Assembly: GCA_000002445.1 (NCBI GenBank)
Contig: CM000208.1
Coordinates: 1,120,001 to 1,184,000, forward strand
Length of the DNA: 64,000 nucleotides
Source of the DNA: Trypanosoma brucei
Lineage: Eukaryota
Direction: 5' to 3'
The notes below the pieces were generated by a model that saw only the letters and a list, made by a program, of their open reading frames with translations, was not told the DNA's origin and did not search any database. Below, piece by piece: positions 1 through 64,000 of the stretch (positions within the stretch are counted from its first letter, which is position 1; the number at the start of each line of letters is the position of its first letter). Made by a program: the position numbers and the translations under genes.

Positions 1-252
1 CTTAGGAGGATATCTTGTAGGCGTTTTCACAGTGCAGATCTTTCCTGTGCTCTCGATTCCCGACTCGCCACACACTCACTGTTTATTCTCAGTACTCTTT
101 CAGTTATTCTTTTCGCCACGAGTGTATCACTAACCAGTTTAGTAAATAAAGCAGAGGTGAAAAGTGGTAAGATTGTTACGTGAGCGCCCCCGTGAAGAAA
201 CAAGGAAGGTTGTAGTGTCATATTTTATCGGTTCCTAATATATATTTTTGGT

Positions 253-1140
253 ATGTCCCGGGCACCTCCACCACCGGATTTTTCACGAATTGCTGCTGAA
301 ATCCGCAAGAGGTTGGGTAATTTTGGTGATATCGCAGGGCTTACAGCTCTGGTCGGTTTTGGGGGATTGGTTTGTGCAGGTTTGTACAAATCCATTTACT
401 TCGTTGATGGCGGCTGCTGCGCGGTCAAGTTTAATGCCATCACAGGTCTGAAAAACCGAACGTACGGCGAGGGAGCCAACTTCGCCATCCCGTTTCTTGA
501 AACTCCTGTTGTGTTCGATATCCGAAATAAGCCAACAGAAGTGCTGACTGCAACTGGGAGTCGTGACCTGCAGACGGTCAACTTGGCTGTACGTGTCCTC
601 TACCAGCCGCACGTGAGCGCCCTCCCCGACATATACCGTAACGTTGGAATGGAATATGCAGAAACTGTGTTGCCATCGCTGGTGAACGAGATTATTCGCG
701 CCGTAATAGCACAGTTCAACGCCTCGGATTTGCTGGTGAAGCGCCCGGAGGTGAGCAACCGGATTGGGGTAATGTTGGCCGAACGTGCCAAGCGGTTTCA
801 TATTGACATTACGGATGTCTCCATTACCCAAATGAGTTTTGGTAAGGAATACACGAGTGCTGTAGAGGCGAAACAGGTCGCCCAGCAGATGGCGGAACGA
901 GCGAAGTGGCGTGTTGAACAAGCGGAACAGGAAAAGGAAGGCGCAATTTTGTTGGCGAAGGGTGAAGCGGAGGCGGCCAAGCTTATTGGAATGGCCGTGC
1001 AGAAGAACCCAGCCTTTATTACGCTGCGAAGCCTTGAGGCGTCCAGGACTATTGCCGATCTCATGCGACAGAAGGGGTCTGGAAGCTTCTACATCGACAG
1101 TGATACCTTGTCTCTGAACACCCAAACTATTGGACATTAG
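253..1140 (+). CDS. PHB: Prohibitin (band-7/SPFH family, PHB2-like), mitochondrial inner membrane
   Basis: 295-aa ORF with an N-terminal hydrophobic anchor followed by an SPFH/band-7 core (…VFDIRNKPTEV…LPSLVNEIIRAVIAQFNASDLLVKR…ITLRSLEAS…) and a C-terminal coiled coil, typical of prohibitins. Starts at ATG. Confidence 0.9.
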   Translation: MSRAPPPPDFSRIAAEIRKRLGNFGDIAGLTALVGFGGLVCAGLYKSIYFVDGGCCAVKFNAITGLKNRTYGEGANFAIPFLETPVVFDIRNKPTEVLTATGSRDLQTVNLAVRVLYQPHVSALPDIYRNVGMEYAETVLPSLVNEIIRAVIAQFNASDLLVKRPEVSNRIGVMLAERAKRFHIDITDVSITQMSFGKEYTSAVEAKQVAQQMAERAKWRVEQAEQEKEGAILLAKGEAEAAKLIGMAVQKNPAFITLRSLEASRTIADLMRQKGSGSFYIDSDTLSLNTQTIGH

Positions 1141-1586
1141 AGGGCATCTTTAGGAACTTCGGTTTGCGCATGCGTTTGGTGAATCTTAGCGGAACTGCTT
1201 CCACTCCTCTTAGCAATGAGTAGGTTGTCAATGACTCCTTTTGTCTTTCTTCGGCGTGCGTGGTATTGTTTCGTATGGGTGGAGGCTGGATGGCGAGATC
1301 GGTAAAAACCTACCACACATCGTGGAAACTCTGTTAACAGCTAAAAGGGTTGTGTTTTTCTCACTTGTGGATGACGGGCAAAGCAAACCAAAAACACTTT
1401 CAGTATTAACGACATTCATGCACTTACTTATCCGCTTGTTTGTGCCTTCCTATCCGTATGTACCGCCGCTAACTGCCGCACTTTTCATAGACTTATCTAT
1501 TATTATTATTGCCGTGCTCCTGAACGTTTTCCGCACAAAATAAGCTAGTAGCGCTTTGTCAGAGTTGCTTAGATACATTATAGGCC

Positions 1587-3578
1587 ATGAAACCGCGAGA
1601 CCTATGGGAACTCATGGTGGAGATCCTCGGTCCGTGCCTAAACAAGTCTGATACGCGCGACACGGACGTTATTGTGGATGAAACGCTTATGACATGTAGT
1701 ACACTGGAGGATGGGCAGGAAGCCCTAGTACGCGACGCCGTGTCAGGCACCCTTCATTTTGAGAAAGTGTGTGAAGGGATGTTGAGAGGTTTTTGTGATT
1801 ACTGCCGGCGAACCAATTTAGACAGATGCTCCATGTACCTTATCGCGTATTTTGTGGTGTTTCGGTACGAAAAAGTAGGAGGTCACAATCTACGGGAAAT
1901 GTTCTATCGCAGCACTACTACAAATATTCTCGTGGATTACTTGGAGTACATGACCGACCCGGAGGGTGTCACGGAACACTCGTGTGGTTACTGGAACGCG
2001 CATTATGATTCTTCCTTTGTTGAAAACTTTGTTTGTCACACACTGCAAGATGTGGCGACCCAAGTGCGCCAAGATATTGTCGAGTGGTTGCAGGCGAAAG
2101 TCCCTGGTGGCGTGGTGCCAGTACGTGAGTCGACGGAGGAGGATGTGTGTAAGAGGCTTTTATCCACCGCGAAACCAGCTTCCACTGTCAAAGCTCCACC
2201 TTCATCGCTCTGGGAAGTTAAACCTCCGACGCTTCCACCAGCGGAGGTAAGAGAAATGATGTTCACTATCCCTGAGGAGCGGCCGCCGCGTATCGACTGT
2301 TCAAAACCGCCAACGGCCGCAGTGCTTCCTCGCAAGACTCCGACGGTGCCCATTGGGTTTAGTTTCATGCAACGGCGCCCGCTTTCCTCTTTTAGAAAGA
2401 AGATACAGGAGCGAGGGGAAGCTGGAGCTGCAGCCGCATCCTCAGAACTTCGACCACCCGAAGTGAAGGTGGTGACGGATAAGCCAGTTGAAGTACGCCC
2501 GACTGCTGGCACTATACGGAGGGAGGCGTTGTTGTATATTAAAAGAGAGGAAGAAAGGAAACGTGCATTGAAAGAAGTGGAGGTGAGTCTTCATGACGCT
2601 CGAGAATACGATGACTGGAGGGAGAGGGAAAGGAAGAAAGAAGAGCAGGAACAAGCTGAAGAGGTCGTTAGGCGCAAGGAAAAAATTAAGCAAATCGCTG
2701 AAAGTGCAACAGAAAAGCGAAAAGCAATTGAAGAAGCGAAGAAAGCTATGACTCAGAAGTGTAGGTCGGAAAAACTCTCGCTAGAGGAAGCCTATGCCGC
2801 TCAGAAAGAATTTTACAAAACCTACCAACAGGGCATTGTGGAGGAAAGAAAGAAGGAGAATTTAGAAAAGCGTGAGAGGGCTTTGAAGCGCATGAACAGA
2901 GCTCGGTTCTCCGCTGCTGCGCGTGTGCGAGATGAAAGGGAGAGGCTCAAGGAGGAGGCAAACGAGGAACAAGAAAGGATAAGGGAAGAACGGCTCGCCA
3001 TCATTCAGGAGATGCAGGCGCTGCGAGAACGAAACCGCCAGCGGAAGGAAGAGCAGGCACAAATGAATTTTGAGAGTCGCGAGGTGCCTTCCCACTCTTA
3101 TGTGAGTCATACGATGACTGATCGCGAACTAAGGGAAGAATTGAGTCGGTTAAAGGTAGAAAACGCTCATCTTGAGGAGGAGCGGCGGGCTCAACTTCGG
3201 GCCGCGAGGCAAAAGGAGCGTGAAAAATTGGAGGCGTTGCTGCTGATGTGTGCCAAACGACGTCAAAATGTGCGGCGCGCGCGCGTTGAGGAAATCGCGA
3301 TCAAGAAGGCACAGAGGGCCGCTCTCGAGGAGGCACAGAACGATGAAGCACAGAAGAAGGCTCAAGCCACATGTGATATGCTAAAGCAAAAGAGGAACAA
3401 CAAACGGGCAGAACATTTGGCGTTTGCAAGGGAAGACCGGATGCGGCAAAACAAACTAGTTCTCCTCGCAAAAGATGCACACACTGTTGAGGAGAACCGC
3501 TGGAAACAGCAGGAACTTGGCGTCGTAAATAGAATTACACTGAACCAGAACAAGAGACTTTACTCTATGCAGGCGTAG
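1587..3578 (+). CDS. Hypothetical protein: globular N-terminal domain plus a long E/R/K-rich coiled-coil C-terminus
   Basis: 663-aa ATG-initiated ORF. The C-terminal ~400 aa is extremely charged (ERK-rich) with coiled-coil heptad character. No recognisable catalytic motif. Confidence 0.6.
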   Translation: MKPRDLWELMVEILGPCLNKSDTRDTDVIVDETLMTCSTLEDGQEALVRDAVSGTLHFEKVCEGMLRGFCDYCRRTNLDRCSMYLIAYFVVFRYEKVGGHNLREMFYRSTTTNILVDYLEYMTDPEGVTEHSCGYWNAHYDSSFVENFVCHTLQDVATQVRQDIVEWLQAKVPGGVVPVRESTEEDVCKRLLSTAKPASTVKAPPSSLWEVKPPTLPPAEVREMMFTIPEERPPRIDCSKPPTAAVLPRKTPTVPIGFSFMQRRPLSSFRKKIQERGEAGAAAASSELRPPEVKVVTDKPVEVRPTAGTIRREALLYIKREEERKRALKEVEVSLHDAREYDDWRERERKKEEQEQAEEVVRRKEKIKQIAESATEKRKAIEEAKKAMTQKCRSEKLSLEEAYAAQKEFYKTYQQGIVEERKKENLEKRERALKRMNRARFSAAARVRDERERLKEEANEEQERIREERLAIIQEMQALRERNRQRKEEQAQMNFESREVPSHSYVSHTMTDRELREELSRLKVENAHLEEERRAQLRAARQKEREKLEALLLMCAKRRQNVRRARVEEIAIKKAQRAALEEAQNDEAQKKAQATCDMLKQKRNNKRAEHLAFAREDRMRQNKLVLLAKDAHTVEENRWKQQELGVVNRITLNQNKRLYSMQA

Positions 3579-4473
3579 ACCCACAACCCTTTTTGTGTAA
3601 AGAGCATTGGCCCATGTAGATGGGGAGCACTGCCATCCGGAGTGCATATGTATTACTTTTTAAAAGAAAAAACAAGAAAACACCGCTAGACTTTCTCCCC
3701 GTCTTTCATATGTATTTATTGTTATTATTATTGCGCACTACTCACCACATCTATTTTGCCCTCCCCCTCCCCCCTCCTTCAGATGATATTAGATCGTTGT
3801 AAAGAGGTAAACCGAAGTTGCAAACTTTTCGTTGCAGGGTCGATGTTGATGTGCTAGAGGCGGAGACACGGCGTTGCCCCTTTGGTCGCTTGGAACAAAG
3901 TGTGGGAGGGCACGCGCATCCTCAGCGCTTTTTGAATTTTTTGCTTGATGTGCCAACCAACGCAACATTTCGTTGAGCCTTTGCGGAAAGGTATTGAACA
4001 ATTCGGTGGAGGGTTGCGATGTTTGTTTGAGCGGTGTTGGAAATGACAGTTAGTGGCGCATGCAGTGACGGGAGCTTTTTTTTGGGGGGGGGTGTAGGGA
4101 CTGTGCAAGAAGAGGGGAATTGTGGAGTCATGTTTCGGGGGTATTACTGCGGTGTTAGTGTCTCAGAAGGGGCGTCGGCCACGCATTTTTACTTCGCAGA
4201 TGCTTGCACACATTGGTATAATCATCCCCGGAGGAATCCAGTAGCTGTGTTCAGCGTGTTTCTTCGTCAGAAGTTTTTTTCTTCTTTTGCGTCGTCAGTC
4301 GCCGCAGGTTTTGTAAGCGGTGATGCAGTTGCAACCAAAAGAAAACCACTTTAACGTAACTGAAGCTGTGTAGTCCGCATGCTTAACTTCCATTTGTGTG
4401 TGCACATAGATCAACACTTCACCGCTGGGGTTATTTGTTGTTTGTTGAGTTTGTAGGAAGGCAACCCCGTGGT

Positions 4474-5580
4474 ATGAGGCGGTGGGCCAGTTACACTTGC
4501 TTCGGTGCCATCACGATGCGGCTCCCCATTCCTAAGTTGGCGGAAAGGCATATGCACTCACCGGCGTCTCTGACGTGTCGAAAGGGAGTCCCTACAAGCA
4601 CGACCGCGGCGGTGGAAATGACTTACTTCCAGGCAATCAACTCTGCGCTCGATCTTTCACTTTTGCGCGACCCGAAGACGGTGCTGTTCGGGGAAGACGT
4701 CTCATTCGGTGGTGTATTCCGTTGCTCACTTGGCTTGGCTAAGAAGTATGGTTCTAAAAGGGTCTTTGACTCACCGCTTTCCGAGCAAGGCATAGTTGGC
4801 TTCGCAATTGGAATGGCTGCCGTTGGATGGAAACCAATTGCAGAGGTGCAGTTCGCAGATTACATATTTCCGGCTTTCGACCAAATTGTTAACGAGGCCG
4901 CAAAGATGCGCTTCCGCTCAGGAGGTCAGTTCTCCTGTGGTGGGCTCGTGGTGCGCTCTCCGTGCTCAGCTGTGGGGCATGGAGGGCTTTATCACTCCCA
5001 AAGTGTGGAGGGTTATTTTAACCACTGTGCCGGTGTCAAGATTGTTATGCCCTCCACTCCATCGGAAGCGAAGGGGTTATTGCTGCAATGTGTTGAGGAG
5101 GAGGATCCGTGTATCTTCTTTGAACCAAAGCTCCTGTACCGCTCCGCGGTGGAACTTGTTGAGCCATCGTATTACACAATACCGCTGGGAACCGGTCGGA
5201 TTGTCCGGGAGGGGAAGGATGTGACTATTGTCACGTATGGAACACAAGTTGCGGTTGCTTCGAAGGCGGCTCAGCGTGCGGAAAAGGAGGGCATCTCGGT
5301 GGAGGTTATTGACCTTCGGTCATTAAAACCATGGGATCGAGAGATGGTGGCGCAGTCCGTTCGGAAGACTGGTCGGGTAATCGTGACGCACGAAGCCCCT
5401 AAAACTAGTGGTTTTGGTGCGGAGCTTATCTCCAGCATCGTCGAGGACTGTTTTCTTTCACTGGAGGCGCCCCCGAAGCGTGTGTGTGGGTTAGACACGC
5501 CTCACCCGTTACATGAGCAGTTGTATTTACCGAATGAGGCGAAAGTATACGAGGCAGTGAAGGAAGTGATCGCGTTCTAG
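4474..5580 (+). CDS. 2-oxoisovalerate (branched-chain alpha-keto acid) dehydrogenase E1 beta subunit, mitochondrial
   Basis: Transketolase-like E1-beta core (…FGEDVSFGGVFRCSLGLAKKYG…RVFDSPLSEQGIVGFAIGMA…KPIAEVQFADYIFPAFDQIVNEAAKMRFRSGG…) and a C-terminal TK domain. The track ORF starts at 4396 with GTG. The first in-frame ATG is about 4474 (MRRWAS…) and is followed by a plausible mitochondrial presequence. Confidence 0.85.
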   Translation: MRRWASYTCFGAITMRLPIPKLAERHMHSPASLTCRKGVPTSTTAAVEMTYFQAINSALDLSLLRDPKTVLFGEDVSFGGVFRCSLGLAKKYGSKRVFDSPLSEQGIVGFAIGMAAVGWKPIAEVQFADYIFPAFDQIVNEAAKMRFRSGGQFSCGGLVVRSPCSAVGHGGLYHSQSVEGYFNHCAGVKIVMPSTPSEAKGLLLQCVEEEDPCIFFEPKLLYRSAVELVEPSYYTIPLGTGRIVREGKDVTIVTYGTQVAVASKAAQRAEKEGISVEVIDLRSLKPWDREMVAQSVRKTGRVIVTHEAPKTSGFGAELISSIVEDCFLSLEAPPKRVCGLDTPHPLHEQLYLPNEAKVYEAVKEVIAF

Positions 5581-8500
5581 GCAATATCGACATTCGTACA
5601 TTTTATTTTTTTTGAGGGATTTACCAGTGACTACCGTGCGTTGTCAATGTATCTGTTTTTCCATACATATCGCTGTACCTCCTGTGTGGCAGTAGAACGG
5701 GTATCAGTGAAGCTTCGGAAAAAATAAAACGTTTACAAACAACCCGAAGCAGAGGTGGTACGGGTTCACACGTGGATCCTGTGGTCACAACCAAATGTCA
5801 GTTTACTCAGCTCGCCTCTGTTTGTCCTTTTTATCTTTACTTGCGCCAACTGGCAATCTGGGGTAGTTGCAGAGAACTCTACTTCCTAGGAGGATTTCCG
5901 GTGTGTGGGGAAGTGATGTCTGCTCGGGTGGTTTCGTAACAAGGATGCGGCTGTTGTTTGGATCACGGCGTCCCTGTCGCTCCAACAGTGCAGCGGTTAC
6001 CCGCTCTTGGACCGATGCCCAAAAAGTAAAAAGCCATGACGGAGAGGAACCGTTGGTCGCTTGAGCTGCGGGACCGGAACCCGAAAAAAAAAGGTCAAAA
6101 TATCAAACAGCACAAATGGGTTTGCGCAGAACGTGGCTTTCAATCTAAGAGTGCAGGTGTACTAACATTGCGCGGGCCGCAGAAACACTACATGACCAAC
6201 GACAGTCCCTTTCCACCCCACACTGGCGGAACCATAATCCACACTGAATATGATAAAAAAACACACTCCAGTGAGGAATCTGTGGGTTCAAATTGATTTA
6301 GCAGAGAGGCTCGACAATACGTCATGGAATAAAGAGCAGAGGTCAGCTTTAGCACATCATTCCAGTGGTGGAGAAACGGATAGGCACACAAAGTGAAAAC
6401 CGACCGCATCAACCCAACACCAATGAACAAAGTGATAACACCACCAGTTCAACCCCTGGAGAAAATGAAGCGATATATGGACCTCGCGGCTACATATTTC
6501 ACACGTAAAATGGACTAGTGATACGTCACGGGATGAAATACTGCGAAGTACAACCGCAAACGGAGTCGCAAGAAATAAAGAGGCAACGGTAACTCGAAGA
6601 GAATGCAAGTATTCCAACTAAGGGCTCCCGAGCGCCGGAAACGAGAGGGCATCCAGTGAACTACCCAGCAGGCACATCTGAGCCGCTACAATGCACGCGA
6701 TGTGGCTTTGTATCACAATCAAAAGGGGGAACAACACCAAACACCAATATTCAACACCGCAGAGGCCATCCCCTGGAGAGTAACGCTGGTACAAAACGGA
6801 GCCGTTCCATCACAGAACAAGAGGTATCCCTCATTTGGGACACGGTAACTATAGGTGTAAATGACACCTGTTGCACGCAATGCCGTCATACGCATGTATC
6901 AAAAGACAGCCTGATGGGGCACTTCGGGGGAATGCATAGACAGCATCCCTTCTCCGTAGCAAAAGAATCTCCACCACCGCTCCGGAGCTTCAACGTCAGA
7001 GGATTTCATCTACACTTCACGTTCGTAAACCGAAATCAGACGTCCCACTCAACATCAGGTTCATCTATACATCGCCATCAAAAAACATGAAATCTGCGTT
7101 GAAAGGAAACATACACACTCCAACGACTGCGAAGGGAATCCCACCCACATACTCGTGCGCTCAAGCCTAAAGTGCTCCGCAGTTACTTCGGGCTTGAGGG
7201 CGAAAATATGCAGAAGATAGTGTTCACCAAGAACCTTGCACAATTCCTCCTAGAACTTGAGAAACCCCTCATTCTCTTCCAACATGTACTTTCTTCATTC
7301 GAGAGGAACACCCCTATAAAGGAGAATAGACTACACAAAAAGCTGCCCACTCCTCTGAATGAAAATTGTAAACTTCACTATGCTCTTCTACGCTTGGCTC
7401 AAAAAAAAAAAAAAGAGGCAGAAGCCTTTCACTCTCAAGTAAGCTGTTTTCGCCATTACGGAAGACCGAGGACTAAAAGCTGAACGTTTGCAACTGGTCA
7501 CGCATAACTAGTTCGGACATAACCTACAAATGTCTTCCGTAAAGCAAATATAGTGCGCTCCAACCTAGATGGCAATTCGTTGACGGCACGTCCACTGAGG
7601 AGCATTATAAAAAAAAAACGTTTAAGCGATTGAGGTCGCGACGACACAAGCAACTTGTACAGCGACCTCATAGATAATGAAATCGCCACCATCATTCGAT
7701 CAGCCGCACGACCGGCCGCCAGCAACGGCAGTAATGGGACGTGAAGATCGCTTTGATGCGCGTTTCACCCTAATCCAGTTTCGAGTGTAGCGTATTCCCC
7801 TTTGCGCTTCTGCTTTATGTCTCCCACCAAAATATCAACGATGCATATTAGGTGCACAGTTCTGCCCTTGTTTTCTTTGATTGCAATCTCATCTGCTATT
7901 CCACTGTTTATCCAAGCAACGTGGTGGGAGAAAATAAGCTGCACCGAAATCACCGCATTCCTTTTACTGACTGTGAAAATCACCCTTCCATACACAGCGC
8001 GGGATTCCATCCTCCGCGCGACTCTGTCTTTCATTGTTTCCAGTAACGTATTTAGCACCTTTTCAATTGGCACCGCTTCCGCACAATGACTGCATCCCAG
8101 TATTCAGATGTCCCTTTAATTCTGTATTCTTCCATGTTGCCGAAGATTACCGTTTCTGTGCCCGATGAAGCGTCTAAACTCACCAGTTCATTTGTTCAAA
8201 CGTTTCAGTCCTTATTGAATATCCCCATTTTTTTCGGCGTATGAGCCCTCCTCCATTTGTCTTTTGCGTTTGCTTTTATACCCACCCACGTATGGCAAAT
8301 TTGTGTACACTCTGGAGCCAATGTCCAAGGAGCTTTAAGTATGGAGTGCACCTTGATTTTTGGTGTCGGAGCACCAGACCTCCACTGAATTCAGCCATTC
8401 AGGTATTGGATGACTTCTAGGATATTGCCGGTTTATTATGTCTGAAAAGCATCCTCTTTTGGCGCTTGATTGCATGTAATATTCCGTCGCCCTCGTGTTT

Positions 8501-11500
8501 GCCGCTTTTCAAACAAATATCAGTCGTGCTTTTTTGAGCATGTCTTGTTTGTTTGCGTGCGACGAAATCTCAGCAATGTTGCCCACCAACTGGGGTTGGA
8601 TTCTTTTGTGGACTGGGTACGTTTCCTTTGCCATCCTGCACGGCCGTAGCGGAAAAACACGACGAGGGGATGCTGTTCTCGAGTTTTTGCTTTGTCTACC
8701 ATCTGTGTGTCTTCGTCCGCTAAAATCAACAATGCTCTGGAGAATCTGATCCGAGACCGGGCCTCAGCACAGCAGTGGGGAGTTTGAGATCCTTTGCAAG
8801 ATTTGCGGCATAACACAAGTGAAGGAACCGAGACCTGAATTTGGCAACCGAAAGGAGGATGAGGTGGCGGGGTTTGAGGCGATTGTGGGTGTTGACGGGA
8901 TCGCGGCAATGCCGGAACAACATGGAAGATGCCGTCAAAAAGACGATTAACATCTGCAGTGAGGTGGCAAAGAAACACAGCATTACAGCTCGTAGGGATG
9001 ATCGACGGAAGCGGAAAGTGTGCGGCAACGCTAGAAGAGATGTGTCACATTGGAACGGAGGCGGTGCGTGATTCCAGGAAAACGGGAAGTTGTTGGGACA
9101 ATTAAACCGGTGCTACCGGTAACAATATCGGTGCCCCAAGGGATGCAGAGCTTGAGAGAGCAACAGAAATGTTGGCAGGCGATAGCGATCCCATGAGCCC
9201 CATAATCACTTTAAGGAAACGTTTCACTGGACGATTTTGAGAGGAAAGGAAACGCGAAATCTGGGCGTGGCAGCCACATTGGCCGCTAGCAAGGAATGAT
9301 TTCAAGTTTGGGCGGAATATTTTACGGAAATGAACGAAACTGCATCCGGAACGAATCATCAGGAAGAACTAAGCCCTAAGACCAGTTTCCCTATTAAAGT
9401 TTATTTACCATTGACCTCACAAAAATTTTGAAACTCAACGGTGAATCTAGCGGCTTTTCGGCTACTCCCCCAGACCTGGAAAAAAAAAACAGTTTCCCTG
9501 AACCCGAAAAGCTCTGCCCGCTCAGCAAACTTACGCCATGCACAATCCCGTGAAGGTGACACATCCCCAAAACACTCTGCACAGCCCATTTCGCTGGACT
9601 GCACACTTCTTTCATACCGCTAATATTTTCACCCCTAAATTAACGTGCCCGGACACTCACATGTATACCTGTAAAATTATGCAAGTGCTTTGACGAAGCT
9701 ACACCCACGTTGTGTTGGGTGCTTTTGTAATCCTATGGTGTTCAGCGCTCTCCCATACTTTAAAAAGCATACTACGCCGTTGTTTTTAGTACTACACCCT
9801 TCCCGTTTCCATTGGCACGCCCTCCGTAGTGGCATTTGCCGCCAGAATCCCTGTTCTAGAGGAGGTTTGTTGCATTTTTACGCTTCTTTCGGTAGCGGCC
9901 GTTTGTACGCACAGGGTGGTGTACATGCGTATATGTAGTGGTTGTTATTTTTTATGGAAAAAAAAAGCTGTTGAACCCTGTGACTTTAAGGTGCTGAAAA
10001 TAAGATTGGGACGAGGTTACATCTTATCCGTGGATAACCTTATAGGTGTGGAAGTGGGGGGACCATTCTCGAGAGTTACTTGGGGGTCAAACACACATAC
10101 AAGCGGCAGGCAAATACACTGAAAGGGGTGTGCCCGTGTTGGTGTTTGTGTGTGCGCGCAAATGTCGCCCCTGGCGTTTTTAATGGATATGTAAGCTTTG
10201 AAAGCAACCTCCTAGGGATTTGAAACATCTGTTGGATTCTGAAACTTGACAATTTCAGACTCGCGCAACACTGAGTAGCCTTTTTGACTTACTTACGTTT
10301 TGTGACCAAGCGGAGAAGTGAGGGAGACGCGATGGCGAAGAACCACTTCTTCAGATTCACTAGTTGGGGTAACAAAAGTTCCAGCCCCCTTTCAGGCGTA
10401 GTGAACAGCGGAGGCACAACTAATGAGGGCGGTGGATTCTTCACCAACTTCGACCCACCTCATTAAAATGAATGCCTCCTTACCGCGCCAACGCAACGGC
10501 AGGTGGCTAAATCGCGCATATTTTTGTGCCCATTCCCTCGCCACACAACTCTATGAAAATATCTTCCTCGAGGAGCTAATGGGAAAACATATCTCAGTCA
10601 CCATTTGCGAACGCAACTTCGTATGTTGAAGCGGGGGTTGTGTGAGGTGGGAACCGCGAAGGAAAGGTTGTACGTTGTGGTGGCGGTTGTGAGGTGGCGC
10701 TGTTTTTTTTTTCCTCCCTTTTTTTCTTGAGTGGGGATTACGGGGTTGCCGGTTCGTGGAGTATTATAACGCATGCTTTCCACCTGTAAGCTGCGGTGGT
10801 CCTCCTTTCCCCCAATCATCTCGCCCCGTACGGACAATAATGGAAGTGAAGTTTGTTTTGAGTGTGGCGTTGTCAGACCATTTGGAGGAAGTTATAGTTA
10901 AGGGATATAAGTCCCCGTGGAGAAAGTAAACGCCTGTCCAAATACTTATTCTATGTCACATTGTACGGAAACGCCACCACCCATATACTGGTCGTACCGT
11001 CAGTTGAAGTTCTCCATCCTGGCGTCAACGAAGTGCTTTTAAGGGTTCTCCTAGCGTCTAAACTCGTCCACTTTCACTGATGCCGTTTGGGTACACTCCC
11101 TCCAACCCAACCTTAACTAGCCTCTCTACACACCGCTTCATATCTTCAAACACATTTTTGTACCACCGTGAACTTTTGTTCTACACCTTTATTATGACAC
11201 ACATCCGTAGGAAGTAGCATCCCCTCTCCGCCACAAAAAAAGAAAATTATTGGGTGCGACAGTGTTCCCAGTATAATGGCTCTCGCCATGTGTTTTTTGG
11301 TTTTATTTTTCAGTGAGCCGTTCGCAAAGGTGTATTTCCTCCTCCGTAAGCTTGGCCTGTGCTACAAACATTGATACGATATCATAATATTTCCACATAA
11401 CCCCCTCAATATCATGACTACCTCCCCACATGAACCACATTTGCTCCGATAAGCGCCTTCCCACACCCACACACACCCCCCACACACACACACGCTGACT

Positions 11501-12323
11501 GAAATCTTAAACTACATAGGGGAATACCCTATTTGCATCACAGCGAAATTCACCTTGGCTGTGGGAACCCCACCGAACAACTTCACGCTTGCAAATTTAC
11601 TCGGATCACAACGGATACTTAAAAATTTTCCCAACACAACTACATTCCACACCGCAGTGTGGCACCCCACGAGGTGTCCAAAATGAACATCCTCTCAATT
11701 TTCCTTATTCCTCACATACTTACAAAACAGAAGAGAAGCACATGCGGGGAGGAGGGGGGGGCGAGGAAAGATGCACCCAACCCATTTCCATCGGATATCA
11801 TAAATCACCAGGGGTAACTTGTTCTTTTTTTTTTTTTAAGTCTTCCCAAACCCTCCCCAAATATCAAAACGCCCCCCCCCCCAGCCCACAACACCACCAG
11901 AAATTGGTGGCAGAAATCGCTCCCCTCCCTTTCCGGTCTTTTCGTTGGCCGGTGAAGTGCAGAATGGAAAACATCACGTCGAGTTCACCTTCACTACGCA
12001 CCAACTATCCGCACTCTTCGCCTCCACAACGATGCGGTACATCCTCAGAACCCCACCACCTCCAAAAAAGAAGGCGGTGATGGAATGTTATTATCCCTGT
12101 CTTTCCTTCTTTTCCATCGTGAATATTAGCGCTATCAATAATACCCTCACATAATATCTCTACACAAGCCCATTACAGACACCGCTTCAGCTAGTTTTCA
12201 TCCCTTTGGCGGTATATCTCGATGGGGAAATTATGCGTCATTCACCCATGATATCATCACAACAAGTAAACATACCACACACCAATTCGGAGTGTCAGAG
12301 AATGTGGTATGATGTTGTTGGGT
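5581..12323. other. ORF-poor convergent strand-switch region (putative Pol II transcription termination zone)
   Basis: Plus-strand genes end at 5580 and the minus-strand gene array ends at 12324, so transcription converges here. Across about 6.7 kb no ORF looks protein-like. The sequence has complex composition with scattered homopolymer tracts and no tandem repeats. Confidence 0.5.
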
Positions 12324-13493
12324 CTACTTTTTATTCAGAGGTCCAATAAGCCACCGGGGGTTCGCGGCGTTTGAAACGTTGCAGACAGTACTAAATTTTA
12401 CGTACTTACGAGAGCCCCACACGGTGTGGATTTCAGTAGTATAACGTTCCAACAAGTATTTGTACGCTTCCCGTTGGGTGGAAGAGTCCCGTAGTGCCCT
12501 ATACCAACTCGTCTCGTTGATGAATTGGAGCATCTTTTCGCTTCGAGCGGCGGGTGGGCCTGGGAAGTGCAAGATCATGCCATTTTTAACCGGCACCCCG
12601 GACGGATAGTGAAAATATCGTGTCTCGTAATCGAGAGACATTATTCCCCTTCGAAGCAACAACTTTCGATTCGCATGTTTTGGCCTGGTAACACTCCATA
12701 TAAACACCATTGTCCACATGCTCTGGTCGCACCACCACTTGAAACTCCGTCGTTTCAGAGCGAAGAAAACCTCCAAAGCTTCCTTTAGTGCCCACACTCT
12801 GGCTATCATCCCTCCTCCATTAAGGTGTGATTCCCCCGAGGGAGTTTCCCTCAAAAGAGCTTGCGTTCCCTCTTTAATGGAAACCGCGAGTGCTCCCTCA
12901 TAGAGGTTCATACACATATCCCTCGGTTTAACCTTCCGAGTGTCTACACCCGTCATGATATACGTTTGTGGGGCATGGCAATTCTTTTCAGCGGCGAATA
13001 ATAACGGTGGTGCCATTTTCCCATGAAGAGTGTCTTCCTCGCTAAACAACTCTCGCGTGCTCGGTGTTGTGTTCATAAAATACTCGATTGCTTCTTCTCT
13101 TCTCGCTGCTTCTGAGAAGAACGTATCGCCGCCGTCAAATATCACCATCACATCATTATCCTGCATCCTCTTCCACAACATATACTTTCGAATCCACGCC
13201 CACCTCCATGCATGCACATAAACCGCACCTGCGCCCACCGTCGCAACTCTCACATTTGTAAGAACAGAACTCAGAAGCATTCGACACCACCCTGGGGAAG
13301 GTTTCGTTTGCACCACAACATAATACACTCCTGGCGAATGGTCATTTAAACTACTATTTTTCACCCACCGCTTGGCCTCCCTCTTCCTGAAATCCATTAC
13401 CCCCATAAACATTAACACAATCAACAGCATTACCGCCGCCATGACATATAATCTTTTTCTCGCATCTCCCCCAACCCAGGGCCCCTTTAACAT
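12324..13493 (-). CDS. Type II membrane protein, putative Golgi glycosyltransferase-like (GT-A fold?)
   Basis: Short cytosolic tail, a single transmembrane segment (VMAAVMLLIVLMFMGVM), then a large lumenal domain with a DxD-like motif (VMVIFDGGDTFF). The track ORF starts at 13703 with TTG through a polypyrimidine tract. The first in-frame ATG is about 13493 (MLKGPW…), preceded by a polyY tract and AG. Confidence 0.45.
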   Translation of the reverse strand: MLKGPWVGGDARKRLYVMAAVMLLIVLMFMGVMDFRKREAKRWVKNSSLNDHSPGVYYVVVQTKPSPGWCRMLLSSVLTNVRVATVGAGAVYVHAWRWAWIRKYMLWKRMQDNDVMVIFDGGDTFFSEAARREEAIEYFMNTTPSTRELFSEEDTLHGKMAPPLLFAAEKNCHAPQTYIMTGVDTRKVKPRDMCMNLYEGALAVSIKEGTQALLRETPSGESHLNGGGMIARVWALKEALEVFFALKRRSFKWWCDQSMWTMVFIWSVTRPKHANRKLLLRRGIMSLDYETRYFHYPSGVPVKNGMILHFPGPPAARSEKMLQFINETSWYRALRDSSTQREAYKYLLERYTTEIHTVWGSRKYVKFSTVCNVSNAANPRWLIGPLNKK

Positions 13494-13570
13494 AAACCAA
13501 CCTTTCTCAGAAAAATGAAAAGAAAAAAAGAATACAGAAAAAGATTTTACAACAAAACAAAAAGGCATAA
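13494..13570 (-). promoter_or_regulatory. Polypyrimidine tract + AG: putative trans-splice acceptor region for the glycosyltransferase-like gene
   Basis: The minus strand reads …ctttttgttttgttgtaaaatctttttctgtattctttttttcttttcatttttctgagaaaggttggtttATG. Confidence 0.45.
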
Positions 13571-13910
13571 ATAAGCAATATCCATACAGTCTCGATTCAT
13601 TGGAGGAGAATATGAGATAAGTGACAAACATGCCTCCACCGCAATATGGAACCACAACAACAAAAAAAAAAAACATCACCCGTTTAGTATATATAAACCA
13701 CAAAAAGAAATTATAGCCGCCTCCAGGGCAGCGTGTACGTATATTACGCTATAAATTGTAATGGAAATATATTTATTTAAAATAACGTTTGAGGATATGC
13801 GCTTTTGTATTCCACCGGAGAAGCGGATGCATACATATACGCATACACATATATACACTATGGTATACACAAAATAAAATAGCAAATTCGAATAAGAATA
13901 AAATAGTTGT

Positions 13911-14651
13911 TTACGCTAAAAGAAAAAAAGGGATGAGAAACATTGCTTTACCAGCATTTGAAGAAAAGTGGCATGTGTTGGTGACCGGTGCAGGTCGCGG
14001 TGACTCCGTGGGACCGGGTGCCTCATTTGATGCATTTGTGGTTCCTTTTTTACCAACTTGAGTCTCTTCTCCATCTTTTCCCTTTCCCTTTCCATTTCCA
14101 TTTCCATTTTCTCCTTCTCCTTCTCTTTCTTTTTCCTCTTCCTTTCCTTTCCCACCAGATCCGCTTTGAACTTTACCACTTTCCGCTTTATCGTTTTTAC
14201 TGTCACTTCTTCCCCCTCCAGCACCATTTGTTGTACTCTTTTGTTTTTCATTGGTTGCGGGTTTACACACATCCACACCCCAGTTTGCATTGGCGTGTCC
14301 GACACCGTGCGGATTTACGTTCCCTCCTCCACCGGGAAAAGCTTGCGTCAATGCACCGATGTCACAAGTGTAGTTTCGGTGATCTCCCGGATACGGAATT
14401 TCTATTATACAGAAGGGACTCCGCTCATTACTGACTTGTTGGGCCGCATGGAATCGACAGTTTGTCCGGACATATTTACACAAACCGGCGATGCCCGCGG
14501 GCCCTTTATCCTCCTGCATAGTTTTGACATCAGGACAGGGAGGCGGTCCCAATGGTGGGTCCACTTCTCCCATTGGATATTGGACCACATTTCCTCTTCC
14601 AAATAATACCGACAGTTCAATTAACACAAGCAACACTTTCAGGTTATTCAT
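13911..14651 (-). CDS. Small secreted Cys-containing protein with a G/K/E-rich low-complexity stalk and C-terminal GPI-anchor-like signal (tandem copy A)
   Basis: N-terminal signal peptide, a mature domain of about 100 aa with 6 Cys, a G/N/K/E-rich linker (…KGKEEEKEREGEGENGNGNGKGKGKDGEE…), and a C-terminus of small residues then a hydrophobic tail (…SSNAGKAMFLIPFFLLA). The track start at 14657 is TTG; the ATG is 2 codons in. Confidence 0.6.
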   Translation of the reverse strand: MNNLKVLLVLIELSVLFGRGNVVQYPMGEVDPPLGPPPCPDVKTMQEDKGPAGIAGLCKYVRTNCRFHAAQQVSNERSPFCIIEIPYPGDHRNYTCDIGALTQAFPGGGGNVNPHGVGHANANWGVDVCKPATNEKQKSTTNGAGGGRSDSKNDKAESGKVQSGSGGKGKEEEKEREGEGENGNGNGKGKGKDGEETQVGKKGTTNASNEAPGPTESPRPAPVTNTCHFSSNAGKAMFLIPFFLLA

Positions 14652-15052
14652 TTCCAAACTTCCTGAAAACCAAAGTCACATTTTAAAAAAAAAAACACCA
14701 TTGGAATATTTTCATTCATACAACACAAGCCCTCACATTAAAACATCATTCACAGCAGTATGCTTTTAAAAATAGTGCATTGGGTTGAAAACACTACACT
14801 TTGAAGAACAAAAAACATCACCCGTTTAGTATATATAAACCACAAAAAGAAATTATAGCCGCCTCCAGGGCAGCGTGTACGTATATTACGCTATAAATTG
14901 TAATGGAAATATATTTATTTAAAATAACGTTTGAGGATATGCGCTTTTGTATTCCACCGGAGAAGCGGATGCATACATATACGCATACACATATATACAC
15001 TATGGTATACACAAAATAAAATAGCAAATTCGAATAAGAATAAAATAGTTGT

Positions 15053-15772
15053 TTACGCTAAAAGAAAAAAAGGGATGAGAAACATTGCTTTACCAGCATT
15101 TGAAGAAAAGTGGCATGTGTTGGTGACCGGTGCAGGTCGCGGTGACTCCGTGGGACCGGGTGCCTCATTTGATGCATTTGTGGTTCCTTTTTTACCAACT
15201 TGAGCCTCTTCTCCATCTTTTCCCTTTCCCTTTCCATTTCCATTTTCTCCTTCTCTTTCTTTTTCCTCTTCCTTTCCTTTCCCACCAGATCCGCTTTGAA
15301 CTTTACCACTTTCCGCTTTATCGTTTTTACTCTCACTTCTTCCCCCTCCAGCACCATTTGTTGCACTCTTTTGTTTTTCATTGGTTGCGGGTTTACACAC
15401 ATCCACACCCCAGTTTGCATTGGCGTATTCGACACCTGTCGGGTCGCGGTCGTCGCCGGCAGGAAAAGCTTGCGTCAACTCACGTGTGTTGCATGTGTAG
15501 TCACGTTTATCTCCCGGATACGGAATTTCTATTATGCAGAAGGGACTTGGTTCATCCGTCATTTTTTCGTTTGCGCCGACCCGACATTTGGTTTTCACGA
15601 AATTGCACACATTTATGACACCATCGGGCCCCTTGCTCGCTTCCCACACGTAAGCGGGGGGACAGTGACCCGGTCCCAATGGTGGTCCTTCCACGGGATC
15701 TTGGGCCAAATTTCCTCTTCCAAATAATACCGACAGTTCAATAAAAACGAGCAACACTTTTATGCTATTCAT
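15053..15772 (-). CDS. Small secreted Cys-containing protein with low-complexity stalk and GPI-anchor-like signal (tandem copy B, divergent ectodomain)
   Basis: Same architecture as copy A, with identical signal peptide, stalk and C-terminus. Residues about 25-125 are only about 50% identical to copy A while the 6 Cys positions are kept. Confidence 0.6.
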   Translation of the reverse strand: MNSIKVLLVFIELSVLFGRGNLAQDPVEGPPLGPGHCPPAYVWEASKGPDGVINVCNFVKTKCRVGANEKMTDEPSPFCIIEIPYPGDKRDYTCNTRELTQAFPAGDDRDPTGVEYANANWGVDVCKPATNEKQKSATNGAGGGRSESKNDKAESGKVQSGSGGKGKEEEKEREGENGNGKGKGKDGEEAQVGKKGTTNASNEAPGPTESPRPAPVTNTCHFSSNAGKAMFLIPFFLLA

Positions 15773-17029
15773 TTCCAAACTTCCTGAAAACCAAAGTCAC
15801 ATTTTTAAAAAAAAAACACCATTGGAATATTTTCATTCATACAACACAAGCCCTCATATCAAAATACCATTCACAACAGTATGATTTAAAAATAGTGCAT
15901 TGAGTTGAAAACACTACATCATGCATAGCAGCGTGTCCACCGAATAACCCAATCCCACAATCACCATTGATTACACGTGGGAGACACCCACTAACAAGTG
16001 TGGTTATTTAACCTTTTTTTTTAAAAAAAAAGACGTTGTCATAAGTAAAAAAAAAACAGAAACACAAAGGCACACACACACACGTATTTATTTATTTATG
16101 TACGGGGAAGTAACTTTTATTTCATGTGGGCAGTATTAAAAAGACGACAAAATTGCGTAAAGAGGAGAGGCAGGAAAAGGAATTATGACAAGAATACAGA
16201 CACATGCATCTCCAACAAAATGTTATTGCAGCCGAGGGGCTCAGACATGTTTTAGGGGAAATACATAAAACACGGGCCCTTCTCTATGGCCAATGATTCA
16301 GAGGAAAAAGAAACAAAAAAAACAAAAAGAAACAACATATGCAAATCAACGAGCAGAACTGGAGGACAAAACAAATGACAGAGAGTACTTCAACTTCTTT
16401 TTCATTAATCCCCCCCCTTCCGTCCCGCACGAGTGGGATAAAAGTAACAAACAACTCGGCAACCAAAGTTTTTTTTTTAAAAAAAAAAGACTTCGTTTAA
16501 CAGAAACAAAAAAAACAAACAAAAACACACAATTATCTGTTAGAGGAATGGTCACGTAACCAATAAAACAATGCACTCATCCGAGACGAAGGATTTAACA
16601 AGCTGACAAATAAACGATACATAAAACCTCACGCAGCCTTTTGTTTAGCAAAAAGCCGAGTCGCAACAGGGCTCTATTAATTCGTTTTCATTATTGAGGT
16701 GACATGATAGTGAGACAATATCCATATAAGGATGGAAAGACACACAAGCACACACAAAAAAACAAACAAGGAAAGTTAATTACTTCTATTATGAAAGTAG
16801 AGTGCCCGGTATATCGCAGTTCTAACAACGATAGTGCTGTGAATTTCATGTAAACAGTTGGGAGTTAAACAACTCTGTGCAACATCATTGTGAGTTAAAG
16901 ACATACGCACATATTCTGTATTATCCATCCTCATCATTCTGCTACTTTCCAGTCATCTCTCCATCTCTATATATTTCTTTTTTTTTCTTATCTTATGGGA
17001 TAAGAGACATCTGGTTCCATATTAATACA

Positions 17030-17521
17030 TCAAAGTGGAATGTTGTGTAGATTTGGGCATTTGTGTGTGTCCGTTACTTCTGAGGAAATGGCATTTGTGT
17101 GATATCGCAATTTTAAATTCCACAGCACTTCACGTGTCGTTTCCTTGCGCTTAAGCGAATGGAGAAGAACTTCCACCTCCAGGTGTCCTTCATTTTCTCT
17201 TCCCACCACTGCGTAACTAAATTGGCCGCGCCATTTTCTCCTAATCAAATCATCTTTGAAGAATTTCATGAAGAGATTTCCCACACGATCGATCTCGCTG
17301 TGAGTTTGTGGGACTTTACACTTCTCTACCCATATTTCTTTTCGTGTTTCTGCCGGACTCCCAATAATATGATGAACAAATAAAGCCCATTCATCCTTTA
17401 GTGTGGCGGCTACGGGATTTCTTTTTATCATTTCCTCTAATTCGCTACAATCCGCCTCTGACATGTTTGGGGCGGGTGTTTCCCGCCTAAACTTTTTCAT
17501 AAACTTGCCGAAGAAACTCAT
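17030..17521 (-). CDS. Hypothetical protein (about 160 aa)
   Basis: ORF on the array strand with a polypyrimidine tract upstream. The track start is TTG. Candidate ATGs are at about 17521 (MSFFGKF…), about 17500 and about 17464. No recognisable domain. Confidence 0.4.
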   Translation of the reverse strand: MSFFGKFMKKFRRETPAPNMSEADCSELEEMIKRNPVAATLKDEWALFVHHIIGSPAETRKEIWVEKCKVPQTHSEIDRVGNLFMKFFKDDLIRRKWRGQFSYAVVGRENEGHLEVEVLLHSLKRKETTREVLWNLKLRYHTNAISSEVTDTHKCPNLHNIPL

Positions 17522-19085
17522 TAAAGGAAAGGAAAAACAAAACAAAACAAGTTCACAAGCTGCTACGGAAATCTTCGCAAAAGAAAAGAAAAGAAAAAAA
17601 GGGAAAAAATGTACTGCGTGAAGAAGAAGAAGGAAAGAAAGAAGATAAGGAATATAAGGAATATAAGAAAAGCGTAGAATGAAGCAGAGACTTCCCCATC
17701 TTATCCATCATATATATATATATATATGAACAAGCGCTCATAACCCCACATTAAATAAACAAATTTGCATACACACTCGAACATGTGCAAACGACAAGAA
17801 AAAAGGGGGGAAAAAACTACCCTCATCTCAACGCCAAGACTGCCGGTACTCCTTGTTTTTTCTTTTGCTGTTGTTGTTACTGTTGTTTCTTTTCTTTTAA
17901 GATAACAGAATAAACACCGGCTCAAGCCACAACCGTCCATACAATAATCACTTTATCTCTTTCTCTCCCTCCTTGCTTCAAGCAAATCTTGCCGCCACCA
18001 CATGGGAAAGAGAAAGAAAGAGACACAGAGAGAAAGGGTGAGTTGGAAAACAAAAGAAAGAAAGAAAGAAAGCAGAAAAAAGAGGAAAAAAATAAATAAA
18101 TAATAGTGATATTAATAACGAACAAGTAAGCACATGAAAGGATGAAAGACAGGTGTTAAATACACATATAACAGCCCGTGCTCATGTGCAAACAAAACAC
18201 AAACAAAAGGAAGGAAAAGAAAAAGAAAAAAAAGAAAAAAAAGAGGGGGGGACGCACAAATGTAAGTAAGCAAAGCGAATAGTGAAAATGCCGACTCGCA
18301 CAAACCAGCGGTGGACGCCCTCACGCAAAAGCCACACGCATCAATACCAACAGTGGGGAAGGGGAAAAAAAAAACAAACAAAAGAGAAAAGAAAAAACAA
18401 AAAAAAACAAAAACGAGATCACCCCTCAGCCAAACCGCAAAGCGGAAAAGTAAAAAAAAAAAGGTGGGGAGTAATATGTTAATTCTGATAAAAACAAAAA
18501 CAAAGCACACGCAAAATAGATGCACTACGCAGAGGTCAAATAATGAAGTATCATTTAACAGATACGACAAAGATAAACAACCAAACAAAAAAGATAACAA
18601 TAACAATAGTAATAGTAAGGAAAATAACATAACACAAGTAAACCGCAAAAAAAAAAACGCCAAAAGAAAGCAAAAAAAAAAAGTACAGCAAGGAATGTGT
18701 GTAAAAGTACGGTAATCGACCAAAACCAGCGGTCCACCGTGTTGCTCCACACGCATATTTTGCCAACCGCCCACCTCCATCATCACCGCCTCCTCTCCAA
18801 TGAGGAAAAAAAAAAAAAGAAAAAAAAACAAAAAAAAAACTACCCTCCTTCCCCTCTTTGTTTTTTTTTGTTTTGGATCATCCCCTGCATTAGCCACAAT
18901 TGCTGTGCGTTTGTGTATGTGTGTGGGTAAATGAATATTTACAGAATTATTATTATTATTACTACTTTCCCCCACATACCACTATTGCAAAGAAACAAAA
19001 AAAAAAAAGAAAACTGTAACAAAAACGCAGTGTACGCATACATGTTACACAAGTATAAATGTATATATGCGTGTGCGTAGGAAGA

Positions 19086-19088
19086 ACT

Positions 19089-19118
<30 letters not shown>
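19086..19118. repeat. (TA)n microsatellite (about 15 units) in the long intergenic region downstream of the PUF gene
   Basis: tatatatatatatatatatatatatata, read directly. A shorter (TA)9 lies at about 17711-17728. Confidence 0.85.
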
Positions 19119-19120
<2 letters not shown>

Positions 19121-20443
19121 TATTATTTCCTCAAGAATTTTGTCTTCTTCTTCTTTTAGATAATCAAAGACATTACAACAGTGATGAAGCACGTTGTGAG
19201 CATATTTCATGCAGGGGACGGGATGAGGTAAGGAGGAGTTAAAAGAAAGAAAGGAAAGAAAGAAAAAAAAAAGAAAGGGAGAGGAAAGATAAAAGAAGCA
19301 AGCAAAGCAGGAAGCAGGAAGCAAAGAAAAAGAAAGAAAGCAAGAAAAAAGCAAGAAAAGTTGCGCAAAGGTCAGGTACATGGTGACTTAACCAGACTTC
19401 GATTTGGGGTGGAGGAGGAGAAAAAAAAAACAGATGGAGAATCGGAGGGGTGAGAAGAGTTTTTTTCTTTTTTTTTCTTCCTTTGTCGTTGATGTTGGTG
19501 TCGCGGTGTCGAGGTGGAGGGAGGGCGCCGGGGGGAGAGGGAGACAGAGAGAGGATTTTTTTTTTAAAAAGGGAAGGAACGTTAGGCGCTGTGGCTGCCG
19601 GATCCCCCTTTATTACGTTTGTTCTTTTTTTTTTCTTTTTTGTTTCCCTCTTTTTTCTCATTCTTACCTTCCTTCCACGCAGCATCTCCTTTCGTTTCGG
19701 TCTCACACGTACCTCTTTACTTCCTTCTCGTTAAACTCCTTTTTCTTTTTCTTCCTTTTTTTTTATTTTCTCTAAGATGCTCCAGCATCATGGTAGCAGA
19801 ACCGACAATGATACTGGCTGATGTTGCGGGAAAGAAAAGAGAAGATAAGAAACAAGGGGGTACCCCAGTTGTTCTTTTCTTCCTTTGCTTTATTAGTTTC
19901 ATTTGTTTTTTTTAGTTTTTATCTTAATTTTGCGCCGCCGTTGTTGCTGTTGCCACACACCTCCCTCCGCTCCCCTACCTCCATTTCACCGAGTCAATAC
20001 AGTTTTGAACAGGCATACACATACAACAAAAAAAAACAATCAACGCCACTGTTTTGATTTTTTTTCTTTTTACACAGTAACGATGTGCTGCACAGCTCTT
20101 TTCGCCTTGCAGCACCACGTACACATACGCATTACATCGCAAATTTCCCTCGTTACAACGTGTTTAACGAAAATTTTCCTTCTTTCACTAAGAAAGCAAA
20201 CAAACAAACAAACAAGCCCTTGCCCAAGTTTTATTTCATTAGAAACAGTTTTTCTCTAACGCCTAACTTTCGCAGTCTTGACTTCCCTCATTTCCGCACC
20301 TGTTTGCTCCCATCCCCATCCCCATCGCCATTCCCATTCCTTTCATCCTTTTTCTTCCTCTTTTGTATGTGTTTTCCTCTTCCTCATTCGTCAGTCCATT
20401 TCTTCCTGTTGTCGTAACCCCTTTTCTCTCCATGAGCCTCCCA

Positions 20444-22162
20444 CTATGTTCCTTTCTTGCTTTCCGGATGATGCAGTAACGTAAAACCTTGCTGTGGGTC
20501 CCATATGTTACCTCCCTTCATAATATCCATTGGAAACTGCTGTTGTGGATAACCCTGCGGCAGACCAATGAGTGTCTGTTGTCCCGGAAGCATTAAAGGC
20601 ATGTATTGAGTGGGAGTCATGATGGGAACCGCTTCTTTTGCTACACCCGGAAGCGACAAGGCAGGTCCACCAAACTCATCCGTTCCAACAATCGTTGGAA
20701 TACCAGCCATACCGGGGAGTATGTGAGTACCAATGAAACCCTCATGCATTCCCTTCTCCATTACTTGCGGTGCAGGTTGGGCCCATCGTTTCTTATTCTT
20801 TTGATTGCCGTTCTTTCGAGCCAGCTCACGCTGCTGGCGCACCAGTTTTGATTCCACCTTCACACCATGGGGAGAGTTCTTAAGCATCCTTTGCAGTGGC
20901 ATAATGGAGTCCCGCAGCTGAGTGAACTGCTTCTCCTCGGTAGAAGTCACTATCGCTGTTTGGATAACGTAGTTTGCAAAACTATCCGTCAAGAGCTTCG
21001 GCAGGATCTGCGGATCGGTCAGCTCATCCACAAGAAGCTGCCGCACATCTGGTGTCGCACTCTTCAGGCACTTTTCAATAACGTTGCTGCAAAACTTATT
21101 GCATGAAAGTGCCGCCACGTTGTGGAGCATTTGCCTTATTATCCGGTTTGTGTAATCAGCCCCCTCGCTGCCTGTACTTGACCGCTGCGAGAGCTCCTGC
21201 TCATGATCCAAAATGAATTGAATCACATAGTTTCCAAACGGATCGTGAACGAGTTTGATGGTATCGTGGACGATTGTGTCCATCAATGTTGAGAAGTATG
21301 GCTCTGGCGCCCACTGAAGGCATTTCTGAATGACGCAACATCCGTGTCGGTTCCCGCACACATCCACGCAGCTTTCAGGGAATTTGCCGTAGAGCAGCTG
21401 GTGTATATGCGCCAGCTTTGACGAAGAATCGTCACCCGCAGCACCACTTTCCCACAGCGGGGTGCCTCGAGCCGCCGCCAGCAGTCGCGAAACCGCGTGG
21501 TTACCGTCGATGTCTTTGCAAAGTTCGATAATACACTCCGAGAAGCACTGTGCGCTGAACTCGACCTCCTCCAAACTTTTCAAGGAGTCAAAAACCTTTT
21601 GCATCGCCCTACTTCCATTGGTATCACAGCAGATCTGAGGTATTTTGTCCTTCAGTACCTCAAGAAGCAAAAGAAACTCAGACAGATCGCTTTCTGAAGC
21701 CGCTATGTAGTCTGTGGAGTACAGTACAGGGGCGACTTTGCCTCCACTCTTCAACATCCCGAGGGCATGTTGGATCAACTCACTCCCGTTGGCATCGACC
21801 ATCAGCTCACCCGACCTGGCAATCATCGCGTGTACGAACGTGTTGCGAGACAGGTGTTTTTTCCTATTGACTTCGTCATCACTTGTGCACTCCTTCAGCG
21901 CTTTCAATGCATCGACGTACCGGATCGCTTCCCGCAAACCGTTGGCGTCCCGCATGCAAAAATCCAACAGGTAACTCTCCCGGTCATCATCTCCACCGAA
22001 TTTTACTACCAGTTCCTCGACCCTCCTAGTTTCATTGTTATTTGACTTCTCGTTTATTTGTTGTTCAGCAGTTCTTATCTCGTTGTTAACCTCGCTCAAC
22101 TGCTTTAAGATGTTCTGGCGCCGTAAGTAAAGAGTTGTGATGGTTTCCTCATCCGACGACAT
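20444..22162 (-). CDS. PUF: Pumilio/PUF-family RNA-binding protein
   Basis: Multiple PUF repeats with canonical helix-2 motifs (…GNHAVSRLL…, …GNRHGCCVIQKCL…, …FGNYVIQFIL…, …CSNVIEKCL…, …FANYVIQTAI…) and a Q/P/G-rich C-terminus. ATG start. A very long downstream low-complexity UTR is typical of trypanosome PUF mRNAs. Confidence 0.85.
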   Translation of the reverse strand: MSSDEETITTLYLRRQNILKQLSEVNNEIRTAEQQINEKSNNNETRRVEELVVKFGGDDDRESYLLDFCMRDANGLREAIRYVDALKALKECTSDDEVNRKKHLSRNTFVHAMIARSGELMVDANGSELIQHALGMLKSGGKVAPVLYSTDYIAASESDLSEFLLLLEVLKDKIPQICCDTNGSRAMQKVFDSLKSLEEVEFSAQCFSECIIELCKDIDGNHAVSRLLAAARGTPLWESGAAGDDSSSKLAHIHQLLYGKFPESCVDVCGNRHGCCVIQKCLQWAPEPYFSTLMDTIVHDTIKLVHDPFGNYVIQFILDHEQELSQRSSTGSEGADYTNRIIRQMLHNVAALSCNKFCSNVIEKCLKSATPDVRQLLVDELTDPQILPKLLTDSFANYVIQTAIVTSTEEKQFTQLRDSIMPLQRMLKNSPHGVKVESKLVRQQRELARKNGNQKNKKRWAQPAPQVMEKGMHEGFIGTHILPGMAGIPTIVGTDEFGGPALSLPGVAKEAVPIMTPTQYMPLMLPGQQTLIGLPQGYPQQQFPMDIMKGGNIWDPQQGFTLLHHPESKKGT

Positions 22163-23013
22163 AGCTTTGGTCCTCTTCTTTTTTCGCTTATGTTACTTCT
22201 CCCCCAACGTTCCACTTGCCCTCGTTCTTTCTTTGTTGTCCCTTTCCTCCCTATTATTCACCCTTTCCCCTTCTTCGAAGGACAGAAGACACCCACAAAA
22301 GTGACTTAGCGGTTTCTCTCCTGTGATTTTTTTCTTCGTGCTATTTGAGCCGTTTCTCTTCTCTTCACTTCCTACTCACTCTCCCCCACCTTCGCACGTT
22401 TGTTTGTGTGTGTGCCCGCGTATGTCACCAATGAGTGGCACATTCAAGGGTTACAAGAACATCATGAAAGAAGCAAGGAGGGAGACCGAGAAACAATAGC
22501 AACATAGGATTATGCTGACATATGAAAGATTGCCAAACGTACAGATACAAATTTCGCTTACGTGCGATCGACTGGCCGACTGGTTGAAGCGAAAGCTGAG
22601 TAATACATCCTGGAATTGCGCGATAGGCCACGCAGTTTCCTATCAAGCGCAACCCATCATTACGCAGCGAAAAAACGCAAAGGAAATGTACAAACCCACC
22701 CCACCCTCAGCCGATCCTTGCACAAATGTGAAAGATAGTGCGTGAAAGGGCGGGAAGTAAAAACAGTTTCCACACAGGAAGAAGAGAAGGGTCATATCCA
22801 CACACCGCATGCTGAGACAGCTATAAAAAGAAAAATGACCATAAACATAACGGTACACACCCGTAAGAGCGGTACCCGCGCAGAGGTGCACAACGGTGGA
22901 TACACCCAGTAAGCAAAGAAAAGGACAGGAAGAAGGTGAAGGCAGCGCACATGATTGAGTAACAAGAATTAACCTTGAAAAAAAAACGGGTGCTGATAAT
23001 GTAACCAATGCAC

Positions 23014-23877
23014 CTAAACGCTCCTGCGGCGCTTGAGTCCCGATACATGACCGCCTTCAGAAACACTGCCTGTAGACGCTCGGAACAGTCTTGAGCCAAA
23101 ACTTAGCAGAGAACTCAGCATTGATGTCGGTCCAGCCGCGGTCACACGACCGGACACATTTCCACATGAAGCACTGCACACATCCTCTGACCTCTCAGTC
23201 TTTGTACACTCACCTGCAGAGCCGTCAAGTTCCTCCTGTTCCTTCTGCTCTTCCCCTTCTTCCTTTGATTTGGATAGCTGCATATCGCTCTGTTCCAAGC
23301 GGGCGACGAGGACCTTTTTGATCCCACAGGTGGATAGCCCTCTTTTATGGAGAAGCCGACGAAGTTGCACGACAATCATGGCGTTGTACCCTGTTTGTTC
23401 ATTCGCTTGTTTAGCAGCACGACGGCGGCCTCGCTGCGGTGACACGTCACTGTATTCCGAGCTGCTGGTCGGATCGGAGGAACAAAATGATGGACAGGAC
23501 CATGAGGATTCGGAATCGGTTTCTAATTTGGGGGCCATGCTGTCCGACAAACTTGCCCGCAAAAACCGGCAACACTTTCTCAGCGATTTGTAAAGCTGAG
23601 CACCATTCCGCCTCGTCGTTGGGGGGTGCAGGGTGCCTGACCCATCCGCCAAAGTATAGCCGCCGTACGATACAAGAAGTTCGTTCCCAATACTTTCGTA
23701 ACCTGGTGACCCTGTGGTTCCATTACTGCCCGTCTCTGCATGACCATTGTCAGACATACTTGGTGACTTCAGTCGAAGTAAATCGGAAACCCGAGGTGGA
23801 AGGGGATCTGACATCGACCCGAGAAATTGGGCATCATCGTCAGGAACGTACACAATTTTCCGCCCGGGTTTCCTCAT
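23014..23877 (-). CDS. SAP-domain protein (putative DNA/RNA-binding), Ser-rich
   Basis: SAP motif …YNAMIVVQLRRLLHKRGLSTCGIKKVLVARLEQ…. The track ORF starts with GTG at 24045 and reads through a (CA)n microsatellite. The first ATG is about 23877 (MRKPGRK…). Confidence 0.6.
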   Translation of the reverse strand: MRKPGRKIVYVPDDDAQFLGSMSDPLPPRVSDLLRLKSPSMSDNGHAETGSNGTTGSPGYESIGNELLVSYGGYTLADGSGTLHPPTTRRNGAQLYKSLRKCCRFLRASLSDSMAPKLETDSESSWSCPSFCSSDPTSSSEYSDVSPQRGRRRAAKQANEQTGYNAMIVVQLRRLLHKRGLSTCGIKKVLVARLEQSDMQLSKSKEEGEEQKEQEELDGSAGECTKTERSEDVCSASCGNVSGRVTAAGPTSMLSSLLSFGSRLFRASTGSVSEGGHVSGLKRRRSV

Positions 23878-23884
23878 TCCTTTG

Positions 23885-23910
23885 CACACACACACACACA
23901 CACACACACG
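23885..23910. repeat. (CA)12 microsatellite in the 5' UTR a few nt upstream of the SAP-domain gene ATG
   Basis: cacacacacacacacacacacacg, read directly. On the gene strand it is (TG)n. Confidence 0.85.
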
Positions 23911-24342
23911 CTGGGGATGATCCGCTGGGCAAGACAAAATAAAGAACAGAGTAAGATGAGCTCGGATCAAAGAGGACAGATGGGAGCGAAAGCGACCGCA
24001 GTTACAAGTGAGTCGGTGCAGGTGGGAAAACGGCACCCACAACACCTACCACAGACACGAACATAAGGAAGCAAGGAAACATAACATGGGCGTCCATGAG
24101 CCAGATGGAGCGCCTGCAAACATAATGAAACAAACAACAGTAAAATAGGAATAAAGTTATTAAACCCCTCTACGCACTAGCACGAAGCACATACTGCACC
24201 ACACGCGCTCCCATGGCAAATACGTCCCTCCCCCCCCCCCCTCCGCTGGCTTGCAGTGGTGTGCGCCATAGACCCAATGTTAGGGAAGCGGAGAGTGGCG
24301 TACGCACCGCCTACGGGACCATGAGTCTTCCATGCCATGCAT

Positions 24343-25116
24343 TTAACCCCTAACAGCCCGTTGGCATCGCAGAACTCCCTGAGAGACGGATTGATTACCC
24401 GGGGCCAGTCGATTAACCTGGTTATAGTCCTCCAGCGCCTTCTTCCACTTCTCCAACCCCTCGTACGCAATTGCGCGACGAAGAAGCGCCTTTACGTGAG
24501 CCGGCTCGATGGAAAGCGCCGCGTTGCAGTCATCAATGACAAGTTGGTAACTGTGTGTTTGTTGATTACAAGCCGCACGGTTCGCGTAGTAATTAGCAAC
24601 TTCGGCACCACCTCCGGTTGACAGTTCAATGGCTCGTGAATAAAAGAGTGCGGCGCGCTCGTACTTGCCAGCACCGAATAGGGAGTTACCGATAACTTTA
24701 GCCTCTTCAGGTGTTCGGCAAGACGCAGGAGAAGCCTTTTCGTTGCGCTCCTTCAATATGTTGTTGATTTCCTGCAACCTCGCCATCAGTTCTTCGTTGT
24801 TGGGATCCGTTTTTAAAGACTGCTGAAGAGCCTTCTGCGCCTCGTCATAGTTACCCATCGCTTGGAGCGCTGCTCCCTTCCTGAAGTACCCCTTAAACCA
24901 CTGCGGTTTAACGGAAATGCAGCCCTCCGCATCCTCCAGGGCCTCCTTGTACTTTGCTAAGGCATTCCAGCACGCTGCCCTGTTAGAGTACAACGCTGCT
25001 GCACCCTCGGATTGGGGATCGACGTTGATAGCCTTCGTGTACCATTCAATTGCCTCTTCATATCTCTTCGCTGTGAAGGCCTCATTTCCCTTTGCCTTTA
25101 AGTCAGCTACAGACAT
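24343..25116 (-). CDS. TPR-repeat protein (Hop/STI1-like or SGT-like co-chaperone module)
   Basis: Two blocks of 3 TPR repeats (…AKGNEAFTAKRYEEAIEWYTKAI…YSNRAACWNALAKYKEALEDAEGCISVKPQWFKGYFRKGAALQAMGNYDEA…), duplicated with a linker. Confidence 0.8.
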   Translation of the reverse strand: MSVADLKAKGNEAFTAKRYEEAIEWYTKAINVDPQSEGAAALYSNRAACWNALAKYKEALEDAEGCISVKPQWFKGYFRKGAALQAMGNYDEAQKALQQSLKTDPNNEELMARLQEINNILKERNEKASPASCRTPEEAKVIGNSLFGAGKYERAALFYSRAIELSTGGGAEVANYYANRAACNQQTHSYQLVIDDCNAALSIEPAHVKALLRRAIAYEGLEKWKKALEDYNQVNRLAPGNQSVSQGVLRCQRAVRG

Positions 25117-25433
25117 ATTACCTTATGCTCTTCTTCCTTCCTTTTTTTTAAAAAAAAGACTTAGTGATGTCTCCTTCACGGTGACATGGTTGTTCCATTG
25201 GGGGGAGGGTTGGAAGATATGCAACGAGAAAAAGTAATTTTAGTAACCGCAACCCGTACTACAAGTGGGAGGTGAATCAACAATCATGTGTCTAAATACC
25301 CCCCACTGACAAGCACAGTGACATGTGGCAAGGCAACACACGACAGGGATATGTATAAAGGGTCAATGGCTGCAGCCGACGCGCACATCACATATATATA
25401 ATGATGATCAATCAGGTACAAGGGGAGGTTATC

Positions 25434-26336
25434 TCACGTCCACAACGACGTGGGAACGGCATCGGGTTTGTTCGACGCCAAGACAAAGCAGTAGTGGTCA
25501 AGCATGATACACCATTCATCCCAGTCATCGACTATTTCCAGCTTACACAGCCACTTCTGAGTACTCTGTGGTACTTCTAAGTAAAGTTGTTTCATGGATT
25601 TGGAAATGACGTGTGGGAGTCCAACCTTTCTACAGCGCTCCGCATGTGCCTCCACAGTGGGCAATTCGTGGATGCCACGGAGCATAACCCCCATGGCCTT
25701 TAGATTATTCACCATAACCTCACCAAAACGGTCATCTGGTCGAATAGCATCGTAAGCTATCAACAAGGCTGATGTGTCCTTATCCAGTACATCACTCAGT
25801 GTTAGTGTAAGAAGGGTGGAGGATACACGTTCTTCTAAGTACACAAAGATCATCTCAGCCAGTATCACCGTGGGAGCATTGTTGAGAGCGCTCTTTTTAA
25901 GCAGCTCACGCATCTCATCCGTTTTTCTTAGGTCGCACGCAACCAGCTCGTACTCGGGGCCCGTGTAACGAGTAAGGGCTTCTGTGTCGTCGATGACGCG
26001 GCGTTTCCTCGCAACCAGATCAGGGAAGTCTAACTCAATATATTTGGCGATATGTATGTCTGGTTGATCCTTCTTCAAGCGGAAATATAGAGTGTCCATG
26101 CCGCTCCCAAAGCTGATCACTTGCAAACCAACCTCACCGCATTGTCCCCTGGCAAAATGAAGCAAACTGCGCTCTATTGCCTCTGTTCGGAGCCAAGTGC
26201 CACGATTCATAAGGGGACTGTTCATCACTGTAGAATCCATGACGAAACAGGAGGCGAATGGATCGTTCAAGTACGTCTTACTTACACAGTGCACCCTGCG
26301 GGAGCATGCACTATACGCCGTTTGCTGAAGCGCCAT
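25434..26336 (-). CDS. LCMT: Leucine carboxyl methyltransferase (PP2A C-subunit methyltransferase, LCMT family)
   Basis: LCM-family motifs (…TAYSACSRRVHCV…NRGTWLRTEAIE…QVISFGSGMDTLYFRL…YIELDFPDLV…). The track ORF has a spurious 45-aa N-terminal extension. The ATG is about 26336 (MALQQTAYS…), giving about 300 aa. Confidence 0.8.
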   Translation of the reverse strand: MALQQTAYSACSRRVHCVSKTYLNDPFASCFVMDSTVMNSPLMNRGTWLRTEAIERSLLHFARGQCGEVGLQVISFGSGMDTLYFRLKKDQPDIHIAKYIELDFPDLVARKRRVIDDTEALTRYTGPEYELVACDLRKTDEMRELLKKSALNNAPTVILAEMIFVYLEERVSSTLLTLTLSDVLDKDTSALLIAYDAIRPDDRFGEVMVNNLKAMGVMLRGIHELPTVEAHAERCRKVGLPHVISKSMKQLYLEVPQSTQKWLCKLEIVDDWDEWCIMLDHYCFVLASNKPDAVPTSLWT

Positions 26337-26805
26337 CTGAGGAAAGCAGCTATTGCTTCCCTGTATCACTTCCCCCCCCCTACTTCCACACCCAAGGGTA
26401 ACAACTATGTGACACATATGAAGAAAAAAAAAGCAAAATAGAAGCTCAGTACCGACATCAAAAGAATCCAACTTTGGGTTGGCTACAAAGCATCCCCACT
26501 ATCGCACTGGAGATCTACGAGATGAAAGGAAAGGAAAAGAAACACAGTATTTTTTTTTCACCATTCTTCAGTCCATAATAATCTTTTGTCTTGATTCTTG
26601 TGGCTTTCAAATGCGTTAGACCGCCTTTTCTTCTCATTTCAGCCACACTGAAAAGGTGCTTACTTGTCCGCACTTTTCGTTTTTCCCCCCTCCTCACAAC
26701 ACCAGACATAGCGAACGCATAACGGCACAATCCATGGTTTGGTTGTCTTTTTTCTTTTTTTCTTCTTCCTTCGGGCTTTTGTGAGGATTTTTTCTTTCCT
26801 TTTTT

Positions 26806-29800
26806 TTAAACGAGAAGAATGCCCCTTATTCCACAAAGGCTTTCCGAAATTATTTCTGAGAGACTACGTAGAGAGATAATCCTCTGCCGGTCATTAAACA
26901 CTGAGCACTGCTGCGCCGTGGTGAGCATGCGACGGAGTATTGCTGCAGCGTGTGGATTTGAACCCGACAGTGTTGATGTTGTTGTTTGTATTATTTCTTC
27001 CATGTAGTCCAAAGGGAGGCAACCGCAGAGAGCGACCAGGCACCGTGCGACCTGAGGAGACAGTGCCATTGAGAGCTTACCAGAGAGAAAACTCTTCGTG
27101 AGAGCCGAAAGCAGAGAAGAAAACAGCTCACTATTATCCGCTCCCGTGCGGTGGAGGAATGTAACGACAGTCTCTGCGACACTTGTTCCGATACGCTGAA
27201 CGTCAATAGCATCCGAGTTCAGTGTGAACATGAGTACTATCAGGAACGCTTGAAAATCCGGAGAGGACACAAACTCTGCTGTGAATGCATCCGCACAGAG
27301 TTGAAAAGCCTGGAGAACTGATCCCTTTAACTCGGGCAGTTTCAGGCAGCGTTCATCAAAGAAACTAAGAAACGTTGCCAGTGCTGACACGACACACAAA
27401 CCTAATGAATGAGTTACGTCAGGTGGAAGGCTTGACTCCATCATAGACCACTGCGCAACGTCACGGAGGAGGGAAGACATGAGCTTAAGCATGCTTTGCT
27501 TCTCTTCTTCCGCATTCTCCGAGCACCAGGTTGGGTCCTCACGCAGCACCTTCATGGCAGCATGTAGCGTTGCGGTCACTTTTTCCATCAACCACAGCAA
27601 CGGCTCGTCCATTAGCAGTGGTGAGTATGCCAAAAATAGTTGTGATACCATCTTGATGCTGCGAACGGCGAGCTCCTTCTCGTAAAACCTGGTGGCGCTC
27701 ACTGACAGAACACGGTTGCAGATCCCCATTATAATTTCAAGGCAGGAAACAAGTCTATCGCCGTCCTTTAGTGAGCTGAGGAAACCACCCAACGACCCGC
27801 AACGCTCCAAACACATGTCAACATCCACAGAGGTAAAGTCGGTGACTTGTGTGTCAAAATTGCAAAGAATACGCAGGAGATCTGTCGGTGTTGCATCTAG
27901 TGGAAGACACGCGATGCAGAAAGCCGCGATGCATCCCCTCGCCGTTCCTTGCACTTGTTGGTTGTTATGAACCATTTCTTCGGCCTCTCGCAAGACCTCG
28001 GGGGATTCTTGAAGAGCGGCAATTATACTTACACTACGCGTACTGGCATCGAGTACCTTGCAGCTAGCTAGTCCAACATCCTCATCATGTGCAAAAACGC
28101 GCAGTGAATAGAGAGCACATCGGATGATCGTAACACACGCACTAGCCAGCGCCAAATTATCACCCAAGGGATCATGCATGTAAACGGTTATGAAGTTCCC
28201 CAGCACATCCAATAAGGCAGACATCACAGCGGGACTTGCTAATGACACGTTTTGTTGTAAATCCTGGAATGCGTTCATGGCCGAAGTTGTAAGTCTCAGC
28301 GCCGGATGCGAAGCAGACAAAGGATACGGTACGAAGCAAACGGGTGTTGAAATGTGTTCCCCATCACAGGGGTCAGCAATGAACGCCGCGGTGAGTTTTA
28401 GGACCACCCACATACTTTCTTGCACCTGCTCCCACTCCGATCCCACACGACTCCCCAAACCGGCGCGCCACCTCTGAAGGTGGTCCAAAGCACTGCAGAG
28501 AAGCACTGTGGTTTTCTCCGGATCCTGCCGGCCCATGTGAGCGACGAGTGTGATGTGGGACGTTGTAAAAGCTTCGGTGAAGTGTTCCTGGTCGTCGGAC
28601 GAATGGGCATATGTCAGCTTCGAAGAGAGGAATGCGTCAAACACGCTGAGAGCCATTGCAGCTACAGAAGCCTCGGCACTCGACGTCATTTGTGTTGTCC
28701 TGAAAAGACAGCTGAGTACCTCATCCAGCGCGGCCATAATTCCGTCGTTGTCTGGGTAGCGTCTGTCAAGTTCAATTAGGCGGTTGGCGATAAAAGACAA
28801 TTCAGAGAGGAAAGGTTCCATTATTTCTGAGAGGCTGAAAATGTCTGAAAGGTTCTCCAAAATGCTGCTGCTACCAGAGAGAATCAAAGATAACGCGGTG
28901 CTCGCTTCTTCATCTTGTTCGACTCTAGCTAGAAGATCTCTCGCCACGGCGGTGACGAGTAGGAGAAACTTCCTTCCATACCTTAACCGGTCATTCAGGT
29001 CCCATGCATCCACTACAATGTTGCAAAACTCGCGTATCAGCTCTACAACAGGTCTCTGTTCGAACGGCACATCGCAGATACGCCCCTCCAAGTACCATGC
29101 CTGCAGCATCTCCTCGATACCTCTCCTCCTAGCACCTTGCATAGGGACGCCTGCCACAAGTAACTCATGCCACAAAGCGCCGGAAACCCTCAGGGGTTGG
29201 CTACACGGATCACCCTCCGGTATGTCTTCTTCGAAGAAAATGTGGTGAGACCACGAAAGGGCGGTGTTAAGGCCTGCCATGATCGTCTGGAGGACACGAT
29301 GGCTTAAGACTGACCCGCTAGAGGCAGCGCAGAGGAGCACATTGAGGAAGCGGGCCAAGCCATCGCACTCGAATGCGGAGCGGCACTCACGGTGGAACTT
29401 GAGCGACATACCGCGACCCCGAGAAGGAGGACGGTAGAGACCAAACTCTTCGATCAGGTGTATAACCACGGACCCATTAAGCATAACGAGGAGCTCCGAC
29501 TCGCAGTTGCTCAGCTGATCCAGCATTTCAGATACCATCTTCTCGCACGCTGTTGCGTCAAAAGCACCCTCTGCGTTTGCACAGCCAAGTTTCAAAATAA
29601 CCGCCACGTCCAGCGCCGTCTCTGACAACACGGGACGCCATGGAGGGCTAAGAAGCCTGTCACCTATAACTTTTGCATATGCTGTCAGCGAATCAACTAA
29701 CCCTTTTCCACGCTTGCTTACGGTCAACCCACAGCGCGTCAAGTACACCCTCAACAACCTAAGGGAAGTGAAATGCACATATATCATGTCGTCGCTAACA

Positions 29801-29961
29801 CCAGCCCCTGCACTATCAATAAGGACAGTAACAACACACTCAGCCGCTTGCACATTATCAATGGATTGCAAAACTCGGACAATACTCTCGGCATCGTTAT
29901 GGCGCCCTTCCTTGATGCACTGTGCCGCGCACTCAAGCTGTTGACGGAAGTGGCAATCCAT
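26806..29961 (-). CDS. Large alpha-helical-repeat hypothetical protein (about 1050 aa; possibly karyopherin/exportin-like HEAT/ARM solenoid)
   Basis: An all-helical, Leu/Ala/Ser-rich 1000+ aa ORF with no catalytic motifs. The track start at 30171 goes through a polypyrimidine tract. The likely start is about 29961 (MDCHFRQQLE…), with the polyY tract plus AG just upstream. Confidence 0.55.
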   Translation of the reverse strand: MDCHFRQQLECAAQCIKEGRHNDAESIVRVLQSIDNVQAAECVVTVLIDSAGAGVSDDMIYVHFTSLRLLRVYLTRCGLTVSKRGKGLVDSLTAYAKVIGDRLLSPPWRPVLSETALDVAVILKLGCANAEGAFDATACEKMVSEMLDQLSNCESELLVMLNGSVVIHLIEEFGLYRPPSRGRGMSLKFHRECRSAFECDGLARFLNVLLCAASSGSVLSHRVLQTIMAGLNTALSWSHHIFFEEDIPEGDPCSQPLRVSGALWHELLVAGVPMQGARRRGIEEMLQAWYLEGRICDVPFEQRPVVELIREFCNIVVDAWDLNDRLRYGRKFLLLVTAVARDLLARVEQDEEASTALSLILSGSSSILENLSDIFSLSEIMEPFLSELSFIANRLIELDRRYPDNDGIMAALDEVLSCLFRTTQMTSSAEASVAAMALSVFDAFLSSKLTYAHSSDDQEHFTEAFTTSHITLVAHMGRQDPEKTTVLLCSALDHLQRWRAGLGSRVGSEWEQVQESMWVVLKLTAAFIADPCDGEHISTPVCFVPYPLSASHPALRLTTSAMNAFQDLQQNVSLASPAVMSALLDVLGNFITVYMHDPLGDNLALASACVTIIRCALYSLRVFAHDEDVGLASCKVLDASTRSVSIIAALQESPEVLREAEEMVHNNQQVQGTARGCIAAFCIACLPLDATPTDLLRILCNFDTQVTDFTSVDVDMCLERCGSLGGFLSSLKDGDRLVSCLEIIMGICNRVLSVSATRFYEKELAVRSIKMVSQLFLAYSPLLMDEPLLWLMEKVTATLHAAMKVLREDPTWCSENAEEEKQSMLKLMSSLLRDVAQWSMMESSLPPDVTHSLGLCVVSALATFLSFFDERCLKLPELKGSVLQAFQLCADAFTAEFVSSPDFQAFLIVLMFTLNSDAIDVQRIGTSVAETVVTFLHRTGADNSELFSSLLSALTKSFLSGKLSMALSPQVARCLVALCGCLPLDYMEEIIQTTTSTLSGSNPHAAAILRRMLTTAQQCSVFNDRQRIISLRSLSEIISESLCGIRGILLV

Positions 29962-30060
29962 CCACAATGTCTCAGCGATTTGACAGCATCGAGTGGTTAA
30001 AAATGCACGGCGCAAAAAAAAAAAATAGGGGAAAACATCAAAGAATACAAAGATGGAAAG
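29962..30060 (-). promoter_or_regulatory. Polypyrimidine tract + AG: putative trans-splice acceptor region for the 1050-aa gene
   Basis: On the minus strand the sequence reads …ttttcccctatttttttttttttgcgccgtgcatttttaaccactcgatgctgtcaaatcgctgagacattgtggATG. Confidence 0.5.
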
Positions 30061-30197
30061 GTATACAAATACACCACACTCACACAATCTGAGGTTTCTG
30101 GTATAACTAGACGCGGGGAGCGCACATGGGGAAAATAAAGCAGACCAATGATGGACCGGGTGGATGAACATGTTTCGAGAGTAAATTTATTTCTAAC

Positions 30198-32039
30198 CTA
30201 TGTAAAAGCAACAGGGTGAGGCAATAAACCTTGTGCAAAAGAAACTAATGTACGAAACAACTCTTTCATCTCCCCAGAAGGTTTGGGGCTTTCGGCACAC
30301 CTCAAAGCCGCGATGCGGATAAGGGCTTTCAGTGTTGTGTAGTCAACCTGTTTACCGGCTTGGACGGCGAGTTTCTTCCACTCGGAGACGAATGAATCGT
30401 CCACATTGTGGTTCATCAAATCATCCAATGCGAGGAAGTCTATTGAGTCCCCAGAAGATGATGGGGGCCTCTTCGCTGGCTTCCCTCCATTTACAAGTGA
30501 CCCCTTCTGGTTTGACGCCCTTTTCGAAAAGGCATCGGCAAGCGACAGTTGCACGCCGGTTGTATGCTTCGGAGTATCTTTCCCATCGTGCTCCAGACGG
30601 ACGGCCGTGGCTTGTATGGACATTCCACGGATATCCTCAATAACAATGTCTGTAATGGTGTCAACACCAACGGTCCAAATAATCCCTGACTTTGTACTTT
30701 CTTGTAAGCCAAGTTCCTCCACCCTTTCCTCGTCACGCATTGTACGGCCAAGGACAAGGAGAGGCCCAAGTGCGCGCTCTACACAAGCAAGCATTATTTC
30801 CATATCACAAGACTTCAGCACGGAGCTGAAGTTGACGGGAATATGGAACTCAAGGCATTTTCCCCTTCCCATATACTTTAGGGTCTCCTTCGGGTGCAGC
30901 GGGTGCCGCTCCAATATGGTAACTCTTAGCCCGGAACAGCAGTACGGACCACGCCCCATCTTGGCACATACTACATCCAGCAACTGCCTGGCGATGCTCC
31001 ATACATCTTCAACAGTTTTAGGTCGAACGGCATAATTCATTGAGCAACCAATACTTGCACGTGTCCTCTTTCCCATTAGTCTTTGATTTTCCTCGTCGCC
31101 AGTACGGGTCACCAGACGCACATCATTACCCCGGCACAAGTTATAGAAGTTTTCTCCCGTCTTTTGCCCGAGGACACGCTGCAGTTGCTGCTTCGTCAAC
31201 TTCTGAACGTGCTGACACAAAATGTTTTCCTCACCTACGCCTTCCATATCCCCGAGATAATCACCCAGTAGAGGCACCAACTTAGCAATAGTTGAACTCC
31301 CCGCTCCATGTATCTCCGAAAAAGGCAACTGCGAAACGATTGCCGTCACGTCCTCAGGGCGGACAATGAACGTTCCATCCGGCTTTGCAGATTGCGTTGC
31401 GATTCGGGCAAGCATCACATTAGGCCCGATCCCACAAGACACCGTACACTTCGTGGCAGCTTCCAGCTCACGACGGACTTCGTTACAGTAGTCTTCCACC
31501 GCCTCATAGCTATCAGTGTCGAACGCGATCATCACCTCGTCAACACTGTAGACCTCAACGGACATGGTCAGGTGAGCAGGGCAGAGCTCGAAGATCATGC
31601 GGTAAAGACACATCGCCACCTCTCCACTCCGCTCGAGGTCATAACTCAGAACACGCAAGTCGGGGCAAAGAACCCTCGCAGCGTTGACGTACATGCCTGC
31701 ACGAACGCCGAAAGACCTCGCAACGTAGTTACAAGAGGAAATGTCACTGTTTCCTCGCCCGGCTGCAACGCAAACCGGCTTATCACGAAGATGAGCATTC
31801 TCCTCCCTCGCCAATACTACGCTGCAGAAGAAGGCATCCATATCCAAATGCGCAAAGATTGCTTGGCGATCAAGGACGCCGTGATTCCAAGCAGGATTCT
31901 CCGCGAACCACTCCTTAAACAAATCATGTGCCTTCGTCTTCCATTGACCAATGAAGTGAAGGCGTGAGTGCTGTTGGAAATGCTTAAGACTGTTTAATTG
32001 GTCCCGGACCCGCGACCTCTTCGGTCCATTCGTCTCCAT
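30198..32039 (-). CDS. Y-family translesion DNA polymerase (Rev1/DinB-like)
   Basis: …FAHLDMDAFFCSVVL…GNSDISSCNYVARSFGVRAGM… matches the Y-family palm/fingers motifs (the DMDAFF Mg-binding motif; SCNYVAR resembles the Rev1 SCSYEAR). The track start is TTG at 32093. The first ATG is about 32039 (METNGPKRS…). Confidence 0.8.
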   Translation of the reverse strand: METNGPKRSRVRDQLNSLKHFQQHSRLHFIGQWKTKAHDLFKEWFAENPAWNHGVLDRQAIFAHLDMDAFFCSVVLAREENAHLRDKPVCVAAGRGNSDISSCNYVARSFGVRAGMYVNAARVLCPDLRVLSYDLERSGEVAMCLYRMIFELCPAHLTMSVEVYSVDEVMIAFDTDSYEAVEDYCNEVRRELEAATKCTVSCGIGPNVMLARIATQSAKPDGTFIVRPEDVTAIVSQLPFSEIHGAGSSTIAKLVPLLGDYLGDMEGVGEENILCQHVQKLTKQQLQRVLGQKTGENFYNLCRGNDVRLVTRTGDEENQRLMGKRTRASIGCSMNYAVRPKTVEDVWSIARQLLDVVCAKMGRGPYCCSGLRVTILERHPLHPKETLKYMGRGKCLEFHIPVNFSSVLKSCDMEIMLACVERALGPLLVLGRTMRDEERVEELGLQESTKSGIIWTVGVDTITDIVIEDIRGMSIQATAVRLEHDGKDTPKHTTGVQLSLADAFSKRASNQKGSLVNGGKPAKRPPSSSGDSIDFLALDDLMNHNVDDSFVSEWKKLAVQAGKQVDYTTLKALIRIAALRCAESPKPSGEMKELFRTLVSFAQGLLPHPVAFT

Positions 32040-32398
32040 GTTGAAGAAGGAACTGTGCAAAGCGATTGAAAACCTCACGCGCGCAGTCGTCAATTACGAA
32101 ATCTTCGCAAACGTCACGTAACACAACGTCAGCCAAGTGTAAAGGGGGTGGGATCCGGCTCTCTCCTGTACCTTCCATATGAAAAGCTACTTGCAGTGGC
32201 ATGGAAGTCACCGCAAGATCGAAAGAGAAGAGCAAAATAAAAGCAACAAAATGTTTTCGACGGTCAAACGGCGCACTGTGGAAACGTTCGTGAAATGCAC
32301 ATGTTGAACATGAATTAGAAGCACCAAATGTACAGAGAGGTAAAAAAATAATAATAATATTTGATGCACGGTATCTGTGACACGTAATCTACTACATT

Positions 32399-35371
32399 CT
32401 ACATGATATAGACAATAACATTCATCTTGCCATTTTGCTGGTCTAAAGGAATTGAATGAACAGAAGTGGTGTTGTTCCGCCGCATCGCCTCCGCCCTTAA
32501 GAGCAGCGAAGCGGTGGCAACCACATCGTCACTCCCATCGGCGCCAATCCGGAAAAATAAGACTTTGCTCTCGTTTGTTAGGGGTGTGCTCCACTCTAAC
32601 TGAGTTTCCGGGAAACAGATACGGAAGAAAGCGCCCGCCGAAAAGAGTGTTTGTGTCTCGGACAACCTGCAAGTGACTCCTTTCTCTTCCTCACTACCGT
32701 ACATGGCGACCTTGAGTGACCCAGCGAGGTCATTAGTTACGAGCGCAACGTTGTAGAGTCGCACTATCACCTGCGTAGCAGCCTCCCGGATAAGCACAGG
32801 CGGCGAAAGGCTCCGCTGGTGAACAAAGTTGCGGAGCACATCTCGCCCGACAAGTTCCTCAACAATAATGGCGTCTCGTCCCCAATAAAACTCCTTGAAG
32901 AGTGAACCAAAGAGCTGACGACTTCGTTGCCGTTGGGCTTCACGCTTAGTGACAAATGATTCCTCCTGACGGCGGAAGTAATCCATAAGAGCTTCTACTC
33001 CCGTGCGCTCTACCTCCGGTTCCTTGTGTGCGCTTCGTTGCTGCCACTCATCCTCTCGTGATATTATTCGATCAAACAGACGGCGCAAAGCCTCGTAAGA
33101 ATCTTCAACACACTTGTGGATATGGCAACGGCACACGCTCTCTTCCCTCATTAACATCAACAGTAACCTTTCATTCGTTTCGCACGCCGCAGTTTTTCTC
33201 CTTCCCTCGGGTTCCACTGTGTGAACAAGTTCATCGGAAAGACGCTGAAGGAGCTCTTCTAACGACATATATTGTGTAATAGATCGAGTCGACCAGAGCT
33301 CTTCTGAGCAGTATTTTACGGGCCGGTATCCCCCGCGTGAGATGAACAGGGCACCAATAGTTGTTTCTGCTTCGGTTATAATGCTCAAACGCCCGTCAAG
33401 CTCATCCACCTCACAGGACAAAAGATAGGGACGGCTGTACCTGAAGCTCTTTGTTAGGAATTTCCACCGTTGCTGAGCTCCCGTGCCTAAGTCTAACCGC
33501 ACGAATTGTTCCACATCCACCAACTTCTCAAGCGCAATACCACAAAGCCCCCGCTGGAACTCCACTGCTATGTCCATGCGGTTCCACTGTTCCACATCGC
33601 TAAGTATGTTCGCATATACCCATCGTCGACCGTAGGACTCACTTACAACAACCTCCTTGCGTCTACATTTCTCCCTTTCCAGCAATGCCCACTGGTCCGA
33701 ATATTGTCTCCGGTACCATTCTTCCACTAATTTGGGGTCGGGCCCAGCATACACTGGCTGCACCGGTTCATCGTCGACAGGACTGCTAGACGGCGCAGCT
33801 TCCTGAAGAACAATGACCGACCAAGCGCTGCGAGCTTCAGAAATAATCGCAATTCGTTCATTTTCTTCATCGTTCAAGAGTTTCTCGCAGAGCTGCGTTC
33901 CCAAAGTTGCATAACTGCTTCTAACCATCGACTCCCAACAGCTTGCTTCTACCTCCATAATCGCAGCTGCCCTTCCTGCTGCGGTTAATTCACATAGCTG
34001 AAGATGAGAGAACATCATCAAATTCATCGCTTCCTCTATCTCAGCCTCGATAAGCCGCTTCCGGCAGCATTCCTCCTCAGATTCAACGATCATCGCGCTT
34101 TCCATCATCCGTTTAGACCAAACAAAACTGTGATACATATTTTTAAGCTGGGTGTACTCCACACTTTCCTCTGCCCAAAGTTCTCTAAGTTTGTGAACTA
34201 CATCGTAATAGAACTCGTCGTGCTCAGCTTCAAACTTTTCTATTTGTCTCTTCTCACGGTTGTGGCACTCCCCAATTGCGTGGAAGCCGTGTCTCCACTG
34301 GTCAAACACACACATTCGCTCGTACCACTCAAGCCTGTACACAATGTCGGCAGCATCACCTGGTTTTAGCGCTTGATTGAGCAATTCCCGCCACCCAAGG
34401 TAGAACCCCACACGTATTTCCTGACGCTTCTCCATTTCGTACCTCTCAAGAACGGCACGAAGGTCCATTTCCCTGATGGGTACATTAAGCAGAAGACGTG
34501 CGACTTCTCTCATTCGTTCGTCATCAACGAGCTTTCGTCTAATCAAGGATGCACGCATAACTGAAGTCACCATGAGCCGTGAGGCGCTGTTTTCTAGTTC
34601 ATTGGCCAATATTGCAAGATTCTGGAGGCTCAGTCGCTCCAAAGAGCACCGCTCACGCTCCTCCTCAGCATCAAGTAACACAATATCACGTTTAAAGTTG
34701 TCGGAACGACAGCGAGCCCAGAAAGAGACACGATACGATTGTTGGAATAGAAGCTCCATGCCGATGTGTCGACTCGCTTCGAGGAAGCGCCTCCTGGTAA
34801 CCTCCTTGCGGCACATTCCTTCCAACTCGATTAGCTCTCTGCGTCGATCGGCTTCTACCGCTGCCATCTTCCCAAGAAAATGTCCGTACAGATTTTCAAT
34901 TCGCTCACGAGCAAATACGTTATAAGCTAAATATCTGCTATACATCTCATCCCACACAACTTTGAAGAACGCTGCCCTCTTTCCGACTTCTGAAACGGAG
35001 GCAAGCCAGAGCAAGTTGCGGCACTGCTCCTCTTCCTCACACAGTAAAGAGTATTCCTCTGCAATGTATTGTCCAGTGAGGAATGCCTTTTGCATCTTTA
35101 CTCGGCATCGTGATTCCTGGCAGGTGACAACCCCCCGCAACTCTTCCTCAAAGGCGGCGAGATCCTCGAGCGAGCTGATCCCTTTCAGCTGCCGCACCAT
35201 TTGACGCGTCCTCAAGCTCCCCTTCGCTGGCATACAGGTGACTGGCTTCACGGGTTTGTCTGATGCCTCTAGAAGTAGATCATTTAAGATACCGTAAAGC
35301 GGCGTGTAACCATTTTTTTCGGTCGATGCAGCGACAGCGGCGCTAACGGTGAGCACCGCTGTTTTTGGCAT
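32399..35371 (-). CDS. Large hypothetical protein (about 990 aa), acidic/coiled-coil-rich
   Basis: Continuous 1006-codon ORF on the array strand. The track start is TTG. The first ATG is about 35371 (MPKTAVLTV…). No recognisable domain. Confidence 0.55.
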   Translation of the reverse strand: MPKTAVLTVSAAVAASTEKNGYTPLYGILNDLLLEASDKPVKPVTCMPAKGSLRTRQMVRQLKGISSLEDLAAFEEELRGVVTCQESRCRVKMQKAFLTGQYIAEEYSLLCEEEEQCRNLLWLASVSEVGKRAAFFKVVWDEMYSRYLAYNVFARERIENLYGHFLGKMAAVEADRRRELIELEGMCRKEVTRRRFLEASRHIGMELLFQQSYRVSFWARCRSDNFKRDIVLLDAEEERERCSLERLSLQNLAILANELENSASRLMVTSVMRASLIRRKLVDDERMREVARLLLNVPIREMDLRAVLERYEMEKRQEIRVGFYLGWRELLNQALKPGDAADIVYRLEWYERMCVFDQWRHGFHAIGECHNREKRQIEKFEAEHDEFYYDVVHKLRELWAEESVEYTQLKNMYHSFVWSKRMMESAMIVESEEECCRKRLIEAEIEEAMNLMMFSHLQLCELTAAGRAAAIMEVEASCWESMVRSSYATLGTQLCEKLLNDEENERIAIISEARSAWSVIVLQEAAPSSSPVDDEPVQPVYAGPDPKLVEEWYRRQYSDQWALLEREKCRRKEVVVSESYGRRWVYANILSDVEQWNRMDIAVEFQRGLCGIALEKLVDVEQFVRLDLGTGAQQRWKFLTKSFRYSRPYLLSCEVDELDGRLSIITEAETTIGALFISRGGYRPVKYCSEELWSTRSITQYMSLEELLQRLSDELVHTVEPEGRRKTAACETNERLLLMLMREESVCRCHIHKCVEDSYEALRRLFDRIISREDEWQQRSAHKEPEVERTGVEALMDYFRRQEESFVTKREAQRQRSRQLFGSLFKEFYWGRDAIIVEELVGRDVLRNFVHQRSLSPPVLIREAATQVIVRLYNVALVTNDLAGSLKVAMYGSEEEKGVTCRLSETQTLFSAGAFFRICFPETQLEWSTPLTNESKVLFFRIGADGSDDVVATASLLLRAEAMRRNNTTSVHSIPLDQQNGKMNVIVYIM

Positions 35372-35769
35372 CGAGGCCACTTCGTAATTCCCCTTCCGAA
35401 GGGGGAGAGTAACTAACAAAATGAAATGTAACAGTAATAAAGAAATAGAAAATAGATATTAAAAAAAAAGGAACACAATGTGACCTTGGAAAACGGCTGT
35501 TTGTTTCAACGAATGTAATGAAGAAGAAAAGACAGAAACACAATAATCAGCAGATAGAGAAGACGAACTTCCATTACATAATGTCCCCTCAGAGAAGGAA
35601 AGAAGAAAAGAAGGAAGGGGGTGAAGAAAACAACAGAGGATAAACCTTCTCTCTTAAGCACGTAGTTGGTTCCACGAGGGCCCCGTATGTATTTGAGCGC
35701 CCACCGAATGTTGACAACCTTAAGTAGGCAAGTGCCGCCACAGGAAGAAAACGGGGAGATAAGTACTCC

Positions 35770-36744
35770 TCAGCTGGCTTTCCGGAAGCACAACGAGCGG
35801 TACAGTGTGGCCAGTTCCATTTCACCTCCGACCAAATAGCGCTCCTTATTTTTGGAGGGGTCGTCCTTATAAGTCTCATAGAATGAGCCAAAGTGTTTGG
35901 AGAACTTCACCATCTCCTCCAGACCGTGCTGTTTCGCACAATCGCGGACATAGTCGAGTGGGACAACATACTCATCACAGTCTACAAACCCATCGAGATT
36001 GAAACGATATCTCGTTCCGACCACTAGTCTGTCGTATTCAAACTGAGGCTCAGAATCGAAGTGGATAGAAAACAAGCCTTTGCTCTCCATCCGGTTCGCC
36101 GCAACACGCTTCGCCAGAACTTCTTCATCGACAGTTGTTGCAATGAATACACCTTCAGGGGCCAAAGCTCTGGCAATTGCTCCCAATAACATGTCAATAC
36201 GTTCGAGCGTATCACAAGCATAGTGAAACGCGAACTGGATGGAAACAATGTCAAATTTTCCAAAATGCTGAGTAAGGGGTAATTCGCGAAGGAGAAAATC
36301 CTCACTAAAGCAATCCTTAACAGTAAATGAGCAACGACACACGGTGTCCGGAGCAATTTTTTTGTATCGGCTTTCCGCCTCGGCAATACATTCTGGCGAC
36401 ACATCGTAACACTCCACATACGCGGCTTTTGTTAGACGCTCACGCGGCAACTTTGCCGTCGCAAAACTGAGCTCAGGACTTTGGCAATGCAGCCATTTTC
36501 CCAGATCACCGCCCCTTCCGCTGGCCAAGTCAAGCACGATAGCATCGCGCCTTCCCGTTGTTACCTTAATATGGTCCAGTGCACACTGAATAAGGCACTT
36601 TTTCACGTAGTTACTGAAGAAACGAAATGGCGTTTCTTTGCTTTTCATATCTCCAGCGCGCTTCTTTACGACTTGGTCGTATGAAGCTGCAGTCCGTAGG
36701 CTCTCCATTAAGGTTACGCTTTCACCCCTTTTACGGCAGTTCAT
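35770..36744 (-). CDS. CMT1: mRNA cap guanine-N7 methyltransferase (TbCMT1-like), 324 aa
   Basis: Cap-MTase motifs …VLDLASGRGGDLGKW… (SAM site) and …FDIVSIQFAFHY… (cap-binding). The internal ATG at about 36744 (MNCRKRG…) yields 324 aa. The upstream 31 aa of the track ORF are polyY-tract translation. Confidence 0.85.
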   Translation of the reverse strand: MNCRKRGESVTLMESLRTAASYDQVVKKRAGDMKSKETPFRFFSNYVKKCLIQCALDHIKVTTGRRDAIVLDLASGRGGDLGKWLHCQSPELSFATAKLPRERLTKAAYVECYDVSPECIAEAESRYKKIAPDTVCRCSFTVKDCFSEDFLLRELPLTQHFGKFDIVSIQFAFHYACDTLERIDMLLGAIARALAPEGVFIATTVDEEVLAKRVAANRMESKGLFSIHFDSEPQFEYDRLVVGTRYRFNLDGFVDCDEYVVPLDYVRDCAKQHGLEEMVKFSKHFGSFYETYKDDPSKNKERYLVGGEMELATLYRSLCFRKAS

Positions 36745-37200
36745 AGAAAAAAAGATGAATGAAACGATACAGCAAAATTCATACAATATCAACAAATACA
36801 TCTTCATCCGCTTGAAAACTTTAAAAGAAACACGCATATACGCAGCACAAACACGAAAGGAGGAAAGCAGAACAACCCTGCTGCCCGCCTTTTCTTTGAT
36901 TTGTTACCTTCCACTCACCTGCTCTCAGGGAGAGCAGTTTCCTCTTCACCTAACTTTCTTTTCCTGCTGACCTTGTGTCCTTACCTTCAGTGCTTCTGCA
37001 ATATGCGCTTCTCTCCCCCTTTATCTGATTCCTCCTCCTCCTCGTCTTCGTCTTCAAAATTCACTTTCTTTCCTGGTGCCGCTTTTAATGTTACCCCAAG
37101 GTTGCGCCTCATTCGCACGTGAGGTGAAACTAGAATCAAGAAAACGGGAGTTCGACGAAACTATATGAAAGGCAACTAAAGAGGTTCCAATCCAAGACGG

Positions 37201-38277
37201 TCACGGATAACTGGATAGCGCTGCGAGTGCGCGATTAACAACACGAACCACCATTGTGGTGGCAGTGATCACTTCATTTCCGCCAAAATCAACACCGAGT
37301 CGAAATCCACAAACACGAAGCAATTGGAGAGCCGGCCGTACAGGAGCCAACTTGGTGCAGAAAGCATTCGTAGATGTTTTTAGCAACCGTTTTGATGTGT
37401 CGAACGGGTTGTCACGAATATTCGTTAAAATTGTTCGAAGCATCTTTAAGCATTGTTGTGCCGTGACGGCGTCATTAAAATTTGCTACTGCAGCGGCGAG
37501 TTCCGGAAGGGAAGAGGCAGCCATGGGAGGCTCGTTGGTGAACACCTCATCCAATGATACAGGAGGCGGTGCCGCCAAGCTCTGAAGGTTCCATACCGTA
37601 GGGGCAGTTCCCGTTTGCGACGTGCCATGTTGCCACTGCTCCATGTCCACCTGAGCTAACGCCTGTTCACGCTTTTTACGTGCCTCTTCTTCAATTTCCT
37701 CCTCCGCTTTCCGTCTTGCCTCCTCAGGCATGGAACCCTCGCGAATAAACTTGTCCGTGAGAATTTGTATCCTGACCCGGCGGCGGGCGGCGAGGTCCTG
37801 TTGCTTCTGCTTCCGAACGGCTTCAAGCTCCGCTTCCCTTCGGATCTTATCAAGTTCTTCCTTCACCTCGATAGCCTTTCTGCCCATGGAAACTCGTTTG
37901 CGCTCATCCTCCAGGGCCTGTCTCTTTTCCTCCTCCATCTTGGCTCGTGCTTTCCCGCGAAGTTCCTGCACCTTTGCCTCCCGTTCCGCTTCAGTCAGCA
38001 CCCTTTTCACCCTTACCACAACCTCCACCCCCTCCTCCAGAGGTGTATTGAGCTCGGGATGATCCTCGTGCATTGTTATCCACTGTGTGCAGGTACCTTC
38101 ATCCACACAACCCGCTACTATAGACTTTTTAATTGCGTTTTCACTGAAACCCTTCGCCTGTAGCGATTCAAACAGAGATTGACTTATGTAGTACTTCCTC
38201 TTTTCACTGTCAGAGTGCTCAGAATCACTTTGACAGTCACGTGTACTTACGTCGTGTTCCCCATTTCGGTCAGTCAT
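37201..38277 (-). CDS. UBA-like + PUB (PUG) domain protein (p97/VCP-adaptor-like)
   Basis: N-terminal UBA-like helix bundle (…YISQSLFESLQAKGFSENAIKKSIVAG…), a central charged coiled coil, and a C-terminal PUB-domain signature (…ILTNIRDNPFDTSKRLLKTSTNAFCTKL…LLRVCGF). The first ATG is about 38277 (MTDRNGE…). Confidence 0.65.
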   Translation of the reverse strand: MTDRNGEHDVSTRDCQSDSEHSDSEKRKYYISQSLFESLQAKGFSENAIKKSIVAGCVDEGTCTQWITMHEDHPELNTPLEEGVEVVVRVKRVLTEAEREAKVQELRGKARAKMEEEKRQALEDERKRVSMGRKAIEVKEELDKIRREAELEAVRKQKQQDLAARRRVRIQILTDKFIREGSMPEEARRKAEEEIEEEARKKREQALAQVDMEQWQHGTSQTGTAPTVWNLQSLAAPPPVSLDEVFTNEPPMAASSLPELAAAVANFNDAVTAQQCLKMLRTILTNIRDNPFDTSKRLLKTSTNAFCTKLAPVRPALQLLRVCGFRLGVDFGGNEVITATTMVVRVVNRALAALSSYP

Positions 38278-38702
38278 CGGCACTATGTCGTCTTCCCCCA
38301 CGCAGACCCCGAAAGAGATGAGCAGTAACGCAACAAAACAATACCAAAGAAAAAAAACGCCAAGCAAAAATCTGTAGTGGTAAAAATACAGATGCAACCC
38401 CAGCGAGGATCTGCCCTGCTGACGTGTATACACGCGTGCATTTTGGACAATTTCACAAAAGGGGGTCAATTAGCACTAGTGGTGTAATGTGGGAACAAAG
38501 CAGCTGAGAAGGGGGATCAAAGGTGTTAAAAATCAAGGAAAGGAGAACAGTGCTGTCTTGCTTTCCCTCTCAAAGGAAAGCACACAAAGGCACACACATC
38601 CACATACATATGCGTGTACCGATATGAATATACGAAAGACGGGTGATGAGGCAGGCATCCGCCGCAGCAGAAAAAAAAAAATGGACTGCTGCCGCCTTTT
38701 AT

Positions 38703-40139
38703 TCACCCGACGGAGGTGCTCGCCTCGGTGGATGACTGCAAGCGGGGCCGCAACGTAATGGTCGATAAACGTGGCTCCCCCAACCTGTTGTACGTACAAC
38801 ACCATACGGCCCGATGGGCACAGGGCTTGTGAACCGCCTCCTCTACCGGCGGGCCTCCAAAGAATGAAAGTATCGCTCGCAACACGGCTTGGTGAGCAAC
38901 AACTAATATTCCTTTGCGTGTAGCATTAAGGTCATACAGGATAGGTACCAGCCGGCGTTTCAGATCGTGGTAAGATTCGCCGTTGGGGTAACGGAACCCA
39001 GCCTTATCTGTGTGACGGAAAAACTGGATACTCGGGTACTGCTCCTTTACCTCGTTGGCTGTCATGTCTTCACACACACCGGCGTGAATCTCGTTTAGCA
39101 TTTTAAATGCCTTTAAGTTTCCATTCGTGAGAACGTCGGCTGAAGGTTGCGCTGTGTGCCTCGTACGCTTCAACTGGCTACACCAAACCTCAAATCCCTC
39201 CGTTTCATCCCATATCGAATCTCTTGTCGCAAAGAGCCGGGGGTTCCGCACCACCTGATCGCGAAAAAACTCCGCCAACGTCAGCGCATCGTCCACACCC
39301 AGAGGCGTAATGTCCGGGTCTCCACCGAGGCGATCCTCCAAATTGTACTCCGACTGCCCATGCCGTGTAAAGAAGAGCGGACACCCCGACCGCAGTGTCT
39401 CCTCGGGGGATCCGGACAGAGGCTCGTGAAGATGAATATGGTGGAGCGTCGGAAGGCAACTGTTGAGGTAACTCGTTATTTTTGCACAGGTGCTACTTCC
39501 ACGGCACTTAGTCAGACGGTAAGCGGGTTGCCTTAAACATACGTTAATATAGCTGCAATCCACTGGATTGCTTTCCCTCCAACTATCCCCAAACCAGATA
39601 TGGCGCACGAAAAGGTTTTCCATGCTCCCAAGCATTTTGTGCACTGTATCGTATGCCGCCTGTGACTCGCAGTCCGCTAGGACTATTACCACCGGTTCCG
39701 TTAAGGTACCGCGCTTTCGAGCTGACTCGACGTGCTCGAGCGATTTTGCCAAACACGTTTCCATGCATTTCCTCCACGCAGCAGCATCATCTTCATGTCG
39801 ATAGACGTTAAAATCCCGCGGCGAGGGGCCGGCAAGAAAAAAAGCAGCGTCCTTATAACACCAAAGAAGATAGTGAAGGAGTTTCGTGCAGAAGAACCGC
39901 GCCACCAGACCGCAGTTCGGGGGGGAGCTCACCAGGACAAACACTGCGCTCACAGAAGTACTTAAACTACTTCCAGGCACATTCTCGCTGCCTTCCCTCT
40001 GGCACCAGGGAGGGGCGGTAAAAGCGTACTCATCTGCTCGATTAAATGGTCCGACAAAACGACAGAAGTCAATCGAATTCTCCTCGAGTCGATCACTAAT
40101 TTTGATGTTACTTTGCAAAGGGATCGTTGACTGAGTCAT
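38703..40139 (-). CDS. 6-phosphofructo-2-kinase/fructose-2,6-bisphosphatase-like protein with a degenerate kinase domain
   Basis: The C-terminal histidine-phosphatase domain carries the catalytic RHG motif (…LFFTRHGQSEYNLEDRLGGD…). The N-terminal PFK-2-like region lacks any GxxxxGK[ST] Walker A motif (…VFVLVSSPPNCGLVARFF…). ATG start. Confidence 0.75.
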   Translation of the reverse strand: MTQSTIPLQSNIKISDRLEENSIDFCRFVGPFNRADEYAFTAPPWCQREGSENVPGSSLSTSVSAVFVLVSSPPNCGLVARFFCTKLLHYLLWCYKDAAFFLAGPSPRDFNVYRHEDDAAAWRKCMETCLAKSLEHVESARKRGTLTEPVVIVLADCESQAAYDTVHKMLGSMENLFVRHIWFGDSWRESNPVDCSYINVCLRQPAYRLTKCRGSSTCAKITSYLNSCLPTLHHIHLHEPLSGSPEETLRSGCPLFFTRHGQSEYNLEDRLGGDPDITPLGVDDALTLAEFFRDQVVRNPRLFATRDSIWDETEGFEVWCSQLKRTRHTAQPSADVLTNGNLKAFKMLNEIHAGVCEDMTANEVKEQYPSIQFFRHTDKAGFRYPNGESYHDLKRRLVPILYDLNATRKGILVVAHQAVLRAILSFFGGPPVEEAVHKPCAHRAVWCCTYNRLGEPRLSTITLRPRLQSSTEASTSVG

Positions 40140-40473
40140 ATAATCTCACACCCCACTCCTACTTGCGCTATTCACACATAGGTAACAAAAGAGACGTGTT
40201 TACGAGCATACTCACTAGCAGTATTACAATTTCATCCATACATGCAAAGTAAAGAAGGGCACTCAAAAGCATCCCCTGCAACGCAAGAACACCTTTGACA
40301 AAAAATGTTACAGAGCGAATACACGCACCCGCTCATATACGTGTATATAGTCACACCTACGTACGAATGCACACGCACGTACGGTTCCACACACTTACAG
40401 AACCACACAAAACAACATGTCATTAACAACAACTCCAACAATCATCGACACGGCAAACCGCATTGCAAGTCGG

Positions 40474-41337
40474 CTACCGCTTCCCATCCTCCAACATCAT
40501 CTTCTGAATGATTTCATCCTTCTGCTGTAGTAACTCACGGCGCCTTTGATCCGTAAGAGCCGGCACGAACGCGCGTGAAGCTGATCTCCGTTGCTTGTGA
40601 CTGTCACCCTTCATGACGAAACGGTAGCCAAACTTCAGAAATGCAAAGACCATTAACATTATAACCAATGGAACCGGCGACTCGGAGTCCTCCCCTTCAG
40701 CTCTGTTGATCCTAAAAATAGCACTGCAGTTACTCGTTTTCCCAGCGAGCAGAAACACTATGAGGAATCTGTCACTTTTCATACCCTCAATCCAATATCC
40801 TTGCAAATTGAACGGTGCCCTTGCGCATCCACTATCATCAGCAGGGATATGCAACGGTTGCGGTTCTCTTAGCAAGCCACCAAGCTTCGTCTCCCCGCGT
40901 TCCTGTAGCAGCGGGATCAACTTCGCGTCGGTGCAGTTGGAGAGGCGAAGGCCGTCGACCGTTATTTTCATCCTCAGTGAATCCGGTAATGTCAGTGACC
41001 ACTCAGTAGGAACACACTGAACAGATTGATCCGCCTCGTTCGTAAAAATAGAGAAGAAACTGACGACTGACATGACGGCATTCGACAAAACACTTTGCAA
41101 GACCTCACGCCGTAACAGTACTTCCTCGCTCGATACCTCCAACACGAAACCCGTACGCTGCGGCTGGTTACCGGAAAGCCAAAAAACACTCCAATTCCCT
41201 TTCATTTTTCCGTAGAAAACGCTCCTGTCTGAAACGGCTGCAACCGAAGAGGCCTTCACAGTCCTCCAACTACAAACACCCACAACCGTGACGAAGAGAG
41301 ACAGCACCACCCATCCCCTCCAGCTTGCATTCATCAT
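40474..41337 (-). CDS. Type I membrane protein, hypothetical (signal peptide + lumenal domain + C-terminal transmembrane segment)
   Basis: ATG start. N-terminal signal-like hydrophobic stretch (WVVLSLFVTVVGVCS), N-glycosylation sequons, one transmembrane segment near the C-terminus (PLVIMLMVFAFL) and a short charged tail. Confidence 0.55.
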   Translation of the reverse strand: MMNASWRGWVVLSLFVTVVGVCSWRTVKASSVAAVSDRSVFYGKMKGNWSVFWLSGNQPQRTGFVLEVSSEEVLLRREVLQSVLSNAVMSVVSFFSIFTNEADQSVQCVPTEWSLTLPDSLRMKITVDGLRLSNCTDAKLIPLLQERGETKLGGLLREPQPLHIPADDSGCARAPFNLQGYWIEGMKSDRFLIVFLLAGKTSNCSAIFRINRAEGEDSESPVPLVIMLMVFAFLKFGYRFVMKGDSHKQRRSASRAFVPALTDQRRRELLQQKDEIIQKMMLEDGKR

Positions 41338-41516
41338 TCTCCTTTTCTCTTAATTTCCGGTATTGCTCACGAAAAGGTTGTGAACAGCCAGTAAACAGTG
41401 AAAAAGTGCCGAACTTACATATACGCCCATGGAGGAATGAGAAGGGGGAAATAAAGAAGTGATGTGCGCAGACCACTACGCGAATGATATGTGGTGCGAC
41501 CCAAGCGCCACCAACG

Positions 41517-42068
41517 TTACCCACCAAGCAAAAACGGCCGCTTCGCGAACGCCATCCAAAATTTGTTCCCCGTTCCATCTTCCTCAGGAAACAGGAAGAT
41601 TTTTTCAACGAGCCGACTTCCCGCCTCTACACGAAGCTGCGTGGCATACGATTTCCATCTATCTTGCTCAGAGTCATCTCCTGGTGAAAAAAAGCGGCTG
41701 AACACGAACCCTTCATCCACGGGAGCAACGACGCCCTCCACGGCGCGGTTAAGCATTGCCTTCTGAGCCTCATTACGATTAAGACCAACCAAACTTTTGA
41801 TGCATTCGTGAAGGTACCACGTGAGGTATAAGATAACGCGATCTCCCGCTCCCCTGATGGGAAACGCGCGTCTAACCAAATGTGTTTTTAGAAAGTACAG
41901 CGCTTCGTCAACTATGTCTTGTGGTTCCCCCTCCCCCTCGATGGGATCTATCACCTCACTCATGGGTCGCGAAGGACCGTTGGGAGTGTCCAGTGAGGTA
42001 CGGCGCAACGGATACACGCCACAACCAAGTAAAGTGCTCTCCTCATAACCGTTCCACTGACTCTCCAT
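41517..42068 (-). CDS. ARPC3: Actin-related protein 2/3 complex subunit 3 (ARPC3/p21-Arc)
   Basis: …DIVDEALYFLKTHLV…GDRVILYLTWYLHECIKSL…LRVEAGSRLVEKIF…KFWMAFAKRPFL… aligns block by block with animal ARPC3 (DIVDEAIYYFKANVFF…RTLIYITLYISECLKKL…LRQETGLRLCEKVF…KWWTCFVKRQFM). ATG start. Confidence 0.8.
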   Translation of the reverse strand: MESQWNGYEESTLLGCGVYPLRRTSLDTPNGPSRPMSEVIDPIEGEGEPQDIVDEALYFLKTHLVRRAFPIRGAGDRVILYLTWYLHECIKSLVGLNRNEAQKAMLNRAVEGVVAPVDEGFVFSRFFSPGDDSEQDRWKSYATQLRVEAGSRLVEKIFLFPEEDGTGNKFWMAFAKRPFLLGG

Positions 42069-42308
42069 TTCAAATTTCTAAAACTGTGTCGTAATAAAGG
42101 TGAGGAAACGGGAGTGTACAGGGAACGATACTACAGGGACAAATACAACTTTTGTGGCATTTTGCGTATGGCTACGCTACGTCCAAAGCCGTCACAGCCC
42201 AATGGACACCGGCAGAAGCAGCAACGACAGCAAATTTTAAAAAAAGGTCTTGCAGCCCTTTCACGCAAAATGACAAAGATAGACACGAGTAGTGAAGAAT
42301 CAGGCACT

Positions 42309-42779
42309 TCAAGGCTTCTTAACGGTATTCATCACGTTAGTGCGAAGGAGATCGTCAACCTTCCCTTGTTTGGACTCCATCTCCAACTCACGTTGATGTC
42401 GCCACACGCGCATCCTCAGCCCGTCCTCCTCCATCACTCTCTGCAGCTCGTTCTGATTGTACGGGTACCTCTCGAAAATACCCGTCCTCATCATGCCGCT
42501 ACCATAACGCTCAACGTAAAACATAACCTCCTTCCTCCCCAACCACCTGTAATCATCAAGCGGCTCCTCACCGCTTTTAGAGCGAGCACACCTCCACAGC
42601 AGCTTCGCAAGCTGAAATTGATTAACCGGGGAGTCAAGACGCAAAAATGAACCCATGAAGTCCTGAAAACGATCATCACAGCGCCACGGACGCATACCGT
42701 AATATATACTGCGACCGGTAACTACGTTAAGAGCCTCTGGTGCATCCACAACCCTAGAATAATGAGGTGTGCTACCCAT
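42309..42779 (-). CDS. Hypothetical protein (156 aa), basic, possibly mitochondrial
   Basis: ATG-initiated ORF on the array strand with regular spacing to its neighbours. No recognisable domain. Confidence 0.45.
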   Translation of the reverse strand: MGSTPHYSRVVDAPEALNVVTGRSIYYGMRPWRCDDRFQDFMGSFLRLDSPVNQFQLAKLLWRCARSKSGEEPLDDYRWLGRKEVMFYVERYGSGMMRTGIFERYPYNQNELQRVMEEDGLRMRVWRHQRELEMESKQGKVDDLLRTNVMNTVKKP

Positions 42780-43105
42780 TCACCACTCACTGCAGTTCCA
42801 CTAGCAATTAGTACCAGTCTAATCTACAAGAAAAAATGTGAAAAACAGAAACACAAGAATTTAGTACTTACCTACCACGGTACAAAAAAATTTACAGACA
42901 ACACAAACAACATCAAATCAAAAATATATATCAGAAACTTTACTTAGTATTCTCAATTATCTCATGATCATGTTTAAGTTTACTACAATCCTAGTTTATT
43001 TCTTAAAACCCAAATAGTAACTACCAACCCCTTTCCCCAACACCGCATTAAAAAAGAGGTTTTACTGACGCAGTTACGAGTAAAACGAAAAACTAATTAT
43101 ACCGC

Positions 43106-45646
43106 CTATAGCTTGTCCAGGAAGGTGTCGAGGCCCGGAATGTCTGGTTTGAGGCCCTTGCGTTGGCGAATGCTCAGCACCAGAGTGTTTGCCTGTGACT
43201 TGGGGTCAAGCGGGTCACCAGGGTACTGCTGCCAGTGGTCAAACACACACTGCGGGAATGCCTGGCCTCCGGTTCCGGCACGAAGGTCAGCGGTGAAACC
43301 GAACGACTCGGCGACTGGGAGGTATGCACGAACGTTGTAGATGGGTGTGCCTGGGCGGTTCTCCTCGCCGATAATCACACCACGGCGGCGTGTCAGTACA
43401 CCGTAGATGCCTCCCATGGCGTGCTCCACAGTCTGAATGTCAACCTGGAACATCGGCTCCATCAACCGCGGCGTAGCAGTCAGGCAGCAGGCATAGAACA
43501 CACGGCGGGCAGTGGGGATGATCTGACCGCCACCACGATGGATGGCATCAGCGTGCATCGTCACGTCCTCCACGTTGATCCTCACACCACGCATGTTCTC
43601 GTCACAGAGCACACCCTCACGTGTCGCCCATTGCCAGGCCGCAACGAACGAATCTTTCATTTCCATCATGTTCTGCACACCCTTCGTCACGTCCACAACC
43701 ACGTTGGGTCCGCGATTGTCGGGACCGTAGCACCAGATCTTACGCGCCTCAGCCACATCCCATTCGAACTTGTCCGCAAGGAAGCGGGCACGAGTCTTGG
43801 GGTCCGCCTCGGAGCCGGCATTTGCGCCATCCTCAATCTCAACGCACAGCTCCTCCGTCAGCGGCGCGCCGCGGCAGAATAGACGATTGTGTTTGTTAGC
43901 AGACTTGGAGAGACATTGTATCGACGACACATCCGTCACAGTTTCACGGAACGACACCACAGGTTCTGAGATCTTTAGCGGTGCGCCGTTCATAAAATCT
44001 TCCTGAAGATCCTTGAGGCAAATCTCCAAGTGCAGCTCACCAGCACCAGCAACAATGTGCTCACCGCTTTCCTCAATCGAACACACAACAAGGGGATCGG
44101 ATTTTGCAAGGCGCTTCAGCCCTTCCACCAACTTGGGAAGGTCCGACGGGTTCTTGGCCTCCACAGCAACACGGACGACAGGTGAGACGGAGTATTTCAT
44201 GTCACGAAGCGGGTGCGGGGATTCACCATCGTCAGTGATGGTGGCAGACTTCACAATGTACTTGTCCACTCCCACGAGACCAACAACGTTACCGCACGGC
44301 ATGTCCTCCACGGCCTCCTGGTAGCGACCCATCATCAGCACCGTACGCTGCACCGGCTTGTCCTCGTACAGATCTTGCTTCTTACCATGGATGTAGTTGT
44401 TACCCATGATACGCACCTTCTGACCGCATCGAACCTTACCAGAGAAGATACGACCGAACGCAAAGAAGCGGCCACGATCGGCGGTCGGTACCATCTTGCT
44501 AATGTACAGCATCAGCGGTGCATTCGGGTCGCAGTTCTTGATACCCATGTAGTATTTCTCATCTGGGTTAGACTCACCGGAGTAGAGCATCTCAGCACGG
44601 TAGCTCTGTGCCTTCTTGGGTGAAGGCAGGTGCGCTACGATCATCTGCAGCAGTGTCTCGGCAGCAGGAAGGAACTTCATCATGATAGATTTCAGTAACT
44701 TCTTGGGAACCTGCTCGCGCTCCTCGGTTGTCAGGTTAATGTTGAGTGACTTGAGCATCTTCTCCACCTTCTCAGCCTTCTCTGTCATTACTGCATCGAA
44801 GATCTGGTAGATGGGGTCCAAGCAGAACTGGCAGAACGCGCGACGTACACGCTCACCTGCGGCGTTTGTCTCACTCTTGATCCATTTCTTGTTCTTCGCG
44901 TCAAAGAAGTTATCACCCCATAGTCGCTCACACATCTTGGACTCATCAACACCGAACTTGGATGCGTACATCTTCGCAAAGCGGGTGACAGAGAAGGCCC
45001 AAGCCTGCAGGCCGGAACCAATGGCGACTGTACCCTTCTCGGGGTACACCTGCACGTCACCCATGACGGGGTCATTGTAGGTGGCGATCACAACGTTCAC
45101 GTTTTGCAGTGTCTTCACGAAGCCCTGGTATGCCTCTTCGGGGTCCAGCTGTAGCTCCAGAATAGCACGATCCACCTTGTTGATGAAGACTACGGGGCGA
45201 ATACGCTCAGTCAGAGCCTGGCGAAGCACCGTTTCCGTTTGCACGCACACACCCTCCACACAATCAACGACCACTAGGGCACCATCGGTCACACGGAGTG
45301 CAGCAGTAACCTCGGAACTGAAATCAACGTGCCCGGGTGAGTCAATAAGATTGATCAAGAAGTCACGGCGGTCATCGGGAAGGTCACTGATAATCTCGGG
45401 AGGTACATGGTAATGCATCGAGATGGCAGTCGACTTGATTGTGATACCACGGGCAATTTCGTCCGCACGAGTGTCCATGATACGTTTGTCACCGGCGTCC
45501 TCCATCTTAATGATACCAGCGGCACCGACAAGCGAGTCGGACAGAGTGGACTTGCCGTGGTCGACGTGCGCGATCACGGACATATTACGGATCTGTTCGG
45601 GGTAGTCCATGAGGGCACGGACCTCATCAACGGTGAAGTTGACCAT
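43106..45646 (-). CDS. EF2: Elongation factor 2 (copy 1)
   Basis: 846 aa with the G domain (AHVDHGKST…, [13 protein letters not shown]) and the diphthamide-site region (…[15 protein letters not shown]…). Unambiguous eEF2. Confidence 0.97.
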
Positions 45647-46265
45647 CTTGGATAGCTTTAAACAAGTGTATGTTCTACGTGAGTTACGAATGGTTGGGGG
45701 AACGACAAAAGGGAAGACGGGAAGAAGGATGTACGCACGCAGGCGGGGGAGCGGTAGGCAGCGAGCGAAGCGGACGGCTCATGTCACCCGTTGCCAACTA
45801 ACAGGTTGTTTAACAGACGCTCCACAATTCCTCCAGAAACTGTCATCGAGGCGTTGTTGCAGTGATGCATCTGACCATGGGAACAACATATACGTCCTTT
45901 ATGTTCGGGAGTAATGATTTCTTTCCTCTGTCTTTGACTTGATCTATCTCTCTGTCCATTCTGTATTTTAGATTATCTGAATATATTTACTTACTTTATT
46001 TGTATTGGTGCAGGACTTCCAATTTCCCGCAACTTTGCCCGTACGTCGAGGGAAGCACTCTCCTTAGCACCCCTTACTCCCTTCGATTGCACCTTTATAC
46101 TTCCATTACCTTTACTTTTCATATATGCCCTAATTTTTGGCCACTTTCTCCATTCGGTTTTTTTACGTTAGAAAACAGTGCTATTGATTACCCCGCTTAC
46201 GTTGGTGTGCGCTTAAATCGCCCTCCCGCCCAAACAGTAACACCTATGCACATTGTCCTGGTATG

Positions 46266-48806
46266 CTATAGCTTGTCCAGGAAGGTGTCGAGGCCCGGAA
46301 TGTCTGGTTTGAGGCCCTTGCGTTGGCGAATGCTCAGCACCAGAGTGTTTGCCTGTGACTTGGGGTCAAGCGGGTCACCAGGGTACTGCTGCCAGTGGTC
46401 AAACACACACTGCGGGAATGCCTGGCCTCCGGTTCCGGCACGAAGGTCAGCGGTGAAACCGAACGACTCGGCGACTGGGAGGTATGCACGAACGTTGTAG
46501 ATGGGTGTGCCTGGGCGGTTCTCCTCGCCGATAATCACACCACGGCGGCGTGTCAGTACACCGTAGATGCCTCCCATGGCGTGCTCCACAGTCTGAATGT
46601 CAACCTGGAACATCGGCTCCATCAACCGCGGCGTAGCAGTCAGGCAGCAGGCATAGAACACACGGCGGGCAGTGGGGATGATCTGACCGCCACCACGATG
46701 GATGGCATCAGCGTGCATCGTCACGTCCTCCACGTTGATCCTCACACCACGCATGTTCTCGTCACAGAGCACACCCTCACGTGTCGCCCATTGCCAGGCC
46801 GCAACGAACGAATCTTTCATTTCCATCATGTTCTGCACACCCTTCGTCACGTCCACAACCACGTTGGGTCCGCGATTGTCGGGACCGTAGCACCAGATCT
46901 TACGCGCCTCAGCCACATCCCATTCGAACTTGTCCGCAAGGAAGCGGGCACGAGTCTTGGGGTCCGCCTCGGAGCCGGCATTTGCGCCATCCTCAATCTC
47001 AACGCACAGCTCCTCCGTCAGCGGCGCGCCGCGGCAGAATAGACGATTGTGTTTGTTAGCAGACTTGGAGAGACATTGTATCGACGACACATCCGTCACA
47101 GTTTCACGGAACGACACCACAGGTTCTGAGATCTTTAGCGGTGCGCCGTTCATAAAATCTTCCTGAAGATCCTTGAGGCAAATCTCCAAGTGCAGCTCAC
47201 CAGCACCAGCAACAATGTGCTCACCGCTTTCCTCAATCGAACACACAACAAGGGGATCGGATTTTGCAAGGCGCTTCAGCCCTTCCACCAACTTGGGAAG
47301 GTCCGACGGGTTCTTGGCCTCCACAGCAACACGGACGACAGGTGAGACGGAGTATTTCATGTCACGAAGCGGGTGCGGGGATTCACCATCGTCAGTGATG
47401 GTGGCAGACTTCACAATGTACTTGTCCACTCCCACGAGACCAACAACGTTACCGCACGGCATGTCCTCCACGGCCTCCTGGTAGCGACCCATCATCAGCA
47501 CCGTACGCTGCACCGGCTTGTCCTCGTACAGATCTTGCTTCTTACCATGGATGTAGTTGTTACCCATGATACGCACCTTCTGACCGCATCGAACCTTACC
47601 AGAGAAGATACGACCGAACGCAAAGAAGCGGCCACGATCGGCGGTCGGTACCATCTTGCTAATGTACAGCATCAGCGGTGCATTCGGGTCGCAGTTCTTG
47701 ATACCCATGTAGTATTTCTCATCTGGGTTAGACTCACCGGAGTAGAGCATCTCAGCACGGTAGCTCTGTGCCTTCTTGGGTGAAGGCAGGTGCGCTACGA
47801 TCATCTGCAGCAGTGTCTCGGCAGCAGGAAGGAACTTCATCATGATAGATTTCAGTAACTTCTTGGGAACCTGCTCGCGCTCCTCGGTTGTCAGGTTAAT
47901 GTTGAGTGACTTGAGCATCTTCTCCACCTTCTCAGCCTTCTCTGTCATTACTGCATCGAAGATCTGGTAGATGGGGTCCAAGCAGAACTGGCAGAACGCG
48001 CGACGTACACGCTCACCTGCGGCGTTTGTCTCACTCTTGATCCATTTCTTGTTCTTCGCGTCAAAGAAGTTATCACCCCATAGTCGCTCACACATCTTGG
48101 ACTCATCAACACCGAACTTGGATGCGTACATCTTCGCAAAGCGGGTGACAGAGAAGGCCCAAGCCTGCAGGCCGGAACCAATGGCGACTGTACCCTTCTC
48201 GGGGTACACCTGCACGTCACCCATGACGGGGTCATTGTAGGTGGCGATCACAACGTTCACGTTTTGCAGTGTCTTCACGAAGCCCTGGTATGCCTCTTCG
48301 GGGTCCAGCTGTAGCTCCAGAATAGCACGATCCACCTTGTTGATGAAGACTACGGGGCGAATACGCTCAGTCAGAGCCTGGCGAAGCACCGTTTCCGTTT
48401 GCACGCACACACCCTCCACACAATCAACGACCACTAGGGCACCATCGGTCACACGGAGTGCAGCAGTAACCTCGGAACTGAAATCAACGTGCCCGGGTGA
48501 GTCAATAAGATTGATCAAGAAGTCGCGGCGGTCATCGGGAAGGTCACTGATAATCTCGGGAGGTACATGGTAATGCATCGAGATGGCAGTCGACTTGATT
48601 GTGATACCACGGGCAATTTCGTCCGCACGAGTGTCCATGATACGTTTGTCACCGGCGTCCTCCATCTTAATGATACCAGCGGCACCGACAAGCGAGTCGG
48701 ACAGAGTGGACTTGCCGTGGTCGACGTGCGCGATCACGGACATATTACGGATCTGTTCGGGGTAGTCCATGAGGGCACGGACCTCATCAACGGTGAAGTT
48801 GACCAT
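46266..48806 (-). CDS. EF2: Elongation factor 2 (copy 2, protein identical to copy 1)
   Basis: Identical 846-aa translation. The nucleotide sequence is identical to copy 1 apart from one synonymous site (45366 vs 48526). Confidence 0.97.
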
Positions 48807-49141
48807 CTTGGATAGCTTTAAACAAGTGTATGTTCTACGTGAGTTACGAATGGTTGGGGGAACGACAAAAGGGAAGACGGGAAGAAGGATGTACGCACGC
48901 AGGCGGGGGAGCGGTAGGCAGCGAGCGAAGCGGACGGCTCATGTCACCCGTTGCCAACTAACAGGTTGTTTAACAGACGCTCCACAATGTTATTGAGCAA
49001 GGAATTTGTTTTATATAGTTATCTACTGATGTCGTGTACTTTACAGTGTCGTTTATCAATGTTGTTGTCATGAGGTGGAGCCACGGTTGTTTGTGATGTT
49101 TTTCTTCTCATGTTCGGTGTGTTTTAGCAGTATCTACCCCT

Positions 49142-50278
49142 TTATGTGACCCACTGTCGCACGAATAGTTTTTCATCTCCGTTTTTTATAGTGTAGCCCC
49201 GTGTTCGCTCGATCCATGTGTACGTGGGCATCCACCCCGGGAAAGCAGCGTTGTATGAGTGAAGTACGCTCTCTGCAAGCGCCTTACTATATAGCTTTGT
49301 GCTTTCGCTTCTGGTCTCTCCCATCTTTGATGCAGTTATAACACTCTCATTCCAACCTTTAACGTTGATATACTGCAAACACTTTGTACCGATGTGTCTA
49401 AACAACTCTCTTAATTTAGAAGCTGTGGGTATGCAATGCTCATTCATGACGAGCAAGCCTTCGGGAGCTAACTTTGCGAATGCTTTCTCTATGAGTTTGT
49501 GTGAGTTAACCATTTTACCCGTCTTGGGTTCAAAAACATCCATAAAAATAAAGTTGAAGTCATCCGGGCAGTCCAGGAGAGCTTCCTCTACCGTTTTAAC
49601 ATGAATGTGCGTGTTCGGATTGCCATCAAGCAGGTTATTTCTGCGGCACGTTCGGACCACGGCAGGCTCAATTTCCACGATGCTAATGTGGGCCTTTACT
49701 CCCAGGATGTGGCGGAGACCAAATTCCATACTATTGCCACCCATTCCAAGAATTAGCACCTTTGTTGTGGCAGAGGGAAAGCTCGCACGGCCGCTTCCTT
49801 CATCTTCATGGACTCCGCACCGTTGCATCATTCCGTGCGTGAGAAAGGCGAAATGCAACATATAACCTGCCACACATTGCATTTGCTCCTGTCGCTGGAA
49901 AAACACGACCGATTGGAGGTTGTAACTTCCGTCATCGCCGGTGATATGAGCGTCTCGGTGGACAAAGTGCATGGACCCGAAGCCAAACACCTCTTCGTCA
50001 CACTGGACTCCTCCTTGTATATCAACGGTGCCGGGCGTCCCAGTTCTTCTGGTGGAAACAACGATATCAGACCGCATCCACACAACATCAACACCAGAAA
50101 ATATCTCACAGGGCTCACGGTCCAGGAGGCGAACATTGCACGACACAAGGGCAGGTTTTCTCTTACACACGGCGCGAAGCTCTACAAGTGCCTTCCAGAA
50201 GGGATACACGCGCAGAATTTCGTTTTTCACGCCGACTACAATATCTTCATTCGGGATTACTTCAACCTTCCCAACCAT
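49142..50278 (-). CDS. Spermidine/spermine-synthase-fold (class I SAM-MTase-like) protein
   Basis: …KVLILGMGGNSMEFGLRHILGVKAHISIVEIEPAVV…FIFMDVFEP… resembles the aminopropyltransferase/MTase Rossmann core (GGGDGG-type loop, D-x-F motif). The first ATG is about 50278 (MVGKVEVIP…). Confidence 0.55.
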   Translation of the reverse strand: MVGKVEVIPNEDIVVGVKNEILRVYPFWKALVELRAVCKRKPALVSCNVRLLDREPCEIFSGVDVVWMRSDIVVSTRRTGTPGTVDIQGGVQCDEEVFGFGSMHFVHRDAHITGDDGSYNLQSVVFFQRQEQMQCVAGYMLHFAFLTHGMMQRCGVHEDEGSGRASFPSATTKVLILGMGGNSMEFGLRHILGVKAHISIVEIEPAVVRTCRRNNLLDGNPNTHIHVKTVEEALLDCPDDFNFIFMDVFEPKTGKMVNSHKLIEKAFAKLAPEGLLVMNEHCIPTASKLRELFRHIGTKCLQYINVKGWNESVITASKMGETRSESTKLYSKALAESVLHSYNAAFPGWMPTYTWIERTRGYTIKNGDEKLFVRQWVT

Positions 50279-50479
50279 GGAACGCCTGCTGTGTGGACGT
50301 GATACAAAATGCCGCCTTGAAGCTCCAGAAGAAGTAAGGGGAGAAAAAGAAGACCAAAAGAGTACAACACGATAGAAACCGAATAAACTGTAAGCCACAT
50401 TCACGTGACAGTAGACGGAAACTTTTGATTATGCCCTCAGTGAAGTGTTCCCCAATTCTGGTTTCCAATATCAGCATTC

Positions 50480-51103
50480 TTATGGTCCCTCACCCGCTCC
50501 CCCTTTCGGAGCAGTTGAAGGAAGACGTGTAAGGGAGGGCCATATTTTCAACAGCACACGGCCACGGAGACATTCAACGGGCATGGCGCCGGTATGACGT
50601 GAGTCAAAACTCTCTAGAGGATTATCACCCTCGAGCCAGAGCCAAAGCGCTGACTTGTTTCCAGCACGTTCGAGGCATGTGTCCCATTCGTGTGACCTAG
50701 AACTGTTGTCACTATGTGCGCCAGTTTCTTCCTCTCCTCCTGAGTTTTCCGAAGGCTCACCCCCCAGCACCAGCGCCGGTACCGTGAACTGTAAGTTGTT
50801 CCAGTACTGCACGACCGAAGCATCGCTGGTGGTTCGAACGACCCGTTTGCAAACTCTTAACTCCGGTGAAATTTGCATAACAACAATATCTCCCTCCCGC
50901 ACCAACTGCATCTTCGTCAGTTCCCTTGCAAGTAAATGCACAAAAGATGGAATGAACAACACGTAATCACCGGGTATTAGTGTTGGATACATTGACCTGC
51001 CCTTTACTGAGCAGCAGACGTCAACGTTATATCCGATAAACGCCCCAAGAAATATACATGGTAGGTTTCGATTCACCGAAAAAAATCCCCAACGCATCAC
51101 CAT
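50480..51103 (-). CDS. IMP: Mitochondrial inner membrane protease subunit (signal peptidase I / S26 family, IMP1/IMP2-like)
   Basis: S26 motifs: catalytic Ser box …VKGRSMYPTL…, …GDIVV…, Lys box …VCKRVV…, and …GDNPLESFDSRHTGAMP…. The track start is GTG at 51205. The first ATG is about 51103 (MVMRWGFF…). Confidence 0.7.
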   Translation of the reverse strand: MVMRWGFFSVNRNLPCIFLGAFIGYNVDVCCSVKGRSMYPTLIPGDYVLFIPSFVHLLARELTKMQLVREGDIVVMQISPELRVCKRVVRTTSDASVVQYWNNLQFTVPALVLGGEPSENSGGEEETGAHSDNSSRSHEWDTCLERAGNKSALWLWLEGDNPLESFDSRHTGAMPVECLRGRVLLKIWPSLTRLPSTAPKGGAGEGP

Positions 51104-52173
51104 GTATGTTGTATGACCCTTCTCCCCTCTCCTTCTCTCCCCCAAACAGGCCTCAAAGCCTGAGGTAGTGAAGACGGTAATGGTAAGAAGAAAAGGAACT
51201 GACACAACCCGTTGGGTTTCCGTTGCCGATTACGGTCCCCAGTATCTGCACTATCTTGGTCCAAGGAAGAGAAATTCGACGAAGGTATAATGATACGGAC
51301 ACTACAAAGAGGAAAGAGAGCGTTTGATTGTTGTCATCAATAATAAGTCCAACTTCATGGATACCCAAACCCGATATACATTTCACAAACAAAAAAATGT
51401 ACGCATATATGTTCCGTTTTCATTAAATTGTTCTGTGTATCACCACCGGGCATGCGTACCGTGCCTCACAACGTGAAAAACAGGTTTGTGTGCAAGCATG
51501 CTGTGCACAACTCCCTGCACCTTGGTTAGAAACAAACTGAAACCAAACAGCAGAAGCAACAAGACAGTCATATTGCTGATAAATCGGTACAGGAGAGAGT
51601 GCAGCGGAAGTTATAAGCTCTAGCTAACCAAAAAAAAAAGGATCACTAAGTCCAAATCATGGTAGATATATAAACCTCTCATTCCGTTTTACGCATGCAC
51701 AAGCACAATTACACACTTCGCCATACGTGTATGCACGAATCCGCTCCTTCGGTGGAAATGGAACGGCCTTGGCACAACACTAACGATGAGTATGGCCGTT
51801 GAGGCACCCTGGTAGCAAAGAACTTCTCAGAAATCGTCTACTGAATACTCACGTCCTCGTCACAATGCCTTAATGTACTTTTGCCTCTACCAGCCGCATC
51901 GTTTGCCAACCCTCGTTCTTTGTTTGAAAACGCCCACTCTATGGATTTCGCCTGAAATGCAGGGAACGCAGAAAACACCCCAACAATGACGATAGGTCGC
52001 GGGTGATTTGTAAAAATGCAACCCACTCTGCGGCGAACACAACTTCCCTTCCCCGGTCTCCTCCTTTAGTAGCTCTGCCAACCCACACGAGGCTGAGAAC
52101 ACTTTAAACCTATTGTTTCGTATTCTCCCCTTTATTCTTTAATGTCTTCAATGCTTTACAAGCTGCAAGTACC

Positions 52174-53574
52174 TCAAAGATCATTTAGGTGTGGCGCAGG
52201 AACCTTGCGATGCCACGCGTGGGTACCGTACGCTCGTAGAGACTCCTCATTGGGGACAATAATCTCGCGACAGTAAGCAGAACCGCAGAAACACGAAAAG
52301 GGTTTCATGGTATTATCGCAGAAGGTGCAGTAATCCATTGTCAGTTCATCCCCTTTTGCAATGTCCCGGGCCGCGATTACGTTTAGTGAATGGTTCTCAT
52401 CAAAAATACAATTTGGTTCACAGGAATGATTTATGGGTCGCCAACAATTTGGGTCACTATCCCAGGTGACGTAGACGTGTCCATCTGCATCAATGGGCCA
52501 TGCATATTCTCTGAACAGTTTCTTCTTCTCCTCATCCCAGGTCTTCTCAACAAAAGGCCGCGTGACGATAGAAAAGCTTCTTTCCTCATCTTCGAAAACG
52601 AGCCCGCCCTTCGGAACATCCCTCGATGCACGAAGATAATAACCCTTATTTTCGCCACCGAAGCATACCTCAGCGACAGGTGCCAGCGGGGCGCGCTCGC
52701 ACTCCCGCACACACTCGTCTAACAATCCTTCCTGCGAGGCCACAATTGAAAGCTGCGTGCAGAGACCTAATAAAGAGCATCCAACATCTATGTCCTCTAA
52801 AACAAGTTTTTCCGAAGTTGTGCTTGAATTAAAGCGCAGCCGCGCGAAACCGCTGCGGTTCAGCACGTCTTTTGAAAATGCGGCGGCCCATTTTTCTATA
52901 GAAGGCTTCCACTTTTTTATGAAGGCATCATCTTGCTGCCTGGGGGGTTCCGTTGCCACTGCAAAACTCCCAGCGCCCCATACAAGGACCTCCAGCCCCA
53001 TATCCTTTACAGGGCTCACCTCCCAGGCGATCAGTTTGCCATGTGATTGAATGCCTTGACGTACCATACGAAGCAAGGCTGATTTCTTCTCAACAACGGT
53101 TTCAAAACGACTTTGAAGAGGATTTGCATTCCGCAGTTTTACGGGAAGACGGAGCTCAAGATAATCGGTTTGCGTGTCCGCCTTAACGACAGTAGACCGT
53201 GGTAACGGGAGGCCAGCGTAGAAGGCCATCATGAAGAGAACATCTAATGGTTGTCTCAACGTTGCGTAACGACATCCGCCATACAAAATATCGAAATGCT
53301 CAAAGAGAGAGGAGAGAACTTGAGGGCTCGCCAACTCTTCGTCCTCCGCTGTTCCGGTACAGAGGTTCAATGCACAACGGTACAAGTTCCGGGATGCGTA
53401 AATTTCCCGCACGGCACGGTACATGGAAGGGCCGTTGCAGACGGGAAACAATTTAAATGGGAACCTTGCCAACGGAATGAGTTGCGCAGTCATCGCTGTT
53501 TCGCACCCTTTGTCGCAGAACACTGCAACAAGATCTGCCTTGCTCATCCTGTGTTGCAGGGCTTCTGTTTGCAT
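52174..53574 (-). CDS. SET-domain protein (putative protein-lysine methyltransferase)
   Basis: C-terminal SET signature …RPINHSCEPNC…AARDIAKGDELTMDY…, followed by a Cys-rich post-SET region (…FSCFCGSAYCR…). ATG start with a polyY tract upstream. Confidence 0.8.
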   Translation of the reverse strand: MQTEALQHRMSKADLVAVFCDKGCETAMTAQLIPLARFPFKLFPVCNGPSMYRAVREIYASRNLYRCALNLCTGTAEDEELASPQVLSSLFEHFDILYGGCRYATLRQPLDVLFMMAFYAGLPLPRSTVVKADTQTDYLELRLPVKLRNANPLQSRFETVVEKKSALLRMVRQGIQSHGKLIAWEVSPVKDMGLEVLVWGAGSFAVATEPPRQQDDAFIKKWKPSIEKWAAAFSKDVLNRSGFARLRFNSSTTSEKLVLEDIDVGCSLLGLCTQLSIVASQEGLLDECVRECERAPLAPVAEVCFGGENKGYYLRASRDVPKGGLVFEDEERSFSIVTRPFVEKTWDEEKKKLFREYAWPIDADGHVYVTWDSDPNCWRPINHSCEPNCIFDENHSLNVIAARDIAKGDELTMDYCTFCDNTMKPFSCFCGSAYCREIIVPNEESLRAYGTHAWHRKVPAPHLNDL

Positions 53575-53610
53575 GCAACCAAAAAAAAAAAGGAGCTACA
53601 GTAGTGAGAA
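53575..53610 (-). promoter_or_regulatory. Polypyrimidine tract + AG: putative trans-splice acceptor region for the SET-domain gene
   Basis: The minus strand reads gctcctttttttttttttggttgcATG, with T13 immediately upstream of the ATG. Confidence 0.45.
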
Positions 53611-53936
53611 TTTAGGCGGCTAAACGGAGGAAGAAGGGAACAGACACACGTATACGTGTATGGGCAAGTGCTGCACTACTCAACGCACAGTGTAAACACA
53701 AGCCAGCGCACGCAGCGTGGATATTCGTGCTTATGTGTTGAAAAATAAAATAAAAAGCACGGAAAAACAGCAACTGTTTTCGCGCACAAATATATCCACG
53801 TGGAGTGCGGTTAGAGGCAACAGAAGGTTTATTGAGATGTGGGTAGGAGTACGCCCCAGGGGTTTCTCTTTTCTCCCCACTGGTACCACAGAGTAACAAT
53901 CTCTTTACAACAAACTAAGCAAGGGAAAGGTGTGTG

Positions 53937-54716
53937 CTAAAGAAGAATGTAAAAACAGTAAAAAATAAGCGGCAACAGCACAAGTAGAACCGTGAGCGCG
54001 GTGCCATACACGTAAAAGTAGAGGAGCTTCAGGTGCTCTAAATAATTGACGATCACCTTACCTGTTAACTTACTCTCGCCTACAGTGCGCGCAGCAAAGT
54101 TAAATCCAACTTCCTCATATTTACGAACAGCACACTTAACAAATAGCTCTAGTGCGATTTTGTACCCAATAGGGTTCACAACTTCTCGACCGCGTTGAAA
54201 AACATCGACGCGAAGACCAAAAAAACCCGACATGGGATCACTCAGTGGTGTAAGTGGCCTCGCCAGGAGTCGCGCACCCCACGATATGAAGCGACGGTGC
54301 AACGGCCAGTCCTTGTCAATTTCAACACCGGCTCCGTAACGAGTTCCACAAACGAACTCAACACCAGGTTTTTCAAGTGCCCTCAGCAAACGGGGTACTG
54401 TTTTTGGTGGGTGCTGAAGGTCCGCATCCATTACGAGAATGAAGCTTCCCTTGGATGCGGAAATGCCATGAATTACTGCACTGCTCAACCCCCGGTCGTT
54501 CGTCCTCACTTCGATACGCACACCGTAGCCTTCATTTCGGACTTTCTCCACAACTTCAACAGAACCGTCTCTGGAGTTATCGTCTACAATTACCATTTCC
54601 ACTTCATTCTTGGAAAAACCATCGTCAGCCAGGGCATCAAACACCTGCTTTGTAAGTGGCTCAAGGTTCCCACACTCCTTGTAGGCTGGAACAATAATGG
54701 AATACTTCACCGTCAT
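53937..54716 (-). CDS. DPM1: Dolichol-phosphate mannosyltransferase (DPM1, GT2 family) with C-terminal membrane anchor
   Basis: …YSIIVPAYKECGNLEPL…VIVDDNSRDGS…LVMDADLQHPP… are GT2 DPM1 motifs, and the C-terminal transmembrane segment (…ALTVLLVLLPLIFYCFYILL) matches the yeast/trypanosome-type single-subunit DPM1. Confidence 0.9.
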   Translation of the reverse strand: MTVKYSIIVPAYKECGNLEPLTKQVFDALADDGFSKNEVEMVIVDDNSRDGSVEVVEKVRNEGYGVRIEVRTNDRGLSSAVIHGISASKGSFILVMDADLQHPPKTVPRLLRALEKPGVEFVCGTRYGAGVEIDKDWPLHRRFISWGARLLARPLTPLSDPMSGFFGLRVDVFQRGREVVNPIGYKIALELFVKCAVRKYEEVGFNFAARTVGESKLTGKVIVNYLEHLKLLYFYVYGTALTVLLVLLPLIFYCFYILL

Positions 54717-55022
54717 TGTTCTACTTCCTTGTATTGTACTGCTTTTACCTAAACAAAAATTTCCTTCCGCTCTTCTGTTTTGCTATTCTCCTCCTCTTTT
54801 GGCACTTCTGAGTACAAGAAACCCCGATGAACTACAGGAAAGGTAAAAAATACGTGGAATAAACTGGTGTAGTACAATTATCTTTTACATCCGCTAGCAC
54901 ATCCGCCCTGTTCCCATTCTCCTGGTCCCTTATTTTACAACAATAGAGTTCTGTCTTTCTCCCCTTCAAAAGAAACCTTTATCATCCACCTTCCTACACC
55001 ACTAAAAATACCTTCGCTGGTA

Positions 55023-55349
55023 TCAGTTAATTGCGACGAGTTCCATTTCGAACACTAGCGATGCGCCGGGCTCGATACCCCACTCAGGAAAACCTTTCGT
55101 CCCGTAGGCGTATTCGCTTGTCATGGCAATCTTCGCCTTCTCTCCCAAAGGCATTTGAAGCACAGCCTCGTCCCAACCCCGAATTACATGTCCAAGACCC
55201 ACGCGGAATGAAAAGGATTCGGTCCCGCCTTTTGCCGGCCAAAATATGCGCCCATCAGGGAAGAAACCGGCGGCACGCACCGTGACGGAATCACCTGCTT
55301 TCGGACAAGGGCCAGTTCCTTTAGTGATGATGTCGTACTGAAGCGGCAT
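55023..55349 (-). CDS. FKBP12: FKBP-type peptidyl-prolyl cis-trans isomerase (FKBP12-like, 108 aa)
   Basis: …GDSVTVRAAGFFPDGRIFWPAKGGTESFSFRVGLGHVIRGWDEAVLQMPLGEKAKIAMTSEYAYGTKGFPEWGIEPGASLVFEMELVAIN. The track start is GTG. The ATG at about 55349 gives the canonical 108 aa. Confidence 0.9.
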   Translation of the reverse strand: MPLQYDIITKGTGPCPKAGDSVTVRAAGFFPDGRIFWPAKGGTESFSFRVGLGHVIRGWDEAVLQMPLGEKAKIAMTSEYAYGTKGFPEWGIEPGASLVFEMELVAIN

Positions 55350-55893
55350 CAGTTTACGTGGTTCTTCCACAGGTATCGGTAAGGTTAAAGAAAATTAGAG
55401 GGTAATCGTCACCACATGTAAAGGAGGGAACGCCCCGAAGGGGTTAAACGTACAACGAACGCAAGAGAACAAAGGGGAGGTGAGGTGAGGAAATAAGTTA
55501 AACAAAAAGGAAACATCGAGAGTGTGAGAGAGGGATTCCAGGGAGAGAAGGGAGATGACAAAATTACTGAATAATTAACACGTGACGAATGGCGACAAAT
55601 GCATACTGGGAAGGTGTAAGCACATGTCTGCCAAGATAACTCGTGCATATGCGATGGTCGACAGAAACAAAAATCTCCTCCACACAAACCGCAGGCAAAA
55701 AAAAAAGAAGGGGAGAAGAGAGCGCCTACACGCCAAAATGCATGTGTCACACCGCTGATGTTCGGTCTTGTTGAAAGGAATCAACACGAACCCTATAAAC
55801 ACTTCTTTTTTCCTTTGTTTTATGATACAAAAAAATCCACCGTCCCCTTCCCCCGTTTCATACACTGTTTAGTAATATAACATCTACTGCGAC

Positions 55894-56535
55894 TTAACGA
55901 CGCATGCAAGAGTGAAGCATGTCTTTGAGACGTTCCAACTCTGACTCTAACTGACCATTGCGCACCTGTAATTTCTGCGAACGTGACTCTTCTAACAGTA
56001 GCTGCTTTCTAACCTGCTCTCGCCTTTGTGACAAGACATTGACTGATGAAAGAGCTTCCTGACGTTCCGCCTTAAGCCTCTGCTTCATTTCCGCTACAGC
56101 ATTCTTTAGCTCTTCACACTCCTGAGCCTTTTTCTCCAACTGGTGATGAAGCGACCGCTTCTCCGCCTTTACTACTGCTAGACGGTCCTCCCATGACTCA
56201 CATCCACGGCCGTGAGAACCATTTCGTATGGCTGAGAGCAACAGGAGCGCATCGGCCGAACAGCAATCGAACCCTGGAGAGAGATGCGGCACAAGTTCAC
56301 GCAGTTCGTATGTTAGTTTCAGTGAACGCTCATCCGCAGCCTGTACATCTGCAGCCACAGCGGTTACTCTCGCTTTGGGAGTACTTTCCTTTGGCCCCGA
56401 CGCATTCCCTACAGACCGCTGGTTAAGGAGTAGTGCGAAGTTCTCTTCAAGCCGGCGTAAGCGCTCCTCGTGCATATGATGATCTCCTGGGGCCTGTGGC
56501 TCGGGGAGATAATCATCGTTGTCACTAACAAACAT
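55894..56535 (-). CDS. Hypothetical coiled-coil protein (about 213 aa)
   Basis: The track ORF starts with TTG in a polyY tract. The first ATG is about 56535 (MFVSDNDDY…). The C-terminal half is heptad-rich (…LKAERQEALSSVNVLSQRREQVRKQLLLEESRSQKLQVRNGQLESELERLKDML…). Confidence 0.5.
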   Translation of the reverse strand: MFVSDNDDYLPEPQAPGDHHMHEERLRRLEENFALLLNQRSVGNASGPKESTPKARVTAVAADVQAADERSLKLTYELRELVPHLSPGFDCCSADALLLLSAIRNGSHGRGCESWEDRLAVVKAEKRSLHHQLEKKAQECEELKNAVAEMKQRLKAERQEALSSVNVLSQRREQVRKQLLLEESRSQKLQVRNGQLESELERLKDMLHSCMRR

Positions 56536-56900
56536 ATATCGAACAGAACAACTTGGCACTGCAACCCAAGTGCTGGAAAACAACAAAGATGAGAAAAGAA
56601 GAGTGGCAACACAGATGTGAACAGTTGTGTCTTTGAGGTAACAAAGCAACCGATTTTTCCTCGGAGAGATGACGATCGGCTAGCAACCGTCATGGAAGCA
56701 GCGGTTGCGACAAAAACGTAAAGGGTTTTGAGGAAGTAGCTACCCCACACTTTGATTTTATCTGGATCTCTTAGTGACCTTCGCATTATATGTCTTAATT
56801 AGGAACTTGCGTATGAATAATCCTATTTTGGCGCCATTGTTTCTCTCCTTTTCTCTTCTTCTTCCTTCCAATATTAAAAGAGGGGAGAAACGCACGAATG

Positions 56901-58367
56901 TTAGTTAGTATTGTGGGCATCCGGTGCCGGTCGCCTTCCCTGACGTGGGTTATCGAAATGCCTGTGGCGCGGGCGGCGTTGCGTCATGCGCTTGAAATAT
57001 TTTGACTCAATTGTGCGGTAGGACGACTTCTGCACCACGCATATGTTATCACCCTCAACCGTGCAATCAAGTGCTGCACGGACAACATATGTGCCAGAAT
57101 GCAGATCGGCGGAGACACCATCATGAACCAGTTGCCTGGAGGTCAGTTTCATGGCAAACAGCGGCACGAGTCCGTCGTTGACGTCTAAGACGGTTTTGAC
57201 GAGCTCTGTGGTTGTAGTTTGATACACACCAAGGTACACACGAAGTTTAATTGTGTCCTGTTGCTGCTTCACTGCACGAAGAAAAAGGCGGGCCTGAAGT
57301 TCCTTACCCTCCATACCCTTGCACACAGTTGGTGGCACGGGGGGTACAGCCAGAAACTTGGGGCTGCAGCGATCGAAGACGTCTCGAAACCGCTCCTCGT
57401 CACCGGTGGCAAGGAGCTCTTTATCATCTTCAAGGACCTGGAGCTTGCGGGAATCCATCAACCAGCTCAGATTGTCGGGTTGCGTGCCGCAAAGTATGCA
57501 GGAGACGACGTGCATGAAAGCGCAGTCCAATCGAACCCTTTCGGAGAACTTACGGCTACTCACCTTTGCCGAGAGGCTTTGTCGGAAAACCCTGCTAGCA
57601 TCGGCGTAACGCCGGAGCATGAGGTAGCTGAAACCCACATAATACATCAGTGACACGTTGGCAGGCGCTACCTCCGCCAAGATCTTCTTCCCACGACCAT
57701 AAATATCCAGTGGCTTCAGTACCGATAGAGCAGAGTTATAGTCTCCCAGAAGTACGTTGATTTTAGCTACGGTAATTATTCCAAAGAACCCAGACATCCA
57801 CCGAACGTGGTTTTCCCCTGATTTGGTGATATCGTCCGCCTTGTCGCTCTCCATAACCTCTTCAATACCCGACTCGCTGATGACCTTCTCCATCATTTGC
57901 ACAGCTTCAGTTACCGACCACTCTGCACCCTCAGCAAAACGCTTCTGATAAACCACCGTCATTTGGAACAGGAACTCGTCGAAAATATCCCAAAGGAACC
58001 AATTCGGAATATCACAACTCCCTGGAAGAGAGACAAAGAGGTCGCAGAAAGTCCTCCATGAAACCTTAGCATCCTCTGCCGTCACGTCACGATCGGTGAA
58101 GAGGTGCTTGAAGCACAGGAAGGAGTACAGCTTTCCAGCTGTGTCATTTCCAAAGCACTCGGCGACTTCCATCCTCTGCAGCACTGGCAAGGGGCGGAAC
58201 TCCCCCTGTTCGGCCGCATAGTACTTGCTCAAGTGGCTGGGGAAGATGTTCTCGTAAAGGTTGTGAAAACTGCTGATATCCCCTGTGTCCACGGCAGTGT
58301 TCAGAGAGTTGAAGAAGTTGAACATTTCATCGGGGATGTGCAACTTTGAATCAGGGTTCGACGCCAT
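56901..58367 (-). CDS. EIF3L: Eukaryotic translation initiation factor 3 subunit L (eIF3L)
   Basis: Matches the eIF3L PCI region: …NVSLMYYVGFSYLMLRRYADASRVFRQSL… against human …[24 protein letters not shown]…, and …FDRCSPKFLAVPPVP… against …FSYSCPKFLSPVVP…. ATG start. Confidence 0.8.
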   Translation of the reverse strand: MASNPDSKLHIPDEMFNFFNSLNTAVDTGDISSFHNLYENIFPSHLSKYYAAEQGEFRPLPVLQRMEVAECFGNDTAGKLYSFLCFKHLFTDRDVTAEDAKVSWRTFCDLFVSLPGSCDIPNWFLWDIFDEFLFQMTVVYQKRFAEGAEWSVTEAVQMMEKVISESGIEEVMESDKADDITKSGENHVRWMSGFFGIITVAKINVLLGDYNSALSVLKPLDIYGRGKKILAEVAPANVSLMYYVGFSYLMLRRYADASRVFRQSLSAKVSSRKFSERVRLDCAFMHVVSCILCGTQPDNLSWLMDSRKLQVLEDDKELLATGDEERFRDVFDRCSPKFLAVPPVPPTVCKGMEGKELQARLFLRAVKQQQDTIKLRVYLGVYQTTTTELVKTVLDVNDGLVPLFAMKLTSRQLVHDGVSADLHSGTYVVRAALDCTVEGDNICVVQKSSYRTIESKYFKRMTQRRPRHRHFDNPRQGRRPAPDAHNTN

Positions 58368-58549
58368 ATCTAGTAACTTTAACTTTGCGTCGTAATGGAA
58401 AGGTTATAAAGGGGAGAAGATATGATACACAAGATTCACCTCAACGCAGACGGAAACAATCAGATACCGCATGCGATATCCTCTACGTCGCATACACACC
58501 ATGAGTGCTCTTCATAAACAACACATCTGCAGCAAACAGCACCCACATA

Positions 58550-60844
58550 TCAACCTCTGACCGCGAGCCGATATGTGTTCTTGAGAGACTGTACCACATA
58601 CAACACAGCCTGAAGACTCCCCGAAAGAAGCATTTCATCCAGCAATGGAACGTCTAGCAGGATGCGCTTCTCCGTTTGCAGGTAAGAAATGCACTTACGT
58701 AAGTTCCGACGCTTCGCCGCCGCCGATTTTGCTTGCAATTCAATCGACTCCAGTTCCACGCACGGCCTCCGCTGGAGAGTTCGAATCAGATGCGCCAACA
58801 CAACACCGTCCGAGAACAGCACGGGATAATCCCGCAACCAAAGCGACCGACATGAAAACGAAAAGGACTGATCTGCAGCTACGTATCGAAAGTCGGATCC
58901 AAGAACTTCCGTGACCCACGTTCCTAGTTCCTCAACCTCTTCGGTAGCGTAATCCAACCCACTCAAAACAACAACCGGTGCAGGGGCCGCCGTCTGCGCA
59001 GTGGAGGCAACATTGTCCCCCACCTTCCTCCCTTTGGATCCCGCAGCAGCACAGCATGTAAGTGGAGAAGTGATAAGGCAACGCGCTACCCTTCGCTCTT
59101 GTGATTTCGACAGCCTGTGACCTGCACCCTGCCGCCTTTGCTCTTGTTGACGGGGTTGCACACATACTTCCAACTGCAGTTGTGGCGGTGGAGCAGTTGT
59201 AGAGGGTGCTGATGCAGTGGGAAAGTAGGGCGCGTCAGAATGTTTCGGAGGTTGGCGCCGTGGAGGAACGTCGGCAGCAAACCGCATGATATCCTCCAAG
59301 AGAAGCAAAATGTAGCACCTGTCACCGTGATACACCCGGTGAGCTTCATTCAAAAACAGGGAGCTCATCCGCGCGGGGCAATACCGATGAAGCTCATCGA
59401 ATGCCACCTTAATGTTGTCTATGCAGTTCGATTTTATCCGAGGATTTCTATGCACAGGGAGATGACTTCCTGTAACCTTATCAACGAGGTCACATAAGGC
59501 TGCACCGTTCGTCAGGAAAGGGAACACTGACGGAATGTAAAGGGAAGAAAAACTGTCCCTTCGTAAGCACCAGAGTCGTCGCTGTGGCGGCAAAAATGGG
59601 GCTTGTAGGGCCGGAGGAACTATGGCGTCATCAGGTGGTAAACGATGGGCAACGGGGTCAGGCAATATCTTCTGCAAATAAAGGAAGTCACACACTTCCC
59701 GCTCGAGCCTACGCATGGCACTCGGTTGGTACCCCACCGCAGTTGAGTCTACCTGCCACGTTAGTGAGGGTGAACTCCAGAGTTTTTCGCAGGTTGTCGG
59801 GAAACATGCCTCAATAATAACCCTCAACAGAGAAAAAAGAACCCGCGATTTGCCCTTGACAAGCACACTTTCAGGTTTTATAATTCGACACTCGTGGGGC
59901 ACAGAAACCCCTGACACCTTTCGCAAGTTTCGGAGCGTGCCCATAGCTGCGACATAGTTGAGGCGAACGTCATCAAGGCATTTAGGTGGCGCAACATGCA
60001 CAGGATTGAAGGTTTCCCCATTCCCATTGCTGAGGTGCAGGGCTGCGAGAAGAAGACGACGGAGCGCGCTTCCATTCAACACGGGATCGTTAATGGGCTC
60101 CTCAGATTCGCTAAGTTCGGCCTCCACAATATTTAGCCGCCGTAAGTAGTCACGAACCTTCAATTCGTCACTTCGGGTGACGTCGTCCACGTTCTCATGA
60201 ACGCTACCTGCGAGTTCAGCAGAGCAGTTGGTAAGGCTTTCAGAGCTATCATCGCTGCAGTCATCAGCATTATTTGGGCTGCAGTGTCGGGCTTCTTTCC
60301 TCACCGGTAACCCTTGCCGTTCCCCCGCAGGATTCTGCAATATCCTCTCGTCACCCTTTGAGGCGCCTTTATGGTTTACAGCTTTATTAAGAGGAAGTGT
60401 AGGAGGAGCCGCCGAAGCCGTGCATGGCTCAATCGCCGGTTGTTTGGGTCGGTGGCGAACCGCCCTCCCCTCATCACTACCCAACATGAGACTTGTCATT
60501 GGGGCGGTGGGTAATGGAAAGAAAAGTGCGCCTCCGCAGTACACACCACAAGATGACACGTAGCCTTTCAGTCGTTTACTGTCCGGTGACCCTTTGAGCA
60601 CTAAGCTACGGTTCGCGCGCAGTGACATGGTGCGCTCGGTATTGTCCCTTGTGTTTGCCGATTCTTTTATGTGACTTAAATCTACCCGCATCCGACCTAA
60701 TAAGCTGAGCGCTTCACGGACCAAAAGCTCCCTGCCGTCTCCATCCGCAGTGTTCCTTGGTTCAAAACCACAATTGTGTCTTCCACTTTCTCCCTCCGCA
60801 CCGCATTCTTGCGACGCAGCGCACGGAGACACACTGGCGCTCAT
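58550..60844 (-). CDS. Hypothetical protein (about 765 aa) with calponin-homology-like segments
   Basis: Segments …NGAALCDLVDKVTGSHLPVHRNPRIKSNCIDNIKVAFDEL… and …FSDGVVLAHLIRTLQRRPCVELESIE…NLRKCISYLQ… resemble CH-domain helices. The rest is low-complexity and Pro-rich. The track start is TTG; the first ATG is about 60844. Confidence 0.45.
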   Translation of the reverse strand: MSASVSPCAASQECGAEGESGRHNCGFEPRNTADGDGRELLVREALSLLGRMRVDLSHIKESANTRDNTERTMSLRANRSLVLKGSPDSKRLKGYVSSCGVYCGGALFFPLPTAPMTSLMLGSDEGRAVRHRPKQPAIEPCTASAAPPTLPLNKAVNHKGASKGDERILQNPAGERQGLPVRKEARHCSPNNADDCSDDSSESLTNCSAELAGSVHENVDDVTRSDELKVRDYLRRLNIVEAELSESEEPINDPVLNGSALRRLLLAALHLSNGNGETFNPVHVAPPKCLDDVRLNYVAAMGTLRNLRKVSGVSVPHECRIIKPESVLVKGKSRVLFSLLRVIIEACFPTTCEKLWSSPSLTWQVDSTAVGYQPSAMRRLEREVCDFLYLQKILPDPVAHRLPPDDAIVPPALQAPFLPPQRRLWCLRRDSFSSLYIPSVFPFLTNGAALCDLVDKVTGSHLPVHRNPRIKSNCIDNIKVAFDELHRYCPARMSSLFLNEAHRVYHGDRCYILLLLEDIMRFAADVPPRRQPPKHSDAPYFPTASAPSTTAPPPQLQLEVCVQPRQQEQRRQGAGHRLSKSQERRVARCLITSPLTCCAAAGSKGRKVGDNVASTAQTAAPAPVVVLSGLDYATEEVEELGTWVTEVLGSDFRYVAADQSFSFSCRSLWLRDYPVLFSDGVVLAHLIRTLQRRPCVELESIELQAKSAAAKRRNLRKCISYLQTEKRILLDVPLLDEMLLSGSLQAVLYVVQSLKNTYRLAVRG

Positions 60845-61168
60845 TGACTTCCTCACAAACGCCAACTATTTTCCCGATAGCATCCCTTCCCAGAAGGCGT
60901 ACGCAAGTAACATAACATGAAGGAAATTAGGGGGGGGGAATAAGTTCCAAAAAAAAAAGCAGTAGATCAAAGGCAGAAATTAAAAAAAAAACAGACCACC
61001 CGGTTGTAAGTGGCAGTAAAGGTGAGGAGTGGCATGTACATATTTGTCTAGATGGAAGTGAGCGATAGATGCACCTGTAAGGGTATCGCCCGCAGTGCAA
61101 ACCCTGTGGAATGCGCCAGGAGACTGCTTGCTTGCCACTTTCACATTTATAAAGATACTTTTAAAGAA

Positions 61169-61735
61169 TCAACCCTTCAACGATTTTTCACTGCTTCCCT
61201 CGCCGCCTCCATAATCCGACGAAGAAGATGATGATGATGTACTAGATGCCGCCTCGCTACCACTACGGCTACTACATTGACACTGGTTATCAAAGTTGTA
61301 TTCAAAGTGAGTTCCATTCTCCTCCGAATCAAGTGCTAACTGGTTGACGTTAAGTCGATCGCGCCTTACGAGTTTGCAGGTCGAGCAAAGCATCTTAGTG
61401 GAATCATGCAGCATGTGCTCACGAATCCGTTTCCTTAGGAATCGGTCCCTTTTGCGGCGTTCCTCCACTGAGAGCATCTCCTTTGGCTTCATAGTGGCGA
61501 TAGTGTCTGGTCCTAAACTCAACAACTCGCCGTCCAAACCCTTTAAGTTGGCTAGTAGACCCATCAGTTGGTCACGAAAAGCTTCTTTATCCCTACAAGT
61601 GGAGCACATCTTGTCCACTATTCCCCTGGCAAACGTCATGGCACTAACGGGTTCACTTCTGAACTCTTCCATCTTCTGCAGCAGTGCAGACAGTTGGGAT
61701 GTAGCCTTTTCCCGCATTGCCTCTGATGCAGCCAT
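61169..61735 (-). CDS. Hypothetical protein (188 aa) with a C-terminal Ser-rich tail
   Basis: ATG-initiated ORF on the array strand. Possible Cys cluster (CSTC…CSTC…CQC). No recognisable domain. Confidence 0.45.
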   Translation of the reverse strand: MAASEAMREKATSQLSALLQKMEEFRSEPVSAMTFARGIVDKMCSTCRDKEAFRDQLMGLLANLKGLDGELLSLGPDTIATMKPKEMLSVEERRKRDRFLRKRIREHMLHDSTKMLCSTCKLVRRDRLNVNQLALDSEENGTHFEYNFDNQCQCSSRSGSEAASSTSSSSSSSDYGGGEGSSEKSLKG

Positions 61736-62080
61736 CCTCTATGAGAGTTCGGTTTTGTAAAAAAAAAAATCAAAAAAAAATAACTACAAAAGTGACTGAT
61801 TTACTAATCGTAAAATCATTTTGACAGTGCGCGTGGCAAAGGGTTCATTGATAGAGAGAGAGAACAATCCGACTTAAACCGACAACTGAGGTGCGGAAGC
61901 ACAGGTACTTCCAACCAAGGCCAAAAAGCACCACATCAGCGCTGAGTTTACTACTATCCGCGGGACACCACCGCTGTAATCAACGTCAGTGAGTAGGGGA
62001 CGCAAGTTAATACAATAGTATCAGGCAACCAAATAATAAACGCTCTTCGAAACAGCTCCATAGCGAGGTTTATGACAACA

Positions 62081-62995
62081 TCATGTGTCCTCAGTGTTGG
62101 GAGCGGCAGCCATGTCGCCTTGAGGGGACTCGGCAAGGGGAGGTGGCTCCACAGGTGCGAGTGCAGACCTTTCACGCACAGCAGTGACAATTACACGGCA
62201 CACCAAAAGTCCAAATACCACCCACATTGCATGGTATAGGAACCTATATGGAGATACCCATTCACCAAAGAAGTAGTACATGAACGCCTGGGAAAAATCA
62301 GTGAAGGCTCTGGGGTTCATGACATGTTGATTTTGGGGAGGTTTCACTCCAGCCGGCGGGGTCAAGAAGGGATTTTCCCAGTCGAACTTTACGGAAGAAG
62401 ACTTCTTGCTCGCTTCATGGAACTTCTCCCTGTGGCGACGCCGTATCACTGCCGCTATTTTGCTGTGTTCGTATGCCACTCTTTGGGGAAACTTGAAGAA
62501 GCAATCTCTGCTATAGGACGTCACAACTATCGTGACACCCTCTGGCACAAATCCAACGTCATCACACAGTAGATAGGTCGCGAGAACTTCGTTAATGGTA
62601 GTAGGCCAATGGATCAACGTGTCCACAACATGGCTCAGGCGATTATGAACAGCGCGCGTCAAAGGATGATATCTGCCATAATCGTGCTCTATTTCGCCAT
62701 CAAGCTCTTCCAATAACACGTTCATTATTTCGTCAAGCTTTTTGGAGTCGTTCTTTTCGTCAGCTACCCAATAGAAGGGCGAGGGCGTGTAACCCTTAAG
62801 TTTCGATTTGAGATCTCCCTTTTCTAACAGGAGTTTGACGGCTGCGACGTCTCGCGATATGATGGCCTCATGCAAGGCTTCTACGGCCACATCTACGCTT
62901 TCCACACCAACCGCCACGGAGGTCACTACCGACAACGAAGCAACAGCAATAATGACGGTTAGTGGCAGACTTGCCATGCGTGGTATGTGCAACAT
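62081..62995 (-). CDS. Hypothetical membrane protein (signal peptide + C-terminal transmembrane segment)
   Basis: The track ORF starts with GTG at 63157. ATG candidates lie around 62977-62995 (MLHIPRMASLPLTVIIAVASLSVV…), followed by a signal-like hydrophobic segment. A C-terminal transmembrane segment (…FLYHAMWVVFGLLVCRVIVTAV…) is present. Confidence 0.5.
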   Translation of the reverse strand: MLHIPRMASLPLTVIIAVASLSVVTSVAVGVESVDVAVEALHEAIISRDVAAVKLLLEKGDLKSKLKGYTPSPFYWVADEKNDSKKLDEIMNVLLEELDGEIEHDYGRYHPLTRAVHNRLSHVVDTLIHWPTTINEVLATYLLCDDVGFVPEGVTIVVTSYSRDCFFKFPQRVAYEHSKIAAVIRRRHREKFHEASKKSSSVKFDWENPFLTPPAGVKPPQNQHVMNPRAFTDFSQAFMYYFFGEWVSPYRFLYHAMWVVFGLLVCRVIVTAVRERSALAPVEPPPLAESPQGDMAAAPNTEDT

Positions 62996-63254
62996 ATTGA
63001 AAAAGTAACACTCTATTCCCCTTCTCACACACACGGACACACACCTCACAAAAAAAAACACAAAATCAGGCAGAGCAACGAAGCAAACAAAGAAGGGTTC
63101 AGACAAGGCAGGTTCTACATCAGAAACCGGGGAAACAGGTCTAATCTTGTCCGACACGAAAAGTTTTTTTTTTTGTGCGTGTGTGTTAGGTACAGGAAAA
63201 AAAAAAGTATAAAACCCAATACGCTTCCACCTCCCTCAATTAACGCTGGAACAA

Positions 63255-63977
63255 CTAACGCTTTCCAAGTGGGTGCTCTGGGTCGCGAGCAATCGCCGGA
63301 CTGCAACCCAGGGCGGTTCCGGACCCACCCAACGCCGTGATCAAGCGCACCAGCAATTCGCACATGACGAATGCGGTGACTCCCCACACCAGCTCTCCAG
63401 GAAAGTTGTTGGGTAAAAGTGGCTCGTGGCCACCATCCTCCTGCGACAACTGGAGAAGTCCAGGTGAAGGAGAGACTGGATCACAGTACCTCGCCTGAGA
63501 CGGGCTAGTAAAAAAACACGGGAAGTGGAGGGGCACCCCAGACGAACTAGGAAGGTACTTGAGCAAACGGCAATGTGTCTGTTTGCTATTAAGCAACAAC
63601 GGCGAGAGATGCAAGTAATGAATGGAGTCAACCTCATGAGGGCTGTGGCAGAGGGGCGTTACTGAATATTGGGTGACTGCGACAATAGGGGTAACGTGTG
63701 ACTTGCCGCTGAGGGGAGCCAATGGACGCAGGGGCCCAAGAATTTCGTATAGTGAACTGTCGATACCAATTTCCTCAGCTGTCTCGCGTTGTGCTGCTGC
63801 TGCTGCCTGTTCTTCACCATCTAGACGACCACCAGGAAACGACATTTCACCCTTGTGGTGACGAAGATGAGGTGTCCGCTTAGTAAGTGTGACACACATC
63901 TCTTGAAACGTGTTTGGCGGCATACCAGCGGCAGGTGAGAGTAAAACAAGCACGGCACTCTCGCGTTTATCTCCCAC
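63255..63977 (-). CDS. Nudix hydrolase (CoA-diphosphatase/NUDT7-like); 5' end probably beyond the window edge
   Basis: Nudix box …GEMSFPGGRLDGEEQAAAAAQRETAEEIGI… (the GX5EX7REUXEEXGU pattern) preceded by the …AVLVLL… strand. The track start is GTG at 63977, so the reading frame probably continues upstream past 64000. Confidence 0.7.
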   Translation of the reverse strand: MGDKRESAVLVLLSPAAGMPPNTFQEMCVTLTKRTPHLRHHKGEMSFPGGRLDGEEQAAAAAQRETAEEIGIDSSLYEILGPLRPLAPLSGKSHVTPIVAVTQYSVTPLCHSPHEVDSIHYLHLSPLLLNSKQTHCRLLKYLPSSSGVPLHFPCFFTSPSQARYCDPVSPSPGLLQLSQEDGGHEPLLPNNFPGELVWGVTAFVMCELLVRLITALGGSGTALGCSPAIARDPEHPLGKR

Positions 63978-64000
63978 GGTGGGGGGCGTGTTCAGATGCG

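What the first reader, a model, noticed from the sequence alone, without database searches (positions are those of the whole stretch)
5581..12323. 6.7-kb gene-free convergent strand-switch region with complex sequence and no tRNA
Both flanking transcription units run into this interval, so it should be a Pol II termination zone. It is unusually long, contains no ORF with protein-like character, no tandem repeats, and no tRNA-like A/B boxes that I could find (trypanosome convergent regions often carry tRNA/Pol III genes). The sequence is compositionally complex rather than simple filler: an A+C-rich top strand around 6300-7700, GT-rich blocks near 10640-10760, and homopolymer runs (C12 at about 11871, A14 at about 7405). 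It could host unannotated ncRNAs (snoRNA cluster, lncRNA), a decayed gene or retroposon remnant, or very long 3' UTRs of the flanking terminal genes.
Basis: partly seen in the sequence, partly recalled or inferred. Interest (0 to 1): 0.55.

Follow-up and report, generated by a model that had tools for sequence, protein, structure and literature searches.

The report
Known trypanosome transcription-termination zone with gene relics
This 6.7-kb stretch is where two opposing gene arrays meet on Trypanosoma brucei chromosome 10; it is an already catalogued transcription stop zone that holds no working gene, only decayed gene copies, so it is ordinary for this organism.

Summary
The window is T. 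brucei TREU927 chromosome 10 (window coordinate = Tb927_10_v4 coordinate minus 1,120,000). Plus-strand genes end at 5580 (BCKDH E1-beta) and minus-strand genes begin at 12324 (an ESAG3-like gene). The 6,743 bp between them hold no tRNA, no Rfam match, no Pfam domain in any frame, no real tandem repeat and no ATG ORF above 112 aa.

The interpretation as a Pol II convergent termination zone is supported, and it is already published. Kolev 2010 ends the two transcription units at these genes. Tschudi 2012 lists the site as CTU38, a DCL2-dependent source of small RNAs from both strands. Reynolds 2016 flags the three loci it lists here as close to H3.V and base J, and RNA over the middle of the interval rises 12-fold when base J is depleted.

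Three tiny annotated ORFs lie inside the interval. They look spurious.

Two new details emerged. A decayed, frameshifted ESAG3-like pseudogene sits at about 10700-11715 on the minus strand. An 0.82-kb segment (7759-8577) is an 86%-identical non-coding copy of DNA found beside the chromosome 6 procyclin locus.

The interval diverges faster between subspecies than the flanking genes, so its sequence appears unconstrained. Interest is low.

The parts
5581..12323 (.). Convergent strand-switch region and Pol II termination zone (Tb927_10_v4 1,125,581-1,132,323; inside CTU38 of Tschudi 2012).
   Evidence: ORF layout. Coordinate mapping and transcription-unit ends. CTU38 small RNAs. H3.V and base J flags, and the rise on J loss.
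4474..5580 (+). Last gene of the + transcription unit: 2-oxoisovalerate (branched-chain keto acid) dehydrogenase E1 beta. It is Tb10.70.2900 and, by inference, Tb927.10.4330.
   Evidence: Pfam Transket_pyr and Transketolase_C. 100% identical to the T. brucei protein P0001. Kolev Table S14 ends the + unit at Tb10.70.2900.
12324..13493 (-). Last gene of the - transcription unit: ESAG3-like gene, Tb10.70.2860 = Tb927.10.4370. The likely true start is the ATG at 13493, because the spliced-leader site maps at 13505, inside the annotated ORF.
   Evidence: Kolev Table S1 row and header. ESAG3 family homologues. Tb427.10.4370 is annotated as ESAG.
11299..12323 (-). 3' UTR of the ESAG3-like mRNA, which extends about 1 kb into the interval. 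The 3'-most mapped poly(A) site is at 11299.
   Evidence: Kolev 2010 Table S1: transcript 3' end at 1,131,299. A T-rich tract on the - strand at 11233-11246 lies just downstream. Reading that tract as the polyadenylation signal is inference.
10700..11715 (-). Decayed ESAG3-like pseudogene of nearly full length, with in-frame stops and at least one frameshift. It lies about 600 bp 3' of the intact ESAG3-like gene on the same strand.
   Evidence: ESAG3 profile match: hmm 258-310 at 10992-10840, 12.4 bits, E 1.7e-5, with a colinear weak piece at 11240-11028. Null: maximum 3.2 bits in 300 simulations, and no more than -0.6 bits in other window chunks. tblastn of P0127: aa 1-285 at 11715-10894 (52.8 bits) and aa 165-340 at 11237-10710 (49.3 bits), against a null maximum of 30.8 bits in 200 simulations.
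7759..8577 (.). Diverged non-coding copy of a dispersed T. brucei-group segment. It is 86.4% identical to DNA next to the Tb927.6.550 homologue, downstream of the chromosome 6 procyclin locus. A partial copy lies in a third locus.
   Evidence: HMMER hit P0130 led to Logan contig L004. blastn against T. b. equiperdum loci L005 and L006. All six frames are about equally similar, so there is no coding signature.
6914..7090 (+). Annotated small ORF Tb10.70.2890 (inferred Tb927.10.4340), 58 aa. Probably not a gene.
   Evidence: Listed as giving no detectable transcript (Kolev Table S2). The enclosing ORF 6656-7090 has non-coding codon usage, -0.136. One gap column breaks the frame in T. b. equiperdum.
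8520..8702 (-). Annotated small ORF Tb10.70.2880 (inferred Tb927.10.4350), 60 aa. Probably not a gene, but useful as a reporter of read-through RNA.
   Evidence: No detectable transcript. Codon score of the enclosing ORF is -0.079. 12 of 183 nt and 7 of 60 aa differ in T. b. equiperdum. RPKM goes from 2.2 to 27.2 on J depletion in strain 427.
11742..12080 (+). Annotated ORF Tb10.70.2870 (inferred Tb927.10.4360), 112 aa. It lies antisense within the ESAG3-like 3' UTR. Probably spurious.
   Evidence: Exact match to XP_822684.1, a singleton cluster. No detectable transcript. Codon score -0.144. Two gap columns and two in-frame stops in T. b. equiperdum.
10640..10760 (+). GT-rich block (74% G+T) that includes a T/C tract at 10703-10728. 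It sits at the 3' edge of the ESAG3 relic.
   Evidence: No function was tested.

Best explanation
The interval is the convergent strand-switch region where two RNA polymerase II polycistronic units of T. brucei chromosome 10 run into each other and stop. The + unit ends with the BCKDH E1-beta gene. The - unit ends with an ESAG3-like gene.

Shown for this locus:
- The units converge here.
- No discrete spliced and polyadenylated transcript was mapped inside the interval in procyclic cells, apart from the roughly 1-kb 3' UTR of the ESAG3-like mRNA.
- The three loci Reynolds 2016 lists here (two small ORFs in the interval and the ESAG3-like gene) are flagged as within 10 kb of histone H3.V and base J.
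- Steady-state RNA over the interval is low and rises, 12-fold over its centre, when base J synthesis is blocked.
- Small RNAs from both strands accumulate here and depend on Dicer-like 2.

Inferred from the published general model, not tested at this locus: J/H3.V chromatin, acting with the JBP3/PNUTS/PP1 complex, slows and releases Pol II. The residual transcription from the two sides overlaps, pairs into double-stranded RNA and is diced into siRNAs.

The DNA is not built for this job. It is a patchwork of decaying lineage-specific sequence. I identified a dead ESAG3-like copy and a diverged copy of a segment also found beside the chromosome 6 procyclin locus. The rest is of unknown origin. 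The primary sequence appears to evolve without constraint.
For: - Gene layout.
- Organism and coordinates.
- Transcription-unit ends: Kolev Table S14.
- The three annotated ORFs are in Kolev's 'no detectable transcript' table.
- No novel transcript lies between window 4341 and 1,242,678 on chromosome 10.
- ESAG3-like transcript 3' end at 11299.
- CTU38: 310 small RNAs in wild type (130 top, 180 bottom) and 9 in dcl2-/-. CTU37 and CTU39 match the neighbouring convergent junctions in Kolev's coordinates, which supports the assignment.
- Reynolds 2016 S4 Table: Tb427.10.4340, 4350 and 4370 have wild-type RPKM 2.1, 2.2 and 7.1. They rise 2.4-, 12.2- and 1.6-fold on DMOG. All three are flagged H3.V = Yes and J = Yes.
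- Ouna 2012 describes Tb927.10.4380 and 4390 as 2-3 kb from a convergent stop area.
- No tRNA, Rfam or Pfam feature.
- ESAG3 relic.
- Dispersed segment.
- Mismatch rate between TREU927 and T. b. equiperdum is 2.57% in the interval, against 0.27-0.68% in flanking coding sequence and 1.23% in a nearby intergenic region.
Against: - All chromatin, RNA and small-RNA evidence is taken from published tables, not computed here.
- The H3.V and J flags mean 'within 10 kb', come from strain Lister 427, and rest on the gene-ID correspondence Tb10.70.28x0 = Tb927/Tb427.10.43x0. I inferred that correspondence from two anchors, PUF1 and the ESAG gene.
- I did not establish whether the Reynolds mRNA-seq was strand-specific, so the direction of the read-through over Tb427.10.4350 is unknown.
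- H3.V knockout alone lowered Tb427.10.4350 RNA (0.88 against 2.22). J and H3.V therefore do not act identically here.
- CTU38 is a weak siRNA locus: 45 normalised reads, against more than 1,000 at several other CTUs.
- About 4.9 kb of the interval (5581-7758 and 8578-10699) has no identified origin.
- The lncRNA catalogues of 2022-2023 could not be checked.
Confidence: 0.85

Rival explanations
1. The interval hosts unannotated functional non-coding RNAs, such as a lncRNA, a snoRNA host or another structured RNA. Its length would reflect those genes rather than termination alone.
For: - The interval is long and compositionally heterogeneous.
- T-rich tracts that could direct RNA processing occur on the - strand between 6700 and 10000 and on the + strand between 10700 and 12100.
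- More than 1,400 lncRNAs have been reported for T. brucei, mostly intergenic. I could not read that catalogue.
Against: - No Rfam family matches, even at E<=5, and there is no tRNA.
- Kolev 2010 mapped no novel spliced and polyadenylated transcript in the interval in procyclic cells.
- Wild-type RPKM over the annotated ORFs is about 2.
- Sequence divergence between subspecies is higher here than in a neighbouring intergenic region.
Confidence: 0.1
2. The interval contains a real but fast-evolving protein-coding gene: one of the three annotated small ORFs, or the 113-codon ORF at 7765-8103 (-).
For: - ORF 7765-8103 (-) has the best codon-usage window in the interval (0.125). Only 3% of simulations reach that value, and it exceeds every off-frame window of real genes.
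- That ORF stays open in T. b. equiperdum.
- Tb10.70.2880 also stays open there and was called as a gene.
Against: - No homologue turned up among word-sharing candidates.
- The only HMMER hit among 1.84 billion proteins is a 53-aa fragment from a paralogous non-coding copy, where the frame is broken.
- tblastx identity to that copy is about the same in all six frames.
- Two of the three annotated ORFs are disrupted in T. b. equiperdum.
- None of the three gave a detectable transcript, and their codon usage is non-coding.
Confidence: 0.03
3. The interval is a decayed retroposon insertion (ingi, RIME or DIRE) or a centromere-like repeat domain, as found at some trypanosome strand-switch regions.
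For: From general knowledge only: degenerate retroelements and centromeres sit at some strand-switch regions in T. brucei and T. cruzi. About 4.9 kb of the interval has no assigned origin.
Against: - No reverse transcriptase, endonuclease or RNase H domain in any frame.
- No tandem repeat array.
- No A+T-rich core; GC is 47%.
- No repeat shared with the rest of the window.
Confidence: 0.04
4. Besides termination, the region serves as an ORC-bound site or replication origin, as reported for the boundaries of many T. brucei transcription units.
For: The idea rests only on general knowledge that ORC1/CDC6 binding sites concentrate at transcription-unit boundaries.
Against: Nothing in the sequence bears on it, and no tool here could test it. 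Only a minority of boundaries fire as origins (general knowledge).
Confidence: 0.1

Closest known systems
Convergent strand-switch regions (cSSR), also called transcription termination sites, of T. brucei. They are marked by H3.V, H4.V and base J (Siegel 2009, from my own knowledge; Reynolds 2016 PMC4721609; Schulz 2016 PMC4721952).
   Same: - Two Pol II units converge here.
- The three loci Reynolds 2016 lists here are flagged near H3.V and J.
- RNA rises when J is depleted.
- Steady-state RNA is low.
   Different: Nothing essential differs. This site carries no Pol III gene. H3.V knockout alone did not raise RNA over its centre.
siRNA-producing convergent transcription units (CTUs) of Tschudi et al. 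2012 (PMC3447711).
   Same: This is one of them, CTU38. Its small RNAs come from both strands in similar numbers and depend on DCL2 but only weakly on DCL1.
   Different: It is a low-output member: 45 normalised reads, against 4,152 for CTU1 and 4,888 for CTU11.
Chromosome-internal ESAG3-like genes and pseudogenes of T. brucei.
   Same: The relic at 10700-11715 aligns over about 340 of 390 residues with ESAG3-family proteins. The alignment includes the membrane anchor and conserved motifs.
   Different: It is far more decayed than annotated ESAG pseudogenes, at about 25% amino-acid identity. It shares no 12-mer with the adjacent intact gene. It was not among the GeneDB v4 features I could read for this interval.
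Region downstream of the chromosome 6 EP/GPEET procyclin locus, next to Tb927.6.550.
   Same: It shares an 0.82-kb segment at 86% identity with window 7759-8577. It also lies beside a convergent junction.
   Different: Only this segment is shared; the flanks are unrelated. The chromosome 6 copy is part of a 2.8-kb unit duplicated at a third locus.

Membership tests
Kinetoplastid convergent strand-switch region / Pol II termination site | Two polycistronic units on opposite strands point towards each other with no gene between them. | tested here: met
   ORF layout. Kolev Table S14 unit ends. The three annotated ORFs inside look spurious.
Kinetoplastid convergent strand-switch region / Pol II termination site | Enrichment of histone variant H3.V (and H4.V). 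| tested here: met
   By look-up only. Reynolds 2016 S4 Table flags Tb427.10.4340, 4350 and 4370 as within 10 kb of H3.V. The data are from strain 427. No peak coordinates were seen, and H4.V was not checked.
Kinetoplastid convergent strand-switch region / Pol II termination site | Presence of base J. | tested here: met
   By look-up only. The same table flags all three genes as within 10 kb of base J.
Kinetoplastid convergent strand-switch region / Pol II termination site | Read-through or increased RNA when the marks are removed. | tested here: met
   Tb427.10.4350 goes from RPKM 2.22 to 27.2 with DMOG (12.2-fold), and 4340 rises 2.4-fold. H3.V knockout alone gave no rise for 4350. The strand of the RNA is unknown.
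siRNA-producing convergent transcription unit (Tschudi 2012) | Small RNAs from both strands that depend on DCL2. | tested here: met
   CTU38, Tb927_10_v5 1,123,000-1,138,000: 130 top and 180 bottom reads in wild type, 9 in dcl2-/-. The assignment assumes v5 coordinates are close to v4. The neighbouring CTU37 and CTU39 support this.
ESAG3 family (as a pseudogene) | Significant colinear similarity to ESAG3 proteins over most of their length. | tested here: met
   Profile hit of 12.4 bits against a null maximum of 3.2. tblastn 52.8 and 49.3 bits against a null maximum of 30.8, covering aa 1-340.
ESAG3 family (as a pseudogene) | Reading frame disrupted. | tested here: met
   Several in-frame stops, and a frame change between the two colinear alignments.
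ingi / RIME / DIRE retroposon remnant | Reverse transcriptase, endonuclease or RNase H coding remnants. | tested here: not met
   Six-frame Pfam scan at E<=1 found none. Non-coding RIME sequence could not be tested.
T. brucei centromere | A+T-rich tandem repeat array (CIR147-type). | tested here: not met
   TRF finds only a 34-bp CA microsatellite. GC is 47%.
tRNA / snRNA / snoRNA cluster at a strand-switch region | Detectable Pol III or snoRNA genes. | tested here: not met
   ARAGORN finds none. Rfam finds none at gathering score or at E<=5.

The most novel reading that the evidence does not exclude
siRNAs made from the dual-strand transcribed interval might act in trans. The 0.82-kb segment at 7759-8577 shares 96 exact 21-mers with its copy beside the chromosome 6 procyclin locus. 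siRNAs from CTU38 could therefore target transcripts there, or the reverse, linking two termination regions through RNAi. A related possibility is that the J-dependent 12-fold rise in RNA over the centre of the interval marks a regulated cryptic transcript rather than mere read-through.
Probability: 0.04. Interest if true: 0.5.

Novelty: already known. Interest (0 to 1): 0.12.

Why it matters
It matters little beyond tidying the annotation. The site is one of about 50-70 catalogued convergent termination regions of T. brucei, and it behaves like the others.

The useful outputs are practical:
- The three small 'hypothetical protein' genes in the interval (inferred Tb927.10.4340, 4350 and 4360) are probably not genes. 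Changes in their RNA should be read as read-through reporters.
- The interval contains an apparently unannotated ESAG3-like pseudogene.
- The interval contains a segment duplicated near the chromosome 6 procyclin locus, which can cause ambiguous mapping of short reads.
- The finding illustrates that ends of transcription units collect decaying lineage-specific genes.

Tried and rejected
- A dicodon (hexamer) coding score trained on the window's genes overfitted: held-out real genes scored like non-coding DNA. I replaced it with a cross-validated codon-usage score.
- The best coding-like stretch, 7498-8103 (-), had no homologue among word-sharing candidates. Its single HMMER hit turned out to be a non-coding paralogous copy. 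I rejected it as a gene.
These are the - strand between 8103 and 6621 and the + strand between 8714 and 10071.
I repeated the scan with X in place of stops.
- The exact T. brucei BCKDH-beta protein is not on record in the contig index.
- The T. cruzi locus L002 never appeared in the script sandbox. Only its ORF list was inspected.
- tblastx against T. melophagium L001 found only the BCKDH-beta gene.
- blastn and tblastx of the interval against the rest of the window found nothing except the ESAG3 hint.
- The GC-skew pattern suggested a hidden -/+ divergent pair inside the interval. I found no support for it beyond scattered coding-like patches, and no transcription start is listed there.
- The polypyrimidine-tract census was confounded by purine-rich coding sequence and is not diagnostic.
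- The lncRNA catalogue of Guegan 2022 has no supplement held.
- The Schulz 2016 supplements contain no Tb427.10.43xx entry.
- I skipped a PDB sequence search of the frame translations because Pfam had already covered that ground.
Full report
**Identity of the window**

The last + strand gene, 4474-5580, encodes a protein 100% identical to the T. brucei 2-oxoisovalerate dehydrogenase E1 beta subunit. The 112-aa ATG ORF at 11742-12080 (+) is exactly XP_822684.1, 'hypothetical protein Tb10.70.2870' of T. brucei brucei TREU927.

Kolev et al. 2010 (PMC2936537), Table S2, places Tb10.70.2870 at Tb927_10_v4 1,131,742-1,132,080. Window coordinates are therefore chromosome 10 (v4) coordinates minus 1,120,000. 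The same tables place Tb10.70.2890 at window 6914-7090 (+), Tb10.70.2880 at 8520-8702 (-) and the ESAG3 gene Tb10.70.2860 at 12324-13676 (-).

Two anchors tie old and new gene IDs together:
- PUF1 is Tb10.70.2800 and Tb927.10.4430.
- The ESAG gene is Tb10.70.2860 and Tb427.10.4370.

These give a linear correspondence: 2870 = 4360, 2880 = 4350, 2890 = 4340 and 2900 = 4330. This mapping is my inference. It agrees with the product names seen for each ID.

**Check of the observation**

All long ORFs up to 5580 are on the + strand. All long ORFs from 12324 to the end of the window are on the - strand. The gap is 6,743 bp, against a median of 348 bp and a next-largest gap of 1,251 bp in this window.

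Nothing that marks a gene was found in the gap:
- No tRNA anywhere in the window.
- No Rfam family at gathering score, and only two chance-level matches at E<=5 in the interval.
- No Pfam domain in any of the six frames.
- No tandem repeat beyond a 34-bp CA-rich microsatellite, and no meaningful dispersed repeat within the interval.
- A longest ATG ORF of 112 aa. The longest stop-free stretch is what simulated sequence of the same composition gives.

The one caveat is that the public annotation places three small ORFs in the interval.

**Are those three ORFs genes?**

A codon-usage log-odds score was trained on 19 long genes of the window and checked by leave-one-out. It gives every real gene a positive in-frame mean (0.008 to 0.18) and a negative value in every other frame. 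The three ORFs, or the longer ORFs that enclose them, score -0.14, -0.08 and -0.14.

All three are in Kolev's list of annotated ORFs without a detectable transcript.

In the T. b. equiperdum assembly the interval has the same size, 6,750 bp:
- Tb10.70.2870 carries two gap columns and two in-frame stops.
- Tb10.70.2890 carries a frameshifting gap.
- Tb10.70.2880 stays open, but 7 of its 60 residues differ.

I regard all three as annotation artefacts, with Tb10.70.2880 the least certain.

**What the published data say about this site**

- Kolev Table S14 ends one Pol II unit at Tb10.70.2900 (+) and the facing one at Tb10.70.2860 (-).
- Kolev's catalogue of novel spliced and polyadenylated transcripts has nothing on chromosome 10 between window 4341 and coordinate 1,242,678.
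- The ESAG3-like mRNA has its 5'-most spliced-leader site at window 13505 and its 3'-most poly(A) site at 11299. About 1 kb of the interval is therefore its 3' UTR.
- Tschudi et al. 2012 (PMC3447711) surveyed 49 convergent transcription units. CTU38 (Tb927_10_v5 1,123,000-1,138,000) brackets this interval. It gave 130 top-strand and 180 bottom-strand small RNAs in wild type, 181 in dcl1-/- and 9 in dcl2-/-, which is 0.6% of wild type after normalisation. The neighbouring CTU37 and CTU39 coincide with the neighbouring convergent junctions in Kolev's v4 coordinates, so I consider the assignment safe.
- Reynolds et al. 2016 (PMC4721609), S4 Table, lists Tb427.10.4340, 4350 and 4370. RPKM values for wild type, DMOG, H3.V knockout and knockout plus DMOG are below. 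All three are flagged as within 10 kb of H3.V and of base J.

| Gene | Wild type | DMOG | H3.V knockout | Knockout + DMOG |
|---|---|---|---|---|
| Tb427.10.4340 | 2.07 | 5.07 | 3.49 | 7.11 |
| Tb427.10.4350 | 2.22 | 27.2 | 0.88 | 9.19 |
| Tb427.10.4370 | 7.12 | 11.5 | 8.45 | 16.1 |

- Ouna et al. [quoted passage not shown]

**What the DNA is made of**

A tblastn of every protein of the window against the interval gave one hint. Residues 328-360 of the ESAG3-like ORF translation (residues 258-289 of the 389-aa protein) matched 10989-10891 on the - strand.

I collected the family: eight homologues, including T. b. equiperdum, T. b. gambiense, four TREU927 paralogues and two T. cruzi ESAG-like proteins. 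I aligned them, built a profile and searched the six frames of the interval.
- The - strand gives a 12.4-bit match (E 1.7e-5) for profile positions 258-310 at 10992-10840.
- A colinear weak match for positions 168-245 lies at 11240-11028, in another frame.
- In 300 Markov-2 simulations of the interval the best score was 3.2 bits. In six other 6.7-kb chunks of the window it was no more than -0.6 bits.

With the paralogue P0127, tblastn aligns residues 1-285 to 11715-10894 (52.8 bits) and residues 165-340 to 11237-10710 (49.3 bits). The null maximum was 30.8 bits in 200 simulations. The alignment runs through the membrane anchor and the conserved motifs, and it passes several stop codons.

This is a nearly full-length, heavily decayed ESAG3-like pseudogene. 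It lies about 600 bp downstream of the intact gene on the same strand, which reads most simply as the dead partner of an old tandem pair. It shares not even a 12-mer with the intact gene.

A second piece came from the best coding-like stretch, the 113-codon ORF at 7765-8103 (-).
- It had no homologue among word-sharing candidates.
- It had a single hit among 1.84 billion representative proteins: a 53-aa fragment on a Logan contig.
- That contig is 99.7% identical to a T. b. equiperdum chromosome 6 region. The region carries the homologue of Tb927.6.550, downstream of a procyclin gene and next to a convergent junction.
- Window 7759-8577 is 86.4% identical to that region. A shorter piece, 7757-8011, is 83% identical to a third locus, which shares 2.8 kb with the chromosome 6 locus.
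- Translated similarity is about the same in all six frames, and the frame is broken in the other copy.

This is a non-coding dispersed duplicate, not a gene. The remaining 4.9 kb has no assigned origin.

**Constraint**

Mismatch rates between TREU927 and T. b. equiperdum:

| Region | Mismatches |
|---|---|
| Interval as a whole | 2.57% |
| 7001-8500 within the interval | 4.1% |
| Flanking coding sequences | 0.27-0.68% |
| Intergenic region 3579-4473 | 1.23% |

There is no sign that the primary sequence is conserved.

**Synteny**

In T. cruzi and T. melophagium the + side is syntenic up to the BCKDH-beta gene (Band 7, CFAP99-like, a hypothetical gene, then BCKDH-beta). Beyond it the T. melophagium contig ends after 3.1 kb. 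The T. cruzi sequence turns into G+C-rich DNA with ORFs in many frames. The junction therefore coincides with a break in synteny filled by lineage-specific material. This fits what is generally known of trypanosomatid strand-switch regions.

**Mechanism**

Shown for this locus, from sequence and from published tables:
- The two units converge here.
- There are no discrete processed transcripts apart from one long 3' UTR.
- The flanking genes lie close to H3.V and J.
- RNA increases when J is depleted.
- Small RNAs from both strands depend on DCL2.

Inferred from the general model in the cited papers: J/H3.V chromatin, acting with the JBP3/PNUTS/PP1 complex (PMC7055916), impedes Pol II. The residual overlapping transcripts form double-stranded RNA that DCL2 dices. 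The function of such siRNAs is unknown, and they did not affect mRNA levels at the two CTUs tested.

**Verdict**

This is a correctly observed and correctly interpreted but already known feature. The pseudogene and the duplicated segment are small additions to the annotation. Interest is low.

Noticed in passing
window 13911-14657 and 15053-15778 (-): Two tandem paralogues of 248 and 241 aa, which are Tb927.10.4380 and 4390. They are published as T. brucei-specific candidate GPI-anchored surface proteins and rise 39-fold and 7.8-fold after CTR9 RNAi. T. b. equiperdum appears to carry only one copy: the blast alignments reuse one 1.1-kb unit and only one gene is called.
   Followed up: partly
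window 7759-8577 compared with L003 and L005: Within the segment shared with chromosome 6, TREU927 and T. b. equiperdum differ at 51 of 808 sites (6.3%). At 41 of those sites the chromosome 6 copy agrees with TREU927. This suggests ectopic gene conversion between the two loci, or an old divergent haplotype.
   Followed up: partly
window 3579-4473 (+): T. cruzi and T. melophagium have a 322-324-aa gene between the CFAP99-like gene and BCKDH-beta. T. brucei has only a 106-codon ORF there, at 4034-4354. Kolev 2010 mapped a novel transcript, Tb10.NT.50, at 3783-4341. The gene may be truncated or diverged in T. brucei.
   Followed up: no
window 12324-13703 (-): The annotated ESAG3-like ORF starts upstream of the mapped spliced-leader site at window 13505. 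The real start is probably the ATG at 13493, giving 389 aa. The T. b. equiperdum gene model is also longer, at 435 aa.
   Followed up: partly
window 13500-20000: The last 7 kb or so of the - transcription unit is markedly A+T-rich, with GC 0.34-0.44 against 0.48 for the window. It is full of long A-rich and T-rich tracts and holds short lineage-specific ORFs with weak codon-usage scores.
   Followed up: no
window 43106-45646 and 46266-48806 (-): Two ORFs of identical length (846 aa) lie 3,160 bp apart, each with the same 215-aa antisense ORF. This looks like a tandem gene duplication.
   Followed up: no
L005 8643-11423 and L006 8634-11423: A 2.8-kb unit carrying the 'T. brucei spp.-specific protein' gene (the Tb927.6.550 family) is 95% identical between the chromosome 6 procyclin-locus region and a second T. 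b. equiperdum chromosome.
   Followed up: no
L002 13500-21107 (T. cruzi) and the end of L001 (T. melophagium): Downstream of BCKDH-beta, T. cruzi DNA becomes G+C-rich with long overlapping ORFs in several frames on both strands, as large surface-gene families do. The T. melophagium contig stops 3.1 kb after the gene. Synteny ends at the same junction in all three species.
   Followed up: no
window 253-1140 (+) and 283-1137 (-): The Band 7/SPFH gene has a nearly full-length antisense ORF of 284 aa. This is most likely a composition effect.
   Followed up: no

What the first reader, a model, noticed from the sequence alone, without database searches (positions are those of the whole stretch)
13668..15918. 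Tandem pair of GPI-anchored surface-protein genes whose repeats are identical except for a sharply bounded ~330-bp ectodomain cassette
The two 1142-bp repeat units share intergenic/UTR sequence, signal peptide, low-complexity G/K/E-rich stalk and GPI-signal C-terminus at near-100% nucleotide identity. The segment encoding mature residues about 25-125 (the 6-Cys N-terminal domain) is only about 50% identical at the protein level. Its nucleotide boundaries are abrupt: identity runs up to …ccagtttgcattggcgt, then diverges, then resumes at …tttcctcttccaaataataccgacagttcaat. This mosaic of homogenised flanks around a hypervariable cassette is what diversifying selection on an exposed domain, or segmental gene conversion from other loci, would produce. 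The stalk also carries a repeat-length difference (EGEGENGNGNGKGKGK vs EGENGNGKGKGK). I do not recognise the family (it is not procyclin- or VSG-like), so it may be an undescribed small surface-antigen family.
Basis: seen in the sequence. Interest (0 to 1): 0.85.

Follow-up and report, generated by a model that had tools for sequence, protein, structure and literature searches.

The report
Trypanosome surface-protein pair with swapped heads
Two neighbouring Trypanosoma brucei genes (Tb927.10.4380 and Tb927.10.4390), already catalogued as predicted GPI-anchored surface proteins, share a nearly identical stalk, anchor signal and 3' flank. Their cysteine-rich head domains are anciently diverged, a mosaic best explained by segmental gene conversion, which is a known pattern in this parasite.

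Summary
The window is T. brucei brucei TREU927 chromosome 10. The pair is Tb10.70.2850/2840, which I infer to be Tb927.10.4380/4390.

- **Mismatches between the two units:** 5/623 in the 3' block (stalk, GPI signal, 3'UTR, spacer), 97/283 in the head cassette, and 17/214 in the 5'UTR/signal-peptide block. The 5' side is therefore not "near 100%" identical.
- **Substitution rates:** the cassette has dS about 0.89 (pS up to 0.83 in its core), dN 0.36 and omega about 0.41. The rest of the CDS has dS = 0. This rules out a recent duplication followed by fast adaptive divergence. It fits old heads beside flanks that gene conversion has homogenised.
- **Other assemblies:** T. b. gambiense and T. b. 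equiperdum each carry one unit. It is a block mosaic: A-like 5' end, B-like first cassette part, and a third variant of the Cys5-Cys6 loop (permutation p <= 5e-6).
- **Family status:** it is not undescribed. Savage 2012 listed both genes as predicted GPI-anchored and measured their transcripts. Jensen 2009 found both raised in stumpy forms.
- **Limits:** I found no homologue outside T. brucei, no Pfam or PDB match, and no usable structure model. Surface location remains a prediction.

This is a new instance of a known kind and of moderate interest.

The parts
13662..14803 (-). Repeat unit A (1142 nt): splice region and 5'UTR, gene A, 3'UTR and spacer
14804..15925 (-). Repeat unit B (about 1121 nt; homology to unit A ends at about 15918)
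13911..14651 (-). Gene A CDS with stop, 246 aa. It is Tb10.70.2850 / XP_822686, inferred to be Tb927.10.4380.
   Evidence: the ID mapping is inferred from gene order
15053..15772 (-). Gene B CDS with stop, 239 aa. It is Tb10.70.2840 / XP_822687, inferred to be Tb927.10.4390.
   Evidence: the ID mapping is inferred from gene order
14297..14588 (-). Head cassette of A (codons about 22-121, 6-Cys domain), the divergent block
15427..15709 (-). Head cassette of B
14297..14361 (-). Sub-cassette 2 of A, the Cys5-Cys6 loop. Three variants are known: A, B, and the shared T. b. gambiense / T. b. equiperdum form.
15427..15488 (-). Sub-cassette 2 of B. It is 16% diverged from T. b. gambiense against a background of about 1%.
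14382..14420 (-). Conserved island inside the cassette (SPFCIIEIPYPGD): 1 mismatch in 39 nt. The B counterpart is 15509-15547.
13977..14264 (-). G/K/E/S/N-rich low-complexity stalk of A. The 12-nt insertion relative to B lies at about 14104-14115.
13914..13964 (-). Predicted GPI-addition signal of A (…HFSSNAGKAMFLIPFFLLA), identical in B (15056-15106)
   Evidence: BigPI and FragAnchor results in PMC3378594
14589..14651 (-). Predicted signal peptide of A (MNNLKVLLVLIELSVLFGRGN). B: 15710-15772, 18/21 residues identical.
   Evidence: signal-peptide prediction in PMC3378594
14652..14803 (-). A's upstream region, with a poly-T tract and an AG 11 nt before the ATG (inferred trans-splice acceptor). 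B: 15773-15925.
   Evidence: sequence; the function is inferred
13662..13910 (-). Shared 3'UTR and spacer of A, 100% identical to B's (14804-15052) except at the unit end
12324..13430 (-). Downstream neighbour: ESAG3-like gene (Tb10.70.2860), the last gene before the convergent strand-switch region. This is context, not part of the repeat.

Best explanation
The locus is Tb927.10.4380/4390. It is a T. brucei-specific tandem pair encoding small predicted GPI-anchored glycoproteins, each with a signal peptide, a roughly 100-aa six-cysteine head, a roughly 95-aa G/K/E-rich stalk and a GPI signal.

The mosaic identity profile comes from uneven concerted evolution. Gene conversion or unequal exchange between the copies keeps the 3' 630 nt (stalk, GPI signal, 3'UTR, spacer) practically identical. 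The two head cassettes are old lineages with near-saturated silent sites, and they are not homogenised.

Two reasons could explain why the heads escape homogenisation. Their roughly 34% nucleotide divergence may block heteroduplex extension, or selection may keep two distinct heads. Both are inferred.

Short conversion or recombination tracts also shuffle sub-blocks between copies and alleles. This produced the single-copy mosaic seen in T. b. gambiense and T. b. equiperdum, which carries a third variant of the Cys5-Cys6 loop.

Functionally (inferred), the locus displays alternative heads on one common stalk and anchor. Published transcript data show low levels in cultured bloodstream forms, enrichment in stumpy forms for both genes, and enrichment in proventricular forms for Tb927.10.4390 only.
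For: **Identity of the genes.** A matches Tb10.70.2850 at 100% and B matches Tb10.70.2840.

**Architecture.** There are hydrophobic N- and C-termini, no internal transmembrane segment, 6 aligned Cys and 1-2 N-glycosylation sequons. GPI and signal-peptide predictors were positive in PMC3378594.

**Rate heterogeneity.** The cassette has dS 0.89, dN 0.36 and omega 0.41. The remaining 121 codons have 0 synonymous differences over 80.7 sites. pS reaches 0.72-0.83 in codons 41-80, and 16 of 49 identical-aa codons in the cassette use different codons, against 0 of 118 outside it.

**Block discordance.** The T. b. gambiense / T. b. equiperdum unit:
- matches A at 13 of 14 informative sites in alignment columns 23-186 of the four-unit alignment;
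- matches B at 74 of 76 in columns 220-445;
- is a third type in columns 447-508 (B versus T. b. gambiense dS 0.47 there, against 0.02 in cassette part 1).

A 3SEQ-like permutation gives p <= 5e-6. Background divergence between TREU927 and T. b. gambiense is about 1%, against 16% in the loop window.

**Micro-conversion.** The conserved island has too few silent changes (P = 0.013).

**Real duplication.** The junction has its own substitutions.

**Expression.**
- Both genes are raised in stumpy forms (PMC2771046).
- By RT-PCR, 4390 is high in proventricular and bloodstream forms, and 4380 is low and constitutive (PMC3378594).
- Both have low RPKM in cultured bloodstream forms and lie 2-3 kb from a convergent stop (PMC3332058).

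**Precedent.** Gene-conversion mosaics in T. brucei tandem arrays, and brucei-specific duplications of surface-protein genes, are already documented (PMC1855330, PMC2854126).
Against: - Only four sequences from three assemblies were available, so the direction, timing and donors of the exchanges cannot be resolved.
- No donor was found for the A-type head, or for the three B-specific patches, in the window or in protein databases.
- The single copy in T. b. gambiense or T. b. equiperdum could be an assembly collapse.
- Nei-Gojobori estimates are unreliable near saturation.
- Surface and GPI localisation is prediction only. The gene IDs did not appear in the text-held supplements of a bloodstream-form surface proteome or of a spatial proteome.
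- Microarray and RT-PCR signals could cross-react between copies that share identical 3' halves.
- No usable structure was obtained (pLDDT 36-42), so the idea that the variable loop is exposed is untested.
Confidence: 0.72

Rival explanations
1. A recent tandem duplication in the T. b. brucei lineage was followed by rapid adaptive (diversifying) point-mutation divergence of the exposed head. It is also the general reading given to brucei-specific surface-gene duplicates in the T. b. gambiense genome paper.
For: The flanks are almost identical, and T. b. gambiense and T. b. equiperdum carry one unit. The Cys5-Cys6 loop has a raised omega: 0.86 for B versus T. b. gambiense and 0.49-0.64 for the other pairs. 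PMC2854126 proposes this reading for similar loci.
Against: Synonymous divergence in the cassette is near saturation (dS 0.89; pS up to 0.83), while it is 0 in the adjacent 121 codons. Overall omega is 0.41, with pN significantly below pS (p = 0.001). The B-type head is shared almost unchanged with T. b. gambiense (dS 0.02), so the heads pre-date the split of the subspecies.
Confidence: 0.07
2. A duplicated copy received the A-type head by ectopic segmental gene conversion from a third, unlinked or unsampled donor, such as a subtelomeric or strain-specific paralogue or a divergent allele. This would be head replacement rather than long-term retention of two heads in the array.
For: The boundaries are sharp. 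The A-type head occurs only in TREU927 among the available proteomes. B carries three short patches whose donor is not A. Ectopic conversion is documented for the adjacent ESAG3-like gene Tb10.70.2860 (PMC1855330).
Against: No candidate donor exists in the window, among 5.8 billion clustered proteins or among 1.84 billion representatives searched by HMM. The same paper reports that ectopic conversion is very rare in T. brucei tandem arrays.
Confidence: 0.15
3. It is an assembly artefact. A and B are two divergent alleles of a single-copy locus that were stacked in tandem in the TREU927 reference.
For: Two other assemblies show one unit. PMC2854126 warns that assemblies confuse copy number with allelic variation.
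Against: The B-to-A junction (…GATGTTTTTTGTTCTTCAAAGTGTAGTG…) differs by substitutions from both the A 3' end and the B upstream sequence, which a stacking error would not create. Gene-specific RT-PCR and array probes gave different profiles for the two genes, although this would also be seen for alleles.
Confidence: 0.06

Closest known systems
Tb927.10.4380 / Tb927.10.4390 (Tb10.70.2850 / Tb10.70.2840), the 'T. brucei spp.-specific protein' predicted GPI-anchored gene family of Savage et al. 2012 (PMC3378594)
   Same: These are the same genes, with 100% protein identity. They were already predicted to carry a signal peptide, a GPI signal and N-/O-glycosylation, and their transcripts have been profiled.
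   Different: The papers found here do not describe the head-cassette mosaic, the dS contrast, the copy-number difference from T. b. gambiense and T. b. equiperdum, or the third loop variant. No function or localisation has been reported.
[quoted passage not shown] 2010, PMC2854126)
   Same: The pattern matches: tandem duplicates of species-specific genes for predicted secreted or GPI-anchored proteins, located next to strand-switch regions, with gene-conversion tracts that include UTRs, a single copy in T. b. gambiense and divergent paralogues in T. b. brucei.
   Different: This pair is absent from Table 1 of PMC2854126, which does list the EF-2 duplication in the same window. According to PMC2854126, the arrays defined in the 2007 study had more than 3 gene copies, so this pair would not have been included. 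Here the silent-site data argue for old heads rather than recent rapid divergence.
Segmental gene conversion that builds mosaic VSG genes in T. brucei
   Same: It works in a similar way, by replacing internal coding segments between related GPI-anchored surface-protein genes while the conserved 3' parts stay constant. This comparison rests on my own knowledge and on the abstract of PMC7015903.
   Different: It is not a VSG. There is no Pfam VSG domain and indeed no Pfam hit at all. The protein is 246 aa long and sits in a chromosome-internal Pol II unit, not an expression site. There is no archive of donors, and there is no evidence of switching within an infection.
Procyclins (EP/GPEET), and dimorphic GPI-anchored antigens such as Plasmodium falciparum MSP2
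   Same: These are small GPI-anchored proteins with a low-complexity repeat region that varies in length. Like MSP2, this pair has conserved ends flanking a di- or polymorphic central block that recombines. The comparison rests on my own knowledge.
   Different: There is no sequence similarity: the HMM search found only T. brucei copies. Procyclins lack a Cys-rich head and are transcribed by Pol I. For MSP2 the variants are alleles, whereas here two variants sit in tandem in one genome.

Membership tests
Tb927.10.4380/4390 family (T. brucei spp.-specific predicted GPI proteins) | Sequence identity to the deposited proteins XP_822686 and XP_822687 | tested here: met
   A matches P0001 at 100% identity and coverage. 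B was found by exact look-up as EAN77859 / XP_822687.
Tb927.10.4380/4390 family (T. brucei spp.-specific predicted GPI proteins) | Restricted to the T. brucei complex | tested here: met
   Only T. b. brucei, T. b. gambiense and T. b. equiperdum proteins were found among 5.8 billion clusters. A profile search of 1.84 billion representatives gave only P0002 as a full-length hit.
GPI-anchored surface protein | Cleavable N-terminal signal peptide | tested here: inconclusive
   A hydrophobic segment spans residues 3-18. A predictor was positive in PMC3378594. No predictor is available among these tools, and there is no experimental evidence.
GPI-anchored surface protein | C-terminal GPI-addition signal (small omega residues, a short spacer and a hydrophobic tail) with no internal transmembrane segment | tested here: met
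   The C-terminus reads …HFSSNAGKAMFLIPFFLLA. Hydrophobic 9-mers occur only at the two termini. BigPI and FragAnchor were positive in PMC3378594.
GPI-anchored surface protein | Demonstrated GPI anchor and surface localisation | not testable with these tools
   No protein-level data were found. The IDs are absent from the text-held supplements of PMC4587319 and PMC10361982.
Tandem paralogues under concerted evolution by gene conversion | Strong heterogeneity of silent divergence along the alignment | tested here: met
   dS is 0.89 in the cassette and 0 in the rest of the CDS. The longest identical run is 395 nt, reached by 0 of 5000 permutations.
Tandem paralogues under concerted evolution by gene conversion | Discordant relationships between adjacent blocks when a third sequence is added | tested here: met
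   The informative-site pattern runs as an a-block, a b-block and a private block. Permutation gives p <= 5e-6.
Tandem paralogues under concerted evolution by gene conversion | Paralogues within a genome are closer to each other than to the orthologue in the homogenised block | tested here: inconclusive
   In the 3' block, A and B differ at 3 internal sites. Each differs from T. b. gambiense at about 6-7 sites. The numbers are too small to decide.
VSG / VSG-related | VSG N-terminal or C-terminal domain (Pfam), about 450-500 aa | tested here: not met
   There were no Pfam hits at E <= 1. The proteins are 239-246 aa long.
Procyclin (EP/GPEET) | EP or GPEET repeats and homology to procyclins | tested here: not met
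   There are no EP or GPEET repeats in the sequence. No procyclin was found by homology search.
Genes under pervasive diversifying selection | dN/dS above 1 in the variable region | tested here: not met
   Omega is 0.41 over the cassette, and pN is below pS (p = 0.001). The highest local value is 0.86, in the Cys5-Cys6 loop for B versus T. b. gambiense, which cannot be distinguished from neutral.

The most novel reading that the evidence does not exclude
The locus could be a balanced, recombining head-cassette polymorphism in a non-VSG GPI-anchored protein of transmission stages (stumpy and proventricular forms). Several ancient head and loop variants (A, B and the T. b. gambiense / T. b. equiperdum loop) would be kept in the T. 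brucei population by host- or vector-driven balancing selection. They would be reshuffled onto one constant stalk and anchor by gene conversion and sexual recombination, with copy number varying between strains. That would make it a polymorphic 'invariant' antigen, analogous to the dimorphic merozoite surface proteins of Plasmodium.
Probability: 0.22. Interest if true: 0.55.

Novelty: new member of a known kind. Interest (0 to 1): 0.33.

Why it matters
Non-VSG surface proteins of the stages that carry T. brucei between mammal and tsetse are candidate ligands and transmission-blocking targets.

This pair shows that what looks like a young, fast-evolving duplicate can be two old head domains riding on a freshly homogenised stalk and anchor module. 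That changes how "species-specific, rapidly diverging" surface genes in the T. brucei genome should be read.

The locus also offers a small, tractable place (1.1-kb units) to study where conversion tracts stop. It adds a copy-number and isoform difference between T. b. brucei and T. b. gambiense / T. b. equiperdum that is not listed in the published comparison.

The genes themselves are already catalogued, so this is an increment rather than a discovery of a new kind.

Tried and rejected
- **Pfam.** No hit for either protein at E <= 1.
- **PDB sequence profile search.** No hit at E <= 1.
- **Profile HMM of the head against 1.84 billion representatives.**
  - Only the T. b. gambiense copy is real.
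  - P0016 matched through its repeated immunoglobulin V-set 'P-x-D-x-G-D-Y-T-C' F-strand motif. I rejected it as a short motif multiplied by repeats.
  - P0017 also matched only through short repeated stretches; it has no Pfam family and was not pursued.
- **AlphaFold2.** The full-length model (pLDDT 36.5) and the head-only model (pLDDT 42) are too poor, so I ran no fold search.
- **Exact-protein look-ups for A and B in assemblies.** Not on record, so no further strains could be brought in.
- **Other copies in the window.** None.
- **tRNA, Rfam and bacterial promoter/terminator scans.** Nothing relevant.
- **Cell-surface phylome families (PMC3605285).** The pair is not one of the listed families.
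- **Supplement searches.** I searched the supplements of a spatial proteome, a surface proteome, a salivary-gland scRNA-seq study and the H3.V/base J paper. None held the IDs. One further paper had no supplements held as text.
- **Literature searches for newer names of the genes.** Nothing found.
Full report
**1. What is there**

The window is Trypanosoma brucei brucei TREU927 chromosome 10. The protein encoded at 13914-14651 on the minus strand is 100% identical to "hypothetical protein Tb10.70.2850". The protein encoded at 15056-15772 on the minus strand is Tb10.70.2840 by exact look-up.

Gene order runs from the ESAG3-like gene, through A and B, to the EF-2 pair. Ouna et al. describe Tb927.10.4380 as the gene just upstream of an ESAG, 2 kb from a convergent stop, and Tb927.10.4390 as 3 kb from it (PMC3332058). 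From these I infer A = Tb927.10.4380 and B = Tb927.10.4390.

The wider context is as follows.
- The pair and the ESAG3-like gene (12324-13430) are the last three genes of a long minus-strand polycistronic unit. That unit also holds a PUF protein, a SAP-domain protein and the two EF-2 genes.
- Downstream lies a gene-poor convergent strand-switch region of about 6.7 kb, at 5581-12323. It has no tRNA or Rfam hit.

**2.

Direct repeats with spacings of 1142, 1130 and 1121 nt, together with a base-by-base alignment, show two units: 13662-14803 and 14804-15925.

| Block | Mismatches A vs B | Notes |
|---|---|---|
| 3' block (stalk, GPI signal, 3'UTR, spacer) | 5/623 | plus one 12-nt stalk indel |
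| Head cassette (A 14297-14588; B 15427-15709) | 97/283 | plus 6-nt and 3-nt indels |
| 5' block (splice region, 5'UTR, signal peptide) | 17/214 | 92% identical |

- The clustering is far beyond chance. Fisher's test gives p = 3e-48, and the longest identical run of 395 nt was reached in 0 of 5000 permutations.
- Cassette protein identity is 51%, and all six cysteines align.

Four corrections apply. Unit B is about 1121 nt. The cassette is about 290 nt. The 5' side is only 92% identical. The cassette contains a conserved island (SPFCIIEIPYPGD; 1 mismatch in 39 nt).

**3. It is a real duplication**

The B-to-A junction reads …GGGTGATGTTTTTTGTTCTTCAAAGTGTAGTG…. It joins the end of a unit to the start of a unit, but differs by substitutions from both A's 3' end (…TTTTGTTGTTGTGG…) and B's upstream sequence (…GCATGATGTAGTG…). 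Stacking two alleles by mistake would not create such a junction. I cannot check reads, so this is an inference.

**4. Protein architecture**

- Each protein has an N-terminal hydrophobic segment (residues 3-18) and a roughly 100-aa head with six Cys.
- A roughly 95-aa stalk follows, rich in G, K, E, N, S and T. It ends in …HFSSNAGKAMFLIPFFLLA.
- There is no internal hydrophobic segment.
- An NAS sequon is present in all copies, and A has an extra NYT sequon.
- Savage et al. 2012 reported both genes positive with BigPI, FragAnchor and a signal-peptide predictor, with predicted N- and O-glycosylation (PMC3378594).
- Upstream of each ATG lies a poly-T tract and an AG 11 nt before the start codon. 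This is the usual layout of a trans-splice acceptor (sequence; the function is inferred).

**5. Why the cassette differs: silent sites decide**

Nei-Gojobori estimates for A against B:

| Region | dS | dN | omega |
|---|---|---|---|
| Cassette | 0.89 | 0.36 | 0.41 |
| Remaining 121 codons | 0 (0 of 80.7 silent sites) | 0.011 | not defined |

- In the cassette core (codons 41-80), pS is 0.72-0.83, which is saturation.
- Of the 49 cassette codons that encode the same amino acid, 16 use different codons. Outside the cassette the figure is 0 of 118.
- pN is significantly below pS (p = 0.001).

A recent duplication followed by adaptive point mutation would leave silent sites untouched, so that reading is rejected. 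The heads are old. By contrast, the last common ancestor of the two 3' blocks is no older than the split from T. b. gambiense. A and B differ at 3 internal sites there, and each differs from T. b. gambiense at about 6-7. So either the flanks have been homogenised, or a foreign head was written into a young duplicate. Either way, segmental gene conversion is the mechanism.

**6. Related sequences show block shuffling**

T. b. gambiense DAL972 (L001) and T. b. equiperdum GCA_003543875.1 (L002) each carry one unit between the same neighbours. That unit is a mosaic (columns are those of the four-unit alignment).
- Columns 23-186 (5'UTR and signal peptide) match A at 13 of 14 informative sites.
- Columns 220-445 (cassette part 1) match B at 74 of 76. 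B against T. b. gambiense has dS 0.02 there.
- Columns 447-508 (the Cys5-Cys6 loop) are a third type: KIHDVVTAFPHPGGDPDPDGLKY, against DIGALTQAFPGGGGNVNPHGVGH in A and NTRELTQAFPAGDDRDPTGVEY in B. B against T. b. gambiense has dS 0.47 and omega 0.86 there.

A 3SEQ-like permutation gives p <= 5e-6. Across 7 kb, TREU927 and T. b. gambiense differ by about 1% per 150-nt window, but by 16% in the loop window and by about 5% over B's 5' end.

Seen against the T. b. gambiense / T. b. equiperdum allele, B of TREU927 carries three short foreign patches:
- 5'UTR, 15855-15903;
- signal peptide, 15742-15765;
- the Cys5-Cys6 loop, 15427-15488.

Their donor is not A, and it is not in any database searched. 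The conserved island inside the cassette has fewer silent changes than expected (P = 0.013), which also points to short conversion tracts.

**7. Most likely mechanism**

*Shown:* there are blocks with very different coalescence depths, and adjacent blocks have discordant relationships.

*Inferred:* recombination between the tandem copies, and between alleles during genetic exchange, keeps the long identical 3' block uniform. It stops at the head, either because about 34% divergence blocks heteroduplex extension or because selection keeps two heads. Occasional short tracts move sub-blocks. The result is alternative heads on a common stalk and anchor.

Expression data from the literature:
- Both genes are raised in stumpy forms: 2.6-fold for B and 3.6-fold for A (PMC2771046).
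- By RT-PCR, 4390 is high in proventricular and bloodstream forms, while 4380 is low and constitutive.
- Both are well below the median RPKM in cultured bloodstream forms, and both rise after CTR9 RNAi, like other genes near transcription stops.

Protein-level evidence is lacking.

**8. Comparison with what is known**

- The genes themselves are catalogued (Savage 2012) but uncharacterised.
- The phenomenon is known. Jackson 2007 described conversion mosaics, including UTRs, in T. brucei arrays. That paper even reports ectopic conversion involving the adjacent ESAG3-like gene Tb10.70.2860.
- Jackson et al. 2010 described brucei-specific duplications of surface-protein genes with divergent copies, and read them as recent rapid divergence. 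This pair is missing from their Table 1, although the EF-2 duplication in the same window is listed.
- The pair is not a VSG, a procyclin, or any cell-surface phylome family listed in PMC3605285.
- There is no homologue outside T. brucei, no Pfam or PDB relative, and no usable AlphaFold model.

**9. Verdict**

This is a new, well-resolved instance of a known kind of locus. The modest new points are:
- the saturated silent divergence of the heads beside identical flanks;
- the third loop variant;
- the unlisted copy-number difference between T. b. brucei and T. b. gambiense / T. b. equiperdum.

Interest is moderate to low, at about 0.33. It would rise if population data showed a balanced, recombining head polymorphism in a transmission-stage surface protein.

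Noticed in passing
window 43106-45646 and 46266-48806 (minus strand): There is a tandem duplicate of elongation factor 2 (846 aa each, start-to-start 3160 nt). It is listed as a T. b. brucei-specific duplication, single copy in T. b. gambiense, in PMC2854126 Table 1.
   Followed up: partly
window 12324-13430 (minus strand; the ORF extends to 13703): The gene just downstream of the pair is ESAG3-like (Tb10.70.2860). It is 99% identical to a 435-aa T. b. equiperdum annotation and 51-57% identical to other chromosome-internal ESAG3-like genes. Jackson 2007 reports ectopic gene conversion between it and an ESAG array 1.17 Mb away. The 435-aa annotation would start only about 30 nt after repeat unit A ends, so the internal ATG at 13430 (MAAVMLLIV…, a signal-anchor-like start) may be the true start.
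   Followed up: partly
window 5581-12323: This roughly 6.7-kb stretch between convergent transcription units has no ORF of 200 aa or more, no tRNA and no Rfam hit. It holds only a (CA)n microsatellite at 11460-11493 and three ORFs of 144-163 aa that look unconvincing.
   Followed up: partly
window 15855-15903, 15742-15765 and 15427-15488: Copy B of TREU927 differs from the T. b. gambiense / T. b. equiperdum allele in three short, dense patches: 9 substitutions in about 50 nt of 5'UTR, 6 in 24 nt of signal peptide, and the Cys5-Cys6 loop. Copy A is not the donor, and no donor was found in any database searched.
   Followed up: partly
window 13716-13732 and 14858-14874 (mRNA strand): Both 3'UTRs carry an identical GC-rich hairpin, GCTGCC-CTGGA-GGCGGC, followed by a T-rich run. 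The bacterial terminator scan picked it up. It might be a 3'UTR structural element, but its identity in the two copies says nothing because the whole block is identical.
   Followed up: no
window 13977-14264 and 15119-15385 (stalk-coding region): The stalk is encoded by a long purine-rich tract on the coding strand. It is the only place in the 3' block that varies in length. All four copies differ there: EGEGENGNGNGKGKGK, EGENGNGKGKGK, EGEGENGNGKGKGK and EKERENGNGNGKGKGK. This suggests replication slippage.
   Followed up: partly
window 253-1140 (plus) and 283-1137 (minus); also 43235-43882 and 46395-47042 (plus): Long ORFs lie antisense to, or overlap, real genes, for example opposite the EF-2 genes. 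They are most likely not genes.
   Followed up: no
A residues 88-96 (window about 14364-14390): The motif PGDHRNYTC resembles the immunoglobulin V-set F-strand motif (D-x-G-x-Y-x-C). It drew a weak multi-repeat hit to a metazoan Ig/Sushi protein (P0016; E = 1e-5). I judged it a chance motif match, and no Ig fold could be tested because the models were poor.
   Followed up: partly
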